Assembly: GCA_035538795.1 (NCBI GenBank)
Contig: DATLJS010000055.1
Coordinates: forward strand, 25,426 to 89,425
Source of the DNA: Candidatus Sulfotelmatobacter sp.
Lineage (GTDB): Bacteria; Pseudomonadota; Alphaproteobacteria; Rhodospirillales; Magnetospirillaceae
DNA length: 64,000 nt
Direction: 5' to 3'
Shown: positions 1 through 64,000 of the stretch, one piece after another
Numbering within the stretch: the stretch's first letter is position 1
Layout: every line of letters starts with the position of its first letter
Program-made: the position numbers and the translations under genes
Notes under the pieces: generated by a model
The model's input: the letters and a program-made list of their open reading frames with translations, nothing else
The model's database searches: none
What the model was told of the DNA's origin: nothing

Positions 1-1635
1 TGGCAGCAGAACGAGACCTTCACCGCCCACCAGCCGCCCTATCTGCCGGCGACCCCGGCCGAAGCCGCCCTGCGCGACGGCGGCTTCCCCGAACTGGCCG
101 TGCGCGGCAAGCCTTCGGGAAGCCTGGAGCTGCGCCTGCCCGGCCAAGGCGTGACGGTGGAGGAAGGCGAAACCCGCACCCTGTTCACCCGTTCGTTCGA
201 CGAACCGGAACTGGCGCAAGGTCTGCACAGCTTCGGCTGGCTGTCGTTGCAGCCCGACGCCGATCCCGCCTGGGTCGCCGCCCTATGGCAGGGCTGGTCG
301 GCCCACCACGGCCTGCCGCAGCCCGACGACAGCCCGGCCTGGGACGCAGCGGTAGCGGCGCGGCGCGCCCTGAACCTGCTGGATTACGCCCGCACCCACG
401 GCCTGCCCGGCCCGCGTGAGGAAAGCGTCGCCCGGCTGGCCGCCCATGCTCCGGCCATCCTGGAGAGCCTGGACTGGCGCGAGGACGGCACCCACGACAC
501 CCGCATGATCGTTGAAGCCTGCGCCCTGATCCGTCTGGGCTTGGCTTTCGGTCTGGAAAACCACGCCAAGGCCGGTTTCGTCATCCTGGCCGAGGAAGCC
601 AAACGCCAGTTCGGCCAGGCCGGCCTGTTGAGCCAAGGCGCCACCCACCACCATCAGGTGGCGGTGATGGACATCGCCGGCGTCTGGCTGGCCACCCGCC
701 GCCTGAATCGCCCGGAAATCCACGAAATGGACGCCCTGCTGCGCCGGGTCATCAGCCCGCTGCCGGCCTTGGCGATCAGCGGCGTTCTACCCATGGTCGG
801 CGATTTGTCGGCTGAGTTTCCGCCGGAATTCCTGGTCTGCCTGCTGGCCGACGCGCCGCTGGACCAAGGCTGGACCGCCCTTTTGTCCCAGGACGACCGC
901 GACGCCTTCGCAGCTCTGCGCGATTCCGCCCGCCTGTACGATTTGGAGGCCCTGCGCGCCGACGGCTGGCTGCGCCAGACCGTGGGACCGTGGAGCGGCC
1001 TGTGGCACGGCTTCCCCACCGGCTGGTCGCCGGTCCGCGGTTACGGCCATGCCGATCTCGGCAGCGCCACGCTTCATTACGAAGGCGTTCCAGTTTTCGT
1101 CGATCCCGGCAACGGCGCATCGGGCGCCGAGGGCCGCGCCTATCGTTCGGCGGCGGCACACGGCGGTCTGACGCTGGAGGGAAGCGACCCTTATCCTCGC
1201 AACCGCGCCCTCTATTGCGACGCCTTCCGCCGCGATATCGCTGGGAAACCGCCGGTTCTACAGGCCGAATTCGACGGCGCATCCTGTGTCTTCGAAGGCT
1301 ATTCCAGAATTCTCGGCCATAACGAAGTGCAGCGCCGCTGGCGCGTGGAAGGGCGCAGCCTGATCCTCGACGACGTGGTCAACGGCACCGGCCGCGTTCT
1401 GCTGGCCCGCCGCCTGATCACCTGCCATCCCCTGGTTTTGCAAGAAGACGGCTCGGTGATTCTCTCAGCCCCCGGCTTCGCCCTGCGCATCAGGGGCGAC
1501 GTCAGGGCGGAACTGAAGCCCGGCAAGGTCTGGACCGCCTGGGGCGAATTCCAACCGGCCCAGGCCATCGTTTTCCAAAGCCGGGTCAATTTCCCCTGGC
1601 AGGGCCGCATCATCGTCGAGCCCCTGGCACAGTGA
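1..1635 (+). CDS. heparinase II/III-like family protein (5' end possibly outside window)
   Basis: Frame 1 is open from base 1 and the first in-window start is GTG at 100. The C-terminal half (GYGHADLGSATLHYEGVPVFVDPGN...) resembles the heparinase II/III-like domain. The stop overlaps the next gene's start (GTGA at 1632-1635). Confidence 0.55.
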   Translation, partial: WQQNETFTAHQPPYLPATPAEAALRDGGFPELAVRGKPSGSLELRLPGQGVTVEEGETRTLFTRSFDEPELAQGLHSFGWLSLQPDADPAWVAALWQGWSAHHGLPQPDDSPAWDAAVAARRALNLLDYARTHGLPGPREESVARLAAHAPAILESLDWREDGTHDTRMIVEACALIRLGLAFGLENHAKAGFVILAEEAKRQFGQAGLLSQGATHHHQVAVMDIAGVWLATRRLNRPEIHEMDALLRRVISPLPALAISGVLPMVGDLSAEFPPEFLVCLLADAPLDQGWTALLSQDDRDAFAALRDSARLYDLEALRADGWLRQTVGPWSGLWHGFPTGWSPVRGYGHADLGSATLHYEGVPVFVDPGNGASGAEGRAYRSAAAHGGLTLEGSDPYPRNRALYCDAFRRDIAGKPPVLQAEFDGASCVFEGYSRILGHNEVQRRWRVEGRSLILDDVVNGTGRVLLARRLITCHPLVLQEDGSVILSAPGFALRIRGDVRAELKPGKVWTAWGEFQPAQAIVFQSRVNFPWQGRIIVEPLAQ

Positions 1636-2615
1636 TCGCTGCTCTTGCCGCCCTGCTGATCACCCTGCCGCTGTCCGTTCTGGCCGTGCGGCTGGTGCTG
1701 GGCTGGCTGCGCCGCAAGCAGATCATGGATCTGCCCAACGAACGCTCCAGCCACAGCCTGCCGACACCCCGCGGCGGCGGTTTGGCGGTGACGCCGGTCT
1801 GTCTGCTCGGCTGGGGCGTGCTGCTGGCTTTCGGCGCCACGCTTCCCGGCACCGCCCTGGCTTTGGCCGCCGCCGCCGCCCTGCTGGCGCTATCATGGCT
1901 CGACGACCGCCACGGCCTGCCGCCGGGCCGGCGCTTCGCCGTGCATATCGCCGCCTGCGCCCTGGGTCTAGCCGCCTTGCCGAACGACGCTTTGATCTTT
2001 CAAGGCGTTCTGCCCTTCTGGCTCGACCGCCTGACCGCTCTGATGGGCTATGTCTGGTTCGTCAATCTGTTCAATTTCATGGACGGCATCGACGGTATTT
2101 CCGGCACGCAAACCGCCTGCATCGCCTTAGGCCTGATCTTGCTGGCGTTCCTGACCGCCCGCGGCGAAGCCATGGCCCAGCCCGCCGTGCTGCTGGCCGC
2201 CGCTCTGGGATTTCTGTTCTGGAACTGGCATCCGGCCAAGCTGTTCCTGGGCGATTCCGGCAGCGTGCCGCTGGGCTTTCTGCTGGGATGGTTGCTGCTG
2301 GACCAGGCCGCTCACGGCCATCTGGCCGCCGCCCTGATCCTGCCGCTTTACTATCTGGCCGACGCCACCATCACCCTGGTCTGCCGTCTGCTGCGCCGGG
2401 AAAAGGTGTGGCAGGCCCATCGCCAGCATTTCTATCAGCAGGCCCTGGCGGGCGGACGCAGCCACGACAAAGTAGTGCTGGTCATCCTGTTGGGCAATCT
2501 GGTGCTGATCGCCCTGGCTTTGGATTCTCTGCTGATGCCTTGGCCGTCCCTGGCCTTGGCCGCCGTCATCACCGGACTGATGCTGCGCCAGTTGAGGCGG
2601 ATGGCGAAAGCCTGA
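1632..2615 (+). CDS. glycosyltransferase family 4 (MraY/WecA-like polyprenyl-phosphate sugar-1-phosphate transferase)
   Basis: 327-aa polytopic membrane protein carrying the NLFNFMDGIDGISG motif typical of the MraY/WecA family. It is translationally coupled to the upstream gene. Confidence 0.8.
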   Translation: MIAALAALLITLPLSVLAVRLVLGWLRRKQIMDLPNERSSHSLPTPRGGGLAVTPVCLLGWGVLLAFGATLPGTALALAAAAALLALSWLDDRHGLPPGRRFAVHIAACALGLAALPNDALIFQGVLPFWLDRLTALMGYVWFVNLFNFMDGIDGISGTQTACIALGLILLAFLTARGEAMAQPAVLLAAALGFLFWNWHPAKLFLGDSGSVPLGFLLGWLLLDQAAHGHLAAALILPLYYLADATITLVCRLLRREKVWQAHRQHFYQQALAGGRSHDKVVLVILLGNLVLIALALDSLLMPWPSLALAAVITGLMLRQLRRMAKA

Positions 2616-2653
2616 AAAAAACGCCCCCGGGCAAGCCTGGGGACGTTTTCATT
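2615..2653. terminator. putative bidirectional intrinsic terminator between convergent genes
   Basis: An A-run, an imperfect GC-rich hairpin (ACGCCCC...GGGGACGT, one mismatch) and a T-run lie between the GT4 stop (2615) and the gdh stop (2671). Confidence 0.5.
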
Positions 2654-2670
2654 GTTACCTCAAAACGATC

Positions 2671-5600
2671 CTACCGCTCGGTCAGGCCCCGGAACTGGTG
2701 GCTGGCGACCGTCAGGCTGGCCAGCTCCAGTTTTCCGACGGCGCGCAGTTCGGCCAGCAACTGGTCGGTGCGGGCCACTGCCGCCTTGCGGTTTTCGATC
2801 CAAGCCGCCAGAGCCTCCTCGGCGGCCACGCCGGGCGCCTCCTGGGCGACGCTTTCGCACAAAGCCGCCTGACGCACGTAAAGATCGTCGATCACGGCGT
2901 CGCTCGCCATTTTCTGCCAATGGCTGCCAGCCGGCATTTTCTCGGCGGACGCCCGCAGCCAGCCCAGGCCGAAACGACCGCCCACCAGGAAATACAACTG
3001 CCCCACCGCCTCGACCGGCTGGGCGATGCGCATGGCGATGCGGGCGATATCGTTGGCCGAAGCCAGGACGATCAGCGCCGCCACCCGCTGGGCCAGATCC
3101 TCCGGCACACCCTGTTCACGGAAGGATTCGGCGCGGGCGGCCAGCATGGCGGCGGTTTCCGGCGGCAGAACCTGCTGGAACTGGCCGCGGACGGCTTGGA
3201 TGCCGGGCGCCAGGTCGACGCGCAAGCGAGCCATGTCGATAGGCCGCGGCGCATGGGCCAAAACCCAGCTGACGGCCCGTTCCAGCAGACGGTTGGCCTC
3301 GATCAGCATGGCCGTCTGCACAGTGGCCGGAACTTTGTTGTCCAAGGCTTCGATGTCCTTCCACACCTCGCGCAGGCCGAAGGCGTCACGGGCGATCAGA
3401 TAGGCGCGGGCCACTTCCGCCGGCGGCGTGCCGGTGCGCTCCACCAGACGGGCGACGATCGAACCTCCGATGCGGTTGACCATGCTGTTGGTGGCCACCG
3501 TGGCGATGATCTCGCGGCGCAGGCGGTGATTGGCCATGCGCTCGCGCCATTCCGGCGTGTCCAGCCGCTTGGGGAAATAGCGGATCAGATCCTCGGCCAG
3601 CATGGGATCGTCGGGCAGATCGGATTCGAGAATGGCGTCGTAAAGCCACATCTTGGAATAGGCCAGCAGCACGGCGATTTCCGGACGGGTCAGCCCCCGG
3701 CCGGAATGGCTGCGGCGCGACAGTTCGGCGTCGTCGGGCAGAAATTCGACGGCGCGGTCCAGCCGCCCCGCCCGTTCCAGCAGACGCATGAAGCGTTCCT
3801 GCTGGTCCAGCATGGCCGGAGCCTGGGCCTCGAACAGGGTAATAGCCTGACTTTGCAGATAATTGTCCCGCAGCACCAGATGCCCCACTTCGTCGGTCAT
3901 CGCCGCCAGCAGTTCGTTGCGCTGCTTCTGAGTCAGATCACCCGACGCCAAGGCCGAATCCACCAGGATTTTGATGTTGACCTCGTGGTCCGAGCAGTCG
4001 ACGCCCGCCGAATTGTCGATGGCGTCGGTGTTGCCTCGTCCCGCCGCCAGGGCGTATTCGACGCGCCCAAGCTGGGTCATGGCCAGATTGGCGCCTTCGC
4101 CGATTACCTTGCAGCGCAAATCCTTGCCGTTGATGCGCAAAGCCTCGTTGGCGCGGTCGCCCACCTCGGCGTTGGTCTCATCCTCCGACTTGACATAGGT
4201 GCCGATGCCGCCGAACCACAGCAAATCCACCGGCGCGGTCAGCAGAATGCGGATCAGTTCGGTGGGCGTCAGATGATCCGCCTCGATTGCGAAACGTTCC
4301 TTGATCTGAGGCGTCAGGCTCACCGACTTGGCATCGCGCGGGAAGATGGCGCCGCCCGCCGACAGCTTGGCGACGTCGTAATCCGCCCAGCTTGAGCGGG
4401 GCAGGGCGAACATGCGCTGACGCTCGGCGTAGGAGCTTGAGGCGTCCGGGTTGGGATCGACGAAGATATGCCGGTGATCAAAGGCCGCCAGCAACTGGGT
4501 ATGCCGGGAATTCAGCATGCCGTTGCCGAAAACGTCGCCCGACATGTCGCCGACGCCGATGGCCGTGAAGTCCTGTTCCTGGCAGTCGATGCCCATTTCG
4601 CGGAAATGGCGCTTCACCGATTCCCAGGCGCCGCGGGCGGTGATGCCCATGACCTTGTGGTCATAGCCCTGCGATCCGCCCGAGGCGAAGGCGTCGCCCA
4701 GCCAGAAGCCGTATTCGGCGGAAATGCCGTTGGCGATGTCCGAGAAAGTGGCCGTGCCCTTGTCGGCGGCGACCACCAGATAGGGATCGTCGGCGTCGCG
4801 GCGTACCACGTTCGCAGGCGGTACGACGGCGCCGTCCGCCAGATTGTCGGTGATGTCCAGCAGGCCGCGCATCAGGGTCTTGTAGCATTCGACGCCTTCG
4901 GCCATGAAGGCTTCGCGGCCGCCTGTCTTCGGCGGCTGTTTGACCACGAAGCCGCCCTTGGAGCCTACCGGCACGATGACGGCGTTCTTGACCATCTGCG
5001 CCTTGATCAGACCCAGGATCTCGGTGCGGAAATCCTCGGGACGGTCCGACCAGCGAATGCCGCCGCGGGCCACCTTGCCGCCGCGCAGATGGATGCCCTC
5101 CACACGCGGGCTGTAGACGAACACCTCGACATTGGGGCGGGGCAGGGGCAGGCCGGTCACCTTTTTGCTGTCCAGCTTGATGGACAGATAATCTTTGCCC
5201 TGGAAGAAGTTGGTGCGCAGCGTGCTGTCGATCAGATTCAGGAACCAGCGCAGAATCCGGTCCTCGTCGGCGCTGACGATCTTTTCCAGTTCGGCCTCGA
5301 TGGCGGCATGAATGTCGGCGGCTTCGTCGGCGACGGCCGGGTCGAAGCGGCGCTCGAACAATTGGACCAATAAGGCGGCGGTAAGCGGATTGCCGGTGAC
5401 GCTTTTTTCCACATAAGCCTGGCTGAAGGTGGAACCGGCCTGGCGCAGATATTTGGCATAGGCCCGCAGCACCATCACCTGACGCCAGGACAGGCCACCG
5501 TTGATGATCAGGCGGTTGAAGCCGTCATCTTCGGCGGCGTTCTGCCAGATGGCACGGAAAGCCTCCTCGAAGCGGACACGCAAGGATTCGATGTCCACCG

Positions 5601-7458
5601 ACGCGCCGTCGACCGTCACCATGGTGAAGTCGTGAATCCACACCGGCTGGGCGTCGCCGCCCTGGTTCAGGGCGTGCGGCACTTCCGAAATCACCTTGAA
5701 GCCCAAATGCTCGAAAACGGGAAGCACGTCCGACAGATGCACCGGATCGCCCTTGCGGTAGATCTTGAAGCGGATTTCCGCCTCGGCGGATTCCAGCGGG
5801 CGATAGACATGCAGACCGACGCCGTCGCCGGCGGCTTCGATGCGGTCCAGATCGACCAGCGCCGTGCGCGGGCCGTAGGTGTCGCGGTAGGCCGGCGAGA
5901 AAGAGCGGCCCCAGCGGCGGTACAAAGCCAGTCCCCGGTCCTCGCCGTGCTCGTCCACCAGCACTTCCTGAAGGCGGTCGCTCCAGGAGCGGGCAGCTTC
6001 GGCCAAACGGGCCTCCAGGGCCAAGGGGTCGACGTCGCGGGCCAGATTGGCGCCGCCGGTGCGGATGATGAAATGCAGGCGTGCCAGGGGGTTGTCGGCC
6101 ACCTGGGTATACCAGGCCACCACCTTGCCGCCGATGGCGTTTTCCAGCAGCTCGACCACCTGCAGCCGCAGGGCGGTGTCGTAGCGGTCGCGGGGAATGA
6201 AGACCAGCGCCGAGACGAAACGGCCGAATTCGTCTCGACGCAGGAACAGCGCCACCTTTTGCCGTTCCTGCAAACGCAGAATGGCCAGCGCGGTGTCGAA
6301 CAGAACCTCCTCGCCGGCCTGCATCAGTTCGTCGCGGGGATAGTTTTCCAGAATCACCTGCAGGGCGCGGCCGTCGTGGCTGTCGGCGCGGAAGCCGGCC
6401 CGCTCGATGACCCCCTGCACCTTGCGGCGCAGCAGCGGAATCAGGGCGGGCGGACGGGTATAGGCGGCGGCGGCGTACAGACCGGCCAGCACATGCATGC
6501 CGACCACGTTGCCCTTGTCGTCGAAACGCTTGATGCCGACGATGTCCATCAATACCGGACGATGCACCGACGACGCCCGATCGGCCTTGGCCATCAGCAG
6601 CAGCGAGGGACGGCGGAGAAAGGCCACCACCTCGGGCGGCATCGAGGCCAGATCCCGTTCCTCGTCGAAGACGCGGACCGAGGCGTCCCGCAACAGGCCC
6701 AGGCCGCTGCCGTCATCCACGACGATTGTTTCGCCTTCGAATCGAAAACTGCGACAGCCCAGGAAAGTGAAGTGGTCGTCCAGCAGCCAGTCGATGAAAT
6801 CGCGGGCTTCCGTCAGTTCCTGCACCGGGATGTTGGGCAGGTCGGCCGACAGATCGGCCAGAATGGCGTCGGTGCGGGCGCGCATGGGCCGCCAATCCTC
6901 GACGGCGGCGCGGACATCGGCCAGAACGGCGGTCAGCGTTCCCTCGATGGCGGCATGGCGGTCGGCCGGCTGGCGGTCGATCTCGATATGCATCAGGCTT
7001 TCAAGAGGGCTGCCGGTCGGCACCTCTTCTGGAAAATCCGTCAGCTTGCCGTCGCCGTCGCGGCTGACCGGCAGAATCGGATGCACCACCAGATGCACGG
7101 CGATATCCAGCCGCTGCAAGGCCCCGGTGATGGAATCCACGAGGAAGGGCATGTCGTCGTTGACGATTTGCAGCACCGCATGTTCGCTTTCCCAGCCGCC
7201 TTCGTCGGGCCGGGGCTGGATCAGGCGCAGCTTGGGCTGGCCGGGCTTGCGCTGCCGAGCGAAACCGTGCAGGGCCATCACCGCCGCATACAGCGATTCC
7301 GGCTCACGATGCAGAATGTCCTCGGGCACCACGTTGGCATAGAAAGCCGCCAGCAATCTTCTGACCGGCCCCAGGGCCTCGGCTGGCACTCTTTCTTCGG
7401 CCAGTTTGGTAACGCGGTCGATAAGACGGTCTTTCAAATGATCTATACGCTGTGCCAT
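2671..7458 (-). CDS. gdhZ: NAD-specific glutamate dehydrogenase, large (~180 kDa) class
   Basis: Uninterrupted ~1600-codon ORF with long collinear similarity to the large bacterial NAD-GDH family (e.g. RGGIRWSDRPEDFRTEILGL, GVGDMSGDVFGNGML). The start is set at ATG 7458 (MAQRIDHLKD), which has a GGAGA Shine-Dalgarno 5 nt upstream. The ORF-track start at 7542 is probably an upstream extension. Confidence 0.92.
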   Translation of the reverse strand: MAQRIDHLKDRLIDRVTKLAEERVPAEALGPVRRLLAAFYANVVPEDILHREPESLYAAVMALHGFARQRKPGQPKLRLIQPRPDEGGWESEHAVLQIVNDDMPFLVDSITGALQRLDIAVHLVVHPILPVSRDGDGKLTDFPEEVPTGSPLESLMHIEIDRQPADRHAAIEGTLTAVLADVRAAVEDWRPMRARTDAILADLSADLPNIPVQELTEARDFIDWLLDDHFTFLGCRSFRFEGETIVVDDGSGLGLLRDASVRVFDEERDLASMPPEVVAFLRRPSLLLMAKADRASSVHRPVLMDIVGIKRFDDKGNVVGMHVLAGLYAAAAYTRPPALIPLLRRKVQGVIERAGFRADSHDGRALQVILENYPRDELMQAGEEVLFDTALAILRLQERQKVALFLRRDEFGRFVSALVFIPRDRYDTALRLQVVELLENAIGGKVVAWYTQVADNPLARLHFIIRTGGANLARDVDPLALEARLAEAARSWSDRLQEVLVDEHGEDRGLALYRRWGRSFSPAYRDTYGPRTALVDLDRIEAAGDGVGLHVYRPLESAEAEIRFKIYRKGDPVHLSDVLPVFEHLGFKVISEVPHALNQGGDAQPVWIHDFTMVTVDGASVDIESLRVRFEEAFRAIWQNAAEDDGFNRLIINGGLSWRQVMVLRAYAKYLRQAGSTFSQAYVEKSVTGNPLTAALLVQLFERRFDPAVADEAADIHAAIEAELEKIVSADEDRILRWFLNLIDSTLRTNFFQGKDYLSIKLDSKKVTGLPLPRPNVEVFVYSPRVEGIHLRGGKVARGGIRWSDRPEDFRTEILGLIKAQMVKNAVIVPVGSKGGFVVKQPPKTGGREAFMAEGVECYKTLMRGLLDITDNLADGAVVPPANVVRRDADDPYLVVAADKGTATFSDIANGISAEYGFWLGDAFASGGSQGYDHKVMGITARGAWESVKRHFREMGIDCQEQDFTAIGVGDMSGDVFGNGMLNSRHTQLLAAFDHRHIFVDPNPDASSSYAERQRMFALPRSSWADYDVAKLSAGGAIFPRDAKSVSLTPQIKERFAIEADHLTPTELIRILLTAPVDLLWFGGIGTYVKSEDETNAEVGDRANEALRINGKDLRCKVIGEGANLAMTQLGRVEYALAAGRGNTDAIDNSAGVDCSDHEVNIKILVDSALASGDLTQKQRNELLAAMTDEVGHLVLRDNYLQSQAITLFEAQAPAMLDQQERFMRLLERAGRLDRAVEFLPDDAELSRRSHSGRGLTRPEIAVLLAYSKMWLYDAILESDLPDDPMLAEDLIRYFPKRLDTPEWRERMANHRLRREIIATVATNSMVNRIGGSIVARLVERTGTPPAEVARAYLIARDAFGLREVWKDIEALDNKVPATVQTAMLIEANRLLERAVSWVLAHAPRPIDMARLRVDLAPGIQAVRGQFQQVLPPETAAMLAARAESFREQGVPEDLAQRVAALIVLASANDIARIAMRIAQPVEAVGQLYFLVGGRFGLGWLRASAEKMPAGSHWQKMASDAVIDDLYVRQAALCESVAQEAPGVAAEEALAAWIENRKAAVARTDQLLAELRAVGKLELASLTVASHQFRGLTER

Positions 7459-7529
7459 CACTGTCTCCGAAATAGGCAACTCGCCCAAAAAATAGGCTAA
7501 TCGCTTTCTTCCGGAAAACAAGACTCCGG

Positions 7530-7571
7530 AAAAAATATTCACGGGATAACTTCACCACATGAATATTTTTT
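7530..7571. repeat. perfect 12-bp AT-rich inverted repeat (AAAAAATATTCA-N18-TGAATATTTTTT)
   Basis: Read directly from the sequence. It lies 13 nt downstream of the lipoprotein gene stop and about 70 nt upstream of the gdhZ start. It could be a weak terminator or an operator. Confidence 0.6.
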
Positions 7572-7584
7572 TCACGTATAGAAA

Positions 7585-8154
7585 TCAAGTGGGGTCGCCG
7601 CTACCCTGCAGTGTATCGTCTGGCCGGAACAATTCTACTTCCATGCGCTTCAGCAATCCCGACAGATCCGGATCGTCGATGCCGTTGGGACTGTACCAGC
7701 CCTGAGCCTGAGAGGCGGCGCGACCGGAAACGCAGAAGGCCATGACCACGGCCACTTCACCCGGCTTGTCGCCCGGACTCGCGAAAGGCGCCACCTTGGC
7801 CCCGTCGCACAAATCCTGTCCGACGACGCCGTTGTTCGGGCTGAATTCGACGATCATGCGGTAATTGGAGACGGCGCTGGCGTCCGGCGACAAACGCGGC
7901 CGCGTTGGCGGCTGCAAGATGCCGGCATGACCCACCGCTTTCTCCACCATGGCGTCCAGCATCGGCTTGTCGGCGGCGGCGAAAGGATTGCCGCGCACTT
8001 CCAAGGCCAGATCGCGGTCGCCGGCGCCATAGCGGTAAAGCTCGGCCAAATAGGTTCCCCGCTCGGTGTTGGGAGCCACCCGAGGCAGGGAACAACCGGC
8101 CAGCAGCGCCGCCGAAACCAGCACCATCGGCAATGAGGAAAAAGTTTTTATCAT
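7585..8154 (-). CDS. hypothetical lipoprotein
   Basis: The N-terminus MIKTFSSLPMVLVSAALLAGCS has a signal peptide plus an LAGC lipobox. The gene sits 18 nt downstream of the rSAM-GT41 gene on the same strand. I recognise no family. Confidence 0.6.
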   Translation of the reverse strand: MIKTFSSLPMVLVSAALLAGCSLPRVAPNTERGTYLAELYRYGAGDRDLALEVRGNPFAAADKPMLDAMVEKAVGHAGILQPPTRPRLSPDASAVSNYRMIVEFSPNNGVVGQDLCDGAKVAPFASPGDKPGEVAVVMAFCVSGRAASQAQGWYSPNGIDDPDLSGLLKRMEVELFRPDDTLQGSGDPT

Positions 8155-8172
8155 GATGAAACGCTCCCGCAC

Positions 8173-11124
8173 TCAGGACGCCGTCATGATACTCCCGGCG
8201 GCCCGGCGCAGAAAGTCCTCCAACGCCCGCACCGGCGTATCGTCACCGAACAGCCACGGACGGCGCTCGGCCATCAGAGCCGCCGCCCGGGCCCGCTGGC
8301 CGGAATCCGCCAGCCGTTCGGCCAGCGCCGCCAGTCCGTCCAAATCCTGGGCGATCCATTCCGTCAGTCCCAGGTGGCGCAGGATGGCGGCGGTGTGGCG
8401 GCCGCGCATCAGCGGTCCGGCGGCGGTGATGATCGGTATGCCCGCCGTCGCCGCCTCCAAACTGGTGTTGCCGCCGGACCAGGACAGACTGTCGAGGTAA
8501 ACGTCGCCCAGTGCCAAAAACGACGGAAACAGAACCGGCGCCACCGGTTCGGCGATCACCACGTGGCGGTCGAAAGGCAAACCGGCCTGGGCGAAAGCCG
8601 AAGCCAAACGGCAGCGAAACAGCTCGGTGCGGGCCAATCCGGCGATGCCCAGGAATAAAAATTGCGCCTGGGGCAGGCGGGCGGCGATACGGACGAACAG
8701 ATCGTCTTCTTGAGGCCGGTATTTGAACAGGCTTTGGCAGCAGATGAACACCAGGGCGTCGTCGCGCAGACCCATGCCCGGCCGGCTCAGGCGCCCGTTC
8801 TCGAAGCCCTGGCCTTGGGGCAGGGGCTGATAATGGATGGACAGATTGGGCAGACGGATCAGCTTTTCGCTGTAATGGACGGCGGCCCCCGCCGGTTCCA
8901 TCAGGTCCGAAGACAGGAAATAATCGATGGTGGGCAGACCGGTAGTGACCGGATGCCCCCAGGTGACGCATTGCACCGGCGCCAGACGGCGACAGGCCAG
9001 GCGCACCGCCGCCGGGTCCATTCCGAGTTCGAAATAAATCAGCGCGTGCAGCCGGTCTTTGGCGATGGCCTCGATCCAGGCGTCGTCTCCGCTCAATCCG
9101 GCGGTCACGGTATCGCAGGCCTCGTATTGCCCCCGCGCCCAGTCGTCGGGCGCGAAATCGGCAGTGGCCCCGGCCGGCCGGCCGGAAAGATCATAGGCGA
9201 ACAGCTCGAACCCGGCTTTGTCCAGACGCCTGATCCAGCCGGAGAACAGCTTCGAGACCGAATGCAGGCGAAAATAGCTGCCGGCGAAGCCCACCCGTAG
9301 CCGTTCCCCCGGCTCCGGCCGTCCCACCAGCGCCGGGCGTGGGCGTTCTGTGGCCTGGGCGATGCGCGAAACGACGCGGCCGTACAGCTCTTGCAGCGCC
9401 CGGTCGTCTTCGCCCTGATAGGCCAGAAAGAAAGGTTTGGCCTGGCCGATCTGCGGCAGCGCCGCCGCCAGGCTGTCGCGCGTGGCGGTTTCGGCGGCCT
9501 GGACCAGCAGGGCCAGGGATTCGCCGTAACGGCGGCGAACCTCGGCCATCTGCTCCGGCGTTTCATACCCCTGGGGCAGCAAGGCCATGCAGGCGGTCAG
9601 CCGCGCCCCCAGATGCTGGGGCCAGCGGCGGCAAACCACGTCGAGAAGCCGGGTTCCCAGATCCGGCCATCCCGCCCCGCGCAGCATGTTGCCCAGCAGC
9701 AGCAGATTGTCGATGTCCTCCGACAAGCTGGACAATTGATCGAGATGGCGTTCCACCAACGGCCGGTTGTTGCCCTCGACGGCCCGCCGCACCAGCCGGA
9801 ACAAGGCGGCGGCGGCATCCTTCGACCGGCCCGTCTGAAGCATCAGCCCGACCAGGGCGCGATAGCCCGGTTCGTAATCGCCGTGACGGTTCAGCAGATT
9901 GATCAGCAGATCGCGGGCTTTGTCCTTTTGACCGGTCGCCGCCAGGGCCGACGCCAGATTGTTGACCAGCGGCGGCGTGGCGTTCAAGCGCGCCGCCGCC
10001 TCCAGCCAGGGCAGGGCGTCGGCGGGTTTTTGCCGCCGCAGCCACGTCAAGCCGACGCGATGCAGCGCCTCGGGCGTCTGGCCGTCGGTCAACAGGCGGC
10101 GCAGCGCCGCTTCCGCCGCTTCCGGCTGGCCGTTCTGAAAGACGTTCCAGGCCGACTGCATGGCTTGCGCCTCATCCAGCGCCGTAGCCTCGTCGCGGCC
10201 CGACGGGTTGTAGCAGCAGCCTTTGCAGATTTCCGGCGTGGCGTCGAGATAGCGGTCCAGCCAGCCGGAAACACCGGGGCCGTCCCAGGCCTGGGCGAAA
10301 CTTTGCTCCAGCAGGCTGGCATGACCGTACAAAGAGGCGTCTTCCGTCAGACAGCAGGGCGTTAGCATCCCTTCGACCGTCACATAGGCGGCGCGGAAAG
10401 GACGGCGGCAACGGCTGCCGTTGGGCGTCAGGATCGGCGCCATGGCCACCGTCATGCGGGGATGGCGGCTTTGCGTCTCGGCCACGGCGGCGCGCACGGC
10501 GTCCCGGTCCTCGCCGCTCAAGGCCAGCGGCCGGCTTTCGGCGCCATAGGCCACCAGCGGCTGAATTTCCACCGTCGGCGCCCCCAACGCCGCCAGTTCC
10601 CCCAGCAGGCCGCGCAATTCGCCCAGATTGCCCCGACTGACCACCACCGACAAAGTCACCCGGCCCTCGAACAGGGGAATCAACCGGGCGACGGCCAAAC
10701 GCAAACGATTGGTGTCGGTGCCGGCCCGCACCCGTTCGGCCACCGGCGGATTGAGGCTGTCCACCGAAATACTGATATGACCCAGCCCCAGCGCCTTCCA
10801 GCGGGCGAAATCCTCCACCTCGCGGGCCAGGGCGTTGGTGTTGAAGCTGACGCCGCCGAACTTGCCAGAATCGCGGGCGATGGTGATCAGATCGTCCAGC
10901 CGGGGATGCAGGGTCGGCTCGCCGATGCCCTGCAGCACCACGTAATTGGCCTGCGGGGCGTTGGCCACCACCCTGGCGAAATCCTCGACCGCCATATGCC
11001 GGTTGACCCAGTCTCCACTATTCATGCCCAACGTGCGCTGGCAGCCGGCGCAGCGCAGATTGCAGCCGGTGGTGATTTCGATCTGAAGCCGGTTCAGGCG
11101 GGTAGGGGCGGCGAAAAGGCTCAT
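8173..11124 (-). CDS. fusion protein: radical SAM/SPASM-like domain + TPR repeats + GT41 (SPINDLY/OGT-like) glycosyltransferase domain
   Basis: 983-aa ORF. The N-terminus carries CNLRCAGC (the Cx3Cx2C radical-SAM cluster motif) and a GIGEPTLHP glycine-rich motif. A distal Cys cluster (RCRRP...TPCC...CKGCC) resembles a SPASM/twitch domain. The middle is helical and TPR-like. The C-terminal ~400 aa match the COG3914-type OGT pattern (WGHPVTTGLPTIDYFLSSD...YSEKLIRLPN...DVYLDSLSWSGGNTSLEAATAGIPIIT). Confidence 0.75.
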   Translation of the reverse strand: MSLFAAPTRLNRLQIEITTGCNLRCAGCQRTLGMNSGDWVNRHMAVEDFARVVANAPQANYVVLQGIGEPTLHPRLDDLITIARDSGKFGGVSFNTNALAREVEDFARWKALGLGHISISVDSLNPPVAERVRAGTDTNRLRLAVARLIPLFEGRVTLSVVVSRGNLGELRGLLGELAALGAPTVEIQPLVAYGAESRPLALSGEDRDAVRAAVAETQSRHPRMTVAMAPILTPNGSRCRRPFRAAYVTVEGMLTPCCLTEDASLYGHASLLEQSFAQAWDGPGVSGWLDRYLDATPEICKGCCYNPSGRDEATALDEAQAMQSAWNVFQNGQPEAAEAALRRLLTDGQTPEALHRVGLTWLRRQKPADALPWLEAAARLNATPPLVNNLASALAATGQKDKARDLLINLLNRHGDYEPGYRALVGLMLQTGRSKDAAAALFRLVRRAVEGNNRPLVERHLDQLSSLSEDIDNLLLLGNMLRGAGWPDLGTRLLDVVCRRWPQHLGARLTACMALLPQGYETPEQMAEVRRRYGESLALLVQAAETATRDSLAAALPQIGQAKPFFLAYQGEDDRALQELYGRVVSRIAQATERPRPALVGRPEPGERLRVGFAGSYFRLHSVSKLFSGWIRRLDKAGFELFAYDLSGRPAGATADFAPDDWARGQYEACDTVTAGLSGDDAWIEAIAKDRLHALIYFELGMDPAAVRLACRRLAPVQCVTWGHPVTTGLPTIDYFLSSDLMEPAGAAVHYSEKLIRLPNLSIHYQPLPQGQGFENGRLSRPGMGLRDDALVFICCQSLFKYRPQEDDLFVRIAARLPQAQFLFLGIAGLARTELFRCRLASAFAQAGLPFDRHVVIAEPVAPVLFPSFLALGDVYLDSLSWSGGNTSLEAATAGIPIITAAGPLMRGRHTAAILRHLGLTEWIAQDLDGLAALAERLADSGQRARAAALMAERRPWLFGDDTPVRALEDFLRRAAGSIMTAS

Positions 11125-11231
11125 GGAAGGCGATGATAAGTGGCGAAGAGTGTTTTGCCACCCACATTTATTTTGCCTTCGCGGCTCCGTTGGGGCATCT
11201 AGTGCCGCTTGCCAATTCAGGAGCTTTTCCC

Positions 11232-12518
11232 ATGTTCGCCGGTATCGACTTCGGCACCTCCAACAGCGCGGCCAGTCTTGTCGGCCGCGAGGGCGAGGCG
11301 GAAATCGTCCGCATGGACTTCAAAAGCGGCGCATCCGACACCCTGCGGTCGATGCTGGCCTTCGACAAGGCCAAGCGCGACGAACACCGCAAGCTGCTGG
11401 CCATGGTCGGCCAGGACGCCGTGGACGCCTATCTGCAGGACGACGGCGAATGCCGCCTGCTGCAAAGCTTCAAAAGCTATCTGACCAGCCGGGTGTTCTC
11501 CAGCGCCAGCATCTTCGGCGCCAGCTACAGTCTGGAAGATATGATCGCCCTGGTGGTCGGCCATATCCGCCATGCCGTCGAAAACAAGGGCGGCCGGCCC
11601 ATGGCCCGCGCCGTCGCCGGGCGTCCCGTGCGTTTCGTGGCCGAAGACGGCCGGGTGGAGGACGATTACGCCCTGGAACGCTTGCGCCAGGCCTTCGCCA
11701 AAGCCGGGCTGGAAGAGGTTCGTTTTGAATACGAACCGATTGCCGCCGCCTGCTATTACGAGCGCGGCCTGGACCACGACGAGACGGTTCTGGTGGCCGA
11801 TTTCGGCGGCGGCACCAGCGATTTCTGCCTAGTGCGGCTGGGACCGGGCCGCCGAAGCATGGCCGATCCGCAAGACGCCATCCTGGGCACCCAGGGCGTC
11901 GGGCTGGCCGGCGACGCCTTCGACCGCCGCATCGTCGAATACGGCGTGGCCGACCACCTGGGCAAGAACCTGACTTTTCACAGCGCCGGCAAGGATCTGC
12001 CGATCCCCGCCTGGATCTATGGCAAGCTGGGCCGCTGGCACCATGTGTCGTTCCTCAATACGCCGTCCACTCTGCGCATGCTGCGCGACATCCAGCGCCA
12101 TGCCGCCGAGCCCGAACAGATCGAGGATCTGCTGACGGTGATCGAGCACAATCTGGGCTATCACCTCTATCGCTCGGTGCAGGCGGTGAAGCTGGCTCTG
12201 TCGGCGGCGGACGAGACGGAGCTGCGCTTTCATCATGCGCCGCTGGAAATCACCCGCCGCGTCACCCGCATCGAATTCGAAGGCTGGATCGCCCCGGAAC
12301 TGGCCGAGATCGAGCAATGCGTCGATGCCTTGCTGGCGCAAACCGGCGTCGCCGCCGACAAGGTCGATCGGGTGTTCATGACCGGCGGCACCTCGCTGGT
12401 GCCGGCCGTGCGCCGCCTGTTCGCCGACCGCTTCGGCGAAGCCAAGCTGTCCAGCGGCGGTGAATTCGTTTCGGTGGCCAACGGTCTGGCCTACCGCGCC
12501 CGGGAATTCTGGGGCTGA
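11232..12518 (+). CDS. Hsp70-family (YegD-like) ATPase, no canonical substrate-binding domain
   Basis: MFAGIDFGTSNS and DFGGGTSD actin-fold phosphate motifs, with a C-terminal TGGTSLVP motif. ATG 11232 is preceded by AGGAG. An in-frame upstream ATG at 11133 is a possible but less likely start. Confidence 0.8.
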   Translation: MFAGIDFGTSNSAASLVGREGEAEIVRMDFKSGASDTLRSMLAFDKAKRDEHRKLLAMVGQDAVDAYLQDDGECRLLQSFKSYLTSRVFSSASIFGASYSLEDMIALVVGHIRHAVENKGGRPMARAVAGRPVRFVAEDGRVEDDYALERLRQAFAKAGLEEVRFEYEPIAAACYYERGLDHDETVLVADFGGGTSDFCLVRLGPGRRSMADPQDAILGTQGVGLAGDAFDRRIVEYGVADHLGKNLTFHSAGKDLPIPAWIYGKLGRWHHVSFLNTPSTLRMLRDIQRHAAEPEQIEDLLTVIEHNLGYHLYRSVQAVKLALSAADETELRFHHAPLEITRRVTRIEFEGWIAPELAEIEQCVDALLAQTGVAADKVDRVFMTGGTSLVPAVRRLFADRFGEAKLSSGGEFVSVANGLAYRAREFWG

Positions 12519-12537
12519 ACTTGCGAAATCCGGCGGC

Positions 12538-13017
12538 TTATGCCGCCGGATGCGGACGATTGTACTGGCTGTCCTCCTCGCGGATGTGATGGATCAGCCA
12601 ATCGCACAGAAATTCATAGACCGGGTCGCGCAATTCCAGCGCCTCGCCCCTTTTGAAGCGGTTGACGAAGCGATAGGCCGTCGAGATAAAGGCGGTGTGG
12701 GATTCGAAATGCTCGGCCACGATGTCCGGCGCCATTTCCTTGATGTAGACCTCTTCGTCGCGGAAATGCACGGCGGCGTATTCCAGCAGGCCGAAGATCA
12801 CCTCTCCCAGTTCATCCACCGACAACGACTTGCGGCCCAGCGTGTTGATCATCGAGATCAGCCGCTTGTGCTGGCCATCCAGCAAGGGATTGCCGACGCT
12901 CAAATCGTCGCTCCATTTGATCAGGTTCTCGCCGCTAGGAGCGAGAGGAGGAGGCGCTTCCTGGGAAAAGCCGCTCCATTCCTGCTCCGGGCCATCCTTG
13001 TGGTTTTCTTCCGACAT
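12538..13017 (-). CDS. hemerythrin-like metal-binding domain protein (bacteriohemerythrin)
   Basis: W.D.L.VG...D.QH..L near the N-terminus, then HF..EE and H....D motifs typical of bacteriohemerythrins. There is a ~30-aa N-terminal extension. The start is only 10 nt downstream of the tadG-like stop and has an AGGAAA SD. Confidence 0.8.
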   Translation of the reverse strand: MSEENHKDGPEQEWSGFSQEAPPPLAPSGENLIKWSDDLSVGNPLLDGQHKRLISMINTLGRKSLSVDELGEVIFGLLEYAAVHFRDEEVYIKEMAPDIVAEHFESHTAFISTAYRFVNRFKRGEALELRDPVYEFLCDWLIHHIREEDSQYNRPHPAA

Positions 13018-13027
13018 GGCCGTTTCC

Positions 13028-14431
13028 TTATTCGATCAGCCGCAATTCGCTCAGAGTCCCCGCGATATAGGAGAAACTGCTCTGCAGGGTCGCGGCGGTG
13101 GGAGCGTTGAAGTAATAGCTGGACTGTGAAGCGCAGTTTTGCAGCAAACTTTTCGATGTATCGGAAATATCCGAGCCGAAACTAATGGTATAGACGGTCA
13201 TCCCCGCCGCCTTGGCGGCGGTGCAGGCATCGGCCAGCAGCGTGTTCGCCTTAGGCGTATCGACACCAGCGCATTGGTTGTTGCTGGACAGGATATTCCC
13301 ATAAGGCGCGACCGTCTTGGGATTGCCGTAGGGATTGGTGTAGGGACTGCCGGAATTGACGCAGTTGTCGCCGTCGGTCAGCAGAATCAGCGCCTTGGTG
13401 ATGTTGGCGGTATTGCCGTTGATGTCGGTGGTGAAGCTTTCCGGCAGGCCGGTGGTGCCCCATAGCCCCTGCCAGTCCGGCGACAGCATGCGCCACCCCC
13501 ACAACAGGCCGGACGCGATCAGCGTGCTGCCCTTGGCGGTCATGTTGCTGACCGCGGTTTTCATGGATGCCGCATCGCCCGACAGGAACATGGTCGAAGC
13601 CTTGGTGCTGGCGCAGCCACTCGACCAAGTGCTGCTGGACGAGCAGGTGGTGGTGCCGTTCTTCGCTGTCGTGCACGTGGTGTCGTAATAAGGCGTGAAG
13701 GACGATTTGGTCGGCGTCGTGGCATCGAAGGTGAAGTTGGTTCCCGATTTCCGCTCGAACAGACAACCGCTCCAACTGCTGGGAACGCTGGACAACCAGG
13801 ATTTGGTGGTCGAACTGACCCCGACCTTCACCGCTTCGGTAAAGGGCACCAGGCCGACATAGACGCCGGCAGCGGCGCTGGTGTTGGTGCTGCTGGTGCC
13901 CAGCAGGGTGTCGATCAGCGTCGAAGCCGCCGACTTCAGGTTGGTCATCTTGTTGTTGTCGGCCATCGAGCCGGTGTTATCCAGGGCCAGAACCGCTTCG
14001 GTGGGACGGGTGACGCGCAAGGCCTTGACCTTCATGGTGAAGGTTATGCCGGTCGCGTCGGCCAGGGAATAAAGCGGCACGGTGACGGTGGTGGTCACCG
14101 TCATGGTGTCGCCGGCCGAAGTCGGCAGCTCGGTGAAGGTGGGGGCGTCGAAGCTGGAACCCAGATAGCCGTCGGGAACGTTGGCCTTGAAATAGGCCGC
14201 TCCCTCGGTCCCCGCCGTCGAGGAGCCGAGATCGCGCCCGGAGGCCAGGGCCGCCGCATCCAGGGCCGACCAGACCCGCGAACGGACCATGTGAACGCGC
14301 ATCATATCCAGTCCGGCCAGGAACATGACGACCATGACGCTGAAGCTGATGGCCACCGTGATGCCGGCGACGCCGCGGCGGTCCTGGATGAACGCCGCGG
14401 ACCAAAAGCGGATGAAGGCTCGAAAAAGCAT
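13028..14431 (-). CDS. TadG-like pilus-associated protein with vWA-type domain
   Basis: The N-terminus (RRGVAGITVAISFSVMVVMFLAGLDM) matches the TadE/TadG-like pseudopilin segment. The central LALDNTGSM...ILLTDGDN region resembles a vWA MIDAS region. It sits in the tad locus. Confidence 0.7.
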   Translation of the reverse strand: MLFRAFIRFWSAAFIQDRRGVAGITVAISFSVMVVMFLAGLDMMRVHMVRSRVWSALDAAALASGRDLGSSTAGTEGAAYFKANVPDGYLGSSFDAPTFTELPTSAGDTMTVTTTVTVPLYSLADATGITFTMKVKALRVTRPTEAVLALDNTGSMADNNKMTNLKSAASTLIDTLLGTSSTNTSAAAGVYVGLVPFTEAVKVGVSSTTKSWLSSVPSSWSGCLFERKSGTNFTFDATTPTKSSFTPYYDTTCTTAKNGTTTCSSSSTWSSGCASTKASTMFLSGDAASMKTAVSNMTAKGSTLIASGLLWGWRMLSPDWQGLWGTTGLPESFTTDINGNTANITKALILLTDGDNCVNSGSPYTNPYGNPKTVAPYGNILSSNNQCAGVDTPKANTLLADACTAAKAAGMTVYTISFGSDISDTSKSLLQNCASQSSYYFNAPTAATLQSSFSYIAGTLSELRLIE

Positions 14432-14452
14432 GATTTCCTCCTTCGCCGGCGG

Positions 14453-15076
14453 TCAGCTGGGCAGACCGGAGCAGCCGGACACCGTGCCCAGGCTGTCGAG
14501 CGCGCCGTAACGGGCGCGGAAATAGCTGGCACGGCTGATGGTCTGGGCCTTCGGCAGCATGGCGTTGTCGTTGCTCAGACCGGCGAACGGCACGTAATTA
14601 TAGAAAACCTCGGCGACGACGACGGTGTCGCCGTTGGTCTGCACCGTGATGCCTCCGGGCAGCACGGCCTTGCCGCCTTCGGCGCCGACGGCGCTGCTCA
14701 CCCCTTTGATCTGATAGACCGAGCGCCGCTGCCAGGCCACCGTGGCCGAACCGTTGACGTTATGCACGGCCGACAGGATCACCATGCCGTTGCCGTCCAG
14801 GGTCAGCGGCTCGATCATCCGGGTGGCGGCGTCGAAATAGGTCCCCAGATAAGAACCGTTGGTGGTCAGGGCGCAATCCACCGCCTGGGTCGACCGGCGC
14901 GACACCATGTCCGACAGGGTGATGGAGGTGCGCTCGGTCAGCGAGGTGGCCCGCATATAGGCGTAAAGTTGATACGACCCCACCAGCAGCAAGACCAGCA
15001 TGGGGATCAGCATGGCGAGCTCGACCGAGGCCGAGGCGCGGCGGTCGGCGATCAGATGCCGGAATAAATGGCGCAT
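14453..15076 (-). CDS. TadE/TadF-like minor pilin
   Basis: The start is set at ATG 15076 (MRHLFRHLIADRRASASVELAMLIPMLVLL), giving a TadE-like N-terminal motif. The ORF-track start at 15244 overlaps the upstream gene and is rejected. Confidence 0.7.
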   Translation of the reverse strand: MRHLFRHLIADRRASASVELAMLIPMLVLLLVGSYQLYAYMRATSLTERTSITLSDMVSRRSTQAVDCALTTNGSYLGTYFDAATRMIEPLTLDGNGMVILSAVHNVNGSATVAWQRRSVYQIKGVSSAVGAEGGKAVLPGGITVQTNGDTVVVAEVFYNYVPFAGLSNDNAMLPKAQTISRASYFRARYGALDSLGTVSGCSGLPS

Positions 15077-15087
15077 GGCTGGCTCCC

Positions 15088-15654
15088 CTATTCGTTCTGA
15101 ACGACGATTTGGCGGCTGAAATTCAAGGTGGAGATACCCGCCAGATTCAACACGCCGGTAAAGCCCGGACGGCTGAAGCTGACGTGGTAGACGACGATGT
15201 CGCCGCTGCCGCCCGCCGAACTGCTGCCGCTGCCGCCGTCCCAAACGCCGTTGCCGTTCAGATCGGTGAAGGGCTCGCCCTGGTCCCAGGTGCCGTTGCC
15301 GTTCAGATCGGTGTAAGGCTCGGGAATATCGGAAAGGGAGCCGTAGACCGTGGTGGTCACGGCGACCTTGGTCCCGGCGGGCAGCCAGCGGCTGACAAAG
15401 CTTTCCACCGTCTGTTCGATGGATTCAACGCGGGTCAGGCCCGTCTGCGTCATGCCGCTGGTGCCGAAGCGGGAGGCGGCGCGGATGCCGATTTCCAGCG
15501 AGGCGTCGGTCAGCAGGATCAGCCCCAGTTCCATGACGCCGGCCGTCAGCATGACCAGGATGGGCAGGATCAGGGCGAATTCCACGGCGGTCGTGCCCGA
15601 ACGGGACCGCTTGAAGCTGGCGCCGGCGCGGCGCCGTCTGAAGGCGGCGATCAT
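15088..15654 (-). CDS. TadE-like minor pilin with tandem DLNGNGxWD motifs
   Basis: TTAVEFALILPILVML is the TadE N-terminal motif. An internal tandem repeat reads PYTDLNGNGTWDQGEPFTDLNGNGVWD. The gene overlaps the tadD stop. Confidence 0.75.
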   Translation of the reverse strand: MIAAFRRRRAGASFKRSRSGTTAVEFALILPILVMLTAGVMELGLILLTDASLEIGIRAASRFGTSGMTQTGLTRVESIEQTVESFVSRWLPAGTKVAVTTTVYGSLSDIPEPYTDLNGNGTWDQGEPFTDLNGNGVWDGGSGSSSAGGSGDIVVYHVSFSRPGFTGVLNLAGISTLNFSRQIVVQNE

Positions 15655-16451
15655 GGTTGCGTTCCTCCCGGAACCGGGCCGGCGCCGGCAAGAGCCATGC
15701 GCTGGCGCAGAAGACGGTAATATTTCAGGTCGTTCTCGACGGCCGTACGTTCCAACTCGTTGGACAGGATGGATTCCGCCGCCTCGGCGTTCCCGGCCAG
15801 CCCATAGGCCAAGGCCAGATTCTGACGGGTCTGGGGCGGCGCGTTGGAGGCGGTGGCGATATCGAGCAGCACGTTCACCGCTTCCCGCGGATTGCCGCTC
15901 AGGGCCAGCGACAACCCCAGATTGCTGCGCACCGAAACGTCGTCGGGCCGCAGCGTCAAGGCTTCGTGGTAATAGTTCTGGGCTTCAAGATGTCGGCCCT
16001 GAAGATCCAGCACCACGCCCAGACCCTGCAAAGGCCGGGTGTCCTTGGGAGCCATCATGCGGGCCTTGCCGTAATCCCGTTCGGCGACATCCAGATGCCG
16101 CAGGATGATGTCGGCCCGGCCCATGGACAGCAGAGGTTCCGGCGCATTGGGAAATTGCTGGGCGGCCACCACGTAATATTGGTGCGCCGTCTCCGTCTGG
16201 CCCTGCAGCAGGGCGGCGTCGCCCAATCCCATGCGGGCGTCGAAATTGCCGGGGTCGCGCTTCAGCACCTGATTGAACAGATCGATGGCCGTATCGGCGT
16301 CGCCGCTGCCCAGATTGCCCCTGGCCAGTTTGATCGTGCTCTCGTTCATCGAGGCCGAGGCGGCGGTGGTGCGCTCCTTGTCCAAGCCGGGAGCGCAGGC
16401 TCCCAGCAGCAAGGGCGACAGCAGCAGAACCAGAACAGTAAGCGTCTTCAT
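15651..16451 (-). CDS. tadD: TPR-repeat lipoprotein, TadD-like
   Basis: Signal peptide plus lipobox (LLLGAC), TPR-like repeats throughout, and the expected position after tadC. Confidence 0.65.
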   Translation of the reverse strand: MKTLTVLVLLLSPLLLGACAPGLDKERTTAASASMNESTIKLARGNLGSGDADTAIDLFNQVLKRDPGNFDARMGLGDAALLQGQTETAHQYYVVAAQQFPNAPEPLLSMGRADIILRHLDVAERDYGKARMMAPKDTRPLQGLGVVLDLQGRHLEAQNYYHEALTLRPDDVSVRSNLGLSLALSGNPREAVNVLLDIATASNAPPQTRQNLALAYGLAGNAEAAESILSNELERTAVENDLKYYRLLRQRMALAGAGPVPGGTQP

Positions 16452-17395
16452 TTGCCAAATGCCTCCGAGATACGGAGAAAAGCCGGGGCGCCGATGATGA
16501 TCACCACCGCCGGCAAAATCAGGAGCATCATTGGCATGGTCATCTTGACCGCCAGCTTGGCTCCCTTTTCTTCCAGACTGAGCAGACGCGCCGACCGCTC
16601 GGTCCGCGCCAGAACGCGCAAGGCCTGGGTGATGGGCGTGCCGTATTGATAGGATTGGATCAGGGTCGAGACCATGCCGCGCAGGGATTCCAGCCCGGTG
16701 CGCTCGGCCAGATTACGCAGCGACGCCACCGTGTCGGCATGCAGCTGGCTTTCCTGGAACGTCAGCTCCAGTTCGTCGGCCAAAGCCGGACAGATGGACC
16801 TCATTTCCACGGCGGTGGTATGAATCGTCGCGCTCAGGCTGTAGCCGGCATTGGTGCAGATGACCATCAGGTCCAGGGCGTCGGGCAAGATGCGGTGAAT
16901 CTGCTTTTGGCGGCGGCGCACCATCATTTTCAGCAAAAGCTCGGGCAGGATCAGGCCGCATTGCATACCGCCCAGCATGGCCACCAGCGACGTCAGAAAT
17001 TCGGTGTCGGGATACCACAGCCCGATGGCGCCCGTGATTCCCATGGCCAAGACAGCGCCGCACAGAACCTTGACGATCACCAGCACCTGCAAGGCGTTGA
17101 CCTGACGGAACCCGGCGGCCACCAACTGACGGCTGATGGCTTTCTGCTGGCGGCTGTTGAACAGCGGCAGCCGGCGGCCCCAATTGGCCAGTACGCTGCC
17201 GACGCGGCTGCGGGCGGGCTTTTCCGCCTGGGCTTCCTGGCCGGGCTGGCGCAGGGTATAGCGGTCCAACTCGGTCTTAGCCCGCTGCCCGGCCCGCACC
17301 GAGGCGCTGCCCATGCGCACATAGGCCAGCCAGACCACGAAACCGATGGTCATGCCGGCGCCTGCTTCCAGTTCCCAGAAACTGCCGTCCACCAT
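16448..17395 (-). CDS. tadC: type II secretion system F-family inner-membrane protein TadC
   Basis: GspF-like domain (LPDALDLMVICTNAGYSL...) and membrane helices. The start is set at ATG 17395, just after the tadB stop. The longer ORF to 17467 overlaps tadB. Confidence 0.8.
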   Translation of the reverse strand: MVDGSFWELEAGAGMTIGFVVWLAYVRMGSASVRAGQRAKTELDRYTLRQPGQEAQAEKPARSRVGSVLANWGRRLPLFNSRQQKAISRQLVAAGFRQVNALQVLVIVKVLCGAVLAMGITGAIGLWYPDTEFLTSLVAMLGGMQCGLILPELLLKMMVRRRQKQIHRILPDALDLMVICTNAGYSLSATIHTTAVEMRSICPALADELELTFQESQLHADTVASLRNLAERTGLESLRGMVSTLIQSYQYGTPITQALRVLARTERSARLLSLEEKGAKLAVKMTMPMMLLILPAVVIIIGAPAFLRISEAFGK

Positions 17396-17397
17396 GG

Positions 17398-18372
17398 TCA
17401 GTCCTCCAGCCGCATCATGGTGTTGATGACCACCAGCCCGACCACCACCAGCCCACCGGCAAGCCACAGCAGATGCTGGCCCGCCGGCGTTTCGAACAGG
17501 ACCGAGAGATAATCGCTGTCGGTGCTTTCCAGCCCGGCCATCACCAAAACCGGCACCAGCGAGATCACCTTCGAAGCCGCCCGGCCCTGAGCCGTCAGGG
17601 CCCGGGTCTTCAGCCGGGTGTCGCGGCGGGAACGGATGATGCCCGACAGGTTCTCCAGCGTTTCCGCCAACGGTCCGCCGGTTTCACGCTGCAATTCCAG
17701 GCAGACCACGAAAAAGCGGAAATCGGGAATGCCGATGCGGTCGGCGGCGGTGGACATGACCTTCTGCGGCTCGAGGCCGATGCGCAGGGCGTCGCCCATA
17801 CGCTGAAATTCCATGCCGACCGGATGCGGCAGCTCCTGTCCCGCCGTCTGGATGGCCTGCACCACCGGGACGCCGGCCCGCACGGCGCGAATGATCATAT
17901 CCAAGGCTTCGGGAAAGAAATGCAGAAAGCGCTCGCGGAACCGCCGCTTCATCAGCGACAACGCCAGCCAGCCCCCGAGAAAACCGCCCAGCAAAGCCGC
18001 CGGCAACGCCAGGACCAGCGGCAGCTTCAAACCCATGACGGCCAGCGCCGCAGCGGCCGCGCCGCAGAACGCCGCCATCCCCAGTAGAGCCGGACCGGCG
18101 GAACCGCCTTTGTCCTGCACGAAGCGCAGCAGATCCCGCATCTGCAAGACCAGCGGATTGGACCGGCGGGGCGCGTGGCTTTGCACTTCCGACGCCACCT
18201 GGGCGACCGGCCGGTTGGCCTCGGTCATTCCGATGGCCCGGCGGCGGGCGCGAGCCTGCGGGCTGTTTTCGGCAGCATGCCGCACGGCGTCATAGCCCAG
18301 GGCCGCCAGCACCACGCCGACGAAACCGGCGATACTGACGATGTCTTCCGGGCCAAGGATGGCGACGCTCAT
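17398..18372 (-). CDS. tadB: type II secretion system F-family inner-membrane protein TadB
   Basis: GspF-like domain (FPEALDMIIRAVRAGVPV...). It overlaps the cpaF stop by 4 nt (ATGA). Confidence 0.8.
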   Translation of the reverse strand: MSVAILGPEDIVSIAGFVGVVLAALGYDAVRHAAENSPQARARRRAIGMTEANRPVAQVASEVQSHAPRRSNPLVLQMRDLLRFVQDKGGSAGPALLGMAAFCGAAAAALAVMGLKLPLVLALPAALLGGFLGGWLALSLMKRRFRERFLHFFPEALDMIIRAVRAGVPVVQAIQTAGQELPHPVGMEFQRMGDALRIGLEPQKVMSTAADRIGIPDFRFFVVCLELQRETGGPLAETLENLSGIIRSRRDTRLKTRALTAQGRAASKVISLVPVLVMAGLESTDSDYLSVLFETPAGQHLLWLAGGLVVVGLVVINTMMRLED

Positions 18373-19838
18373 GACTTCATGGCCTCCAGCAAAGCCTTTT
18401 CCAGACCGTAATAGCTGGCCTTGACCGCCAGGGCCGGGCGCAGGCCGGAAGATTCGAAGGAGCCGTGAACCTCGTCGCCGAAGGTCGAGGTGTCGTAGTG
18501 AAACTGGAACAGGTCCTGGCTGATGATGATGTCGCCTTCCATGCCCACCAGTTCGGTGATCTGGGTGACCCGGCGCACGCCGTCGCGCATGCGTTCCAGC
18601 TGAACGATCAGATGCACGGCGCTGGCGATCTGGCGGCGGATCGACAGCAGCGGCAGATTGCCGTTGGCCAGCAGCACCATACTTTCCAGGCGGGTCACGG
18701 CGTCGCGGGGATTGTTGGCGTGGATGGTGGTCATCGAACCGTCGTGGCCGGTGTTCATGGCCTGTAGCACGTCGAACGCCTCGACCCCTCGGGTCTCGCC
18801 GAGGATGATGCGGTCGGGCCGCATGCGCAGGGCGTTGCGCACCAATTGCCGCTGGTCCACCGAACCGCCGCCCTCGATGTTCTCGGGGCGGGTTTCCAGG
18901 CTGACCACATGGGGCTGTTGAAGCTGAAGCTCGGCGGCGTCCTCGATGGTGATGATGCGTTCGCGGGGATCGATCATCTTGGACATTGCGTTCATCAACG
19001 TCGTCTTCCCCGAGCCGGTGCCGCCGGAAATGATGATGTTGCTGCGGCTGGCGGTGGCCACCTCCAGCAGTCGAGCCATGCCCGCCGACAGATTCTTTTG
19101 CTGCACCAGACGGTTGAGGGTGTAGCTGCGCTTCGAGAACTTACGGATGGAAATGCAGGCGCCGCGGATGGCCAGGGGCGGCAGCACCACGTTGACGCGG
19201 CTGCCGTCGGGCAGACGGGCGTCGACCATCGGGCTGGATTCGTCGACCCGCCGCCCGACGGTGGCGGCGATGCGCTGGGCGACGTTGATCACATGCATGT
19301 TGTCGCGGAATTTCAGCGGCGTCAGTTCAAGCCGGCCATGGCGTTCGACGAAGACTTGATCCGGCCCGTTGACCAAGATGTCGGTCACGGTTTCGTCGGC
19401 CAGCAAAGGTTCGATGGGACCGATGCCGAACATGTCGTTCAGCATCTCCTCGACCATCAGCGCCTGTTCGGTGCCCGTCACCATCAGCCGGTCGCGGGTG
19501 ACGATGTCGGCGACCATGACGGCCAGATCGTGGCGGATCTGATCGCGGTTGCGGCTGGCGGCGGTGGAAACGTCGATACTGGCAAAGACGGCGCTGCGAA
19601 TCTGCAGATAGGTGGTCGAACGCACCAGATGCTCTTTGCCCTCGGGCGGAATCGCGTGCATCGATGCCAGCAGGCCCGGTTGCGGCTTGGGCTGGATGTC
19701 CGAGGAGATTTCAGCAAAGGACGAGACGGCGGAAGACGCGGCCGGCTGTTCGGAAGACGGCACGGCGGTTTCCGCCGAGACGATGTACTCGGGAACCGAC
19801 AAGCCTTCGACGGCGACGCTGTTTTTCCGCCCGAACAT
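18369..19838 (-). CDS. cpaF: CpaF/TadA family secretion ATPase
   Basis: Walker [10 protein letters not shown] and the VirB11/GspE-type ATPase core ([27 protein letters not shown]), in a tad context. Confidence 0.92.
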
Positions 19839-21100
19839 CAGGTTTGCCTTTGCAGCAACCGCTCGACCACGGCCTTGGCTTTGGCCAGCAATTGGGCCAG
19901 CTTGCCCTCCGCCGCCTTTTCATCGCGCCGGCCCGACAGATCGTTGGCCAGCTCGCGCAAGGCCTGGGCCAGCAGGCCGCTGCGCGTGACCAGCGGCGGC
20001 CCGAGATTTTCCGCTTCCGCCGCCGATTCGAAATCGTGAGGCAGTTCCATGCTGACCTTGCGGCCCACCGCCTCCTCGAAATCCTTGACCGCCAATTCAG
20101 CCTTGCCCGCCGGATGCTGATGGTTGATCACCAGCATCATGCTGGCGTGGTTGTCGCGGGTCTCCACCATGCGTATGACCCGCGCCGTTTCGCGGGCGCT
20201 GTAGACCGACGGCTCGCTGACCACCACCACCGTCTGGGCCGCTTCCGTGATGCACTGGCTCAACGGTCCGGCGCGATAAGGCAGGTCGGCGATGATGTAG
20301 TGGAAATGCTTCTTCAGTTCGTTGAGCAACCGCTTCAGGGCCACCAGATCGGGCGGCGTACCGGCGGAAAAATCCATCTCAGACGACAGCACCGACAGAT
20401 AGGGCCCCACCGACACCAGGGTGCGGTTGACGTAATGAGGATCCAGGTTGTTGACGTTCTTCAGAACGTCGGCCAAGCCCTCGTTGCTTTGGGTGCCCAG
20501 CAGCACATTGGCCGGTCCGCCATGGGGATCGAGATCGATCAGGGCCACCCGGCGATGCTGCTGGTTGGCCAGAGACCACGCCAGATTGACCGCCACCGTG
20601 GTCGCGCCGGCTCCGCCGCGGGCGCCGATGCAGGCCACCACCTTGCCGGTGCGCACCTGCTGATTCTGTTCGGCGGCCGGAGTGTTGGCCCCCAGGATGC
20701 GGCGCAAAAGGTCGATGGTCAGCGGCTTCGAAATGTAATCGTCGACGCCCATGCGCAAAAGTTCGCGGAACAGGCCGACGTCGTTGCGGTCGCCGATGAC
20801 CACCACCGACACGCTGGGGGCACAGGCGTCGGCCAGCCGGGCCAGATCGGACAGCGGCATGGACGAGGCGGAAATATCCACCACCAGCCGCTGCGGCGGT
20901 CGCTCCAGATGGTTCAGCACGGCGATGGCGTGGTCCACCGTTCCCTGGCGGACCAGGGAATGGGGGATCATCTGTTCGACAGCGAAATGATCCATGACGA
21001 GGGTGCTTTCCTCGTCGGCGAGAAAGGCCACGAACTCGGCCTGTCGCAAGGTCTTGTGAACCGCTCCACTCAGGCTATCCATCAGGAACATGGCGGCCAT
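19838..21100 (-). CDS. cpaE: CpaE/TadZ family pilus-assembly protein (receiver-like N-domain + MinD/ParA-like ATPase)
   Basis: Deviant Walker A (GARGGAGATTVAVNLA) and the expected position between cpaD and cpaF. The start is set at ATG 21100, directly after the cpaD stop. Alternatives are 21091 and 21082. Confidence 0.75.
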   Translation of the reverse strand: MAAMFLMDSLSGAVHKTLRQAEFVAFLADEESTLVMDHFAVEQMIPHSLVRQGTVDHAIAVLNHLERPPQRLVVDISASSMPLSDLARLADACAPSVSVVVIGDRNDVGLFRELLRMGVDDYISKPLTIDLLRRILGANTPAAEQNQQVRTGKVVACIGARGGAGATTVAVNLAWSLANQQHRRVALIDLDPHGGPANVLLGTQSNEGLADVLKNVNNLDPHYVNRTLVSVGPYLSVLSSEMDFSAGTPPDLVALKRLLNELKKHFHYIIADLPYRAGPLSQCITEAAQTVVVVSEPSVYSARETARVIRMVETRDNHASMMLVINHQHPAGKAELAVKDFEEAVGRKVSMELPHDFESAAEAENLGPPLVTRSGLLAQALRELANDLSGRRDEKAAEGKLAQLLAKAKAVVERLLQRQT

Positions 21101-21105
21101 CCAGT

Positions 21106-21765
21106 CTAGTTGGAGGTGGGTTTGCTGGTCGAAGTGGTCTGACGCAACACCTTGACCTTGTCGGCATTGTAACGGTCCACAGCCTCGGATTGAGACTCGC
21201 CGTCCGAACCGGCATAGGCCCGGCCCTCGGCCAGATCCGCCGGATTGGCGACGCTGGCGGCCAGATTGTTGTAGGTGGCGCAACCGAAGGCGACCGATGG
21301 ACGCTTGTCGAAATCCAGCATCGGCGTCGGCGTCACCGCTTCGTTATGGGTGATCATGCTGTCGCAATCCGGCCCCGTGGCGGTCAGGTGATAGAGCACC
21401 AGAACCACCTGGTTTCCCGGCGCCGAACGGCTGTCCAGGGCGACCAGATCGACGGGAATGCCCAGCGCCTGCACCGAGGCGCGGAAAGAATCCTGCGCCG
21501 GCAGGGGCTGGCCCATCGGCCACTGCACCCGCACCCGCAGGTCGCCGGTACCGGTGGCCGTCAGATGGGCTTTGACCCGGTTGCGGTCCTCCAGACTGGG
21601 CTGGCTGAAATTCGACAGGGCCAGTTTTTCGGAAACCGCCTCCAGCTTGATCGACGAGGCGTCGGGCAGGGGCGTGTAGTCGGGCCTAGGGAAACAGCCG
21701 CCCAGCAGCAGAAAGGCCAGAACGGTCAGATGCGGGACGGTCCGGAACGAGGTGGGACGAATCAT
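21106..21765 (-). CDS. cpaD: CpaD-like pilus-assembly lipoprotein
   Basis: Lipobox (LLLGGC), appropriate size, and position between cpaC and cpaE. Confidence 0.6.
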   Translation of the reverse strand: MIRPTSFRTVPHLTVLAFLLLGGCFPRPDYTPLPDASSIKLEAVSEKLALSNFSQPSLEDRNRVKAHLTATGTGDLRVRVQWPMGQPLPAQDSFRASVQALGIPVDLVALDSRSAPGNQVVLVLYHLTATGPDCDSMITHNEAVTPTPMLDFDKRPSVAFGCATYNNLAASVANPADLAEGRAYAGSDGESQSEAVDRYNADKVKVLRQTTSTSKPTSN

Positions 21766-21779
21766 GATGCGGTCCTTCC

Positions 21780-23210
21780 CTAGTAACTGAAGCCGGCGGC
21801 GCCCATCAGGCGCGGAGCGTCCGGCGCCAGAGGGTCGATGCCGTAGCGGGTCTGGGTGATGCGTTCGACGTCGCTGGCCGGCTTCAGGCTTTGCAGCGGC
21901 GTGCGCAGCACGTTGCCGCCCACCGGGCGCACCAGATAGGCGGTGACGATGACCACCAGCTCGCTCTTGTTGTTCTGATAATCCTGGGACGAGAACAGCT
22001 TGCCCAGAACCGGCAGATTGCCCAGACCGGGCAGCCGCGAGACGGAATCGTGCATGTTGTCCTGCAGCAAGCCGCCGACGGCGAAGCTTTGCCCGCTGGC
22101 CAGTTCGACGGTGGTTTCCACCCGCCGCACGGTCAGGCCGGGGATGGTGATGCCGTTCATGGTGATGCCGTTGTCGGAACTCAGTTCGCTGACCTCGGGA
22201 CGGACCATGACGCTGATGCGGTCGTTGGACAGCACCGTGGGTGTGAAGTCCAAGGCCACGCCGAACGGCTTGAATTCGATGGAAATGGCGTTGCTACTGC
22301 TGGAAGACGAACCGCTTTGCGCCACCGGAATGGGGAATTCGCCGCCGGCCAGGAAGCTGGCGGTCTGGCCCGACACGGCGGTCAGATTGGGCTCGGCCAT
22401 CACCGAGATCAGACCCTCGGCGTCCAGGGCGTCGAGCATGGTCTGGACGTTGTATTTGCCGTTGCTGTAGCCGCCCAGCACCGACCAGGCTGAAGTGGCT
22501 ATGTTATAGGTTTTGGTGGTGTCGTTATACCAGTCGCGGCCGTTCAGCACGCCGGCCACCACGTTGCCCGGCGTCATCAAGGCCTGCCAGTTGAAGCCGA
22601 ACTGCTGGGTGATGTTGCGCGACATCTCGACGATGCGCACCCGCAGCTGGACCTGAGTCGGGCGTTGCACCGACAGGCTGTTGATCAGCTTCTCGTCCTT
22701 GGACAGCAAGGGCGTCACCGTGTTGACCACGGCGTTGACCTCGTCGGGGTTGTTCACCACGCCGCCGATCATCACCGAGCCCGGAGCCGAGGACAGATTG
22801 AAGTTGTAGGAAGGGAAGCGCTGATGCAGCAGATCGCGGATCTCGACCAGATTATGGCGGACCACCACCGAGCGGCGCAGCACCACGCGATTGTCGCCGT
22901 CGACGGCGAACAAAGTGGTGGTGCCGGTCTTTTTGCCCAGCACAAAGATGCCGGTGGATGACGGCACCTGAACATCGGCGACATCGGGATTGGCGATGAA
23001 GACGCTCAAGGACGGGCGCGGCAGAGTCAGGAACTCGCCCTCGCCCACCGCCAATAAAAGCTGTTCGCCTTTCGGCTGCTCGCTTTTCGGCTGAAGATCG
23101 GCGGCCAAGACGGCTTGGCCGGTCAAAGCGGCAGCCAGGACGGCGGCCAGGAAGGCCGCGGCGATCCGGCGGAGATATCCCGCGAACAGACGTTTCACCC
23201 GTTCCATCAT
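21780..23210 (-). CDS. cpaC: CpaC/RcpA secretin (type II/III secretion system secretin family)
   Basis: Signal peptide, a BON-like N-terminus and a C-terminal secretin domain (GGEFPIP...VRPEVSEL...LPGLGNLPVLGKLF). Confidence 0.88.
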   Translation of the reverse strand: MMERVKRLFAGYLRRIAAAFLAAVLAAALTGQAVLAADLQPKSEQPKGEQLLLAVGEGEFLTLPRPSLSVFIANPDVADVQVPSSTGIFVLGKKTGTTTLFAVDGDNRVVLRRSVVVRHNLVEIRDLLHQRFPSYNFNLSSAPGSVMIGGVVNNPDEVNAVVNTVTPLLSKDEKLINSLSVQRPTQVQLRVRIVEMSRNITQQFGFNWQALMTPGNVVAGVLNGRDWYNDTTKTYNIATSAWSVLGGYSNGKYNVQTMLDALDAEGLISVMAEPNLTAVSGQTASFLAGGEFPIPVAQSGSSSSSSNAISIEFKPFGVALDFTPTVLSNDRISVMVRPEVSELSSDNGITMNGITIPGLTVRRVETTVELASGQSFAVGGLLQDNMHDSVSRLPGLGNLPVLGKLFSSQDYQNNKSELVVIVTAYLVRPVGGNVLRTPLQSLKPASDVERITQTRYGIDPLAPDAPRLMGAAGFSY

Positions 23211-23266
23211 CCCAATTCCTCACAGCCTTGCAGGCTTCTTTTCAAGTTGGCCGACGGCCAGATTAG

Positions 23267-24187
23267 TCACTGAACCGGCACGGAAACCGGAGCGCCGCCG
23301 GCGGGCACGTCGTCGCGCTTCGCTCCATGGAAGATCGTCGGCAGGGACTGCGGCGCGGCGGCGGCGGTTTTGGCCGCTTTCGGCGACATCTCCCGCACCG
23401 CCCGCGACACGTCGTGCTCCCAAACCGGAGCCGGGGCCTCGGCTTCCGCCTTGGCCTGGGCGTCGCCTTCGCGGCGCACCGTCGCCAAACTGCGCAGGGA
23501 CAGCGACAACTGGCCCAGGCGGCCGGCTACCGTCACCTTTTCGGCGTCGCGGGGCTCGACCTCCAGGGTCAGGGTGCGGGCGTTGTGGCTGTTGGCGGAG
23601 TTGGCGGCGGGCGCCGATCCGTCGGCGTCGGGCAAATGCATCAGGCTGCCGACGGCGATGACCCGCACGTCCCCCAGAATGGTTTCGCTGGCCACCTTCG
23701 GCACTTCGCCGCTGTCGCCCTGGGAAATGCGCTGGGTCAGCAGCAGATCGACCCGGTCGCCCGGCAGGATCAGACCGGCATTGCCGGTGACGTCGTCGAT
23801 GGCCACGGACACGGCGCGGGTGCCGGGATGCAAGGCCGCCGCCAGAAAACCGGGCGCGTCGGGAAAGACCACGTCCTTTTCCTCGACCACCATGCCGTCG
23901 TCGATGGGATGGCGAACCACGGCCCCCATCAAACGCTTGGCCAGGGGCGAGCCTTTGACGATCTGGCCTTTGGCCACGGAAGAGGCGGGAATTTCCTTCC
24001 AGCCCAGGTCATTGCCGTTCAGCAGAAGACCGGGGGACAAGGCGGCGGCGGCAATCTGGATTTCCGCCATGGGTTCGGCCTTTTGCCCTGGGGCGCTGAC
24101 CGAAACGAACAATCCGCGCAGCAGAATCGCGGCCACGGTGGCCATGACCAAGACCGCTGCGATGCGAAAGGCCGAATTCTTGTTCAT
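23267..24187 (-). CDS. cpaB: Flp pilus assembly protein CpaB/RcpC
   Basis: N-terminal transmembrane helix, a SAF-like domain and the conserved position downstream of the prepilin peptidase gene. Confidence 0.8.
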   Translation of the reverse strand: MNKNSAFRIAAVLVMATVAAILLRGLFVSVSAPGQKAEPMAEIQIAAAALSPGLLLNGNDLGWKEIPASSVAKGQIVKGSPLAKRLMGAVVRHPIDDGMVVEEKDVVFPDAPGFLAAALHPGTRAVSVAIDDVTGNAGLILPGDRVDLLLTQRISQGDSGEVPKVASETILGDVRVIAVGSLMHLPDADGSAPAANSANSHNARTLTLEVEPRDAEKVTVAGRLGQLSLSLRSLATVRREGDAQAKAEAEAPAPVWEHDVSRAVREMSPKAAKTAAAAPQSLPTIFHGAKRDDVPAGGAPVSVPVQ

Positions 24188-24217
24188 CTGACGTCATTTC
24201 CCCCCACGGACGATGCG

Positions 24218-24697
24218 TCATGTCCGTGCAGACGCGGCCAAGGCGGCCAAGACGCCTCCGACGGACAAAGCCACGCCGTAGGGAACGCCCCGTTCCGCCG
24301 AAAACAGAGTCAACGTTCGCGCCAGAAGAACGGGCAGGGACAGGCGGCAGAGCAACCCGGACAGGAACCCCAGCAGACCCAGGATCAGGCCGCAAACTGC
24401 GACCACCACCAAGATCCCCAGGGCGTTCTCCAACCCGGCCCACAGAAACACCGGCAAAGCCAGCTTGACGTCGCCACCGCCGATCCAGCCCAAAGCGAAA
24501 AAGAGGGTCATGGCCAGAAAGGCCGCCCCCCCTACCGCCAGAGTGGATGCCAGGTCCGGCAAGCCGCCCCCACGGCTTGCCAAGAACCCAACCCACGACA
24601 GCAACAACAGCCCCACCAGGATGTTGTCGATGCAGCGCCAGCCCAAATCCCGCAGGGCGACCACGGCAAAAACCGCGCAAGCCGCCCACGCGAACAT
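24218..24697 (-). CDS. cpaA: A24-family prepilin peptidase CpaA/TadV
   Basis: Small polytopic protein with the GGGDVKL motif, immediately downstream of the flp pilin gene. Confidence 0.82.
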   Translation of the reverse strand: MFAWAACAVFAVVALRDLGWRCIDNILVGLLLLSWVGFLASRGGGLPDLASTLAVGGAAFLAMTLFFALGWIGGGDVKLALPVFLWAGLENALGILVVVAVCGLILGLLGFLSGLLCRLSLPVLLARTLTLFSAERGVPYGVALSVGGVLAALAASART

Positions 24698-24706
24698 TGA
24701 ACTAAC

Positions 24707-24886
24707 TTATTGGGTGGCGCTGGTGAGTTCGGTGCCGACTTTGGAGAAAACGCTCGACAATTGGGTTTTAACGCCCGAACCGCCGACCGCCGCCGAAAGA
24801 CCGACAACCATCAGACCCGCCAGAATGGCGTATTCCAGGGCACTGACGCCGCGCTTGTCGCGCAGCAACGAGAAGATAAAGCGCAT
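24707..24886 (-). CDS. flp: Flp/Fap family pilin
   Basis: 59 aa, MRFIFSLLRDKRG/VSALEYAILAGLMVVGL, with the G-XXXX-EY Flp processing motif. ATG 24886 is preceded by a GGAGGG SD. Confidence 0.85.
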   Translation of the reverse strand: MRFIFSLLRDKRGVSALEYAILAGLMVVGLSAAVGGSGVKTQLSSVFSKVGTELTSATQ

Positions 24887-25287
24887 TCTAAATCCCTCCA
24901 CACGATCCGGCCTCATGCCCGATGGCTATTCTTACGGGTGCAAGAACCACCCACATCGGCCAGAAGTGTCTTGATGCTGTAACAATGCATCATCCGCTGT
25001 AAATATCCGTATGGATAATATGGTCATACCACAGGGTTAAAACCGTCCTGCGGGTTGCCGCGAATTGCCATTTCCGATGAGTTAATTCGGCTTAGATGCA
25101 ACCCAAACGACAACATAAACCCATGTTTATATTGTTGTTTTTTCTTGACTAGGATGGAAAACCTTCGGCGTTCCGTTCCTGATCAATATATCCTCATGGG
25201 TATTACCGTCCCGGCCGAACCGGTAAGTCGAAATCCGGAGAATGTGACAACCTATGTAACATCTGTCGCAAATAGAGGGCGGATCAT

Positions 25288-25330
25288 AAAAAAAACCGCC
25301 GCGGCCCGTTCCCGGACGGCGGCGGTTTTT
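25288..25330. terminator. bidirectional rho-independent terminator
   Basis: An A8 run, the stem ACCGCCGC...GCGGCGGT and a T5 run. On the minus strand the hairpin is followed by T8, 28 nt after the stop of the 25358-26362 gene. Confidence 0.75.
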
Positions 25331-25357
25331 GATGGAAAAATATTTTCCGTCAAAGAA

Positions 25358-26362
25358 TTACGCAGGCTTGCGATGAATATAGGGGTTCTTGAAGCGCGAC
25401 AGATAGGTCGGCAGGATGACTTCGGCGGCGGTCGGCGTGATGCCCAGATCGGCCAGACCGGCAACACCCAGCGGCACCACATTGTCCGTCGCCAGCAGCT
25501 TGACCTGATCGGGAGTCAGCAGCGGCTTCGGCAGGAACTGCAGGAAAGCCGCCTGGATCTTGGCCACGAAGAAGGGCAGCGGCGCCAGCAGGCGGCAGCG
25601 GCCGGCCGACTTCAGGGCCAATTCCAGCACCTGCTTGAAGCTGTAAACGTTGGGGCCGCCCAGCGCATAGGCCTTGCCGCAAGTTTCCGGCGACGCCAGC
25701 ACGGCCATGGCGGCCTTGGCCACGTCGCCGACGTAAACCGGCTGAAGCTTGGTGCCGCCCGAACCGTAAAGATCGATGCCGCAGGGAATCTTGCCGCAGA
25801 ACTTCGGCTTGAAGCCGTCGGCGACGAACACCGGCAGCACCGGGCTGTAGGTGCTCAACGACACGAAGCCGTTGAAGAAATCGTCTTCGGGTCCGAACAC
25901 CACGCTGGGACGCAGAATGGTGGCCTGCGGGAAAGCCGCCAGAACGGCGGCTTCGCCGGCGGCCTTGGTGCGGGAATAGGCCGAAGCCGAGCCGGCATCA
26001 GCGCCCAGGGCGGAAACATGGATCAGACGGGCGGCGCCGGCGGCTTTGGCGGCGGCGGCGATGCGGCCGGCGGCGTCCTCGTGGATGGCCTTGAAGCTGC
26101 GCTTGCCGCGCTCGTACAGAATACCCACCAGATTGACCACCAGCTCGGCGCCCTGCACCGCGGCGGTCACCGAGGCGTCCTTGGTGACGTCGGCGAACAC
26201 CGGCACCACTTGCCCGACATCGCCCAGCGGCTTGAGGAAGGCCGCGCCTTCGGGATCCCGCACGGCGACACGCACGCGCCAGCCTTCGGCGGCCAGACGC
26301 TGCACCAGATGACGGCCGATGAAACCGGACCCGCCGAACACCACAGCCAGGCGATTCGCCAT
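25358..26362 (-). CDS. complex I NDUFA9-like NAD(P)-binding SDR (atypical epimerase/dehydratase family)
   Basis: N-terminal Rossmann motif VFGGSGFIGRHLV and overall collinearity with the NDUFA9-like family common in alphaproteobacteria. Confidence 0.75.
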   Translation of the reverse strand: MANRLAVVFGGSGFIGRHLVQRLAAEGWRVRVAVRDPEGAAFLKPLGDVGQVVPVFADVTKDASVTAAVQGAELVVNLVGILYERGKRSFKAIHEDAAGRIAAAAKAAGAARLIHVSALGADAGSASAYSRTKAAGEAAVLAAFPQATILRPSVVFGPEDDFFNGFVSLSTYSPVLPVFVADGFKPKFCGKIPCGIDLYGSGGTKLQPVYVGDVAKAAMAVLASPETCGKAYALGGPNVYSFKQVLELALKSAGRCRLLAPLPFFVAKIQAAFLQFLPKPLLTPDQVKLLATDNVVPLGVAGLADLGITPTAAEVILPTYLSRFKNPYIHRKPA

Positions 26363-26484
26363 GTTCCTCTCCCCTGATTTAAGACGGTCGTTCAGAACGT
26401 GATGCGCAAGCTAAAACACCTGGGGTCGCGATGCAACCCGCAGGGCTGGAAAATATGGGAGAAAAGGGCGGATACGACCTGGAT

Positions 26485-27162
26485 TCAGGGCTCGCACAGC
26501 CGCGACAGGAAGTCGGCCAGGGTGCGTCCCGGCTCGTCGGTGAAATTGCCCACGAGCACGTCGAGCCCGCGCAGGCGGTCCACCCTGAAGTTGCGGAAGT
26601 CGCCGCGCAGTTCACACCAACCGGTCAGAGTCCAGACGCCGCCCCAGAAATGCAGGCCCAGCGGACGAATGCGCCGCCGTGACCGCCGCCCGTCCAGGGC
26701 TTCGTAATCGATATCGGCCAAACGGCGGTCCTGGATCGCCCGCGCCAAACGATCCAGGTCGCTGCGCAGACCGTCCGGCACCTGATAGCCGACGGCATGA
26801 AAGGGCCGCTGGTCCATTTTCCGGTTCAGCGCCTCGGGCAGGACGGCGCGGATCTTTTCCAAGGCGCCGGCGGCGGCGCGGGCCACCTCGTGCCCGCCCC
26901 ACGACTGCACCATGGCCGCCCCCAAGGCCAAGGCCTCGACCTCGGCCCGGCTGAACATCAGCGGCGGCAGTTCGAAATCGCGCAGCAGATAACCCAGCCC
27001 GGCCTCGCCGTCGATGGGCACGCCCGAGGATTGAAGGTCGGCCACGTCGCGATAGATCGTCCGCTCCGACACTTCCATAAGCTCGGCCAGACGGCGGGCC
27101 GTGACCAGACGGCCGCCGCGCAACGCCAACAAAAGTCGAAACAGACGATCGGCGCGTCTCAT
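26485..27162 (-). CDS. YafY-family transcriptional regulator (HTH + WYL domain)
   Basis: MRRADRLFRLLLALRGGRLVTARRLAELMEVSERTIYRDVADL is the canonical YafY HTH N-terminus. The start is set at ATG 27162, and the ORF-track extension to 27309 overlaps the upstream gene. Confidence 0.78.
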   Translation of the reverse strand: MRRADRLFRLLLALRGGRLVTARRLAELMEVSERTIYRDVADLQSSGVPIDGEAGLGYLLRDFELPPLMFSRAEVEALALGAAMVQSWGGHEVARAAAGALEKIRAVLPEALNRKMDQRPFHAVGYQVPDGLRSDLDRLARAIQDRRLADIDYEALDGRRSRRRIRPLGLHFWGGVWTLTGWCELRGDFRNFRVDRLRGLDVLVGNFTDEPGRTLADFLSRLCEP

Positions 27163-27172
27163 GGCTTCACTC

Positions 27173-27565
27173 TTATCCTTCCGCGTAAAGGCCGACACGG
27201 TTGCCTTCGGTGTCGACGATATGGATGAAAGTGCCCATGTCGCCCGGCAGGTCGATCTTCGGTCCCAGCAGGCCGCCCCCCGCCGGCTCGACGCAGGCGA
27301 TCGCCGCATCCAATTGCCCGTCGCAATTCAGATAGACCATGGTGCCGCCGCCGTCCCGCGACGGATGATACATCGGTCCCGACACCACGCAGCCGGAAAT
27401 GCCCGGCTCCTGATAGGGAAACACCGCCAGACGGATGCCTTCCGACATGCTTTCCCGGCGCAGGGTCACGCCCAGAATGGTTTCGTAGAAGGCGATGGCG
27501 CGCTCGAAATCGTCGGACGGAATTTCAAACCAGACGACCACGGTGGAAGGATTCAAGCTCATCAA
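27173..27565 (-). CDS. VOC (glyoxalase/bleomycin-resistance) family protein
   Basis: 130 aa with the FEIPSDDFERAIAFYETILG and GNRVGLY pattern of the small VOC fold. It lies upstream of yafY in the same orientation. Confidence 0.7.
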   Translation of the reverse strand: MMSLNPSTVVVWFEIPSDDFERAIAFYETILGVTLRRESMSEGIRLAVFPYQEPGISGCVVSGPMYHPSRDGGGTMVYLNCDGQLDAAIACVEPAGGGLLGPKIDLPGDMGTFIHIVDTEGNRVGLYAEG

Positions 27566-27698
27566 AACGGCTCCTTAAGCCTTGAAATCGACAATGCCGT
27601 TTGCACGGCGGCGATACCGGAACCCTAGCAATCTCCTGCTGACAGCATGGTGTCAGGAGCCTGCGGCGAGAGGCGGAAAACAGGCCCGCCAAGGCCGT

Positions 27699-27760
27699 CG
27701 AAAAAAGTTCGAAAAAAGTTCAGAAAAGTGTTTGACAGCTTCTCGGCGGACCAGTATCTA
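27699..27760 (+). promoter_or_regulatory. sigma-70-type promoter with phased A-tract (UP-like) repeats for tRNA-Leu
   Basis: TTGACA (27732-27737), a 17-nt spacer and TATCTA (27755-27760). Upstream are two exact tandem 11-bp units CGAAAAAAGTT (27699-27720) plus a degenerate third unit. Confidence 0.6.
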
Positions 27761-27801
27761 TTCGGCCCTCAGCACGCCGGACCCCAGCGGTTCGGACCTG
27801 C

Positions 27802-27888
27802 GCCCAGGTGGCGGAATTGGTAGACGCGCTAGATTCAGGTTCTAGTGGCCGAAAGGTCGTGGAAGTTCGAGTCTTCTCCTGGGCACCA
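27802..27888 (+). tRNA. tRNA-Leu (anticodon CAG), class II with long variable arm, CCA encoded
   Basis: Acceptor stem GCCCAGG/CCTGGGC, a D-loop containing GGAATTGGTAGA, anticodon stem-loop CTAGA-TTCAGGT-TCTAG, a long variable arm, a T-arm with GTTCGAGTC, and discriminator A followed by CCA. Confidence 0.93.
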
Positions 27889-27897
27889 AGCTTCCAT

Positions 27898-27931
27898 CCG
27901 GCGGAAGTCTTCTTCTGAAGACTTCCGCCGG
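27898..27931 (+). terminator. 15-bp perfect hairpin downstream of tRNA-Leu (no U-tract)
   Basis: CCGGCGGAAGTCTTC-TTCT-GAAGACTTCCGCCGG, read directly. It lacks a following T-run, so it may be a processing or termination element. Confidence 0.5.
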
Positions 27932-27995
27932 GGAAGACCGGCCTCTATAATCCCCTGAAATTTCTTTTCGCCGGACCTGTAGGGGAGCCGCCGCC

Positions 27996-28607
27996 TTGAC
28001 CATCCATTATCACCAGTACGACCTGCCCGCAGACGCCGTCCTCGGTTCGTCGATCGCCATCGACACCGAAACCATGGGTCTGAACCTGCAACGCGACCGG
28101 CTGTGCGTCATCCAATTGTCGGGCGGCGACGGCGACGCCCATGTGGTGCATTTTCCCACCCAGGATTACCGCGCCCCCAATCTGCGCAAGCTGTTGGGCG
28201 ATCAGGCCGTGGGCAAGCTGTTCCATTACGCCCGCTTCGATCTGGCGATGATCCAGAAATATCTCGGCGTCGTCTGCGCTCCGGTCTACTGCACCAAGGT
28301 GGCCAGCAAGCTGTGCCGCACCAACACCGACCGCCACGGCCTGAAGGATCTGTGCCGCGAACTGATCGGCGTCGACCTGTCGAAGCAGCAGCAGACCTCG
28401 GACTGGGGCGCGCCCGAGCTGAATCAGGATCAGGTGGCCTACGCCGCCTCGGACGTTCTTTATCTGCACGCCCTGCGCGACAAACTGGACCAGCTGCTGG
28501 CCCGCGAAAACCGCCGCCATCTGGCGGAAGCCTGTTTCTCGTTCCTGCCCGTCCGCGCCGCCCTGGATCTGGCCGGCTGGGACGAGGATGACATTTTCTC
28601 GCACTGA
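27996..28607 (+). CDS. DEDD-family 3'-5' exonuclease (short ribonuclease D-like)
   Basis: IAIDTETMGL (ExoI), the YAASDVLYL (ExoIII) motif and a ~200-aa size typical of small alphaproteobacterial RNase D homologs. The apparent start is TTG, with GGGGAG upstream. Confidence 0.75.
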   Translation: MTIHYHQYDLPADAVLGSSIAIDTETMGLNLQRDRLCVIQLSGGDGDAHVVHFPTQDYRAPNLRKLLGDQAVGKLFHYARFDLAMIQKYLGVVCAPVYCTKVASKLCRTNTDRHGLKDLCRELIGVDLSKQQQTSDWGAPELNQDQVAYAASDVLYLHALRDKLDQLLARENRRHLAEACFSFLPVRAALDLAGWDEDDIFSH

Positions 28608-28750
28608 CATAATACAATATATATAGCGGATGCCCTGACGGCATCCGCCCGACATGGCGTCCGGCCCGGAACTTGCATTGACCGGAACGGCGGCGGGACG
28701 CATACTCCGGGCAATGCCGTGCCGATCTTCGGCCGCAGCCAGGATGAATC

Positions 28751-29746
28751 ATGACCCCGCAAACCGTGACCGCTTCTTCCCAGCAAGCCGCTTCCGATCT
28801 CAAGACCGCCCGTCAGCTGTTGACCGCCGAAGCCGAGGCCTTGCGCGCCCTGTCCGACAAGCTGGACGGCGACTTCGTCAACGCCCTGGATCTGCTGACC
28901 GTTTCCGGCGGCGGCCGCGTCATCGTTTCCGGCATGGGCAAGAGCGGCCATGTCGCCCGCAAGATCGCCGCCACCATGGCTTCGACCGGCACGCCGGCGT
29001 CCTATGTCCATCCGGGCGAGGCCAGCCACGGCGACCTGGGCATGATCACCCGTCACGACGCCATCCTGGCCCTGTCCAATTCCGGCGAAACCCCCGAACT
29101 GTCCGACGTCGTGGCCTATAGCCGCCGCTTCGACATTCCCCTGGTGGCCATCACCAGCCGCGCCGAAAGCACGCTGGCCCAGGCCGCCGACCAGGCGCTG
29201 ATCCTGCCGGATGTCGGCGAGGCCTGTCCCATGGGCCTGGCCCCCACCACCTCGACCACCCTGATGCTGGCCTTGGGCGACGCCTTGGCCGTCGGCCTGC
29301 TGGAACGCAACAATTTCTCCGCCTCGGACTTCAAACTGTTCCATCCCGGCGGCAAGCTGGGACAACGGCTGGCCAAGGTCGCCGACCTGATGCACCCCGT
29401 CGAACTGCTGCCGCTGGTGCCCCGCACCATGCCGATGGGCGAGACGCTTCTGGTGATGACCAACAAATCCTTCGGCTGCGTCGGCGTGGTGGAGGAGGAC
29501 GGCCGTCTGGCCGGCATCATCACCGACGGCGACTTGCGCCGCCATCTGAATCCCAGCCTGTTCTCGCGCAGCGCCCAGGACCTGATGACCGCCAATCCCA
29601 AGACCACCCGTCCCAACGCCTTGGCCGCCGAAGCCGTACACGTCATGAACGCCCGTTCCATCACCAGCCTGTTCGTGGTGGACGACGCCGGCAAGCCGGT
29701 GGGTCTTCTGCATGTTCACGACTGCCTGCGCGCCGGCGTGGCCTAA
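28751..29746 (+). CDS. kdsD: arabinose-5-phosphate isomerase (KpsF/GutQ family; SIS + tandem CBS)
   Basis: SIS-domain motif GMGKSGHVARKIAATMASTG, C-terminal CBS pairs, and a position directly upstream of lptC-lptA-lptB. Confidence 0.88.
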   Translation: MTPQTVTASSQQAASDLKTARQLLTAEAEALRALSDKLDGDFVNALDLLTVSGGGRVIVSGMGKSGHVARKIAATMASTGTPASYVHPGEASHGDLGMITRHDAILALSNSGETPELSDVVAYSRRFDIPLVAITSRAESTLAQAADQALILPDVGEACPMGLAPTTSTTLMLALGDALAVGLLERNNFSASDFKLFHPGGKLGQRLAKVADLMHPVELLPLVPRTMPMGETLLVMTNKSFGCVGVVEEDGRLAGIITDGDLRRHLNPSLFSRSAQDLMTANPKTTRPNALAAEAVHVMNARSITSLFVVDDAGKPVGLLHVHDCLRAGVA

Positions 29747-29772
29747 AGACCGGACCTGGCGGAAAAGAGCCC

Positions 29773-30558
29773 ATGGAAATCCGGCCCCCGGACATTCGCA
29801 TCGACTCGGAAGACCGAGAAGCCCATCGCCGGCACGTTCCGTCGATGGACGGCGGCCTGCCCGCCAGATCCGCCGGTTCAAGATCGGGAAACCATAACAC
29901 GGTGCGGACCATGCTGGTCCGTTACACCCGCTTCGTCTCGTTGATGAAGATGCTGCTGCCGGCCATCGCCGCCGCCTTGCTGGGTCTGGTGGTGATCTGG
30001 CCGAAGATCGCCCCGCGCGACACCGTTTTCCGCGAGGCCTTCGCCAACTTCAACATCAAGACCATCGATACCCAGTCGATGCAGAATCCCCACTATTACG
30101 GCACCGACAACCGCAACATGCCGTTCAGCGTCACCGCCAACTACGCCAGTCAGGTGGATTTGCAGAACAACGTCATGTCGCTGGACAGCCCGGTGGCCGA
30201 CTTCACCCGCAAGGATGGTTCGGGCATCATTCTGAGCGCCGATTCCGGCCTGTTCCGGCAGAAGGACGAAATTCTCGATCTGCTGGGTCATGTCGACCTG
30301 TATCAGGACAACGGCTTCGAGATGCACACCAACAGCGCCCGGCTGTTCGTCAAGCAGGGAGAAGGAAGCGGCGACGACCCCACCCACGCCCAAAGCCCCC
30401 ACGGCACCATCGACGGCGAAGGATTCCGGCTGAAGGATCGGGGCCGCACCATTATCTTCACCGGCAAATGCAAGGCCGTGCTGATCACGGCCAAAAGCAG
30501 CAAAGACAAAAGCGCCAAGCCCAAAAGCGGGCCAAAAAGCGGAAAGGACAAGTCATGA
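29773..30558 (+). CDS. lptC: LPS export system protein LptC
   Basis: Single N-terminal transmembrane helix (LLPAIAAALLGLVVIW), an OstA-like beta-jellyroll region, and position between kdsD and lptA. The start is uncertain (ATG 29773 with AAGAG upstream, or ATG 29911). Confidence 0.7.
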   Translation: MEIRPPDIRIDSEDREAHRRHVPSMDGGLPARSAGSRSGNHNTVRTMLVRYTRFVSLMKMLLPAIAAALLGLVVIWPKIAPRDTVFREAFANFNIKTIDTQSMQNPHYYGTDNRNMPFSVTANYASQVDLQNNVMSLDSPVADFTRKDGSGIILSADSGLFRQKDEILDLLGHVDLYQDNGFEMHTNSARLFVKQGEGSGDDPTHAQSPHGTIDGEGFRLKDRGRTIIFTGKCKAVLITAKSSKDKSAKPKSGPKSGKDKS

Positions 30559-31523
30559 AGCGCGCCGCCGTTCTCGTCCTGTTGGCCGGAACCGTCCTCG
30601 CCTTGCCCCCGGCCGCTCCCGTCTGGGCCAAAAGCGACAAACCCGCCGCATCGGGCGGCGCCTCTTCAGGGGGCGGTCTCAATTTGTCGGGCGGAAAATC
30701 GGGCACGCCGCTGGAAATCTATGCCGACGACGGCATGGAACTGAGCCAGGACGCCCGTAAGGTCATCGCCCACGGCAACGCCAAGGCCATTCGCGGCAAT
30801 GTCACGGTGCGTTCCGACAGCCTGATCGCCTATTACCGCAACCGCTCCGAAGGCCCCAACGCCCAACAGGCCGCGCCGCAAAAGAAGGCGGCGGCCAAAG
30901 GTGACGACCAAAGCGGCGGCGGCAGCGAAATCTGGCGAGTCGAGGCGGTCGACCACGTCACCATCGCCTCGCCGACCCAGACGGTCTACGGCGACCATGC
31001 CGACTATAATATCGACGACGCCGTGGTCGTGGTCACCGGTCAGGACCTGCGCCTCGTCACCGCCACCGATCTGGTGACGGCCAAGGACAGCCTGGAATAT
31101 TGGGATCAGAAGCAGCAGGCGGTGGCCCGCGGCAACGCCGTCGCCGTGCGCAACGACAAAAGCATCAAGGCCGACCTGCTGACCGCCGACTTCGCCAAGA
31201 ACGAACAGGGCCAAACCGCCATTTCCATGGCCCACGGCGTCGGCAACGTGGTGCTGACCACCCCGCGCGAGGTCGTAACCGGCAACAAGGCCGATTACGA
31301 CGTTGATAGCGGCATCGTCACCATCACCGGCGCCGTGACCCTGACGCGGCAGGACAACAAGCTGAACGGCGAGTATGCCGTGGTCAATCTGAACACCGGG
31401 GTCAGCAAGCTGTATCCCACCATTCCCGGCAGCGCCAGCAACGGACAGCAGCGGGTGAAGGGCTTCTTCACGCCGCAGCAGAAGGACGGCGGCGGCTCCT
31501 CTCTGACCGGCAGGGGACAGTAA
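30555..31523 (+). CDS. lptA: LPS transport periplasmic protein LptA (OstA-like)
   Basis: [25 protein letters not shown] is a signal peptide, followed by repeated OstA-type strands. ATG 30555 overlaps the lptC stop (ATGA). Confidence 0.8.
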
Positions 31524-31524
31524 A

Positions 31525-32277
31525 ATGACCGTGCGGACCGACGACGACGATTCCTTCCAGGGTCTGGTGGCCTCGAACATCGGCAAACGCTTCAAGAAGC
31601 GGCCGGTGCTGCGCGACGTCACCGTGCGCGTTCAGCGCGGCGAGGCGGTGGGTCTGCTTGGCCCCAACGGCGCCGGTAAGACCACCTGCTTCTACTGCAT
31701 CACCGGCCTGATCAGCCCGGATTCGGGACGCATCTCGCTGGACGGCCACGACATCACGTCGCTGCCCATGTACCGCCGCGCCCGGCTCGGCATCGGTTAT
31801 CTGCCGCAGGAAGCCTCGATCTTCCGCGGCCTGTCGGTGGAGAACAACATCCGCGCCGTGCTGGAGGTCAGCGAACCCGACCGCGACGCCCGCGAGGCGC
31901 AGCTGGAAGATCTGCTGACTGAATTCTCCATCACCCACATCCGGCAGGCTCCGGCCCTGGCTCTGTCGGGCGGCGAGCGGCGGCGCGTGGAAATCGCCCG
32001 CGCCCTGGCTTCGCGTCCCGCCTTCATCCTGCTGGACGAACCCTTGGCCGGTATCGACCCCATCGCCGTCGCCGACATCCGCGATCTGGTGTCGCATCTG
32101 AAGCACCGCGGCCTGGGCGTCCTGATCACCGACCATAACGTCCGCGAAACCCTCGACATCATCGACCGCGCCTACATCCTCCACGACGGCGTGGTGCTGA
32201 TGGAGGGCGAGCCGTCCGAGATCGTCGCGCACGAAGGCGTGCGCCGCGTCTATCTCGGCGAACATTTCAGTCTGTAA
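31525..32277 (+). CDS. lptB: LPS export ABC transporter ATP-binding protein LptB
   Basis: Walker [13 protein letters not shown] signature [13 protein letters not shown], Walker B ILLDEP, and the conserved position before rpoN. Confidence 0.93.
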
Positions 32278-32292
32278 GGCGGAACCGTCCCC

Positions 32293-33801
32293 ATGGCATT
32301 GACTCCCCGCCTCGACCTTAGGCAGACCCAATCCCTGGTGATGACGCCGCAACTGCAGCAGGCCATTAAGCTGTTGCAGCTGAACAACATCGAACTGTCC
32401 GTCTTCGTCGAACAGGAGCTGGAGCGCAATCCCCTGTTGGAGCGCGACGACAGCCCGGTGGACGCCGGCCCCGGCGAAGAAGGCCCCGGTCCGGAACTCA
32501 CCGCGCCCGATCCCGCCGACAAGCTGGTGGACGCCTTGCCCGGCCAAGCCGACGAAACGCCGCTGGACGTGGATTACGACAACACCTTCAACAACGACAG
32601 CGCCGCCGACGGCGGCGACGGTTATGCCACCGACTGGAGCGGCAGCACCCGCACCGGCACCGGCAATTCCAGTTTCGACGACAGCGAAAGCGGTCTGGAA
32701 CAGACCCTGACCCGCGACATTTCCCTGCGCGAACATCTGACCGGCCAGTTGAACATGGATCTGGCCGATTCCGCCGACCGCATGATCGGCCTGCATCTGA
32801 TGGACATGCTGGACGGTGCCGGCTATCTGATCGGCGATCTGTGGGACGTCGCCCATACCTTGGGCTGCAGCCTGGAAAAGGTCGAAGAGGTGCTGGCCCG
32901 GCTTCAGCATTTCGATCCGCCGGGCATCTTCGCCCGTTCCCTGTCGGAATGCCTGGCTTTGCAGCTGCGCGAGAAGAACCGCCTGGACCCGGCCATCCAA
33001 GCCCTGCTGGACCATCTGGAGCTGCTGGCCAAGCGCGATCTGCCGGCACTGATGAAGGTCTGCGGCGTCGATGCCGAGGATCTGGCCGAGATGATCGGCG
33101 AAATCCGCGCCCTGGATCCCAAGCCGGCCCTGGCCTTCGACGATTCCGTGGCCCAGCCGGTGACGCCGGACGTGCTGATGCGCGCCGCCCCGGGCGGCGG
33201 CTGGATCGTCGAGCTGAACAACGACACTCTGCCGCGCGTTCTCGTCAACACCCGCTATTACGCCAAGATCCACGGCTCGGCCAAGGGCAAGGACGACAAG
33301 GCCTATCTGTCGGAGCAGTTCCAGACCGCCAACTGGCTGGTGAAGTCGCTGCATCAGCGGGCCACCACCATTCTGAAGGTCGCCACCGAAATCGTCCGCC
33401 AGCAGGAAGCCTTTTTCCAGCGCGGCATCCAATATCTGCGCCCGCTGGTGCTGCGCGACATCGCCGAGGTGATCGGTATGCACGAAAGCACCGTCAGCCG
33501 CGTCACCGCCAACAAATACATGGCCACGCCGCGCGGCATCTACGAGCTGAAATACTTCTTCACCCAGGCCATCGCCGGATCGGACGGCGGCGAATCCCAT
33601 TCCGCGGAATCCGTGCGCCACCGCATCAAGACCCTGATCGACGCCGAAACCCCCAAGGAAATCCTGTCCGACGACCGCATCGTCGAAATCCTCAAAGCCG
33701 ACGGCGTCGACATCGCCCGCCGCACCGTGGCCAAATACCGCGAGGCCATGCGCATTCCGTCGTCGGTCCAGCGGCGCCGGGAAAAATCCATCGGCGGCTG
33801 A
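32293..33801 (+). CDS. rpoN: RNA polymerase sigma-54 factor
   Basis: N-terminal Gln/Leu-rich region I (LRQTQSLVMTPQLQQAIKLLQL), an acidic linker, and the C-terminal RpoN box ARRTVAKYRE. Confidence 0.95.
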   Translation: MALTPRLDLRQTQSLVMTPQLQQAIKLLQLNNIELSVFVEQELERNPLLERDDSPVDAGPGEEGPGPELTAPDPADKLVDALPGQADETPLDVDYDNTFNNDSAADGGDGYATDWSGSTRTGTGNSSFDDSESGLEQTLTRDISLREHLTGQLNMDLADSADRMIGLHLMDMLDGAGYLIGDLWDVAHTLGCSLEKVEEVLARLQHFDPPGIFARSLSECLALQLREKNRLDPAIQALLDHLELLAKRDLPALMKVCGVDAEDLAEMIGEIRALDPKPALAFDDSVAQPVTPDVLMRAAPGGGWIVELNNDTLPRVLVNTRYYAKIHGSAKGKDDKAYLSEQFQTANWLVKSLHQRATTILKVATEIVRQQEAFFQRGIQYLRPLVLRDIAEVIGMHESTVSRVTANKYMATPRGIYELKYFFTQAIAGSDGGESHSAESVRHRIKTLIDAETPKEILSDDRIVEILKADGVDIARRTVAKYREAMRIPSSVQRRREKSIGG

Positions 33802-33825
33802 GAAACGGCCCACGAAGGGCTCATC

Positions 33826-33854
33826 TTGACTTGCACAGCCGCCGGGCCTAATGT
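33826..33854 (+). promoter_or_regulatory. putative sigma-70 promoter in rpoN-ptsN spacer
   Basis: TTGACT (33826-33831), a 17-nt spacer and TAATGT (33849-33854), about 205 nt upstream of the ptsN start. Confidence 0.45.
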
Positions 33855-34060
33855 CCGTCGCTTCTTCGAAAGCGCCGGACGAGTGGTCCGGCTGCAAACC
33901 GGTTCCCTGGCGCCTGTGAAAAGGATGAGCGGCCAGGACGGCCCGGTTCGAGGAATGATGGAAACCCGAGTAATTTCGGATAAGGATATCTCGTCTGATC
34001 TGCCCGCCGGCCCCATATTGTCTTGGGGGAACGGTGGCAATCGACCGTGAGGACCCTCTG

Positions 34061-34525
34061 ATGGAAATCATCGACCTGATCAGCCCTGAAAGCGTGGTGC
34101 CCAACCTGCGCGCCACCAGCAAGAAGCTGGCTTTGCAGGAATTGGCCCGACGCGCCGCCGAAATCGCCGGTCTTCAGGAACGGGCCGTTTTCGACGTCCT
34201 GCTGGAGCGCGAACGCCTGGGCACCACCGGCGTCGGCAACGGCATCGCCATTCCTCACGGCAAGCTGCCGAACCTGGACCGGCTGTACGGTCTGTTCGCC
34301 CGGCTGGAAAAGCCGATCAACTTCGACAGCATCGATGAACAGCCGGTGGATCTGATCTTCCTGCTGCTGGCCCCGGAATCGGCGGGCGCCGACCATCTGA
34401 AAGCCTTGGCCCGGGTTTCGCGGCTGCTGCGCGACAAGTCGGTCTGCGAGAAACTGCGCGGCACCGACAGCGCCGAAGGTCTGTACGCTCTGCTGACCGA
34501 CAATCCGGCCACCCGCGCCGCCTGA
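34061..34525 (+). CDS. ptsN: PTS IIA-like nitrogen regulatory protein PtsN (EIIA-Ntr)
   Basis: The GVGNGIAIPHGK active-site His region, a ~154-aa size, and a location downstream of rpoN. ATG 34061 has GAGGA upstream. Confidence 0.88.
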   Translation: MEIIDLISPESVVPNLRATSKKLALQELARRAAEIAGLQERAVFDVLLERERLGTTGVGNGIAIPHGKLPNLDRLYGLFARLEKPINFDSIDEQPVDLIFLLLAPESAGADHLKALARVSRLLRDKSVCEKLRGTDSAEGLYALLTDNPATRAA

Positions 34526-34629
34526 TTCGGCATTTTTACCAGTGGATTAATGCCTGTCATCACATGACTGACAGGTGAATATCCTGCATATTCCTTTGCA
34601 GCATTCCCTCAGGGTGGCTAAATAAGGAC

Positions 34630-35307
34630 ATGCGTACGCTCTACCATCTCTGGCTCTGCCCGTTTTCCCGAAAGGTCCGCATCGTTCTCGGCGAGAAAAA
34701 GCTCGCTTTCGAGATGGTCGTGGAAAAACCTTGGGAGCAGCGCCCCGAATTCCTGGACCTGAATCCGTCGGGCGACGTCCCGGTTCTGGTCGAGCCCAAC
34801 GGCGCGGTCCTGGCCGAATCCTATTCCATCTGCGAATATCTCGACGAAGTGCAGCCCGATCCGCCGCTGCTGGGCGGCGATCTGCTGGTGCGCGCCGAAG
34901 TGCGCCGGCTGGTGGGCTGGTTCGACATCAAGTTCAATCAGGAAGTCACCGTCAATCTGGTGGGCGAAAAGATTCTAAAGCGGCAGATGGGCTACAACGT
35001 CGCCGGCGGTCCCGATTCGCGGGCCATCCGCGTCGGCTACACTTATATCCGCGATCATATGGATTACATCAGTTGGCTGACCGAACGGCGCCGCTGGCTG
35101 GCCGGCGAGGAATTTTCCCTGGCCGACATCACCGCAGCCGCCCATCTGTCCACCGTCGATTACATCGGCGACGTGCCGTGGGACGATCATCCCGGCGCTA
35201 AGGACTGGTATGCCCGCGTCAAATCCCGGCCCAGTTTCCGTCCGCTGCTGACGGATCACCTGCCGGGCATTTCGCCGCCCAAGCATTATGCCGACCTGGA
35301 TTTCTAG
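34630..35307 (+). CDS. glutathione S-transferase family protein
   Basis: N-terminal thioredoxin-like fold (LYHLWLCPFSRKVRIVL...VPVL) and a C-terminal GST helical domain. Confidence 0.8.
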   Translation: MRTLYHLWLCPFSRKVRIVLGEKKLAFEMVVEKPWEQRPEFLDLNPSGDVPVLVEPNGAVLAESYSICEYLDEVQPDPPLLGGDLLVRAEVRRLVGWFDIKFNQEVTVNLVGEKILKRQMGYNVAGGPDSRAIRVGYTYIRDHMDYISWLTERRRWLAGEEFSLADITAAAHLSTVDYIGDVPWDDHPGAKDWYARVKSRPSFRPLLTDHLPGISPPKHYADLDF

Positions 35308-35974
35308 GACCGCCGCCGCCGCTCTTCTGCTGACGGCTGTCCAGGCCCGGGCCGAGGTGATCGAGCAATTGCCCGCGTCACCGTCGGGGCAAAAACTGGT
35401 GGCCCTGACCTTCGACGCCTGCGAAAGCAAGACGCCGGCTTTCCTCGACCGTGGCATCAGCGATTTTCTCGTATCGCGGAAAATCCCCTTCACCATCTTC
35501 GTCACCGGCCGCTTCGCCCGCCACAACGGTGGAGCCCTGGCCGAATTGGGTAAGCTGGATTTCGTCGAGCTGGAAAACCATTCGATGACCCACGACAACC
35601 ACATGGACCGCATGCCCGACGAAGCCATCCGCAAGGAACTGGCCGACGCCGACGCGGCGCTGTTCGCCGCCAGCGGACGGCACAGCCGTTATTTCCGCTT
35701 TCCCGCCGGCAACCACGACGCCCGATCGCTGGCGGTGGTCGAACAGGCCGGCTACAAGGTCGTGCATTGGAGCTTCGCTAGCGGCGACCCCGCCCGGTCG
35801 GTTACGTCGGAGCATCTGAACAGTTGGGTTCTGTCCAAGACCCGGCCGGGAAACATCCTGATTTTCCATATCAACGGACGCGGCTGGTCGACGGCCCAGG
35901 CTCTGCCGGGAATCGTCGAGGCTTTGGAAAAAAGGGGATACGCCTTCACCCGCCTGGACGCCGTGCTGCCGTGA
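35288..35974 (+). CDS. polysaccharide deacetylase (NodB homology) family protein, secreted
   Basis: Signal peptide, a LTFDAC metal/catalytic motif and a HSMTHDNH motif characteristic of CE4 deacetylases. Confidence 0.72.
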   Translation: MPTWISRTAAAALLLTAVQARAEVIEQLPASPSGQKLVALTFDACESKTPAFLDRGISDFLVSRKIPFTIFVTGRFARHNGGALAELGKLDFVELENHSMTHDNHMDRMPDEAIRKELADADAALFAASGRHSRYFRFPAGNHDARSLAVVEQAGYKVVHWSFASGDPARSVTSEHLNSWVLSKTRPGNILIFHINGRGWSTAQALPGIVEALEKRGYAFTRLDAVLP

Positions 35975-36432
35975 GCGACTTGCCGATCCGTCTCATGGAG
36001 ACGGCCGACGCCGCTCCTTTGGCCGAAGCCTGCGCCGCCATCGATCCATGGAAAAGCCTGGGCTACAGCGCCGCCACCCTGGAAGGCTATTTGCGCCGCG
36101 ACGATGCCGCCCTGGCCCGTTTCGTCCTCGGCGACGGCGAAGGCCTGCTGGCCCTGCGCCGTCCCTGGCTGCGCGGTTCCTTCATCGAGATGCTGGCCGT
36201 GCTGCCCGGGCACCAGGGCCGGGGGCTGGGCCGCGCCGCCGTCGAATGGGCGATGGCGCGGGAGCCGTCGGGAAACCTGTGGGCCACCGTCAGCGCCTTC
36301 AACAGCCCGGCCCGCCAGTTTTATCAACGTCTGGGTTTCCAGGAGACCTCGGTCCTGCGCGACCTGATCGTTCGCGGACAAGACGAGATCCTGCTCAGGC
36401 TTTCTCTTCCGCCAGCCAGATCGCGTTCTTGA
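35971..36432 (+). CDS. GNAT family N-acetyltransferase
   Basis: The acetyl-CoA binding pattern VLPGHQGRGLGRAAVEWA. The start is either GTG 35971 (overlapping the upstream stop, GTGA) or ATG 35995. Confidence 0.65.
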   Translation: MSDLPIRLMETADAAPLAEACAAIDPWKSLGYSAATLEGYLRRDDAALARFVLGDGEGLLALRRPWLRGSFIEMLAVLPGHQGRGLGRAAVEWAMAREPSGNLWATVSAFNSPARQFYQRLGFQETSVLRDLIVRGQDEILLRLSLPPARSRS

Positions 36433-37099
36433 CCTTGCCGAGAAAGACGGTATGCGCCGCCAATTCCTCTTCGCTCGGCGCATGGGGGCGGGGTTCGCGA
36501 AACGGCCGTTCCGGCGCGTCCACCGACACGGCCTGAGCCTGGGAGCGGGAGCTGTCGCCGCCCTTGCCCAACAGCGACAGACCGGGTTCGCGGCCGCCGA
36601 TCAGTTCCAGATAGACCTCGGCCAGCAGCTCGGCGTCAAGAAGCGCGCCGTGCTTGTCGCGGGCGGAATTGTCGATGCCGAAACGGCGGCACAGGGCGTC
36701 GAGATTGGCCGGGGAACCGGGAAACTTCTTGCGGGCCATCTTCACCGTGTCGATCGACCGTTCCATGGGCATCTGTTCCATACCCAGAATTTTCAGTTCC
36801 CAGTTCAGGAACTTCATGTCGAATTCGGCGTTGTGAATGACCAGCGGCGCATCGCCGATGAAATCGACGAAATCCCGGGCGACATCGGCGAATACCGGCT
36901 TGTCGCTGAGGAACTCCTCGGACAGGCCGTGAACCTTGAAGGCTTCTTCGGGCATGTCGCGTTCGGGATTGATGTATTTGTGGAACACCCGGCCGGTAGC
37001 CAAATGATTTTCCAGCTCGACGCAGCCGATTTCCACTATGCGGTTTCCCGCCGCCGGATCGAGGCCGGTGGTTTCCGTATCGAGGACGATCTCTCTCAT
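36395..37099 (-). CDS. dnaQ: DNA polymerase III subunit epsilon (3'-5' proofreading exonuclease)
   Basis: ExoI VLDTETTGL, ExoII VIHNAEFDMKFL and the ExoIII HGALLDAELLAEVY motif. Confidence 0.93.
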   Translation of the reverse strand: MREIVLDTETTGLDPAAGNRIVEIGCVELENHLATGRVFHKYINPERDMPEEAFKVHGLSEEFLSDKPVFADVARDFVDFIGDAPLVIHNAEFDMKFLNWELKILGMEQMPMERSIDTVKMARKKFPGSPANLDALCRRFGIDNSARDKHGALLDAELLAEVYLELIGGREPGLSLLGKGGDSSRSQAQAVSVDAPERPFREPRPHAPSEEELAAHTVFLGKVKNAIWLAEEKA

Positions 37100-37716
37100 C
37101 AGGCGTTCTTTCGGCCGCGAAGGGGGGCACGGTTGGACAGTTTCGCCAAAGCCGCCGTGATCTTCAGCAGTGTCGTCCGCCGGCCCATGCCGGTGGGAAT
37201 GATGAAGTCGGCGCGGCGGCGCTTGTCGGCGTCGGACATCTGGCGGTGGCGGATGACGTCCAGTTTGTTGTGGGTCATGCCGCTGCGGGCCATCACCCGC
37301 TGTTCCTGCAAAAAGGCTGGGCAGGTCAGCACCGCCACGGCGTCGCAGCGCTTTTCGCCGTGGGTCTCGAACAACAGCGGAATATCCAGGGCGACGATCT
37401 TTCGGCGCTGACGGCGGGCCCGCTGCAGGAAGCGACGCTCCTGTTCGTGCACCAACGGATGCAGGATGTTTTCCAACGCCTTCAGCGCCGCCTTGTCGGA
37501 AAACACCCGCGCCGCCAGACGCGGCCGGTCGACGGCGCCGCCCCAGACGGTATGGGGAAAGGCGGCTTCCACCAGCGGCACGGCCTTGCCGCCCTTGCGC
37601 AGCAGGCGGTGCACCACGTCATCGGCGTCGTGAACGGGAATTCCCAGGCTGCGCAGCATGTTGGCCGCCGTGGTCTTGCCCATGCCGATAGAGCCGGTAA
37701 GGCCGAGAATGATCAT
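37099..37716 (-). CDS. coaE: dephospho-CoA kinase
   Basis: MIILGLTGSIGMGKTT P-loop N-terminus and a 205-aa length. ATG 37716 overlaps the aroE stop (ATGA). The ORF-track extension to 38574 lies inside aroE and is rejected. Confidence 0.88.
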   Translation of the reverse strand: MIILGLTGSIGMGKTTAANMLRSLGIPVHDADDVVHRLLRKGGKAVPLVEAAFPHTVWGGAVDRPRLAARVFSDKAALKALENILHPLVHEQERRFLQRARRQRRKIVALDIPLLFETHGEKRCDAVAVLTCPAFLQEQRVMARSGMTHNKLDVIRHRQMSDADKRRRADFIIPTGMGRRTTLLKITAALAKLSNRAPLRGRKNA

Positions 37717-38552
37717 AGTTCCCCCACGAAAGTCCTCAGTTCGCCGGTCACTTCCGGCATCACCCCGAACCAGGCTTGGAAACCGGGACGGGCCTGATGC
37801 AGAAGCATCCCCAGACCATCTACCAAGCGGTTCCCCCGGGCTTGCGCCCGCGCTAGCAGATCGGTCATCAACGGAGCATAAACAATATCGGTGACCAAGG
37901 CATCCGGCGGCAGAGCATCCAGCGGCAGGTCCAACGGCTGTTGTCCCGTCATGCCCAGAGTGGTGGTGTTGACCAGCAGGGCGGCACCCTCCAGGGCGGC
38001 GGCGCGGGCGTCCCACTCCAGCACCGTCACCTTGCCGCCCAGAGCCTGGGCCACCTCTTCGGCGCGGGCGCGGGTACGGTTCAAAAGACGGATATCGGGG
38101 CAGCCGTCGTCCTGCAAGGCGGCGATCACCGCCCGCGCCGCGCCGCCCGCGCCCAATACCACCGCCGGACCCCGGGCCGCCGAAAAACCGGCAGCGCCTT
38201 GGCGCAGATTCTCGATGAAACCGAAAGCGTCGGTATTGCGGCCCAGGATCGAACCGTCGGACCGCACCACCAGCGTGTTCACCGCGCCGATGCGCCGGGC
38301 CAGCGGCTCGACCTCGTCGGCCAGAATCATGGCCGCTTCCTTGTGGGGCACGGTGACGTTGGCGCCGGCGAAACCCATGCGGGGCAGGGCGCGAAACACC
38401 GACTCGAAATCCTCGGGCTTCACCGGCAGCGGCAGATAGGCACCGTCGATGCCCAGGCTTTGCAGCCAGAACCCGTGCAAACGCGGCGAGCGGGAATGTC
38501 CCACCGGCCAGCCCATCACCCCGGCCAATTTTGCCCTGCCCGACAGAATCAT
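37713..38552 (-). CDS. aroE: shikimate dehydrogenase
   Basis: GVMGWPVGHSRSPRLHGFW and NVTVPHKEAA motifs, with a GAGGAARAV Rossmann loop. The start ATG 38552 overlaps the maf stop. Confidence 0.88.
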   Translation of the reverse strand: MILSGRAKLAGVMGWPVGHSRSPRLHGFWLQSLGIDGAYLPLPVKPEDFESVFRALPRMGFAGANVTVPHKEAAMILADEVEPLARRIGAVNTLVVRSDGSILGRNTDAFGFIENLRQGAAGFSAARGPAVVLGAGGAARAVIAALQDDGCPDIRLLNRTRARAEEVAQALGGKVTVLEWDARAAALEGAALLVNTTTLGMTGQQPLDLPLDALPPDALVTDIVYAPLMTDLLARAQARGNRLVDGLGMLLHQARPGFQAWFGVMPEVTGELRTFVGEL

Positions 38553-39145
38553 GATGCGAGAACTCCGTGAACACGCAGGAAATCGAGCAGCGGTAGCAGC
38601 GGCAGCCCCAGGATGACGAAGTGATTCCCCTCGACCCGGGAAAACAACTGCGCTCCCGCCGCTTCCAGCTGATAAGCTCCGACCGAGGACAGCACAGCGT
38701 CGCCGGCCTTGTCGAGATACTGCTCCAGGAACTCTTCGGAAAAGGGCCGCATGGTCAGTTTGGCGGTTTCCACGTGATGCCAAATGCGCTGACCGCCCAG
38801 CATCACCACCGAAGCGGTAACCAGATGATGGGTCTTGCCGCGCAATTCCAGAAGCTGACCGCGGGCGGCGAGCCGATCGGCGGGCTTGTCGTACCAGCGA
38901 TCGTCGCAGACCAGCATCTGGTCGGCGCCGATCACCAGCGCGCCGTGATGGCGCTGAGACAGACGGGTGGCCTTGATTTCGGCCAAAGCCTCCGCCGCTT
39001 CCGCCGCGGTGGCGCCTTCACCCTTCAGGCTGGCCTTCACCGCATCCTCGTCGACGCCGGGCGGCAGGGCCGTAAAGGGAACACCGGCATTCTCCAGCAT
39101 GGCGCCGCGGGTGCGGCTGGCGGAGGCCAAGATGACGTCGGGCAT
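38549..39145 (-). CDS. maf: Maf-like nucleoside-triphosphate pyrophosphatase
   Basis: ILASASRTRGAMLENAGVPF N-terminus and the YQLEAAGAQLFSRVEGNHFVILGLPL pattern, 198 aa. The long upstream ORF extension is rejected. Confidence 0.85.
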   Translation of the reverse strand: MPDVILASASRTRGAMLENAGVPFTALPPGVDEDAVKASLKGEGATAAEAAEALAEIKATRLSQRHHGALVIGADQMLVCDDRWYDKPADRLAARGQLLELRGKTHHLVTASVVMLGGQRIWHHVETAKLTMRPFSEEFLEQYLDKAGDAVLSSVGAYQLEAAGAQLFSRVEGNHFVILGLPLLPLLDFLRVHGVLAS

Positions 39146-39153
39146 GGGAATCC

Positions 39154-39993
39154 TCAGGTGACGATGATTTCGGCGGACGCGCCGGTATGGCGGATATAAT
39201 GCTGCAGAATGGCCGCCGAAGCTTCCTCGATGGACCGGCGCGACACGTCGATGACCGGCCAGTTGTGGCGGGTGAACAGACGCCGGGCCATGGCCACTTC
39301 CTCGCGCACCTTGTCCAGGTCGGCATAGTCCGCTTCCCCGTCGTGATTGAGAAATTGCAGCCGCGACCGGCGGATGTCGGTCAGGCTTTTCGGTTCCTTG
39401 GTCAGTCCGACGATCAGCGGCCGCTTGGCTTGGAACAGTTCGGGGGGCGGTTCGATCCCCGGCACCAGCGGAATATTGGCGGCCTTCAGGCCCCGGTTGG
39501 CCAGATACATGCAGGTCGGAGTCTTCGAGGTTCGGGAAATTCCTACCAGAATGACGTCGGCATCGTCCAGATCGTGCAGCAGCTGGCCGTCGTCGTGGGC
39601 CAGGGTGAAATGCATGGCGTCGATACGGCGGAAATATTCGGCGTCGAGAACATGCTGACGGCCCGGCTGCGCACCGAATTCCGAATCCAGATAACCGGCC
39701 AGCGCCCCCATCACCGGATCCAGCACCGGCACGAAGGGAACATGCATGTGGCGGCAGGCTTCTTCCAGAAGACCGCGCACGCCGCCGTCGAGAACTGTGG
39801 CCAGCACCAGGCCGGGATTGGCCTCGATGCCGGTGATCACCCGTTCGACCTGCTTTTCCGTACGCACCAGCCACCAGGGATGGGTGATGGCCTCGACTTT
39901 TTCAAACTGCACCAGACAGGCGCGGGCCACCGAGTTCAAGGTCTCGCCGGTGGCGTCGGATACCAGATGAAGATGGAATTTCTTGACCGACAC
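39154..39993 (-). CDS. pyruvate, phosphate dikinase / PEP synthase regulatory protein (DUF299 kinase/pyrophosphorylase)
   Basis: FHLHLVSDATGETL N-terminal motif and a GISRTSKTPTCMYLA P-loop. The start is uncertain. GTG 39993 gives the ~279 aa typical of the family and leaves a perfect DnaA box intergenic. In-frame ATGs at 40041 and 40080 are alternatives. Confidence 0.8.
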   Translation of the reverse strand: MSVKKFHLHLVSDATGETLNSVARACLVQFEKVEAITHPWWLVRTEKQVERVITGIEANPGLVLATVLDGGVRGLLEEACRHMHVPFVPVLDPVMGALAGYLDSEFGAQPGRQHVLDAEYFRRIDAMHFTLAHDDGQLLHDLDDADVILVGISRTSKTPTCMYLANRGLKAANIPLVPGIEPPPELFQAKRPLIVGLTKEPKSLTDIRRSRLQFLNHDGEADYADLDKVREEVAMARRLFTRHNWPVIDVSRRSIEEASAAILQHYIRHTGASAEIIVT

Positions 39994-40377
39994 GAAGGCA
40001 CCGTCCTGTGGATAAGTCCGAACTTCGGGGATAACCCCCATGGTTTCGCCAGTGTGCCAATTTTGCCCCCCACATGCCATGGCCTAATCCATTCCTCGGC
40101 CCCCCTGTGGAGCGAAGACTTCGTCGCCGATACGGAATCGGGGATGTTTCGCAGACACCGCCATTATCCCCGTTTTCCAGTGGTCGCCGTCCCCATGATT
40201 CCTTGATCGACCTCAAGGGCTTGCGGACGGTTGAAGTCTTATTGTCCACAGAATTCCTCGTCAGGGGATAAAAGGTGGATAATTCGCGGGACAGCCTGTG
40301 CGAAGAGTCGCATCCCCGTTATCCACAGGCATCCACCATCACAGCCACCTTTCCTAATACCTTTAAGACCTGTATTG
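39994..40377. other. oriC: putative chromosomal replication origin (oriC) with DnaA-box cluster
   Basis: Two perfect TTATCCACA boxes (40007-40015 reverse, 40319-40327 forward). Two one-mismatch boxes (40242-40250, 40274-40282). Three two-mismatch boxes (40026-40034, 40164-40172, 40263-40271). Three GANTC sites. The spacer is non-coding and lies between a DUF299 gene and hemE, as at the Caulobacter origin. Confidence 0.7.
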
Positions 40378-41460
40378 ATGAGCCCAGTTCCAGTCACCAC
40401 GCCGGCCACGGAGACGACCTTGTCCCAGCATCCGCAAAAAGCCTTTCTGCGCGCCCTCAAAGGCGAAACCGTCTCGCCGCCGCCGTTCTGGCTGATGCGC
40501 CAGGCCGGACGCTATTTGCCGGAATACCGCGAAGTCCGTGCCGGCTGCTCCGGCTTCCTCGATCTTTGCTACACGCCAGAAAAAGCCACGGAAGTCACAC
40601 TCCAGCCGCTGCGCCGTTATGGCTTCGACGCCGCCATCTTGTTCTCGGACATCCTGGTCGTGCCCGACGCCCTGGGTCAGCCGGTATCCTTCCGCGAAGG
40701 CGAAGGCCCCAGGCTGAACCCCATCCGCGACGCCACCGGTTTAGACAAATTGTCCAAGAACGGCTTCAAATCCCATCTGGCTCCGGTCTTCGAAACCGTT
40801 TCCCGTCTGTCTAAAGCCATTCCCGCAACCACCGCGCTGATCGGCTTCGCCGGAGCCCCCTGGACGGTCGCCACCTATATGGTCGAAGGAGCCGGCTCCA
40901 AGGAGTTCGTTGAAACGAAAAAGCTGGCCTATGGCCAGCCGTCTGTTTTCAAGGCGTTGATCGACCTTCTGGTGGACGCCACCGGCGACTATCTGATCAC
41001 TCAGATCGATCACGGCGCCGAAGCCATCCAGCTTTTCGACAGCTGGGCCGGCGTGCTGCCGGAAGAAGAGTTTTCAAAGTGGGTGATCGAACCCACCCGC
41101 CGACTGGTCGAACGCATCAAGAGCGAACGGCCGGGAATTCCCGTCATCGGTTTCCCCCGCTGCGCCGGAGCTTTGCTGCTGCCGTTCGTCGAACGGACTG
41201 GCGTCGATGCCGTCAGCCTGGACACCAGCGTTCCCTTGGATTGGGCCGCCCGGCATATCCAGACTAAGGTGACGGTGCAGGGCAATCTGGACCCGGTGAT
41301 GCTGATCGCCGGCGGCCCGGCCCTGGATCAAGCCATCGACCATGTGCTGAAGGCGCTGGGCAAGGGGCCGTTCATTTTCAATCTCGGCCACGGCATTTTA
41401 CCCTCGACCCCGCCCGAAAACGTGGCACGTCTGGCCGACAAGGTGAAGGGCAGGATTTAA
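40378..41460 (+). CDS. hemE: uroporphyrinogen decarboxylase
   Basis: [16 protein letters not shown] signature near the N-terminus and collinear URO-D similarity across 360 aa. The start is set at ATG 40378, and the ORF-track start at 40231 lies in the DnaA-box region. Confidence 0.92.
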
Positions 41461-41464
41461 GGCC

Positions 41465-42523
41465 ATGGCTCAAAAAGTCGCGGTGGTTCTGTTCAATCTG
41501 GGCGGACCGGACAGTCTTCAGGCTGTTCAGCCCTTTTTGTTCAACCTGTTCAACGATTCCGCCATCATCGGCGCGCCGGGTCCGATCCGCTGGCTTTTGG
41601 CCCAATACATCTCGTCCAAACGGGCGCCCGTCGCCAAGGACATCTATGCCAAGATCGGTGGAAAATCGCCCTTGCTGGATTTGACTCGGCAGCAATCGGC
41701 TTCTTTGCAATCGCTGCTGGCCGGACCGGCGGCGCAGAAGGGGCAGGATGTCCGCTGCTTCATCGCCATGCGCTATTGGCATCCCTTTACCGAGCAAACG
41801 GTGGCGGAAGTCAAAAAATGGGGGGCGCAACAGGTGATTCTGTTGCCGCTCTATCCACAATATTCCTCGGCCACCAGCGGATCGTCGCTAAAGGCCTGGA
41901 AGAGCGTAGCCGACCGCATGGGCCTGAAGGTTCCCACCCGCAGCATCTGCTGTTATCCCACCGAACCCGGCATGATCGCGGCCCAAGCGGATCTGCTCGG
42001 CAAGGCTTTGCAGCGGGCGATGGCGGTCAGCTCCAACATCCGGGTGCTGTTTTCCGCCCACGGCTTGCCCAAAGCGCTGATCGACAGGGGAGATCCCTAT
42101 CAAGCCCATGTGGAAGCCGGAGCGGCGGCGATCGTTCAGGCGTTGAACCAGCCGGGCCTGGACTGGAAAGTGACTTATCAGAGCCGCGTCGGTCCGACCG
42201 AATGGATCGGCCCCTATACGGACGATGAAATCAAAAAGGCCGGCGCGGAAAAGAAAGGGCTGGTGATTCTGCCCATCGCCTTCGTTTCCGAACATTCCGA
42301 GACGCTGGTGGAACTGGACATGGACTATCTGCATCTGGCCAAGCAGGCCGGAGTGACGGCCTATGTTCGGGTTCCCGCCTTGGGATCCCACCCCACTTTC
42401 ATCAAGGGATTGGCCGGACTGGTGGGTAAGGCGATGGCCTCGAAGATCGAGCCCTGTTCGCAAAGCGGCGCCCGTCTTTGCGGCGCGGCCTTAAGCAAAT
42501 GCCCGAACAAGGGAGCCGCTTGA
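41465..42523 (+). CDS. hemH: ferrochelatase
   Basis: VAVVLFNLGGPDSLQAVQPFLFNLFND N-terminus, with LLPLYPQYSSATSGSS and FSAHGLP motifs. Confidence 0.92.
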   Translation: MAQKVAVVLFNLGGPDSLQAVQPFLFNLFNDSAIIGAPGPIRWLLAQYISSKRAPVAKDIYAKIGGKSPLLDLTRQQSASLQSLLAGPAAQKGQDVRCFIAMRYWHPFTEQTVAEVKKWGAQQVILLPLYPQYSSATSGSSLKAWKSVADRMGLKVPTRSICCYPTEPGMIAAQADLLGKALQRAMAVSSNIRVLFSAHGLPKALIDRGDPYQAHVEAGAAAIVQALNQPGLDWKVTYQSRVGPTEWIGPYTDDEIKKAGAEKKGLVILPIAFVSEHSETLVELDMDYLHLAKQAGVTAYVRVPALGSHPTFIKGLAGLVGKAMASKIEPCSQSGARLCGAALSKCPNKGAA

Positions 42524-42954
42524 TGAGCGACGCCTATCTGTGGTTCAAGGCCGTGCACATCATGGCGGTGATTTCGTGGATGGCCGGGCTGTTCTATTGT
42601 CCGCGGCTGTTCGTCTATCACGCCGGCGTCGCCGCCGGCTCCGAGCAGTCGGAACTGTTTAAGGTGATGGAACGCCGCCTGATCCACGCCATCACCATTC
42701 CGGCGGCGGTGGTAAGCTGGACCATGGGATTGATCATGATCACCCAGATCGGCCTGGCCGGCCACGGCTGGTTGCACGCCAAGCTGGTGCTGGTGCTGGC
42801 AATGACGGTTTTCACGGTGGCGCTTGAGAGATACCGCATCGCCTTCGCCGAGGACCGCAACGTCAAATCGGAGAAGTTCTTTCGCGGCTTCAACGAGATT
42901 CCGACCTTGCTGATGATCGGCATTGTGATCCTGGTGGTGGTCAAGCCTTTTTAA
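42523..42954 (+). CDS. hemJ: protoporphyrinogen IX oxidase HemJ (UPF0093 family)
   Basis: YLWFKAVHIMAVISWMAGLFYCPRLFVYH signature, four transmembrane helices and ~143 aa. The ATG overlaps the hemH stop. Confidence 0.82.
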   Translation: MSDAYLWFKAVHIMAVISWMAGLFYCPRLFVYHAGVAAGSEQSELFKVMERRLIHAITIPAAVVSWTMGLIMITQIGLAGHGWLHAKLVLVLAMTVFTVALERYRIAFAEDRNVKSEKFFRGFNEIPTLLMIGIVILVVVKPF

Positions 42955-42961
42955 TCTTTGT

Positions 42962-42990
42962 TTGACTTGATTTCGGCTTTTCGCTAAAGC
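42962..42990 (+). promoter_or_regulatory. putative sigma-70 promoter for rho
   Basis: TTGACT, a 17-nt spacer and TAAAGC (a weak -10), about 140 nt upstream of the rho ATG. It is followed by a C-rich, G-poor leader. Confidence 0.35.
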
Positions 42991-43129
42991 TTCCCAAGTC
43001 GGCGGGCCGATGCCAGCCGTCTCACCTTATGCCGCCTTGGGCCGATCCTAACTCCGCCCTCCGGCAGACAACCTCCCTCCGGCCCCTTTGGGGCAAATCC
43101 TCCCGTATTTTCCTACTATTGGACCCGCT

Positions 43130-44386
43130 ATGAATCTTCAGGAATTGAAGGCCAAGACTCCGGCTGAACTTCTCGCCTATGCCGAGGAGCTGCAGATCGA
43201 AAACGCATCGACCTTGCGCAAGCAGGACATGATGTTCGCCATCCTGAAGCAGCTGGCCGAGAACGACACGCCGATCTATGGCGACGGCGTTCTCGAAATT
43301 CTGTCGGACGGGTTTGGTTTTCTGCGTTCGCCCCAGGCCAATTATCTGCCGGGTCCCGACGACATCTATGTTTCGCCCAGCCAGGTCCGCCGCTTCGGCC
43401 TGCGCACCGGCGACACCGTCGAAGGCCAGATCCGGGCTCCCAAGGACGGCGAGCGCTATTTTGCCCTGCTGAAGGTCAACACCATCAATTTCGAGCCGCC
43501 GGAAAACGTGCGGCACCGCATCAACTTCGACAACCTGACTCCGCTTTATCCCGACGAGCGTCTGAAGCTGGAGCTGGAGGATCCCACCAAGAAGGATCTG
43601 ACCACCCGCGTCATCGACCTGATTTCGCCGCTGGGCAAGGGGCAGCGCGCCCTAATCGTGGCGCCGCCGCGCACCGGCAAGACGGTGATGCTGCAAAACA
43701 TCGCCCACGCCATTTCCGCCAACCACCCGGAAGTCTATCTGATCGTCCTGCTGATCGACGAGCGTCCGGAAGAAGTGACCGACATGGCCCGTTCGGTGAA
43801 GGGCGAAGTCATCAGCTCCACCTTCGACGAACCGGCCACCCGTCACGTCCAGGTCACCGAGATGGTCTTGGAAAAGGCCAAGCGTCTGGTCGAACACAAG
43901 CGCGACGTGGTGATCCTGCTGGACTCCATCACCCGCTTGGCCCGCGCCTACAATACCGTGGTGCCCAGCTCGGGCAAGGTGTTGACCGGTGGTGTCGACG
44001 CCAATGCCCTGCAGCGTCCGAAGCGCTTCTTCGGTGCCGCCCGCAATATCGAGGAAGGCGGTTCGCTGACCATTATCGCCACGGCCCTGATCGATACCGG
44101 CAGCCGTATGGACGAAGTGATTTTCGAAGAGTTCAAGGGCACCGGCAATTCCGAGCTGATCCTGGACCGCAAGCTGTCGGACAAGCGCACCTTCCCGGCT
44201 ATCGACATCACCAAGTCGGGCACCCGCAAGGAAGAGCTGCTGGTCGATCGCGGCGTTCTGTCCAAGATGTGGGTGCTGCGCCGCGTGCTGATGCCGATGG
44301 GCGTGGTCGACGCCATGGAGTTCCTGGTGGACAAGCTGAAGCATTCGAAGACCAATTCCGATTTCTTCGACGCCATGAACAGCTGA
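43130..44386 (+). CDS. rho: transcription termination factor Rho
   Basis: [22 protein letters not shown]-terminal domain, the OB-fold RNA-binding region (GFGFLR), Walker A PPRTGKT and RecA-like core motifs across 418 aa. Confidence 0.96.
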
Positions 44387-44414
44387 TCTCGTTCACCGGT
44401 CCGAAAAAGCAAAA

Positions 44415-44447
44415 GGGCGCTGTTCCACGTGAAACAGCGCCCTTTTT
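44415..44447 (+). terminator. rho-independent terminator of rho, stem built around a parS-like palindrome
   Basis: GGGCGCTGTT-CCACGTGA-AACAGCGCCC followed by TTTTT, 29 nt after the rho stop. Confidence 0.8.
44421..44436. other. parS: parS site (TGTTCCACGTGAAACA, 1 mismatch to the palindrome)
   Basis: Matches the canonical ParB-binding consensus TGTTNCACGTGAAACA, read directly. Confidence 0.8.
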
Positions 44448-44509
44448 GTATGTTGTTAAGCCTAGTATCTTGCTTCAATCAGGGTGATCGCGATTAAGGG
44501 GATATTCAC

Positions 44510-46189
44510 ATGAAAATCAAATCCATCATGATCCGCTTGAGCGGGTTGATTCTCCTCAGCGCCGTGGGGTTGGCGCTGCTGTCTTTTCTCGCGGCGTATT
44601 TCCTGCGCGAAAGCATGATGGATGCAAAAATTTCCGAGGCCCGTGTTCTTGTGGAATCGGCCAGGGATCTGATCAAGGGCTATCACGACCGGGCCGAGAA
44701 GGGGGAATTCGATCAGCAGACGGCGCAGGAACTGGCCAAGAAGGCTATCCGCTCCATGCGTTACGACGGCTCCAATTACTTCGTCATCTACGATATGACG
44801 GTCACTACAGTCGTGCATCCGGCTCGGCCGGAACGCGATGGCAAGAATTTCTATGATGAAAAGGACGGCAACGGGGATCTCTATTTGCATCGAATGCTGG
44901 AAACGGTGAAGCAAGGCGGCGGCGTCAGCACCTATTCCTTTCCCAAGGCGGGCGGCAGCGTTCCCATCGGTAAGACGGCTTATTCCTTGCCCTACGAACC
45001 TTGGGGCTGGTTCATCGTGACTGGTCTTTACATCGACGACATCGACAGTGAATTTTGGAAGACCATCTGGAAATTCCTGGGGATTGGCACCGTCATTCTG
45101 CTGGTCATCTCGGCCACCGCCTTCCTGGTTTCACAATCCATTTCCCATCCTTTGAAGGCTTTGGCCGATACCACCAAGAAAATCATCGCCGGCGATTTTG
45201 CCGTAGCCGTGCCGGCGCTGGAGCGGGCTGACGAAATCGGTTCCCTGGCGGAAGCGGTCCAGCTTCTGCGGGACGAGGCCAAGACCGCTGCCGAGCTTCG
45301 CCATCAGCGGGAAAACGATATGCTCGATGCCGCTAATCAGCGGCATAAAACCATGATCGATATGGCCAAGCGTTTTGAAACCGGCGTGATGGGGGTGGTT
45401 AACGAAGTTTCGTCGTCTTCAGCGAAGATGGTCGAGGTCGGCCGGGTAATGGTTTTCAAGGTTCAGGAAGGCACCAAGCAGTTGGTGAACATGTCGGCGA
45501 CGGCCGAGGAAGCCACCGGTAATGTGGAGACGGTGGCGGTTGCCGCCGAGGAACTGTCGGCCTCGATCCGGGAAATCAGCCGTCAGGTGGCGGAGGCGGC
45601 GAATATTTCCTCAACCGCTTCGATTGAAACCGACCGCGCCAACCAGCTGGTCATCGGTCTGGCTCAAACCACCGACAAGATCGGCGCCGTCGTGCAGCTG
45701 ATCAACGATATCGCCACCCAGACCAATCTGCTGGCTCTGAACGCCACCATCGAAGCCGCCCGCGCGGGTGAAGCCGGTAAAGGTTTTGCCGTGGTGGCCA
45801 ACGAGGTCAAGCATCTGGCCACCCAGACGGCCAAGGCCACCGAGGAAATCACCACCCAGATCAATGCCGTTCAGGATGAAACACGGGGCGCGGTTTCCGC
45901 GATTGGCGGCATCGCCAGCGTCATCGAGCAGGTAAAAAGCATTTCTTCGGGCATCGCCTCGGCGGTGGAGCAGCAAAGCGCCGCCACCCAGGAAATCGCC
46001 CGTAACGTTCAGAACGCCGCCGACGGCACCCAGAAGATTTCCACCCATCTGGAAGAATTGGTGGTCGATGCCGAAACCCGTCTGCAACTGGTCAATCAGG
46101 TGGTGGATTCCATGTCAGGCATGGCCTCCAACACCGATAAGCTGCGTCAGGAAGTGACGGGCTTTATCGACGGCATCCGCAAGGGCTGA
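44510..46189 (+). CDS. methyl-accepting chemotaxis protein (single Cache-type sensor, HAMP, MCP signalling domain)
   Basis: N-terminal transmembrane helix, a Cache-like periplasmic domain (YFVIYD...VVHP...GKNFYDEKD), a second transmembrane helix, HAMP, and the highly conserved hairpin [41 protein letters not shown]. Confidence 0.92.
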
Positions 46190-46216
46190 ACGGCTCTTGC
46201 AAACAAGACAAAGAAG

Positions 46217-46256
46217 GGAGCGTTGTTTCACGGGAAACAACGCTCCTGTTCTTTTT
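46217..46256 (+). terminator. rho-independent terminator of the MCP gene, stem built around a parS-like sequence
   Basis: GGAGCGTTGTTTC-ACGG-GAAACAACGCTCC followed by TGTTCTTTTT. Confidence 0.8.
46224..46239. other. parS: parS-like site (TGTTTCACGGGAAACA, 1 central mismatch)
   Basis: 15 of 16 positions match TGTTTCACGTGAAACA. Confidence 0.6.
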
Positions 46257-46260
46257 CGCC

Positions 46261-46276
46261 TGTTTCACGTGAAACA
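46261..46276. other. parS: parS site, perfect palindrome TGTTTCACGTGAAACA
   Basis: Exact 16-bp consensus in the intergenic space. The palindrome extends to 20 bp (CCTGTTTCACGTGAAACAGG, 46259-46278). Confidence 0.88.
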
Positions 46277-46298
46277 GGAAAATCCTACGGTATCGGCC

Positions 46299-47282
46299 TT
46301 AGGGTAGCAGAATGGTCGAACCGGTGGTTTTGCGGGCTTCCAGGTCGCGATGGGCCTGGGCCGCTTCCGCCAGGGGATAGGTTTGGTTGATTTCGACCTT
46401 GACCGCCTTGGCGGTCACGACGTCGAACAATTCCTTGGCGCAATGGAGCAGGTCGGGCCGGGGGCCGGCATAGGTGCCGAGGGTCGGACGGGTGACGTAC
46501 AGCGACCCCTTGGCCGCCAGAATCCCCAGATCGACCGGACCGATGGCGCCGGAACTTTGACCGAAGCTGGCCAGCAGGCCGCGCGGCTGCAGGCAATCCA
46601 GCGACTGATAGAAGGTGTCCTTGCCCACCGAATCGTAGACCACCGGCACGCCCTTGCCGTCGGTGATTTCCTTGACCCGTTCGACAAAATTTTCGCGGCT
46701 GTAGACAATCGGATGATCACAGCCGTGACGATGGGCCAGCGCCGCCTTTTCATCGGACCCGACGGTGCCGATGACGGTGGCGCCCAGGTGCTTGGCCCAC
46801 TGGCAGGCGATCAGACCGACGCCGCCGGCGGCGGCGTGGATCAAGATGGTGTCGCCGGCCTTCACCCGATAGGTGGAACGCAGCAGATATTGCGCCGTCA
46901 TGCCTTGCAGCATCATGGCGGCGGCATGCTTGTCGTCGATGTCGTCGGGCAGGCGGACCAGACGGGCGGCGGGATAAATCCGTTCCTCGCAATAGGAGCC
47001 GGGAGCGCCCATGGCGTAGGCTACGCGGTCGCCGACATCGACCTCGGTCACGCCGGGGCCGACCTCCACCACGATGCCGGCGCCTTCCATGCCGATCGAG
47101 GCCGGCAGGACGGGAAGGGGATAAAGGCCGGTGCGATGATAGACGTCGATGAAATTCAGGCCGACGGCGGTATGGCGCAGGCGCACTTCGCCGGAGCCGG
47201 GCTTGCCGATCTCCACCTCTTCCCAGCGCATTTGCTCGGGGCCGCCATGGGCGTGGATACGGATGGCCTTGCTCATGATCAC
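46299..47282 (-). CDS. qor: NADPH:quinone oxidoreductase (zeta-crystallin-like MDR family)
   Basis: MDR fold with the HAAAGGVG nucleotide-binding motif and a GEVRLRHTAVGLNFID N-terminal pattern. Confidence 0.82.
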   Translation of the reverse strand: MIMSKAIRIHAHGGPEQMRWEEVEIGKPGSGEVRLRHTAVGLNFIDVYHRTGLYPLPVLPASIGMEGAGIVVEVGPGVTEVDVGDRVAYAMGAPGSYCEERIYPAARLVRLPDDIDDKHAAAMMLQGMTAQYLLRSTYRVKAGDTILIHAAAGGVGLIACQWAKHLGATVIGTVGSDEKAALAHRHGCDHPIVYSRENFVERVKEITDGKGVPVVYDSVGKDTFYQSLDCLQPRGLLASFGQSSGAIGPVDLGILAAKGSLYVTRPTLGTYAGPRPDLLHCAKELFDVVTAKAVKVEINQTYPLAEAAQAHRDLEARKTTGSTILLP

Positions 47283-47740
47283 TGTCCTTTCGTCAAATCG
47301 AAGCCTTCAAGGGCCAGAAGATATTTTTTGGTGTCGGTGCCGCCGAAGCCGGAATAGCCGGTCAGGGCGCCGTTGCCGGCGATGACCCGGTGGCAGGGAA
47401 TGATGATGGGCAAGGGATTGCGGCCGCAGGCGCCGCCGACGGCCCGCGGCGATGATTTCAGCCTGTTGGAAATGTCGCCGTAGCGCAAAATCCGGCCATA
47501 GGGAATTTCCTGCATGATGCGCCAGACGTTCTTTTGAAAGTCGCTACCGGGCGGATCCAGGGGCAGATCGAAGTCCTTCAGCCTTCCTTCGAAATAGGCA
47601 TCGATCTGGCGGGCGGCTTCCAGCAGCAGCGGAGTTTCCTCGCCGTCATCCACTGCGCCCCAGTCCAGACTGACCAGCTTGCCGTTCTCTTCGAACAAGG
47701 TCAGGTCGCAAATGGGGCTGGGAATGGTCAGATAGGCCAT
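47279..47740 (-). CDS. ogt: methylated-DNA--protein-cysteine methyltransferase
   Basis: Active-site IPCHRV motif and a TGYSGFGG pattern, 153 aa. Confidence 0.88.
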   Translation of the reverse strand: MAYLTIPSPICDLTLFEENGKLVSLDWGAVDDGEETPLLLEAARQIDAYFEGRLKDFDLPLDPPGSDFQKNVWRIMQEIPYGRILRYGDISNRLKSSPRAVGGACGRNPLPIIIPCHRVIAGNGALTGYSGFGGTDTKKYLLALEGFDLTKGQ

Positions 47741-47755
47741 GGAAGGACAAGCTCC

Positions 47756-49762
<2,007 letters not shown>

Positions 49763-49891
49763 GAAGGGCCTTTCAAAAATCGGGCTAAGAGAGGATCGCC
49801 CAAGGAGGATTGCATTGATGCTGTCTTACCGCTTAGTTTGGACGTCCGGCCCTTGGTTGCAACCGTCATCCTGCCATTACGGAGCCTGACT

Positions 49892-50152
49892 ATGAAGATC
49901 ACGTTCGATGTGGACTGCACGCCCGAGGAGGCGCGGACCTTCTTCGGTCTGCCTGACGTCAAGTCCATGCAGGATTCCATGATGAAGAAGATCGAGGAAC
50001 GCATGGGCGCCAACCTGGACGCCATGAGCCCCGAAGCCCTGCTGAAAACCTGGCTGCCGGCCGGGGTGCAGGGCATGGAGCAATTCCAGAAAATGTTCTG
50101 GAACGCCTTTCAGGGCAACGGCCAAACCCGAACCAGGAAGAGTGAACCGTGA
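49892..50152 (+). CDS. small hypothetical protein (86 aa)
   Basis: ATG 49892 has a GGAG SD 7 nt upstream. The stop overlaps the downstream GTG start, indicating translational coupling. No family assigned. Confidence 0.45.
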   Translation: MKITFDVDCTPEEARTFFGLPDVKSMQDSMMKKIEERMGANLDAMSPEALLKTWLPAGVQGMEQFQKMFWNAFQGNGQTRTRKSEP

Positions 50153-50517
50153 GTCTGCCTGCCGATCCGCCGCTGTACTTCCGCCTGCATCTGTTCATCT
50201 GCACCAATCAGCGCCCCGAAGGCCATCCCCGCGGTTCCTGCGCCCGCTCCGGATCCGAGAAGCTGCGGGATTATCTGAAGGCGCGGGCCAAGGAACTGGG
50301 GCTGGGTGACGTTCGCGTCAACAGCGCCGGATGTCTGGACCGCTGCGAGTTGGGGCCGGTGCTGGTGATCTATCCCGAAGGCGTCTGGTACGGCTTCAAG
50401 ACGCACGAGGATATCGACGAGATCCTTGCCGCCCATTTGCAGGGCGGCGGCCGGGTCGAACGGTTGATGCTGCGGCCCGAGGACGGCCCCTTCAAAGACG
50501 GCCCGAAGAAGCACTGA
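50149..50517 (+). CDS. thioredoxin-like [2Fe-2S] ferredoxin family protein
   Basis: Cys pattern in HLFICTNQR...GSC...AGCLDRCELGPVLVIYPEGVWY, typical of this ferredoxin-like family. Confidence 0.7.
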   Translation: MSLPADPPLYFRLHLFICTNQRPEGHPRGSCARSGSEKLRDYLKARAKELGLGDVRVNSAGCLDRCELGPVLVIYPEGVWYGFKTHEDIDEILAAHLQGGGRVERLMLRPEDGPFKDGPKKH

Positions 50518-50518
50518 C

Positions 50519-51817
50519 ATGGACAGCATCTTCGCCCTGGCCAGCGCCGCCGGGCGGGCCGGGGTGGCGGTCTATCGCCTGTCCGGCCCCAAGGTGGCCG
50601 AAACGGTCCGTTCCCTGACCGGCGCCGATCTGCCGCCGCCGCGCCGGGCCGTCTTCCGTTCCATCTTTCATAAGGGCGAACTGATCGACCAGGGACTGGT
50701 GATCTGGTTTCCGGCTCCGGCCAGCTTTACCGGTGAGGATGTCGCCGAATTGCAGATCCACGGTGGCCGGGCGGTGGCCCAGGCTCTGACCGAAGCCTTG
50801 CGGGCCAGCGGCCTGCGCCCCGCCGAACCGGGAGAATTCAGCCGCCGGGCCTTCGAGGCGGGCAAGCTGGACCTGACCCAGGCGGAAGCTATCGCCGATC
50901 TGGTGGACGCCGAAACGGCGGCGCAGCGGCGGCAGGCCTTGCGGCAGATGGACGGAGCCCTTTTGCGCCTTTACGAGGATTGGCGTGAACGGCTGCTGCG
51001 GGCTCAGGCTCATCTGGAAGCCGAAATCGATTTTTCCGACGAAGACCTGCCCGGCGGCTTGAGCGAAGCGGCCCGGCTGTCCCTTCAGGACATGATGGCC
51101 GAGATGAGCCTGCATCTGGCCGACGGTCATCGCGGCGAACGGCTGCGTGACGGTTTGCACGCGACCATTCTGGGATCGCCCAACGTCGGTAAGTCCAGCC
51201 TGTTGAACCGTATCGCCGGACGCGAGGCGGCCATCGTCTCGTCGCAGGCGGGAACCACCCGCGACGTTATCGAGGTGCATCTCGACCTGGGCGGCTATCC
51301 CGTGGTGCTGGCCGACACCGCCGGGCTGCGCGAGGCGGGAGAGGCGGTCGAGGAAGAAGGCATCCGCCGCGCCCGCGCCCGCGCCGAAGCCGCCGATCTG
51401 AAACTGGTGGTGTTCGACGCCAGCCAGCCGGTGGACGCCGCGGTGCTGGAGCTGGTGGACGACCAGTCTTTGGTGCTGCTGAACAAGAGTGATCTGGCGG
51501 CGGCCGATTTTCCCCTGAAGGGCATGGCGGTATCGGCCAAGACCGGCGACGGCCTGGATGTCCTGCTGGCGGAACTGGCCCGCCGCGCCGCCGATGTCCT
51601 GGAGGGATCGGGAGCTCCGGCTCTGACCCGCGCCCGTCACCGGGCGGCGATCGAGGACGCGCTGGAGAATCTTCGCCATGCCCTGCATGCGGGGCTTCCC
51701 GAACTGGCCGCGGAAGATGTAAGACTCGCCTCACGGGCGCTGGGCCGAATCACCGGGCGGGTGGATGTCGAGGATATGCTTGACATCATCTTCCGGGAAT
51801 TCTGCATCGGAAAGTGA
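50519..51817 (+). CDS. mnmE: tRNA uridine-5-carboxymethylaminomethyl synthesis GTPase MnmE
   Basis: G-domain motifs GSPNVGKSSL and DTAGLR, with the C-terminal FCIGK tetrapeptide signature. Confidence 0.95.
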   Translation: MDSIFALASAAGRAGVAVYRLSGPKVAETVRSLTGADLPPPRRAVFRSIFHKGELIDQGLVIWFPAPASFTGEDVAELQIHGGRAVAQALTEALRASGLRPAEPGEFSRRAFEAGKLDLTQAEAIADLVDAETAAQRRQALRQMDGALLRLYEDWRERLLRAQAHLEAEIDFSDEDLPGGLSEAARLSLQDMMAEMSLHLADGHRGERLRDGLHATILGSPNVGKSSLLNRIAGREAAIVSSQAGTTRDVIEVHLDLGGYPVVLADTAGLREAGEAVEEEGIRRARARAEAADLKLVVFDASQPVDAAVLELVDDQSLVLLNKSDLAAADFPLKGMAVSAKTGDGLDVLLAELARRAADVLEGSGAPALTRARHRAAIEDALENLRHALHAGLPELAAEDVRLASRALGRITGRVDVEDMLDIIFREFCIGK

Positions 51818-51863
51818 TGTCTCCGCCGCCTGGACCTTCGGGGACATAGAGAACCAAAGACTC

Positions 51864-51879
51864 TGTTTCACGTGAAACA
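51864..51879. other. parS: parS site, perfect palindrome TGTTTCACGTGAAACA
   Basis: Exact consensus in the mnmE-mnmG spacer. Confidence 0.88.
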
Positions 51880-51889
51880 ACGGATCGAG

Positions 51890-53758
51890 ATGGAAAAAGT
51901 CGACGTCATTGTAATCGGCGCCGGACATGCCGGCTGCGAAGCCGCCGCCGCTTCGGCGCGCATGGGAGCCAAGACCCTGCTGCTGACCCAGCGTCTGGAG
52001 ACGGTGGGCGAGATGAGCTGCAACCCGGCCATCGGCGGCTTGGCCAAGGGCCAGCTGGTGCGCGAGATCGACGCCCTGGACGGCGTCATGGGCCGGGTCA
52101 TCGATCGGGCCGGCATTCAGTTCCGCATTCTTAACCGCAGCAAGGGACCGGCGGTGCAGGGGCCCAGGGCCCAGGCCGACCGCAAGCTTTACCGCCGGGC
52201 CATGACCGAAATTCTGGCCGAGACCGCCAATCTGGAAGTGCGCGCCGCCTCGGTCGAGGGATTGCTGACGGCCGTCGACGGCATCACCGTCACCGGCGTA
52301 ACCCTGGCCGACGGCGGCGAGATCGCGTCAGGGGCGGTGGTCATCACCACCGGCACTTTTCTGCGCGGCATCGTCCATATCGGCCAGACTACTTTCCCGG
52401 CGGGACGCATGGGCGACCAGCCAAGCCTTGGGCTGTCAGCATCGCTGGAAAAAATCGGCTTCACTCTGGGGCGGCTGAAGACTGGAACGCCTTGCCGTCT
52501 GGACGGCCGGACCATCGCCTGGGACAGCCTGGACCAGCAGTTGGGCGACGATCCGCCGGTGCCGTTCTCCTATCTGACCGACAAGATCACGACGCCGCAG
52601 ATCGCCTGCGGCATCACCGGCACCACCGAGGCCAGCCACCGGCTGATCCGCGCCAATCTGGATCGGGCGCCGATGTATTCCGGCCAGATCGGCAGCGTCG
52701 GTCCGCGCTATTGTCCCAGCATCGAGGACAAGGTGGTGCGCTTCGGCGATCGCGACCGCCATCAGATCTTCCTGGAACCGGAGGGTCTGGACGACCATAC
52801 CGTCTATCCCAACGGTATCTCCACCAGCCTGCCGGAAGATGTGCAGTTGGCTTTGCTGAAGACCATTCCCGGCCTGGAACAGGCGGTGATGCTGCGGCCC
52901 GGCTATGCCATCGAATATGATTACGTCGATCCCCGCGAACTGTACCGCACCTTGGAGACCCGCCGGGCGCCGCGCCTGTTTCTGGCCGGTCAGATCAACG
53001 GCACCACCGGTTACGAGGAAGCCGGGGCGCAGGGCCTGATGGCCGGTATCAACGCCGCCCTGGCGGTCGGCGGTGGAAGCCGTTTCACCTTGGACCGCGC
53101 CGACGCCTATATTGGCGTGCTGATCGACGATCTGGTGACGCGGGGCACGTCCGAACCCTATCGCATGTTCACCTCGCGGGCGGAATACCGTCTGATCCTG
53201 CGTTCCGACAACGCCGACCTGCGGCTGACGCCGAAAGGAATGGAACTGGGCGTTGTCGGTTCCGTTCGCCGCGACTCTTTTTTGGCGAAGGCGGAAGCCT
53301 TGAAGCAGGGCAGGGCGCTGATGCTGTCTTTGGCTGCCACGCCCAACGAGTTGAAGGCCAAGGGTTTCAACGTCAACCAGGACGGTGTTCGCCGGTCGGC
53401 TTTCGATTTGCTGCGCTATGCCGATGTGACTTGGGAACAGTTGACCGCCCAATGGCCCGGCTTGCAGGGGTTGCGTCCGGATGTCGCCGAACAGCTGGAG
53501 ATCGAAGGGCGTTATGCCGGCTATCTCGATCGTCAGACCGCCGACATTCTCGCCTTCCGCCGGGATGAGGCCTTGGAGCTTCCCGACGATCTCGATTACG
53601 CCGCCATCGGATCCCTGTCCAACGAGGTGCGCCTGAAGCTACAGGCCGCCCGTCCGGCCACGCTGGGGGCGGCCGGACGCATTCCCGGCGTCACCCCGGC
53701 GGCGCTGACCGCCTTGCTGGCCCATGTGAAGCGGCAAGAGAAGGGGAGCGCCGCATGA
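51890..53758 (+). CDS. mnmG: tRNA uridine 5-carboxymethylaminomethyl modification enzyme MnmG
   Basis: FAD-binding motif [15 protein letters not shown] and full-length GidA collinearity. The start is set at ATG 51890, because the ORF-track GTG at 51872 lies inside the parS palindrome. Confidence 0.95.
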
Positions 53759-54399
53759 GCGTTTCACGTGAAACAACCCTGCCGCCCATGAGCCGCGAGC
53801 AGTTTGCCCAGACTCTCTCTGTTTCACGTGAAACGCTGGAGCGGTTGAGCGCCTATGCCGAGTTACTGGTGAAATGGCAGGCCAAGATCAATCTGGTTGG
53901 GCCGGCGACGCTGCCCGACCTGTGGCGGCGGCATATGCTGGATTCGGCCCAGATGGCCGCCCATCTGCCGGACGGGCCGGTGCTCGATCTCGGCAGCGGG
54001 GCGGGATTTCCCGGTCTGGTGCTGGCGGTCATGACCGGCCAGACGGTGCATCTGGTAGAGTCCGACGCGCGGAAATGCGCTTTTTTACGGGAAGCCGCCC
54101 GCATTGCCGGCGCCGACGTCGTCATCCACAACAAGCGGATCGAGGCCGTCGCGCCTTTCTCCGTGGCGGCGGTGACGGCCCGGGCTCTGGCCTCGTTGGA
54201 TAAATTGTTGGATTGGGCTGCGCCCTTTTTGCAACAGCGAACGCAATGCCTCTTCCTGAAGGGGAAGATCGTCGATGAAGAATTGACCCAGGCGGGCGAA
54301 CATTGGAAGATGACCTCCAGACGGGTTCCGTCCTTGTCGGACCCCTCCGGTCTTATTCTCATCCTTAATGAGGTACATCGTGGTCGAGACGAGCGCTAG
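53755..54399 (+). CDS. rsmG: 16S rRNA (guanine527-N7)-methyltransferase RsmG
   Basis: VSRETLERL...[14 protein letters not shown]-terminal pattern and the SAM motif [15 protein letters not shown]. An alternative start at ATG 53788 would place the first parS outside the CDS. Confidence 0.9.
53760..53775. other. parS: parS site (CGTTTCACGTGAAACA, 1 flank mismatch)
   Basis: 15 of 16 match, at the mnmG/rsmG junction. Confidence 0.75.
53820..53835. other. parS: parS site (TGTTTCACGTGAAACG, 1 flank mismatch) inside rsmG
   Basis: 15 of 16 match. It encodes the conserved RsmG peptide VSRET. Confidence 0.75.
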
Positions 54400-55189
54400 C
54401 CGCGGCCCTTTGGTGTCTTCGCGGATCATCGCCATCGCCAATCAGAAGGGCGGCGTCGGTAAAACCACCACCGCCATCAATCTGGCGACGGCCATCGCGG
54501 CCACCAAGAAGAAGGTTCTGGTGATCGATCTCGATCCTCAGGGCAATGCCAGCACCGGCCTGGGCATCGAGCGAGGCCAGCGCGCCATCAGCTCGTATCA
54601 TGTGCTGATGGGCGAAGCCACCCTGGAGCAGGCGATTCTGACCTGCCCGATCCCCAACCTGTCGGTGGTGCCGTCGTCGGTGGACCTGTCGGGCGCCGAG
54701 ATCGAGCTGGTGGACGCCGATCGGCGCGAAGCGCGCTTGCGCGACGCCTTGGCCAAGGCGTCCGGCTGGGACCTGATCCTGATCGATTGCCCGCCGTCGC
54801 TGAATTTGCTGACCCTGAACGCCCTGGTGGCGGCTCAGGCGGTGCTGGTTCCCCTGCAGTGCGAGTTCTTCGCCCTGGAAGGCATCAGCCATCTGGTCAA
54901 GACCATCGAGCGGGTGCGCGCCGCCCTCAATCCCAGCCTGGAGCTGCACGGAATCGTCCTGACCATGTTCGACAAAAGGAACAATCTGTCGGATATGGTC
55001 GCTGCCGACGTACGTGGTTACTTTGGTGATAAGGTCTATAAAACAGTGATACCCCGAAATGTTCGCGTCTCCGAGGCGCCTTCCCACGGCAAGCCGGTGC
55101 TGCTCTATGATGTGCGGTGCGCCGGCTCCGAGGCTTATATCCATCTGGCCCGCGAAGTGATCAAGCGCGAGCAGGAGCTGTGCGCATGA
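54368..55189 (+). CDS. parA: chromosome partitioning ATPase ParA
   Basis: Deviant Walker A IANQKGGVGKTTT and ParA/Soj collinearity. The start is uncertain: ATG 54368 overlaps rsmG by 32 nt, and TTG/GTG at 54410/54413 are alternatives. Confidence 0.92.
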   Translation: MRYIVVETSASRGPLVSSRIIAIANQKGGVGKTTTAINLATAIAATKKKVLVIDLDPQGNASTGLGIERGQRAISSYHVLMGEATLEQAILTCPIPNLSVVPSSVDLSGAEIELVDADRREARLRDALAKASGWDLILIDCPPSLNLLTLNALVAAQAVLVPLQCEFFALEGISHLVKTIERVRAALNPSLELHGIVLTMFDKRNNLSDMVAADVRGYFGDKVYKTVIPRNVRVSEAPSHGKPVLLYDVRCAGSEAYIHLAREVIKREQELCA

Positions 55190-56202
55190 GTGGTGAAGCC
55201 CCGCGCCGCGGACTGGGCCGCGGACTGTCCGCCCTGTTGGGCGATCCCGCTCCGGTCGCGGCTCCGGTCACGCCCACGGTGATGATGGCCACCACCATTC
55301 CCACCACGCCGGGCGAAGCCAGCGTGCCGGTGAGCATGGTCGATCCTTCCCGTCTGGTGCGCTATCTGCCCATCGAGAAGCTTTATCCCGGCAAGTTCCA
55401 GCCGCGTCGCGTCTTCGATCAGAACGCCATCGACGATCTGGCCGAATCGGTCAAGGCCAAGGGGATTCTCCAGCCGATCCTGGTGCGTCCCCTGGAAAAA
55501 CAGGACCGCTTCGAGATCATCGCCGGTGAACGCCGCTGGCGGGCGGCGCAGAAGGCCAACCTGCACGAGGTGCCGGTGATCGTCCGCGAGATGGCGGACA
55601 TCGAGGCTTTGGAAATCGCCCTGATCGAGAACCTGCAGCGTCAGGATCTTTCGCCCCTGGAAGAGGCCGAGGGCTATCGCCGCCTGATGAATGAGTTCAA
55701 GCACACGCAGGAAGAACTGGCCCAAGTGGTGGGCAAGAGCCGCAGCCATGTGGCCAACACCATGCGCTTGCTGGCTTTGCCCGATCCGGTGAAGAAGCTG
55801 CTGGACGACGGCGCTTTGTCGGCCGGTCATGCCCGCGCCTTGCTGACCAGCCCGGATCCGGTGGCCTTGGCCGAGCAGGTGGTGGCCAAGGGGTTAAACG
55901 TTCGCCAGACCGAAGCCCTGGCCAATCAGCAGCCTGGCAAAAGCCCTAAGGCCGGCAAGACCGCGGGCGGCTCGAAGCCAGCGGCGGGCGATTCCGCCTA
56001 TCGCGACGCTGATGTGGAATCGCTGGAGCGGGATCTGTCCAACCTGCTGGGCTTGCGGGTATCGATCCGCACCGCGTCCCAGCAAGGCGGCGAACTGGCC
56101 GTCGAATATGGTTCCTTGGAACAGTTGGACGATATCCTGCATCGTCTGTCCGGAGGTCTGCATGGCCGGGCGAATATCCCGGCCGGCTTCGGCGACGAGT
56201 AG
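55186..56202 (+). CDS. parB: chromosome partitioning protein ParB
   Basis: RGLGRGLSALLG N-terminal motif, the ParB box IAGERRWRAA and an HTH region. ATG 55186 overlaps the parA stop. Confidence 0.94.
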   Translation: MSGEAPRRGLGRGLSALLGDPAPVAAPVTPTVMMATTIPTTPGEASVPVSMVDPSRLVRYLPIEKLYPGKFQPRRVFDQNAIDDLAESVKAKGILQPILVRPLEKQDRFEIIAGERRWRAAQKANLHEVPVIVREMADIEALEIALIENLQRQDLSPLEEAEGYRRLMNEFKHTQEELAQVVGKSRSHVANTMRLLALPDPVKKLLDDGALSAGHARALLTSPDPVALAEQVVAKGLNVRQTEALANQQPGKSPKAGKTAGGSKPAAGDSAYRDADVESLERDLSNLLGLRVSIRTASQQGGELAVEYGSLEQLDDILHRLSGGLHGRANIPAGFGDE

Positions 56203-56224
56203 GATTTTTCCAGCAGAATGTATG

Positions 56225-56256
56225 AATGGCCGGGCACGTCTCGGCCATTTTGCTTT
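56225..56256 (+). terminator. rho-independent terminator after parB
   Basis: AATGGCCG-N9-CGGCCATT followed by TTGCTTT, 23 nt after the parB stop. Confidence 0.65.
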
Positions 56257-56345
56257 GGTGTCTTGTAACACATTGAAATCATTGAGATGACGAATCTTGC
56301 AGCGTTTAGCGCCGACAGCCGTGCGCAGATGCGAAGAGCGGCGTC

Positions 56346-57392
56346 TCAGCGCCTGCCCGGCGGACCGGGTTTGCGTCCGGCGCCGCGGGCCAATTGCATG
56401 ACGGCGCGCCCGGTCAGTTCCTCGGCCGGCATGCCGGTGCTCTTGCAATCCATCTCGGTGTTGACCAGCAGCTCCAGGGCTTGACCCAGCCGGTCGGAAG
56501 GCCAGCGGGCCAATTGCTGTTTCAGCTTGTCGGCCACGCGGAAGTGGGGCGGCGGCTTCAATGTGGCGACGGCCTGCTCGGCGGTCTTGCCCTTGCCGAT
56601 GAATCCGGCGCAAAGGTGCAGCCGCTGGAAGTGCCTCTGCAAAGCCCGCAGGATGGGAATGGTCGAGGTGCCCTCGGAAAACAGGCGGTCGAGGATGCGC
56701 TGGGCGGTGGCGTGGTCGCCGTCCGCCGCCGCCAGGCAAAGATCGTCCATGGACAGGGCGGCGGTGTCGCCGACGCAGGCCGCCGCGTCTTCCAGCTTTA
56801 CCCGTCCGCCGGACGCGCCCATATAGAGCGCCAGTTTTTCCAGTTCCGATCGTGTCAGCTTGCGGTCGCCGCCCAGATGCTCGGTCAGATAGGCGACGGC
56901 GTCGGGTTCGGCGGTCAGTCCATGGGCCCGCAAGGTTTCATGAACGACGGCCTCTAGCCCGCCGCCCTCGTCGGCATAGCAGGGCAGGGCGACGGCGTTG
57001 TCGGCCCCCTCGAATAGCTTGCGTAAAGAGGAGCGGGGCGACAACTCCCCTCCCTCGACCAGAATCAGTGAATCGCCCATGGGGCGTTCAAGGAAGGATT
57101 GCAGAGCGGCGGCGGCATTGTCGCCGGCATCGCGGATGCGGACGACGCGGCGTCCGCCGGTCAAGGCGATGGCGGCGGCCTCGTCGGCCAGCCGGGCCGG
57201 GTCTTCCTTCAGGGCCGAGCCGTTGATGTCGGCGATGCGGAAGGGGTCCGACAAATCGGTGACCACGGTCTTGGCCAACCGGTCCAAGCGCTCCTTGATC
57301 AGGCCCGCATCCGGGCCGTAGACGAGAACCGCCAGGGCGTTCCTATCCGGTGCCTTCAGGAAGGCTTCGATGCGGGCGCCGCTCAGTTTCAC
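56346..57392 (-). CDS. holA: DNA polymerase III subunit delta
   Basis: 348 aa with a holA-type N-terminus (ARIEAFLKAPDRNALAVLVYGPDAGLI) and the conserved leuS-lptE-holA arrangement. Confidence 0.85.
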   Translation of the reverse strand: MKLSGARIEAFLKAPDRNALAVLVYGPDAGLIKERLDRLAKTVVTDLSDPFRIADINGSALKEDPARLADEAAAIALTGGRRVVRIRDAGDNAAAALQSFLERPMGDSLILVEGGELSPRSSLRKLFEGADNAVALPCYADEGGGLEAVVHETLRAHGLTAEPDAVAYLTEHLGGDRKLTRSELEKLALYMGASGGRVKLEDAAACVGDTAALSMDDLCLAAADGDHATAQRILDRLFSEGTSTIPILRALQRHFQRLHLCAGFIGKGKTAEQAVATLKPPPHFRVADKLKQQLARWPSDRLGQALELLVNTEMDCKSTGMPAEELTGRAVMQLARGAGRKPGPPGRR

Positions 57393-57404
57393 GGCTGCGT
57401 CGCC

Positions 57405-57959
57405 TTACCGCGCCGGCTTGATGTCGCCGCGGCGGACCTCGGCGGCGCGGATGAAATAAGCGGCCAGGGCGTTGCGGATCTCCTCGGCCACCTGATCGGC
57501 GGCGCGGTGATTGACGGCGTCCTGGGCTGAAATGTCCGAGAAATGCTGCACCAGATAGTCGTAGGAGAGTTCCTTGGTGCTGACGCCCTGGGTGACCAGG
57601 CGCTCTCCTTGCAGCAACTGATAGGTCGCCGTATAGGTCACCAGATTGCGGCTGGCCGTATCGTCGGGCAGGGTGGCTTCGGCGGTGTCGGTGCTGGTCA
57701 GGATCACCTGCAGGGAATAAACCGGCTTCAAAGGCTCGCCGCGAGGATTGAGGCGGTTCAGAAGAGCATTGTGCAGAAGCTGGCCGTTGCGGTCCTTGAT
57801 GCTGGCGACGCTGATACTGGCAAGCTCGCCGGCTACGGCCGGGTCGGCCGAGCTTTTGCCGTACATCGGACGAAAGCCGCAGGCCGCCAGGGACAGAGCG
57901 GCGGTCAGCCCCAGGGCCAGCAGCATTCCACGCATCAGGGTCCGCTTAGGCGACCACAT
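57405..57959 (-). CDS. lptE: LPS-assembly lipoprotein LptE
   Basis: Lipobox LSLAACGF, ~180 aa, immediately downstream of and overlapping leuS. Confidence 0.8.
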
Positions 57960-60528
57960 TGACGATCCTGTTCGCTACGACGACGACCTTGCGCGGAGCC
58001 TTGCCGTCGAGCAGGGAGGCGACGGCGGGCAAAGCCAGGGCGGCGGCCTGGGCCACGTCCTGAGGGGCGTCTTTGGGTAATTCCACGGTGCCGCGCAGCT
58101 TGCCGTTGACCTGCACGGCCATGGTTACGCTGTCTTCCACCAGCAGGGAGCTGTCGGCCACCGGCCAGGGGCTGTCCACCAGCAGGGCGGCATGGCCCAG
58201 CTCGGACCACAGTTCCTCGGCCAGATGCGGCATCATTGGATTGATCAGGGTGACCAGGGCCTCCAGGCCTTCGCGCAGGGCCCAGGGGGCGCCTTCGTCG
58301 GAAGCGGGCAGCTCGGCCAGGGCGTTGGTCAGCTCGCGCAGGCGGGCGACGGCCTTGTTGAAGTGGAAACGGTCCAGATCCTCGCCCACCTGGGCGATGG
58401 CTTTGTGGGTCTGGCGGCGGACCTTGACGGCGGCCGGGCCGAAAGCGGCGGGCTTGGCTGTTCCTACCGGCGGCAGCTCCATTGAGGGAACCACCACCAT
58501 GCGCCACAGACGGTTGACGTAACGGTACGAGCCGTCGATGCCGGATTCGGTCCAGTCGAGATCGCGTTCGGGCGGGCTGTCGGAAAGCATGAACAGGCGG
58601 GCGGTGTCGGCGCCGTAGGTGCCGATGATGCCGGCCGGATCGACCACGTTCTTTTTCGACTTCGACATCTTTTCCGAGCGGCCCAACGTGACCGGCTGGC
58701 CGGTCGCGGTCTCGATCAGACCGCCGTCGGCGCTTTTTTCCACATCCGAGGGGAACAGCCACTTGCCCTCGGAGGACTTGTAGGTCTCGTGGCAGATCAT
58801 GCCCTGGGTCAGCAGACCGGCGAAGGGCTCCTCAATGTTGAGATAGCCGCAGGTTTTCAGGGCGCGGGTAAAGAAGCGCGAATAGAGCAGGTGCAGAACC
58901 GCATGCTCGATGCCGCCGATATATTGGTCGACAGGCAACCAGTAATTGGCGGCTTCGGCGGTGAAGCCCTTGGCTGTTTCCTGGGGCGATGCGTAGCGGG
59001 CGAAATACCAGGACGATTCGAAGAAAGTGTCGAAGGTGTCGGTTTCGCGCCGGGCCGGCTTGCCGCAGCAGGGGCAGGCGGTATGTTTCCAGGTGGGGTG
59101 GTGGTCCAGCGGATTGCCGGGCTTGTCGAAGGTGACGTCCTCCGGCAGGCGCACCGGCAGATCGGATTCCGGAACCGGCACGACACCGCAGGCGTCGCAA
59201 TGGATCACCGGGATCGGGCAGCCCCAGTAACGCTGGCGGGAAACGCCCCAGTCACGCAGGCGGTAGTTCACCGACCGCTGGCCGATGCCGCGGGCTTCCA
59301 TGGCGTCGATGACCTTGGCTTTGGCGGTGCCGACGGTCAGGCCGTTCAGATCGCCGGAATTCACCAAAAGACCGTCTTCGGCATAGGCTTCCGCGCCGAT
59401 GACGATGCTGGCCGGATCGACGCCTTCGGGCGCCACCACCACCGTGACCGGCAGGTTGTATTTGCGGGCGAAATCCAGATCGCGCTGGTCATGGGCCGGG
59501 CAGCCGAAAATGGCGCCGGTGCCGTAGTCCATCAGCACGAAATTGGCGACGTAGACCGGCAGGGACTGGCCGGGGACTAGGGGATTGGCGGCCTTCAGGC
59601 CGGTGTCGAAGCCCTTCTTCTCGGCGGTTTCCAGAGCCGCCTCGCTGGTGCCCATGCGGTTGCATTCGCCGATGAAGTCGGTCAGGGTCGGATTGTTCTT
59701 CGCCAGCTCCAGCGACAGCGGATGGTTGGCGGCGATGGCGACGAAGGCGGCGCCGTGCAAGGTGTCGGGACGGGTGGTGTAGATCTCGACGCGCTCGCCG
59801 CCGCGGTTTTCCAGATCGAAGAACAGGCGCAGCCCCTCCGAGCGGCCGATCCAGTTCTCCTGCATGATCCGCACGCGCTCGGGCCAGCGATCCAGGCTTT
59901 TCAGTCCTTGCAGCAGGTCTTCAGCATAATCGGTGATCTTTAGGAACCACTGGCTCAGCAGGCGCTTTTCCACCAGGGCGCCGGAACGCCAGCCACGTCC
60001 GTCGATGACCTGCTCGTTGGCCAGAACGGTGTGTTCCTCGGGATCCCAGTTAACCCAGGATTCCTTGCGGTAGACCAGGCCGGTTTTCAGGAAGTCCAGG
60101 AACATCTTCTGTTCGTGACGGTAATATTCCGGCTCGCAGGTGGCGACCTCGCGGGTCCAGTCGTAGGACAAGCCCATGGTCTTCAACTGGTCGCGCATGG
60201 AGGCGATGTTCTCGCGGGTCCACTTGGCCGGATGCACGTTGTTCTGGATGGCGGCGTTCTCGGCCGGCAGGCCGAAAGCGTCCCAGCCCATGGGATGCAG
60301 CACGTTGAAGCCCTTGGCCCGCTTGTACCGCGCCACGACGTCGCCCAAGGTGTAATTGCGGACATGGCCCATGTGGATGCGTCCCGACGGATAGGGGAAC
60401 ATCTCCAGCACATAATATTTTTCGCGGGTCTTGTCCTCGCGGGCCAGGAAGCTTTGCCGCTCCTCCCACGTTTTCTGCCACTTGGATTCGGTTTCTCGGA
60501 CGTTGTAGCGCTCGTCGGTGCGCGACAT
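57946..60528 (-). CDS. leuS: leucine--tRNA ligase
   Basis: Class I HIGH motif ([11 protein letters not shown]), KMSKS (EKMSKSKKN), and 860 aa of full-length collinearity. Confidence 0.97.
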
Positions 60529-60565
60529 GGCTTTGACTTCTTCTCTGCTTGGTGATGGTGCGGTT

Positions 60566-60597
60566 TAAAAGGCGAGGGGCGGCCCGCAAGCCGCCCC
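60566..60597 (-). terminator. rho-independent terminator downstream of the 60612-61148 gene
   Basis: GGGGCGGC-N6-GCCGCCCC. On the minus strand it is followed by CGCCTTTTAAA. Confidence 0.6.
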
Positions 60598-60611
60598 GTC
60601 CGGTCCCCGTA

Positions 60612-61148
60612 TTACTTGGCGGCCTGGGCGGCGGTCCGCATTTCGCGGGCGCGGGTCAGGATGGTGTTTTCCATATCGGTGGCGGTCTTGGGGTCGACGG
60701 CGGCGTCGGTCCATTCGCCGGCGCTGTTCTGCACCTGGCGGAAAACGCTGACGCGCACGCCGTCGGCGCGCAGGGCGCGGTCCAGGATCAGGATGGTCAT
60801 CTTGAAGCGCTCGTTGCCGGATTCCGGCGGCGAGTACCAGTCGGTGATGACCACGCCGCCGAAAGGATCGGCCGAGGACAAGGGCATGAAGGAAATGGTG
60901 TCCAGCGAGGCGCGCCACAGGAAGAAGTTGACGCCGATGCCGGAGCCCTGTTCCTGATCCTTCTTCTTGTCGCCTCCGAAGAGGTCGAGACCGCTCTTTC
61001 CGAAGATGGTTTCCTTCTTCTGGTCGTCGCCCCAGGTCGGGGTTGTGTCGCCCTGCTGGCGGGAGGGGGCGATAGTCTTGCCCTCGCTGCAGGCGGCCAG
61101 ACCGAGAATGAGGCACAGCCCCAAGGCCGTACGCAACTTTCTGTGCAT
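60612..61148 (-). CDS. lipoprotein, DUF3576-like
   Basis: MHRKLRTALGLCLILGLAAC has a lipobox. A conserved small alphaproteobacterial protein of this type usually sits adjacent to leuS. The start is one of three in-frame ATGs (61148 chosen). Confidence 0.6.
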   Translation of the reverse strand: MHRKLRTALGLCLILGLAACSEGKTIAPSRQQGDTTPTWGDDQKKETIFGKSGLDLFGGDKKKDQEQGSGIGVNFFLWRASLDTISFMPLSSADPFGGVVITDWYSPPESGNERFKMTILILDRALRADGVRVSVFRQVQNSAGEWTDAAVDPKTATDMENTILTRAREMRTAAQAAK

Positions 61149-61487
61149 TACCATGACGGTTTCTAACCCCGTTGATCCCAAGCGGCGCGGACGCCGATTC
61201 ATAATTCTTCTCGTACCACACGCGCGTCAGGAACCCAAGGGGCGTCTTCTCAGGGGCCGGGGCCGGTTTATGTGCGAAGCAGCAAAAAGCGCCGATTACA
61301 CAATGGGGTACGTATTTGTGTAACAAACTGTGTCTGTTCAGCAACAGTGAGATTCGAATATCACAATGTGACGTTTGAAGCCGTTGACGGCATGGGGGAG
61401 GGCGTGGCTTCCTCTGTCAGTCAATCAAGCTGACGCGGAAGCCTGCTTTACCCAGGCACACCGCCCAAATTCGGACAGGAGTTTGTA

Positions 61488-62729
61488 ATGAAGAAGGTTC
61501 TTCTCGCCAGCGCCGCGCTGCTGGCCTTCGGCACTGCCGCTCAGGCCGCCGAGCCCGTGAAGCTGTCGATCGGCGGTTACGCCATCGAAAACCTGGGCTA
61601 CGCCACCAACAAGTCCCTCGAGAACAAGACCACCACCGACGTTCAGAGCGACGTGGTTGTGACCTTCACCGGCAAGACCGCCCTCGACAACGGCATCACC
61701 GTCGGCGTCAACGTCGAGACCTTCGGCTCGCAGCGCAAGGACAGCCGCACCGTCAACGGTAACTGCGGCAACACCGGCATCACCGGCACCGCCAATTGCG
61801 GCGGCAACGGCAACATCAAGCGCTCCTACGTGACCGTCGGCTCCGCCTTCGGTACCGCCATCGTCGGCGAGCGTGAAGACGTTGGCTACATCGTCCACAA
61901 CAGCGCCCCGAACGTTGGTCCGGTCGGTGCTGCCGACGGCACCTGGTGGCAGTGGGTTGCCCCGCCGAGCGCTCACCGCGCCTACACCTCGACCGACGCC
62001 AGCCGTTATGACGACCGTACCAACAAGTTCACCTATGTGAGCCCCTCGTTCTACGGTCTGGCTGCCGCCTTCACCTACGCTCCGAACATCTCCATGACCC
62101 AGGCTGGTCACACCACCATCACCAGCAACAGCGACTCGGCCACGTTCGCCCCGACCGGCACCGTGATCGGCGCTGACTTCGGTGGCGACCTGTACGTCGG
62201 CGGTCTGGCTTTCGCCAACACCTTCGGCGACGTCTCGGTCAAGGCCGACTTCGGTGTTGGTCAGGCCAACATCGCCAACCTGCGCGTCTTCCAGGGCGGC
62301 ACCCAGGTCAGCTACGCCGGCTTCACGGTCGGTGGCTCGATCTTCAATCGTAACGTCGCCAACGACGCCACTGTGACCACCGGCAGCGGCTCGACCCTGA
62401 CCGGCTATCATGGTGCCACCGCTCAGGCCCTGGCTTATGCCGGTCAGTCCTGGGACGCCGGCGTCAGCTACGCCACTGGCCCCTACTCGGTCAGCTTGGC
62501 CTTCTTCCACGACACCAGCAAGGACTCGGGCGCCCTGGGCAGTTCGCACTCCTACGCTGCTGACAGCACCGACGTGTGGAGCCTGGGTGCTGCCTACGTC
62601 GCTGGTCCGGGCGTGACCTTCCGCGCTTCGGTCAGCACCGTCGACTACAAGGACGGTTCCGACGTTGGCGCTGCCGCCAACAAGAACAACGGCGTCGTCG
62701 CCGTCACCGGCATCAAGGTCGATTTCTAA
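61488..62729 (+). CDS. outer-membrane porin (alphaproteobacterial general porin family)
   Basis: Signal peptide MKKVLLASAALLAFGTAAQA, alternating beta-strand pattern, a C-terminal ...GIKVDF with terminal Phe, and a strong AGGAG SD. Confidence 0.85.
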   Translation: MKKVLLASAALLAFGTAAQAAEPVKLSIGGYAIENLGYATNKSLENKTTTDVQSDVVVTFTGKTALDNGITVGVNVETFGSQRKDSRTVNGNCGNTGITGTANCGGNGNIKRSYVTVGSAFGTAIVGEREDVGYIVHNSAPNVGPVGAADGTWWQWVAPPSAHRAYTSTDASRYDDRTNKFTYVSPSFYGLAAAFTYAPNISMTQAGHTTITSNSDSATFAPTGTVIGADFGGDLYVGGLAFANTFGDVSVKADFGVGQANIANLRVFQGGTQVSYAGFTVGGSIFNRNVANDATVTTGSGSTLTGYHGATAQALAYAGQSWDAGVSYATGPYSVSLAFFHDTSKDSGALGSSHSYAADSTDVWSLGAAYVAGPGVTFRASVSTVDYKDGSDVGAAANKNNGVVAVTGIKVDF

Positions 62730-62752
62730 TCGACCCCATTACCGGAATGAGG

Positions 62753-62784
62753 AAAGGGCGGCCTTCGGGCCGCCCTTTTCTTTT
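62753..62784 (+). terminator. rho-independent terminator after porin 1
   Basis: GGGCGGCC-TTCG-GGCCGCCC followed by TTTTCTTTT. Confidence 0.88.
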
Positions 62785-63096
62785 GCCTGCGCTTTGTTGA
62801 GCGCTTCGTTGCCGGGCGGCTTTGAGATATTCGGCTGTCAGAGTCTCGATATTCAATAAAACCAATATGTTCTTCGAGCTTTCTAAGAGATAGCTCCAGG
62901 TTTTTGCCTATATTTTGGGCAAACATGACGCTTCCCCCTCGATTTTGTGATGAAAATGACACAGCATGGTCTGAATGTCACAATCACCAACGGATGCGGC
63001 TTTTCGTCGCCGGACGAGAAGAGTAAAACGGTTGCTGTTAATCCTTAACGGCTGCCTCCGCGCCTCGGAACAGCCGTCATAACGAGGGGTACATCG

Positions 63097-64000
63097 ATGA
63101 AGAAGGTTCTTTTCGCTGGCGTCGCCGCCGTTGCTTTCGGCGCTGCCGCTGCTCAGGCCGCTGAGCCTGTCAAGCTGTCGCTGGGTGGTTTCGCCGCTCA
63201 GTGGGCTGGTTACGCCCAGAACAGCTCGTCCACCAACACCGTGAACTTCGACACCCAGGACGACATCCGTCTGCAGTTCACCGGCGCCACCAAGCTGGAC
63301 AACGGCATCGGCGTCAGCGTCGAAGTCGACACCATGGGCACCCAGGGCACCAACAGCCACACCGCCAGCGGCAGCAACAAGAACAACTACAAGTCGTTCG
63401 TTGCCGTGTCGTCGGTCATCGGTACCGTTGAGCTGGGCGAGCAGGACAACGTCGGCGCTCTGATCCACAACTCGTCGCCGAACGTCGATGGCTTCATCGG
63501 CGGCCAGGACGGCAACTTCAGCAACTGGGTCATCTGGAACAGCGGCTACAAGGAAACCTACGGCCGCACCTACGCTGGTGACGACCGCTCCTCGAACAAG
63601 GTGATCTACATCACCCCGTCGTTCTACGGTCTGGCCGCTGGCTTCAGCTACACCCCCAGCATCAAGAACTCCGACACCGGCCACACCACCATCGTCAGCA
63701 ACGCCGACTACAACGGCGGCCTGGCTGGTGATCTGTATGTGTACGGCTTCGCCTACAACAACACCTTCGGCGACGTGACCGTCAAGGCCGACGTCGGCGC
63801 CGGTAACGCCAACGTTGCCAACCTGCGCGTCTACCAGGGCGGCCTGAATGTCGGCTACAAGGGCTTCACCGTTGGTGGTTCGTACCTGAAGCGTGACATC
63901 GACACCAACAAGGACGGTTCCGTCAGCGGCACCGGCGGCCTGGGCGCTACCGGCGCTTATCTGGCTGAAGCTGCCCATGTTGGTACCAGCTGGGATGCCG
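63097..64000 (+). CDS. outer-membrane porin paralog (3' end outside window)
   Basis: My own translation gives MKKVLFAGVAAVAFGAAAAQAAEPVKLSLGGF... The frame is open to the window edge. It shares blocks with porin 1 (SFYGLAA, GDLYV, NTFGDV-VKAD, ANLRV-QGG, GFTVGGS). It is absent from the ORF track because no stop falls inside the window. Confidence 0.85.
   Translation, partial: MKKVLFAGVAAVAFGAAAAQAAEPVKLSLGGFAAQWAGYAQNSSSTNTVNFDTQDDIRLQFTGATKLDNGIGVSVEVDTMGTQGTNSHTASGSNKNNYKSFVAVSSVIGTVELGEQDNVGALIHNSSPNVDGFIGGQDGNFSNWVIWNSGYKETYGRTYAGDDRSSNKVIYITPSFYGLAAGFSYTPSIKNSDTGHTTIVSNADYNGGLAGDLYVYGFAYNNTFGDVTVKADVGAGNANVANLRVYQGGLNVGYKGFTVGGSYLKRDIDTNKDGSVSGTGGLGATGAYLAEAAHVGTSWDA

Follow-up and report, generated by a model that had tools for sequence, protein, structure and literature searches.

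A putative chromosomal origin of replication between the PDRP and hemE genes of an uncultured Rhodospirillales-like alphaproteobacterium

The chromosomal origin of Caulobacter (Cori), which has been reviewed several times (PMC6393856, PMC4468827, PMC4285127), was mapped at the hemE/duf299 junction (PMC6393856). Its weak W-boxes have the consensus TCCCCA (PMC4285127), which is one position off TCCACA and is bound weakly by DnaA (PMC4285127, PMC6393856). By the same criteria, origins have been predicted in Rickettsia and, on the hemE side, in Wolbachia, Ehrlichia and Anaplasma (PMC6393856, PMC1914354). CtrA sites are one criterion that was used for the origins of Caulobacter, Rickettsia and Wolbachia, and the oriC of Sinorhizobium meliloti is reported to have neither CtrA motifs nor CtrA binding (PMC4433202). 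For Azospirillum, oriC has been predicted between yqfL and hemE with six DnaA boxes (DoriC ORI97017823; bioRxiv 10.64898/2026.09.14.751567), and in Azospirillum sp. B510 the predicted basal unwinding system consists of TTATCCACA GGCATCCAC and then five trios (Pelliciari 2021 supplement). In the basal unwinding system of B. subtilis, a short link connects tandem boxes to DnaA-trios, which are followed by an AT-rich tract (PMC6669920, PMC8287927).

Here we describe a comparable locus in a 64-kb stretch of DNA, the whole of which was analysed and is called the window below. A preliminary description of this DNA had proposed a chromosomal origin between the PDRP (DUF299) gene and hemE. That interpretation is supported by the DnaA boxes, their conservation, a skew switch, parS sites and the junction known from the literature. 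From these sequence features we infer with high confidence that the PDRP-hemE spacer (39994 to ~40419) is the chromosomal oriC of an uncultured Rhodospirillales-like alphaproteobacterium and that replication initiates there. The locus is very probably another origin of the well-known type found in Caulobacter, Rickettsia, Sinorhizobium and Azospirillum, and it overturns nothing in the current understanding of origins.

Flanking genes and DnaA boxes of the spacer

The left boundary of the spacer is formed by PDRP/DUF299 (COG1806, yqfL; 39154..39993, minus strand), which matched NCBIfam NF003742 with 331.7 bits and has a GTG start at 39993. Its metagenome gene call is 279 aa long with the N-terminus VSVKKFHLHLVSD, and relatives align to it from residue 1-6. 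The right boundary gene is hemE (uroporphyrinogen decarboxylase; 40420..41460, plus strand; TIGR01464, 417.5 bits). NCBIfam scans and metagenome gene calls reproduced the flanking synteny given earlier, with dnaQ-coaE-aroE-maf-PDRP on the minus strand, hemE-hemH-hemJ-rho-MCP on the plus strand and, further right, mnmE-mnmG-rsmG-parA-parB; beyond parB, holA-lptE-leuS lie on the opposite strand. The dnaA gene is absent from the 81 kb examined.

The gene caller placed the hemE start at ATG 40378, which gives a spacer of 384 bp. The true start is probably TTG 40420, because a GGAG at 40410-13, 6 nt before the TTG, stands at the right distance, because homology to other HemE proteins starts at residue 15, and because relatives start 40-60 nt past the conserved non-coding CTTGTATGA, which contains the ATG of the window. 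With this likelier start, the non-coding spacer is therefore 426 bp long. Its GC content is 55%, compared to 64% for the window. A promoter/terminator scan of 39800-40600 returned no matches; the spacing TTTCCT-17 bp-TATTGA is conserved in the alignment and is a weak candidate for a hemE promoter. No Rfam family was found in the spacer, either with gathering thresholds on the whole window or with permissive E-values on 39700-40700, and a riboswitch or sRNA was therefore ruled out as an explanation.

Direct reading and a script scan recovered the seven DnaA-box-like 9-mers counted in the preliminary description, with the same coordinates, strands and grades (two perfect, two with one mismatch and three with two mismatches). 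When two three-mismatch sites of TCCAC type are added, the total in the non-coding stretch 39994..40419 rises to 12 TCC[A/C]C-core sites, six per strand. Nearest to PDRP, 14 bp from its start, is a perfect box TTATCCACA on the minus strand (40007-40015), followed on that strand by the W-box-like TTATCCCCG (40026-40034), the weak box CGCTCCACA with three mismatches and a TCCACA core (40106-40114), and the W-box-like ACATCCCCG (40139-40147), which overlaps the GANTC at 40135. The plus strand then carries a W-box-like TTATCCCCG (40164-40172), the site CCGTCCCCA (40187-40195) and the one-mismatch box TTGTCCACA (40242-40250). Two groups of close tandems complete the series. On the minus strand, TTATCCCCT (40263-40271) and TTATCCACC (40274-40282) form a pair spaced 11 bp start to start. 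On the plus strand, GCATCCCCG, TTATCCACA, a single g and GCATCCACC form a triple head-to-tail array (40310-40337) that points at hemE; its middle is the second perfect box (40319-40327), GCATCCACC follows at 40329, and a GANTC site (GAGTC, 40305-40309) lies 2-3 nt upstream.

The three two-mismatch boxes kept their positions but not their assignment as plain boxes. All three read TTATCCCC(G/T) and belong instead to an (A)TCCCC class like the Caulobacter W-boxes. Five copies of the hexamer ATCCCC are present in the spacer, where 0.22 are expected at the window rate, and a sixth TCCCC-type site at 40190-95, inside CCGTCCCCA, is the exact Caulobacter W-box hexamer TCCCCA. Comparison with 71 related spacers (below) also showed W-box-like sites of TCCCC type and perfect boxes to coexist outside Caulobacter.

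Counts and simulations both showed that the cluster exceeds chance as well as every other gap of the window. Perfect TTATCCACA occurs twice in the 64 kb (0.14 expected from shuffles), both times in the spacer, which also holds four of the window's ten boxes with at most one mismatch. A sliding 384-bp count peaks at the spacer with seven boxes, the next best place having five, and the other intergenic gaps contain at most three box-like words each. Because the GC content of the spacer differs from that of the window, simulations were run with the spacer's own composition (first-order Markov). The simulated spacers held 1.05 boxes on average and six at most; none of 3000 reached seven, and none of 3000 reached four boxes with at most one mismatch. 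The GANTC sites are at 40135, 40197 and 40305, as claimed. With 140 in the window, 0.84 are expected per 384 bp, and the three observed (Poisson P ~0.05) are only marginally, and not clearly, above background. Window-wide, GANTC is under-represented about twofold (140 compared to 276 in shuffles).

Candidate unwinding region and trinucleotide array

The preliminary description had found no conspicuous AT-rich unwinding element. This was not borne out, as a short AT-rich segment of low stability was found at 40349-40379. The segment is part of a candidate unwinding region (40338-40379, plus strand) in which the top strand is nearly G-free, with two G up to 40371. The region contains the conserved CCACCTTTC, continues into the AT-rich segment and has the conserved CCTGTATTGA at its end (40369-78). 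Nearest-neighbour stability of 40349-40379 (CTTTCCTAATACCTTTAAGACCTGTATTGAT) is -35.0 kcal/mol, compared to a window mean of -47.4 +/- 3.4, which places it among the least stable 0.06% of window 31-mers; only seven non-overlapping 31-mers in the 64 kb are less stable. It is the least stable part of the spacer and begins 12 bp past the tandem array; as a candidate element it is short, at ~30-40 bp.

The boxes that face the candidate unwinding site are co-oriented, with GCATCCCCG first, then TTATCCACA (40319) and then the weaker GCATCCACC (40329), and this arrangement is conserved. Nineteen loci share an ATCCCC-N4-NNCACA module; past the box, their top strand has hardly any G for ~40 nt, with GG CAT CCA C(A/T)A C(C/T)A C... 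leading to TTT(T) and on to AT-rich sequence. In the window, the array between the tandem boxes and the AT-rich tract is CCA TCA CAG CCA CC on the top strand and 3'-GGT AGT GTC GGT-5' on the bottom strand. To count as DnaA-trios, three or more trinucleotides with adenine in the middle had to follow one another on the strand complementary to 5'-TTATCCACA-3', no further than 16 bp from the box. The sole canonical trio-like run in this region of the window is the bottom-strand 3'-AAG GAT TAT-5' at 40351-59. It is separated from the weak box by 13 bp and from the strong box by 23 bp; the limit in the published search is 16 bp. In a run-length test across loci, top-strand runs of at least five were present in 20 of 72, compared to 11.1 in shuffles; the run is minimal in this window, and relatives such as loci L018 and L043 have clear trio arrays.

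It is conceivable, though in our estimate rather improbable, that the high-GC clade formed by the window and loci L001-L003, with trios that have no central adenine and with the conserved, nearly G-free CAGCCACCTTTC kept, represents a natural basal unwinding system with deviant trios that combines E. coli-type boxes and W-boxes and operates without CtrA control. If the origin fires by DnaA oligomerisation on a deviant-trio strand, it would be a case of the kind suspected by Pelliciari et al. 2021.

Conservation, strand polarity and alternative readings

PDRP is divergent from and upstream of hemE in 72 of 80 hemE loci of related genomes, and 71 spacers with a PDRP-hemE distance of 300-640 bp were analysed. 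These spacers make up 3.4% of the fetched DNA, yet they contain 31 of its 40 perfect boxes (78%) and 128 of its 230 one-mismatch boxes. Among species-representative genomes, HemE identity does not exceed 72%, and the closest proteins come from unclassified MAGs; the next-closest come from Thalassospiraceae, Azospirillum, Rhodospira, Nitrospirillum and Inquilinus. In an alignment with relatives whose HemE is 60-72% identical, the conserved blocks of the spacer are the boxes themselves, namely GGGGATAACC (40026), which is nearly invariant in the closest relatives, T.TCCCC (40164), which does not vary among the five closest sequences, TCGTCCACAGG (40242) and CCTGTGGAT (40274); a TGTGGAT block is conserved in the tandem pair at 40263-40282. 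The position 40106-40114 is partly kept in relatives as a TCCCC-type site, and a minus-oriented box beside the PDRP start recurs in many of them (position histogram bins -400 to -460). The best-conserved block of the spacer is GANTC-N2-3-ATCCCC-N4-TCCACAGG-CATCCAC (40305-40337), and across the 71 spacers the best-conserved part of these origins is ATCCCC-N4-TCCACA-GG-CATCCAC with the G-poor tract and the AT-rich tract. The GANTC at 40305 is the only one of the three that is positionally conserved, being present in the window, L001-L003 and L011 and absent from L004.

Most boxes of the window are conserved in position, and the PDRP-hemE junction is enriched in boxes across related Alphaproteobacteria. 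In genomes where the PDRP-hemE linkage is broken, boxes are found upstream of hemE in some and not in others, which fits known origin relocations. All contigs with this hemE in ENA metagenome assemblies, from many samples, have an identical spacer, which therefore gives no within-species footprint.

Origin polarity of GC skew is a switch from negative to positive values. In the window, the raw cumulative G-C profile has its minimum at 44225. Third codon positions showed a strong coding-strand effect (C3 > G3), and because this effect dominates and blurs the raw skew, we used strand-corrected regressions with the coding strand as covariate and a single best change point. Within the window only, the best change point was at 41.0 kb; 500-bp bins gave support at 40.5-44 kb (matched by 0 of 500 permutations), and the gene-level analysis gave support at 39-45 kb (matched by 5 of 500). 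The analysis was then extended along the same contig, by 8.4 kb to the left and 8.7 kb to the right. In the resulting 81-kb set of 78 genes, the change point was again at 41.0 kb, with support at 40.0-42.5 kb and an amplitude of +/-0.036, and 0 of 500 permutations matched it. Strand-corrected 10-kb means over the 81 kb were -0.036, -0.040, -0.002, -0.050 and -0.036 to the left of the switch and +0.029, +0.053 and +0.032 to the right. The skew switch of origin polarity that had been expected near the spacer was therefore detected in the 64-81 kb of contig. AT skew showed no change point, and co-orientation of genes with the forks is modest in the 81 kb (61% of gene length on the left, 54% on the right).

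The E. coli-type KOPS motif GGGNAGGG favours the plus strand on both sides of the spacer (13:1 in the window, 8:1 to the left of the spacer), whereas an origin would predict the opposite if the motif were polar here. Overall it is as frequent as expected by chance, and its matches are mostly antisense in minus-strand genes, in line with codon usage. A codon-shuffle null accounts for most of the bias, leaving an unexplained residue, and no polarity flip at the hemE spacer was found in 54 relatives. Since the count is that of chance, codon usage contributes and relatives show no flip, we took the motif as uninformative.

The parS cluster noted near the spacer is real. Six 16-mers (two perfect and four with one mismatch, compared to 0.11 expected) start at 44421, 46224, 46261, 51864, 53760 and 53820, so that the cluster (44421..53835) lies 4-14 kb right of the spacer. 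It adjoins parA (54368) and parB, and parS and parAB together are within 4-16 kb of the spacer. An IHF-like one-mismatch match at 40269-40281 overlaps the DnaA-box tandem pair; the window has 11 such matches, compared to 12.7 by chance. As had been reported, no CtrA site TTAA-N7-TTAA is present in the spacer, and none was found even at one mismatch. Full CtrA sites were likewise found in none of the 71 related spacers. Two differences from Caulobacter had been claimed, of which the absence of CtrA sites stands but is unremarkable, while the absence of an AT-rich element does not stand. Because all 71 related spacers and the S. meliloti oriC also have no CtrA sites, their absence is the common state. 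CtrA sites are the exception and not the rule among these spacers, and what they define is the Caulobacter/Rickettsiales subtype and not hemE-linked origins in general.

The cluster could in principle have a function other than initiation, such as DnaA-dependent transcriptional control of divergent PDRP and hemE promoters or a titration/reactivation site (datA- or DARS-like), with the origin located elsewhere. We consider this very unlikely. The unflipped polarity of GGGNAGGG at the spacer would suit such a site, as would the fact that neither a sigma-70-like promoter nor an origin-specific protein site besides the boxes was detected. Against it, the spacer and the strand-corrected GC-skew switch are no more than ~1 kb apart, the parS cluster and parAB are adjacent, the identical junction is the experimentally mapped origin of Caulobacter, and twelve sites with a tandem array and an adjacent AT-rich tract exceed what regulation would need.

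Even less probable is an origin in another spacer of the window, for which the rho-MCP gap (44387-44509) and the region upstream of the flp pilin gene (24887-25357) were considered. The rho-MCP gap is the most AT-rich one (47% GC), is close to the raw cumulative-skew minimum and falls in a 384-bp segment (44190-44573) with five two-mismatch boxes, but only one of these boxes is in the gap proper, which is taken up by a terminator-like hairpin containing parS and by the MCP leader. The gap at 24.7-25.4 kb has 51% GC and one one-mismatch box, and it is the upstream region of a flp pilin gene in a Tad cluster. Both were rejected, as neither has strong boxes and their other contents were identified, and the strand-corrected skew over 81 kb supports 40.0-42.5 kb. 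There is next to no probability that the cluster is a chance build-up of box-like words in a gap of lower GC content. The 55% GC of the spacer, against 64%, does raise the frequency of TTATCCACA-like words, but no composition-matched simulation out of 3000 reached the observed counts, the boxes are positionally conserved in distant relatives, and other gaps of the window hold no more than three such words. Box enrichment in relatives, alignments and simulations effectively refute this explanation.

If the spacer is the chromosomal oriC, as we propose, DnaA would occupy the four strong boxes (40007, 40242, 40274 and 40319) first, and ATP-DnaA would next fill the weaker TCCCC-type (W-box-like) and TCCAC-type sites cooperatively. 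The array of GCATCCCCG, TTATCCACA and GCATCCACC (40310-40337) may be the platform that steers the DnaA oligomer onto 40338-40379. This nearly G-free, AT-rich region would then melt and admit the helicase, and forks would depart both ways. Timing may be tuned by CcrM-type methylation of the conserved GANTC at 40305 and by a hemE promoter that possibly lies within the AT-rich part; direct CtrA control is not expected. With the origin fixed, the replichores of this uncultured alphaproteobacterium, which is present in several metagenome samples, can be oriented, and this is useful for coverage-based growth rates (peak-to-trough ratio), genome finishing and strand-bias analyses.

Comparison with described origins

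The locus is like Caulobacter Cori in its hemE/DUF299 junction, in having about five weak sites of TCCCC type besides stronger 9-mer boxes, in the GANTC sites inside the origin and in parS/parAB a few kb off. Gene order past DUF299 in Caulobacter is presumably maf-aroE-coaE-dnaQ, as here, and we take the AT-rich part of Cori to be on the hemE side, as it is here. Several features differ. The spacer has two perfect E. coli-type and two one-mismatch boxes where Cori has two moderate G-boxes (TGATCCACA), both the CtrA TTAA-N7-TTAA site and a convincing IHF site are missing, and the W-like sites end in G or T, not A, with the exception of 40190-95.

In Sinorhizobium meliloti, the chromosomal oriC was reportedly found to be hemE-linked by Sibley et al. 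in 2006. The S. meliloti oriC and the sampled Rhizobiaceae spacers are similar to the present one in being hemE-adjacent and in having DnaA boxes without CtrA motifs (PMC4433202). Outside the boxes, however, these sequences cannot be aligned with it, and the ATCCCC-N4-TCCACA module is missing from the Rhizobiaceae spacers.

At its hemE-proximal end, the locus follows B. subtilis incC (DnaA-box 6/7) in the order and orientation of its elements (PMC6669920, PMC8287927): after a strong box comes a weaker one in tandem, and a short link rich in GC then leads to a trinucleotide region with strand asymmetry and on to an AT-rich tract. In contrast to incC, a canonical N-A-N run of at least three on the correct strand occurs only once here (40351-59).

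A close likeness was found to the Azospirillum prediction. The trinucleotide array does differ, being degenerate here (CCA TCA CAG CCA) and CTC ATC CTC TTC in strain B510, and the present spacer is also shorter than that of the related locus L010, which has an extra GANTC-rich stretch. The junction is the same as in Azospirillum, the layout of remote boxes and a proximal group is shared, and parAB is ~12-14 kb away in that genus as well. The hemE-proximal TTATCCACA-GG-CATCCAC is identical in B510, where a pyrimidine-rich strand poor in G and an AT-rich tract likewise come next.

Translation start of hemE and a related strain or species

The hemE start chosen by the gene caller, ATG 40378, falls within the conserved non-coding motif CCTGTATTGATGA of the proposed origin spacer between the PDRP (DUF299) gene and hemE, and the 14 additional N-terminal HemE residues that it would supply are conserved in none of the relatives. 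A GGAG lies 6 nt ahead of TTG 40420, which is more likely to be the hemE start than ATG 40378. Among the related contigs, ERZ27255248 contig k141_2321657 (L089) encodes a porin protein identical to that of the window organism and belongs to a second strain or species, closely related to that organism, in which the lengths of MnmG (618 vs 622 aa), RsmG (204 vs 214 aa) and ParA (269 vs 273 aa) differ. If recovered, its hemE spacer would provide a close-range footprint of the origin.

Other features of the window

The parS site TGTTCCACGTGAAACA (44421-44436) is contained within a longer inverted repeat, AAAAGGGCGC...GCGCCCTTTTT (44408-44450), which lies 22 nt downstream of the rho stop codon and is followed by a T run; this parS site therefore also serves as a terminator-like hairpin. 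The sequence GGGNAGGG is strongly strand-biased, with a plus:minus ratio of 13:1 in the window and 17:2 in the 81-kb extension that includes the contig flanks, and the plus-strand excess was observed both left and right of the proposed origin (matches at 4399, 5140, 8818, 10009, 11100, 21664, 24332, 38382, 47112, 53308, 56982, 57666 and 61395, among others). Part of this bias is accounted for by codon usage. No antisense copies were found in plus-strand genes, compared to ~3 expected.

A complete Tad/Flp pilus cluster occupies 12538-24886 on the minus strand, comprising genes for the flp pilin, prepilin peptidase, rcpC, secretin, cpaD, a cpaE-like ATPase, tadA, tadB/C and tadE-like proteins. 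Its upstream region is an AT-rich gap of 470 bp (24887-25357) containing a DnaA box with one mismatch, TTATCCATA, at 25010. Also on the minus strand is a very large NAD-specific glutamate dehydrogenase gene (2671-7488, ~1600 aa) with Bac_GDH family domains; its neighbour encodes a 983-aa protein (8173-11124) in which radical-SAM/SPASM and glycosyltransferase-41 domains are fused.

Variation of the hemE spacer among relatives

At four of the related hemE loci, L052, L063, L069 (Halovulum) and L079 (a Bradyrhizobium MAG), hemE does not adjoin the PDRP gene, and no DnaA box with zero or one mismatch was found in the 700 bp upstream of hemE; the origin of these lineages is presumably at another site. 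Boxes are retained upstream of hemE without a neighbouring PDRP gene in L026, L049, L050 and L031.

Some spacers are rich in GANTC, the CcrM-type methylation site. That of an uncultured Azospirillum sp. (L010) has 11 in total, six of them (GGAATCC, GGAATCG, GGAATCG, GGATTC, AGATTC and AGATTC) packed into ~65 bp (~5870-5940) within the stretch separating the DnaA-box module from hemE, and the spacers of L011, L057, L065 and L075 contain 7-8 each. Such a dense run may represent an added segment, rich in CcrM methylation, that extends some origins.

In six other loci (L016, L015, L009, L005, L019 and L037), ATCCCC is no longer followed by the canonical TCCACA box, and the hemE-proximal part of the spacer carries long period-3 arrays, (N-A-C)n, such as TACAACAACAACTACAAC and TACTACCACCACCACCAC, on the hemE-sense strand, with an AT-rich tract immediately after. 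Top-strand runs of at least five were observed in 20 of 72 loci, compared to 11.1 in shuffles; the corresponding figure for the distal spacer was 1 of 72. These arrays differ from the published DnaA-trio rule, a pattern of consecutive trinucleotides with a central adenine on one strand beside DnaA boxes, in that they carry the central adenine on the other strand.

Follow-up and report, generated by a model that had tools for sequence, protein, structure and literature searches.

In Caulobacter crescentus at least five parS sites lie within 5 kb, about 8 kb from the origin, and the ParB zone found experimentally covers about 10 kb, with ParB spreading about 2 kb per site (PMC5815017). Seven sites of this cluster have been defined by sequence and five of them are strong; they are found on one side of a hemE-adjacent origin, in and around the gene string rho-mnmE-mnmG-rsmG-parA-parB, and some are intragenic (Toro et al. 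2008; Tran et al. 2018, PMC5815017). The parS sites of Bacillus subtilis Spo0J, as they are presented in PMC5815017 and PMC7333895 (Lin and Grossman 1998; Breier and Grossman 2007), consist of the same palindrome, are origin-proximal and lie in part within coding sequences, and they belong to a system with ParB spreading and SMC loading. According to the same sources, the B. subtilis sites extend over tens of kb and include some origin-distal ones.

We have analyzed a stretch of 64,000 nucleotides (the window hereafter) from the genome of an uncultured Rhodospirillales bacterium, in which six copies of this palindrome very probably represent the chromosomal centromere (parS), that is, the predicted ParB loading sites. 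The likeness to C. crescentus, also an alphaproteobacterium, extends to the 16-bp consensus, the clustering on one side of a hemE-adjacent (here putative) origin, the gene string in and around which the sites are found, the intragenic location of some of them, the recognition helix of ParB, which is identical, and the presence of MipZ. The locus differs from that of Caulobacter in the length of the cluster (9.4 kb versus about 5 kb), in a 5.6-kb gap and in two sites that are embedded in terminator-like extended palindromes. Unlike the B. subtilis sites as presented in the sources above, all those found here lie within the 9.4 kb.

The palindrome cluster, its genes and the partition proteins

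A motif scan of the window with TGTTTCACGTGAAACA gave two perfect copies and four with one mismatch (Table 1), exactly where the sequence-only reading had put them, and the six sites fit the 16-bp inverted repeat consensus TGTTNCACGTGAAACA in the same way. Sites with exactly two mismatches were absent from the window, and 100 shuffled versions of it contained no match to the motif. In the whole genome (4,146,954 bp or ~4.15 Mb in 75 contigs, 62.8% GC) the six cluster sites were the only ones with two mismatches or fewer, a scan that in this draft covers the assembled sequence, so that unassembled gaps might hold further sites. The reversed pattern used as control had no match in the whole genome, and the analytic expectation for matches with at most one mismatch is 0.011 per genome. 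The claim that six matches in less than 10 kb are far above chance was correct. A motif strewn over the genome, named beforehand as the outcome that would speak against a centromere, is ruled out by the absence, in the assembled sequence, of any site with two or fewer mismatches beyond the 9.4-kb stretch. Two unrelated three-mismatch matches exist in the genome (C20:230130 and C35:138349) and were discarded both as additional parS candidates and as a possible source of site 2, since they have neither palindromic context nor a neighbouring gene for a methyl-accepting chemotaxis protein (MCP). Binding to half-sites has been reported in Pseudomonas (PMC5961200); here the half-site GTTTCAC is not enriched genome-wide (324 copies versus 298 for the reversed control).

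Table 1 Predicted parS sites, neighbouring genes and putative origin, with positions in the window
Feature	Position	Strand	Remarks
Putative oriC	40007..40440		Four DnaA boxes, two perfect TTATCCACA
rho	43088..44386	+	712.8 bits (cut-off 315); left boundary gene of the cluster
parS site 1, TGTTCCACGTGAAACA (T5C)	44421..44436		One mismatch
MCP gene	44510..46189	+	Between site 1 and sites 2/3
parS site 2, TGTTTCACGGGAAACA (T10G)	46224..46239		One mismatch
parS site 3	46261..46276		Perfect, intergenic; 22 nt from the stop codon of minus-strand qor
parS site 4	51864..51879		Perfect; in the 72-nt mnmE-mnmG spacer, ends 10 nt before the mnmG ATG at 51890
mnmG (gidA)	51890..53758	+	Site 4 on one side, sites 5/6 on the other
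rsmG (gidB)	53755..54399	+	First 27 codons hold sites 5 and 6
parS site 5, CGTTTCACGTGAAACA (C at position 1)	53760..53775		At the mnmG stop / rsmG start overlap
parS site 6, TGTTTCACGTGAAACG (G at position 16)	53820..53835		Within the 5' codons of rsmG
parA, Soj-type partition ATPase	54368..55189	+	ParA family matches; AAA_31, CbiA
parB, 338 aa	55186..56202	+	From an ATG overlapping the parA stop

The DnaA boxes are clustered at 40007-40327, at and between a DUF299/PDRP-type gene and hemE; taken along the entire contig, the cumulative GC skew is lowest at ~43.6 kb. These boxes, together with the synteny and the short-range skew minimum, point to this region as a putative oriC. All six sites are on one side of the DnaA-box cluster, at distances of 4.2-13.6 kb, and 0.5-9.9 kb upstream of parA-parB, the nearest one 548 bp before the parA start, in agreement with the proposed location at 4-14 kb from the putative origin and just upstream of parA-parB. 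Sites 3 and 4 are 5.6 kb apart, and the genes in this gap are qor, ogt, a DUF255 gene, a DUF6489 gene and mnmE; the 9.4-kb spread is a reflection of lineage-specific gene content between rho and mnmE and not of a special design. Known RNA families gave no match at the gathering threshold between 39.5 and 57 kb.

ParA has the deviant Walker A motif KGGVGKT. ParB contains the ParB_N, HTH_ParB and ParB_C domains (Pfam), the last being the C-terminal dimerisation domain; its N-terminus is MSGEAPRRGLGRGLSALLG, with the ParA-contact motif RRGLGRGLSALL, and the CTP motif (GERRxRA) reads GERRWRAA. The closest solved relative is the ParB-parS complex of Caulobacter ParB (6T1F/7BM8; E 3.5e-69, 60% identical), and the recognition segment GKSRSHVANTMRLLALPD is identical in our ParB and in the Caulobacter protein, which was co-crystallised with this same parS sequence. 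Only one true ParB above the Pfam cut-off is found in the whole genome, ruling out a second ParB or a plasmid-type partition protein as the owner of some of the sites. The genome also encodes a full-length MipZ (347 bits) and SMC (855 bits).

Conservation of the sites in Rhodospirillales

The motif was found in 40 of 41 related genomes, usually as two or three copies in one cluster. We have compared 46 ParB-anchored loci containing 113 sites, and in 45 of the 46 the same sites occur at the same gene junctions beside parAB. They are concentrated at the mnmE/mnmG and mnmG/rsmG junctions: 35 of the 113 lie 3.0-4.0 kb upstream of parB, most related loci having a site at the mnmE/mnmG junction, and 60 lie at 1.0-1.5 kb, often as doublets 48-92 bp apart, while none of the 113 was located downstream of the parB start in any of the 46 loci. 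The positions of sites 4-6, on either side of mnmG, are conserved across the order; in our genome site 4 fills the hot spot in the mnmE/mnmG spacer, and sites 5 and 6 fill the one at the mnmG/rsmG junction. In the congeners (MAGs LL4.bin51 and BP5.bin101) the site at the rho terminator is also present, and the spacing is shared, with 5.5 kb, 1.9 kb and then 48-60 bp. The number of sites is different, six here versus four or five in the congeners and two or three (range 2-4) in most relatives, and where the MCP gene is inserted in our genome with three sites around it, congeners and relatives have a single one.

The interpretation of the six palindromes as a parS cluster, already advanced by the sequence-only reading, is supported by sites that are unique in the genome, by parA and the sole ParB downstream, by the identical recognition helix and by the 45 of 46 related loci. 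It also fits the known organisation of chromosomal partition loci in many other bacteria, with sites adjoining parAB and the putative origin.

Terminator-like palindromes and unequal sites

The six sites are unequal in predicted quality, with T10G at site 2 and with sites 1 and 2 forming also terminator-like hairpins. Sites 3 and 4, being perfect, and sites 5 and 6, in which only the outermost variable base is changed (position 1 varies in 22 of the 113 related sites), should be strong ParB sites. The T5C/A12G variant is seen again in nine of the 113, and site 1 is probably functional, T5C being a recurrent natural variant. Position 10 is T in all of the related sites and G in site 2, and because this invariant core position is altered, site 2 is probably the weakest candidate, with weak ParB binding predicted. 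It is also absent from the congeners.

Sites 1 and 2 are the cores of longer palindromes, of 36 bp (44411-44446) and 32 bp (46216-46247) respectively, both followed by a T-run and both located 35 nt past a stop codon, that of rho for site 1 and that of the MCP gene for site 2. The stems have 14-16 pairs before the T-run and start 25 nt after the rho stop and 27 nt after the MCP stop; the predicted folds have energies of -23.9 kcal/mol (z -5.4) for site 1 and -29.0 kcal/mol (z -6.0) for site 2. Both are therefore terminator-like, with the GC-rich stem-loop and U-tract after a stop codon that define intrinsic (Rho-independent) terminators. The palindrome after rho is common to related genera. 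The counterpart of site 1 in the congeners is their single parS downstream of rho, an ortholog, and the same flanks were found in five of the related loci (L005, L006, L009, L010 and L014), L014 with a compensatory flank change (GGGCGC/GCGCCC versus GGGCGG/CCGCCC). At least two genera thus share the arrangement of a parS inside a terminator-like palindrome, with a single compensatory change in the flanks. A literature search gave no earlier description of terminators that contain a chromosomal parS.

These features suggest, at somewhat less than an even chance, that the rho-proximal parS sites are dual-use elements, which would load ParB as duplex DNA and form the stem of an intrinsic terminator as RNA. 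Besides the parS palindrome, this stem would comprise 8-10 GC-rich pairs, with a U-tract after it, and in the congeners the terminator would be bidirectional. If so, such elements might shield the border of the ParB zone against read-through transcription.

The same hairpins allow a reading in which only part of the cluster is a centromere: sites 3-6 and probably site 1 would load ParB, while site 2 and possibly site 1 would be mainly or only the terminator stems of the MCP gene and rho, leaving four or five functional sites instead of six. The perfect or near-perfect palindromes with T-runs at the same distance from stop codons, the strength of the predicted folds and the T10G change, where all 113 related sites have T, are all compatible with it, and Caulobacter ParB binds two of its seven sequence-defined sites weakly (PMC5815017). 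However, a match of 15 out of 16 positions to parS is too improbable for an unrelated terminator (0.011 expected per genome), and a terminator role in RNA leaves the duplex DNA open to ParB. The variant at site 1, moreover, recurs among relatives and has the sequence of the classic parS inside B. subtilis spo0J. We consider this partial reading rather unlikely.

For sites 5 and 6, which are in frame and 60 bp apart, the coding sequence itself had to be weighed, since both read VSRET in the rsmG frame and the second VSRET stands immediately before the match to the RsmG family model, which begins at residue 32. It is very improbable that RsmG coding constraint, and not ParB binding, keeps these two. 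Since every residue of VSRET has synonymous codons, the peptide can be encoded without the exact GTTTCACGTGAAAC, yet the core is invariant in the 113 sites; with respect to the mnmG stop, the first copy in some relatives (e.g. L013-L015) is in a different frame or falls outside, and the length of the N-terminal extension varies (spacing of 48-92 bp) with the palindrome intact. Finally, that the palindromes are operators of another DNA-binding protein or a repetitive or mobile element, next to parAB by coincidence, is hardly credible: two relatives (G029 and G010) do carry many copies strewn over the genome, which means that in some lineages the motif is not confined to the surroundings of parAB, but in our genome there are none beyond the cluster, the flanks of the six sites have no repeat in common, the half-site is not enriched, the junctions are syntenic beside parAB across the whole order, and the sequence is the canonical parS with a ParB recognition helix that matches the solved ParB-parS complex.

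Site number and the predicted partition zone

The six parS sites probably go back to two sources. To an order-wide core around mnmG, one parS inside a bidirectional rho-qor terminator would have been added in this genus and a neighbouring one, and in our genome the insertion of a foreign MCP gene at this single site would have turned it into three. The MCP gene has a low GC content (~57%) and its presence at this position is specific to this genome, while site 3 is placed relative to qor like the single site of the congeners. A recent internal duplication of an MCP gene carrying its own terminator was ruled out, as the closest paralog is just 42% identical. The reason for the variable number of parS sites is listed as an open question in a review of ParABS (PMC7333895), and the rho-qor region may provide a small concrete example of growth in parS number, by gene insertion at a parS-bearing terminator.

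By analogy with the well-studied ParABS family, from which ParB binding, clamp loading, spreading and segregation at these sites are inferred, dimers of the single ParB would use the helix-turn-helix to recognise each 16-bp parS; with CTP bound at the GERRxRA motif, they would close into a clamp and slide onto the flanking DNA. This would give one or two ParB-rich zones, on one side of oriC and a few kb away from it. If ParB spreads as in Caulobacter, by only about 2 kb per site, the spreading zone proposed in the sequence-only reading, from rho through rsmG, could fall into two sub-zones separated by the 5.6-kb gap that follows site 3, and it would also extend into parA and parB. Through its N-terminal RRGLGRGLSALL peptide, ParB would stimulate the ParA ATPase so that the duplicated origin regions are pulled apart, and the ParB-parS complex should also serve to position MipZ and to load SMC.

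A parS cluster beside parAB and the origin is an ordinary, well-known arrangement, and the understanding of ParABS is unchanged by it. The comparison does document an order-wide rule for Rhodospirillales, by which the parS sites are placed around mnmG, upstream of parAB, and none is located past the parB start. For this uncultured Rhodospirillales genome the gain is one of annotation, a predicted centromere that, together with the neighbouring putative oriC, would make up its origin domain.

Six parS-like sites beside the probable origin

A pattern search of the window recovered the palindrome TGTTTCACGTGAAACA as two exact copies and four copies with one mismatch, at precisely the coordinates given by the sequence-only reading, and found no two-mismatch copies there. 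In 100 shuffled versions of the window the pattern had zero matches, and the chance expectation from base composition is 0.011 sites at ≤1 mismatch per genome. Scatter of the motif over the genome, which that reading had regarded as incompatible with its claim, was not seen: a scan of the whole assembly (4,146,954 bp in 75 contigs, 62.8% GC; the window is C55:25426-89425) showed six sites only, all in the cluster, with no other match at ≤2 mismatches. Two three-mismatch matches elsewhere in the genome, without palindromic context, were rejected. The interpretation of the six palindromes as a chromosomal parS cluster is supported.

The gene order was obtained from NCBIfam and Pfam scans. Beside hemE, at 40007-40327, there are four of the ten DnaA-box matches of the window (two of them perfect), and over the full 103-kb contig the cumulative GC skew is lowest at ~43.6 kb. 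The origin is probably located near these hemE-adjacent boxes. Judging from the box cluster and the skew minimum, the parS sites lie 4.2-13.6 kb from the probable origin, all to one side, and 0.55-9.9 kb upstream of parA, bearing out the earlier placement near a putative oriC and upstream of parA-parB.

Features of the parS region, in window coordinates
Feature	Position	Strand	Remarks
coaE, maf		minus	left end of listed order
DUF299/PDRP-type gene	39154-40080	minus	followed by intergenic gap
hemE, hemH, hemJ			after the gap, before rho
rho	43088-44386		followed by site 1
site 1	44421 (start)		one mismatch
methyl-accepting chemotaxis protein (MCP) gene	44510-46189		between site 1 and sites 2 and 3
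site 2	46224 (start)		one mismatch
site 3	46261-46276		exact
qor, ogt, DUF255 thioredoxin-like gene		minus	after sites 2 and 3
small DUF6489 gene	49892-50152		directly upstream of mnmE
mnmE	50519-51817		followed by site 4
site 4	51864-51879		exact
mnmG	51890-53758		between site 4 and sites 5 and 6
rsmG	53755-54399		sites 5 and 6 within first codons
site 5	53760 (start)		one mismatch
site 6	53820 (start)		one mismatch
parA	54368-55189		after rsmG
parB	55186-56202		after parA
holA, lptE, leuS		other strand	beyond parB

Partition proteins and parS in relatives

The parB gene starts at an ATG overlapping the parA stop codon. Its product has the N-terminal peptide RRGLGRGLSALL, the CTP-binding motif GERRWRAA and the domains ParB_N, HTH_ParB and ParB_C; the closest solved structure is Caulobacter ParB (6T1F, 7BM8; E 3.5e-69), in which GKSRSHVANTMRLLALPD, containing the recognition helix, is the same. 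This is the only ParB above the Pfam cut-off in the genome. ParA carries a deviant Walker A (KGGVGKT). Genes for MipZ (full length, 347 bits) and for an SMC (855 bits) lie away from the parAB locus. The genome has the complete part list for a Caulobacter-like ParABS system. A 713-aa open frame at C69:5121-5327 (minus strand) matches ParB_N below threshold (24.1 bits); this ParB_N-like domain is probably of the ParB-like nuclease kind or associated with a methylase, and not that of a partition protein.

The ParB-anchored loci place the lineage in the Rhodospirillales, ParB being 72% identical in the congener MAGs LL4.bin51 and BP5.bin101 and ~60% in Caenispirillum. The motif was present in 40 of 41 sampled genomes, mostly in two to three copies at a single location, and six copies is the third-highest count among them. 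We collected 113 sites at ≤2 mismatches from 46 ParB-anchored loci. Measured upstream from the parB start, 60 are at the mnmG/rsmG junction (1.0-1.5 kb), often as doublets, 35 in the mnmE/mnmG spacer (3.0-4.0 kb) and 10 at 9-10 kb; none of the 113 lies 3' of it.

In many Rhodospirillales (L016, L025, L026, L035-L038, L044 and other loci) the mnmE stop codon (…ATCGGCAAGTGA) immediately touches the first parS base, ~3.3-3.5 kb upstream of parB; here this parS is 46 nt further on. Sites 5 and 6 (53755-53835) each read VSRET in one rsmG frame, 60 bp apart, and relatives also have this doublet or, in some cases, three copies, spaced 48-92 bp apart. Since the spacing varies and the palindrome is kept, the RsmG N-terminal extension with parS varies in length.

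Two relatives have dispersed sites. G029, a 3.6-Mb genome of the same order and another family, has 22 parS at ≤1 mismatch, most of them perfect, scattered over ~17 contigs at roughly one per 100-130 kb (for example C1:39864, C1:168343, C1:289109, C5:6142 and C5:102571; loci L055-L066). The 12 scattered sites that were read have unique flanks, most with the extended consensus AAT-parS-ATT(T). Its single ParB (C28) has a local parS cluster beside it, and such genome-wide dispersal with one ParB is unusual. G010, of the same family as the genome under study, has nine parS on eight contigs and one ParB (C79:68994): a canonical pair flanking mnmG (C79:65442, C79:67442) and one site each on C5, C15, C21, C23, C40, C62 and C69.

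Probable growth of the cluster and overlap with putative terminators

In both congeners rho is followed by one perfect parS and a convergent qor, without a gene between rho and parS, and this parS sits in the palindrome AAAGGCGC-parS-GCGCCTTTT. Their remaining spacing (5.5 kb, 1.9 kb and 48 bp) agrees with that found here, and the small DUF6489 gene 5' of mnmE is also kept. Locus L014, from a third genus, is arranged in the same way, its flanks being GGGCGG/CCGCCC versus GGGCGC/GCGCCC here, a difference that reads as a compensatory change keeping the extended palindrome. The rho-qor interval of our genome holds the MCP gene, absent from the congeners, with ~57% GC versus 63% for the genome; its closest paralog among ~50 MCP-like genes is 42% identical. 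It is a genome-specific insertion between rho and qor, and three sites stand where the congeners have one: site 1 after rho with ancestral flanks, site 2 after the MCP gene in a separate 32-bp palindrome, and site 3 adjoining qor. Three of the six sites would thus form a core shared across the order, and the other three would derive from one site of the genus through a gene insertion, a direction of change that we infer by parsimony.

Site 1, ~35 nt past the rho stop codon, and site 2, ~35 nt past that of the MCP gene, each form the core of a hairpin (14-16 bp) followed by a T-run. They were the top terminator-like matches in a consensus scan, with hairpin energies of -23.9 and -29.0 kcal/mol (z of -5.4 and -6.0 versus shuffles); sites 3 and 4 gave no terminator-like signal in the same folding test. 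A terminator acting as RNA and a ParB site acting as DNA are compatible, and we take the overlap as an added property and not a contradiction. The literature searched contained no report of chromosomal terminators with built-in parS sites.

Among the 113 sites of relatives, palindrome positions 1 and 16 vary in 22 and 17 sites and the symmetric pair 5/12 in nine; the other positions vary almost never and position 10 is invariant. Sites 3 and 4 have no mismatch, the change in sites 5 and 6 is confined to the variable outermost base, and site 1 has the recurrent variant T5C. Site 2 is predicted to be the least likely good ParB binder, since its T10G is found in no relative, and its main function might be that of a terminator. 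This predicted weakness resembles that of Caulobacter, where two of seven sequence-defined sites bind ParB weakly (PMC5815017).

Predicted ParB zone

The standard ParABS reading is the best-supported one. The parS sites would load ParB dimers, which would close as CTP-dependent clamps and then spread along flanking DNA; ParA would segregate the ParB-parS complex, and the complex would recruit MipZ and SMC. We infer these steps from Caulobacter and B. subtilis, where they are established (PMC5815017, PMC7333895, PMC8494293). The nearest known case is the Caulobacter cluster, where five or more sites occupy 5 kb, ~8 kb from ori, whereas the one described here spans 9.4 kb. In Caulobacter the ParB zone covers ~10 kb and an isolated site spreads ≤ ~2 kb. 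If that range holds for this genome, sites 3 and 4, which are 5.6 kb apart, may belong to two separate sub-zones, and the zone would reach into parA and parB. Given these possible sub-zones and this extension, the zone from rho through rsmG predicted by the sequence-only reading would be a reasonable estimate. The parS cluster is an ordinary, correct annotation of a well-known kind, modestly unusual in the embedding of sites in putative terminators and in the probable multiplication of sites linked to an insertion.
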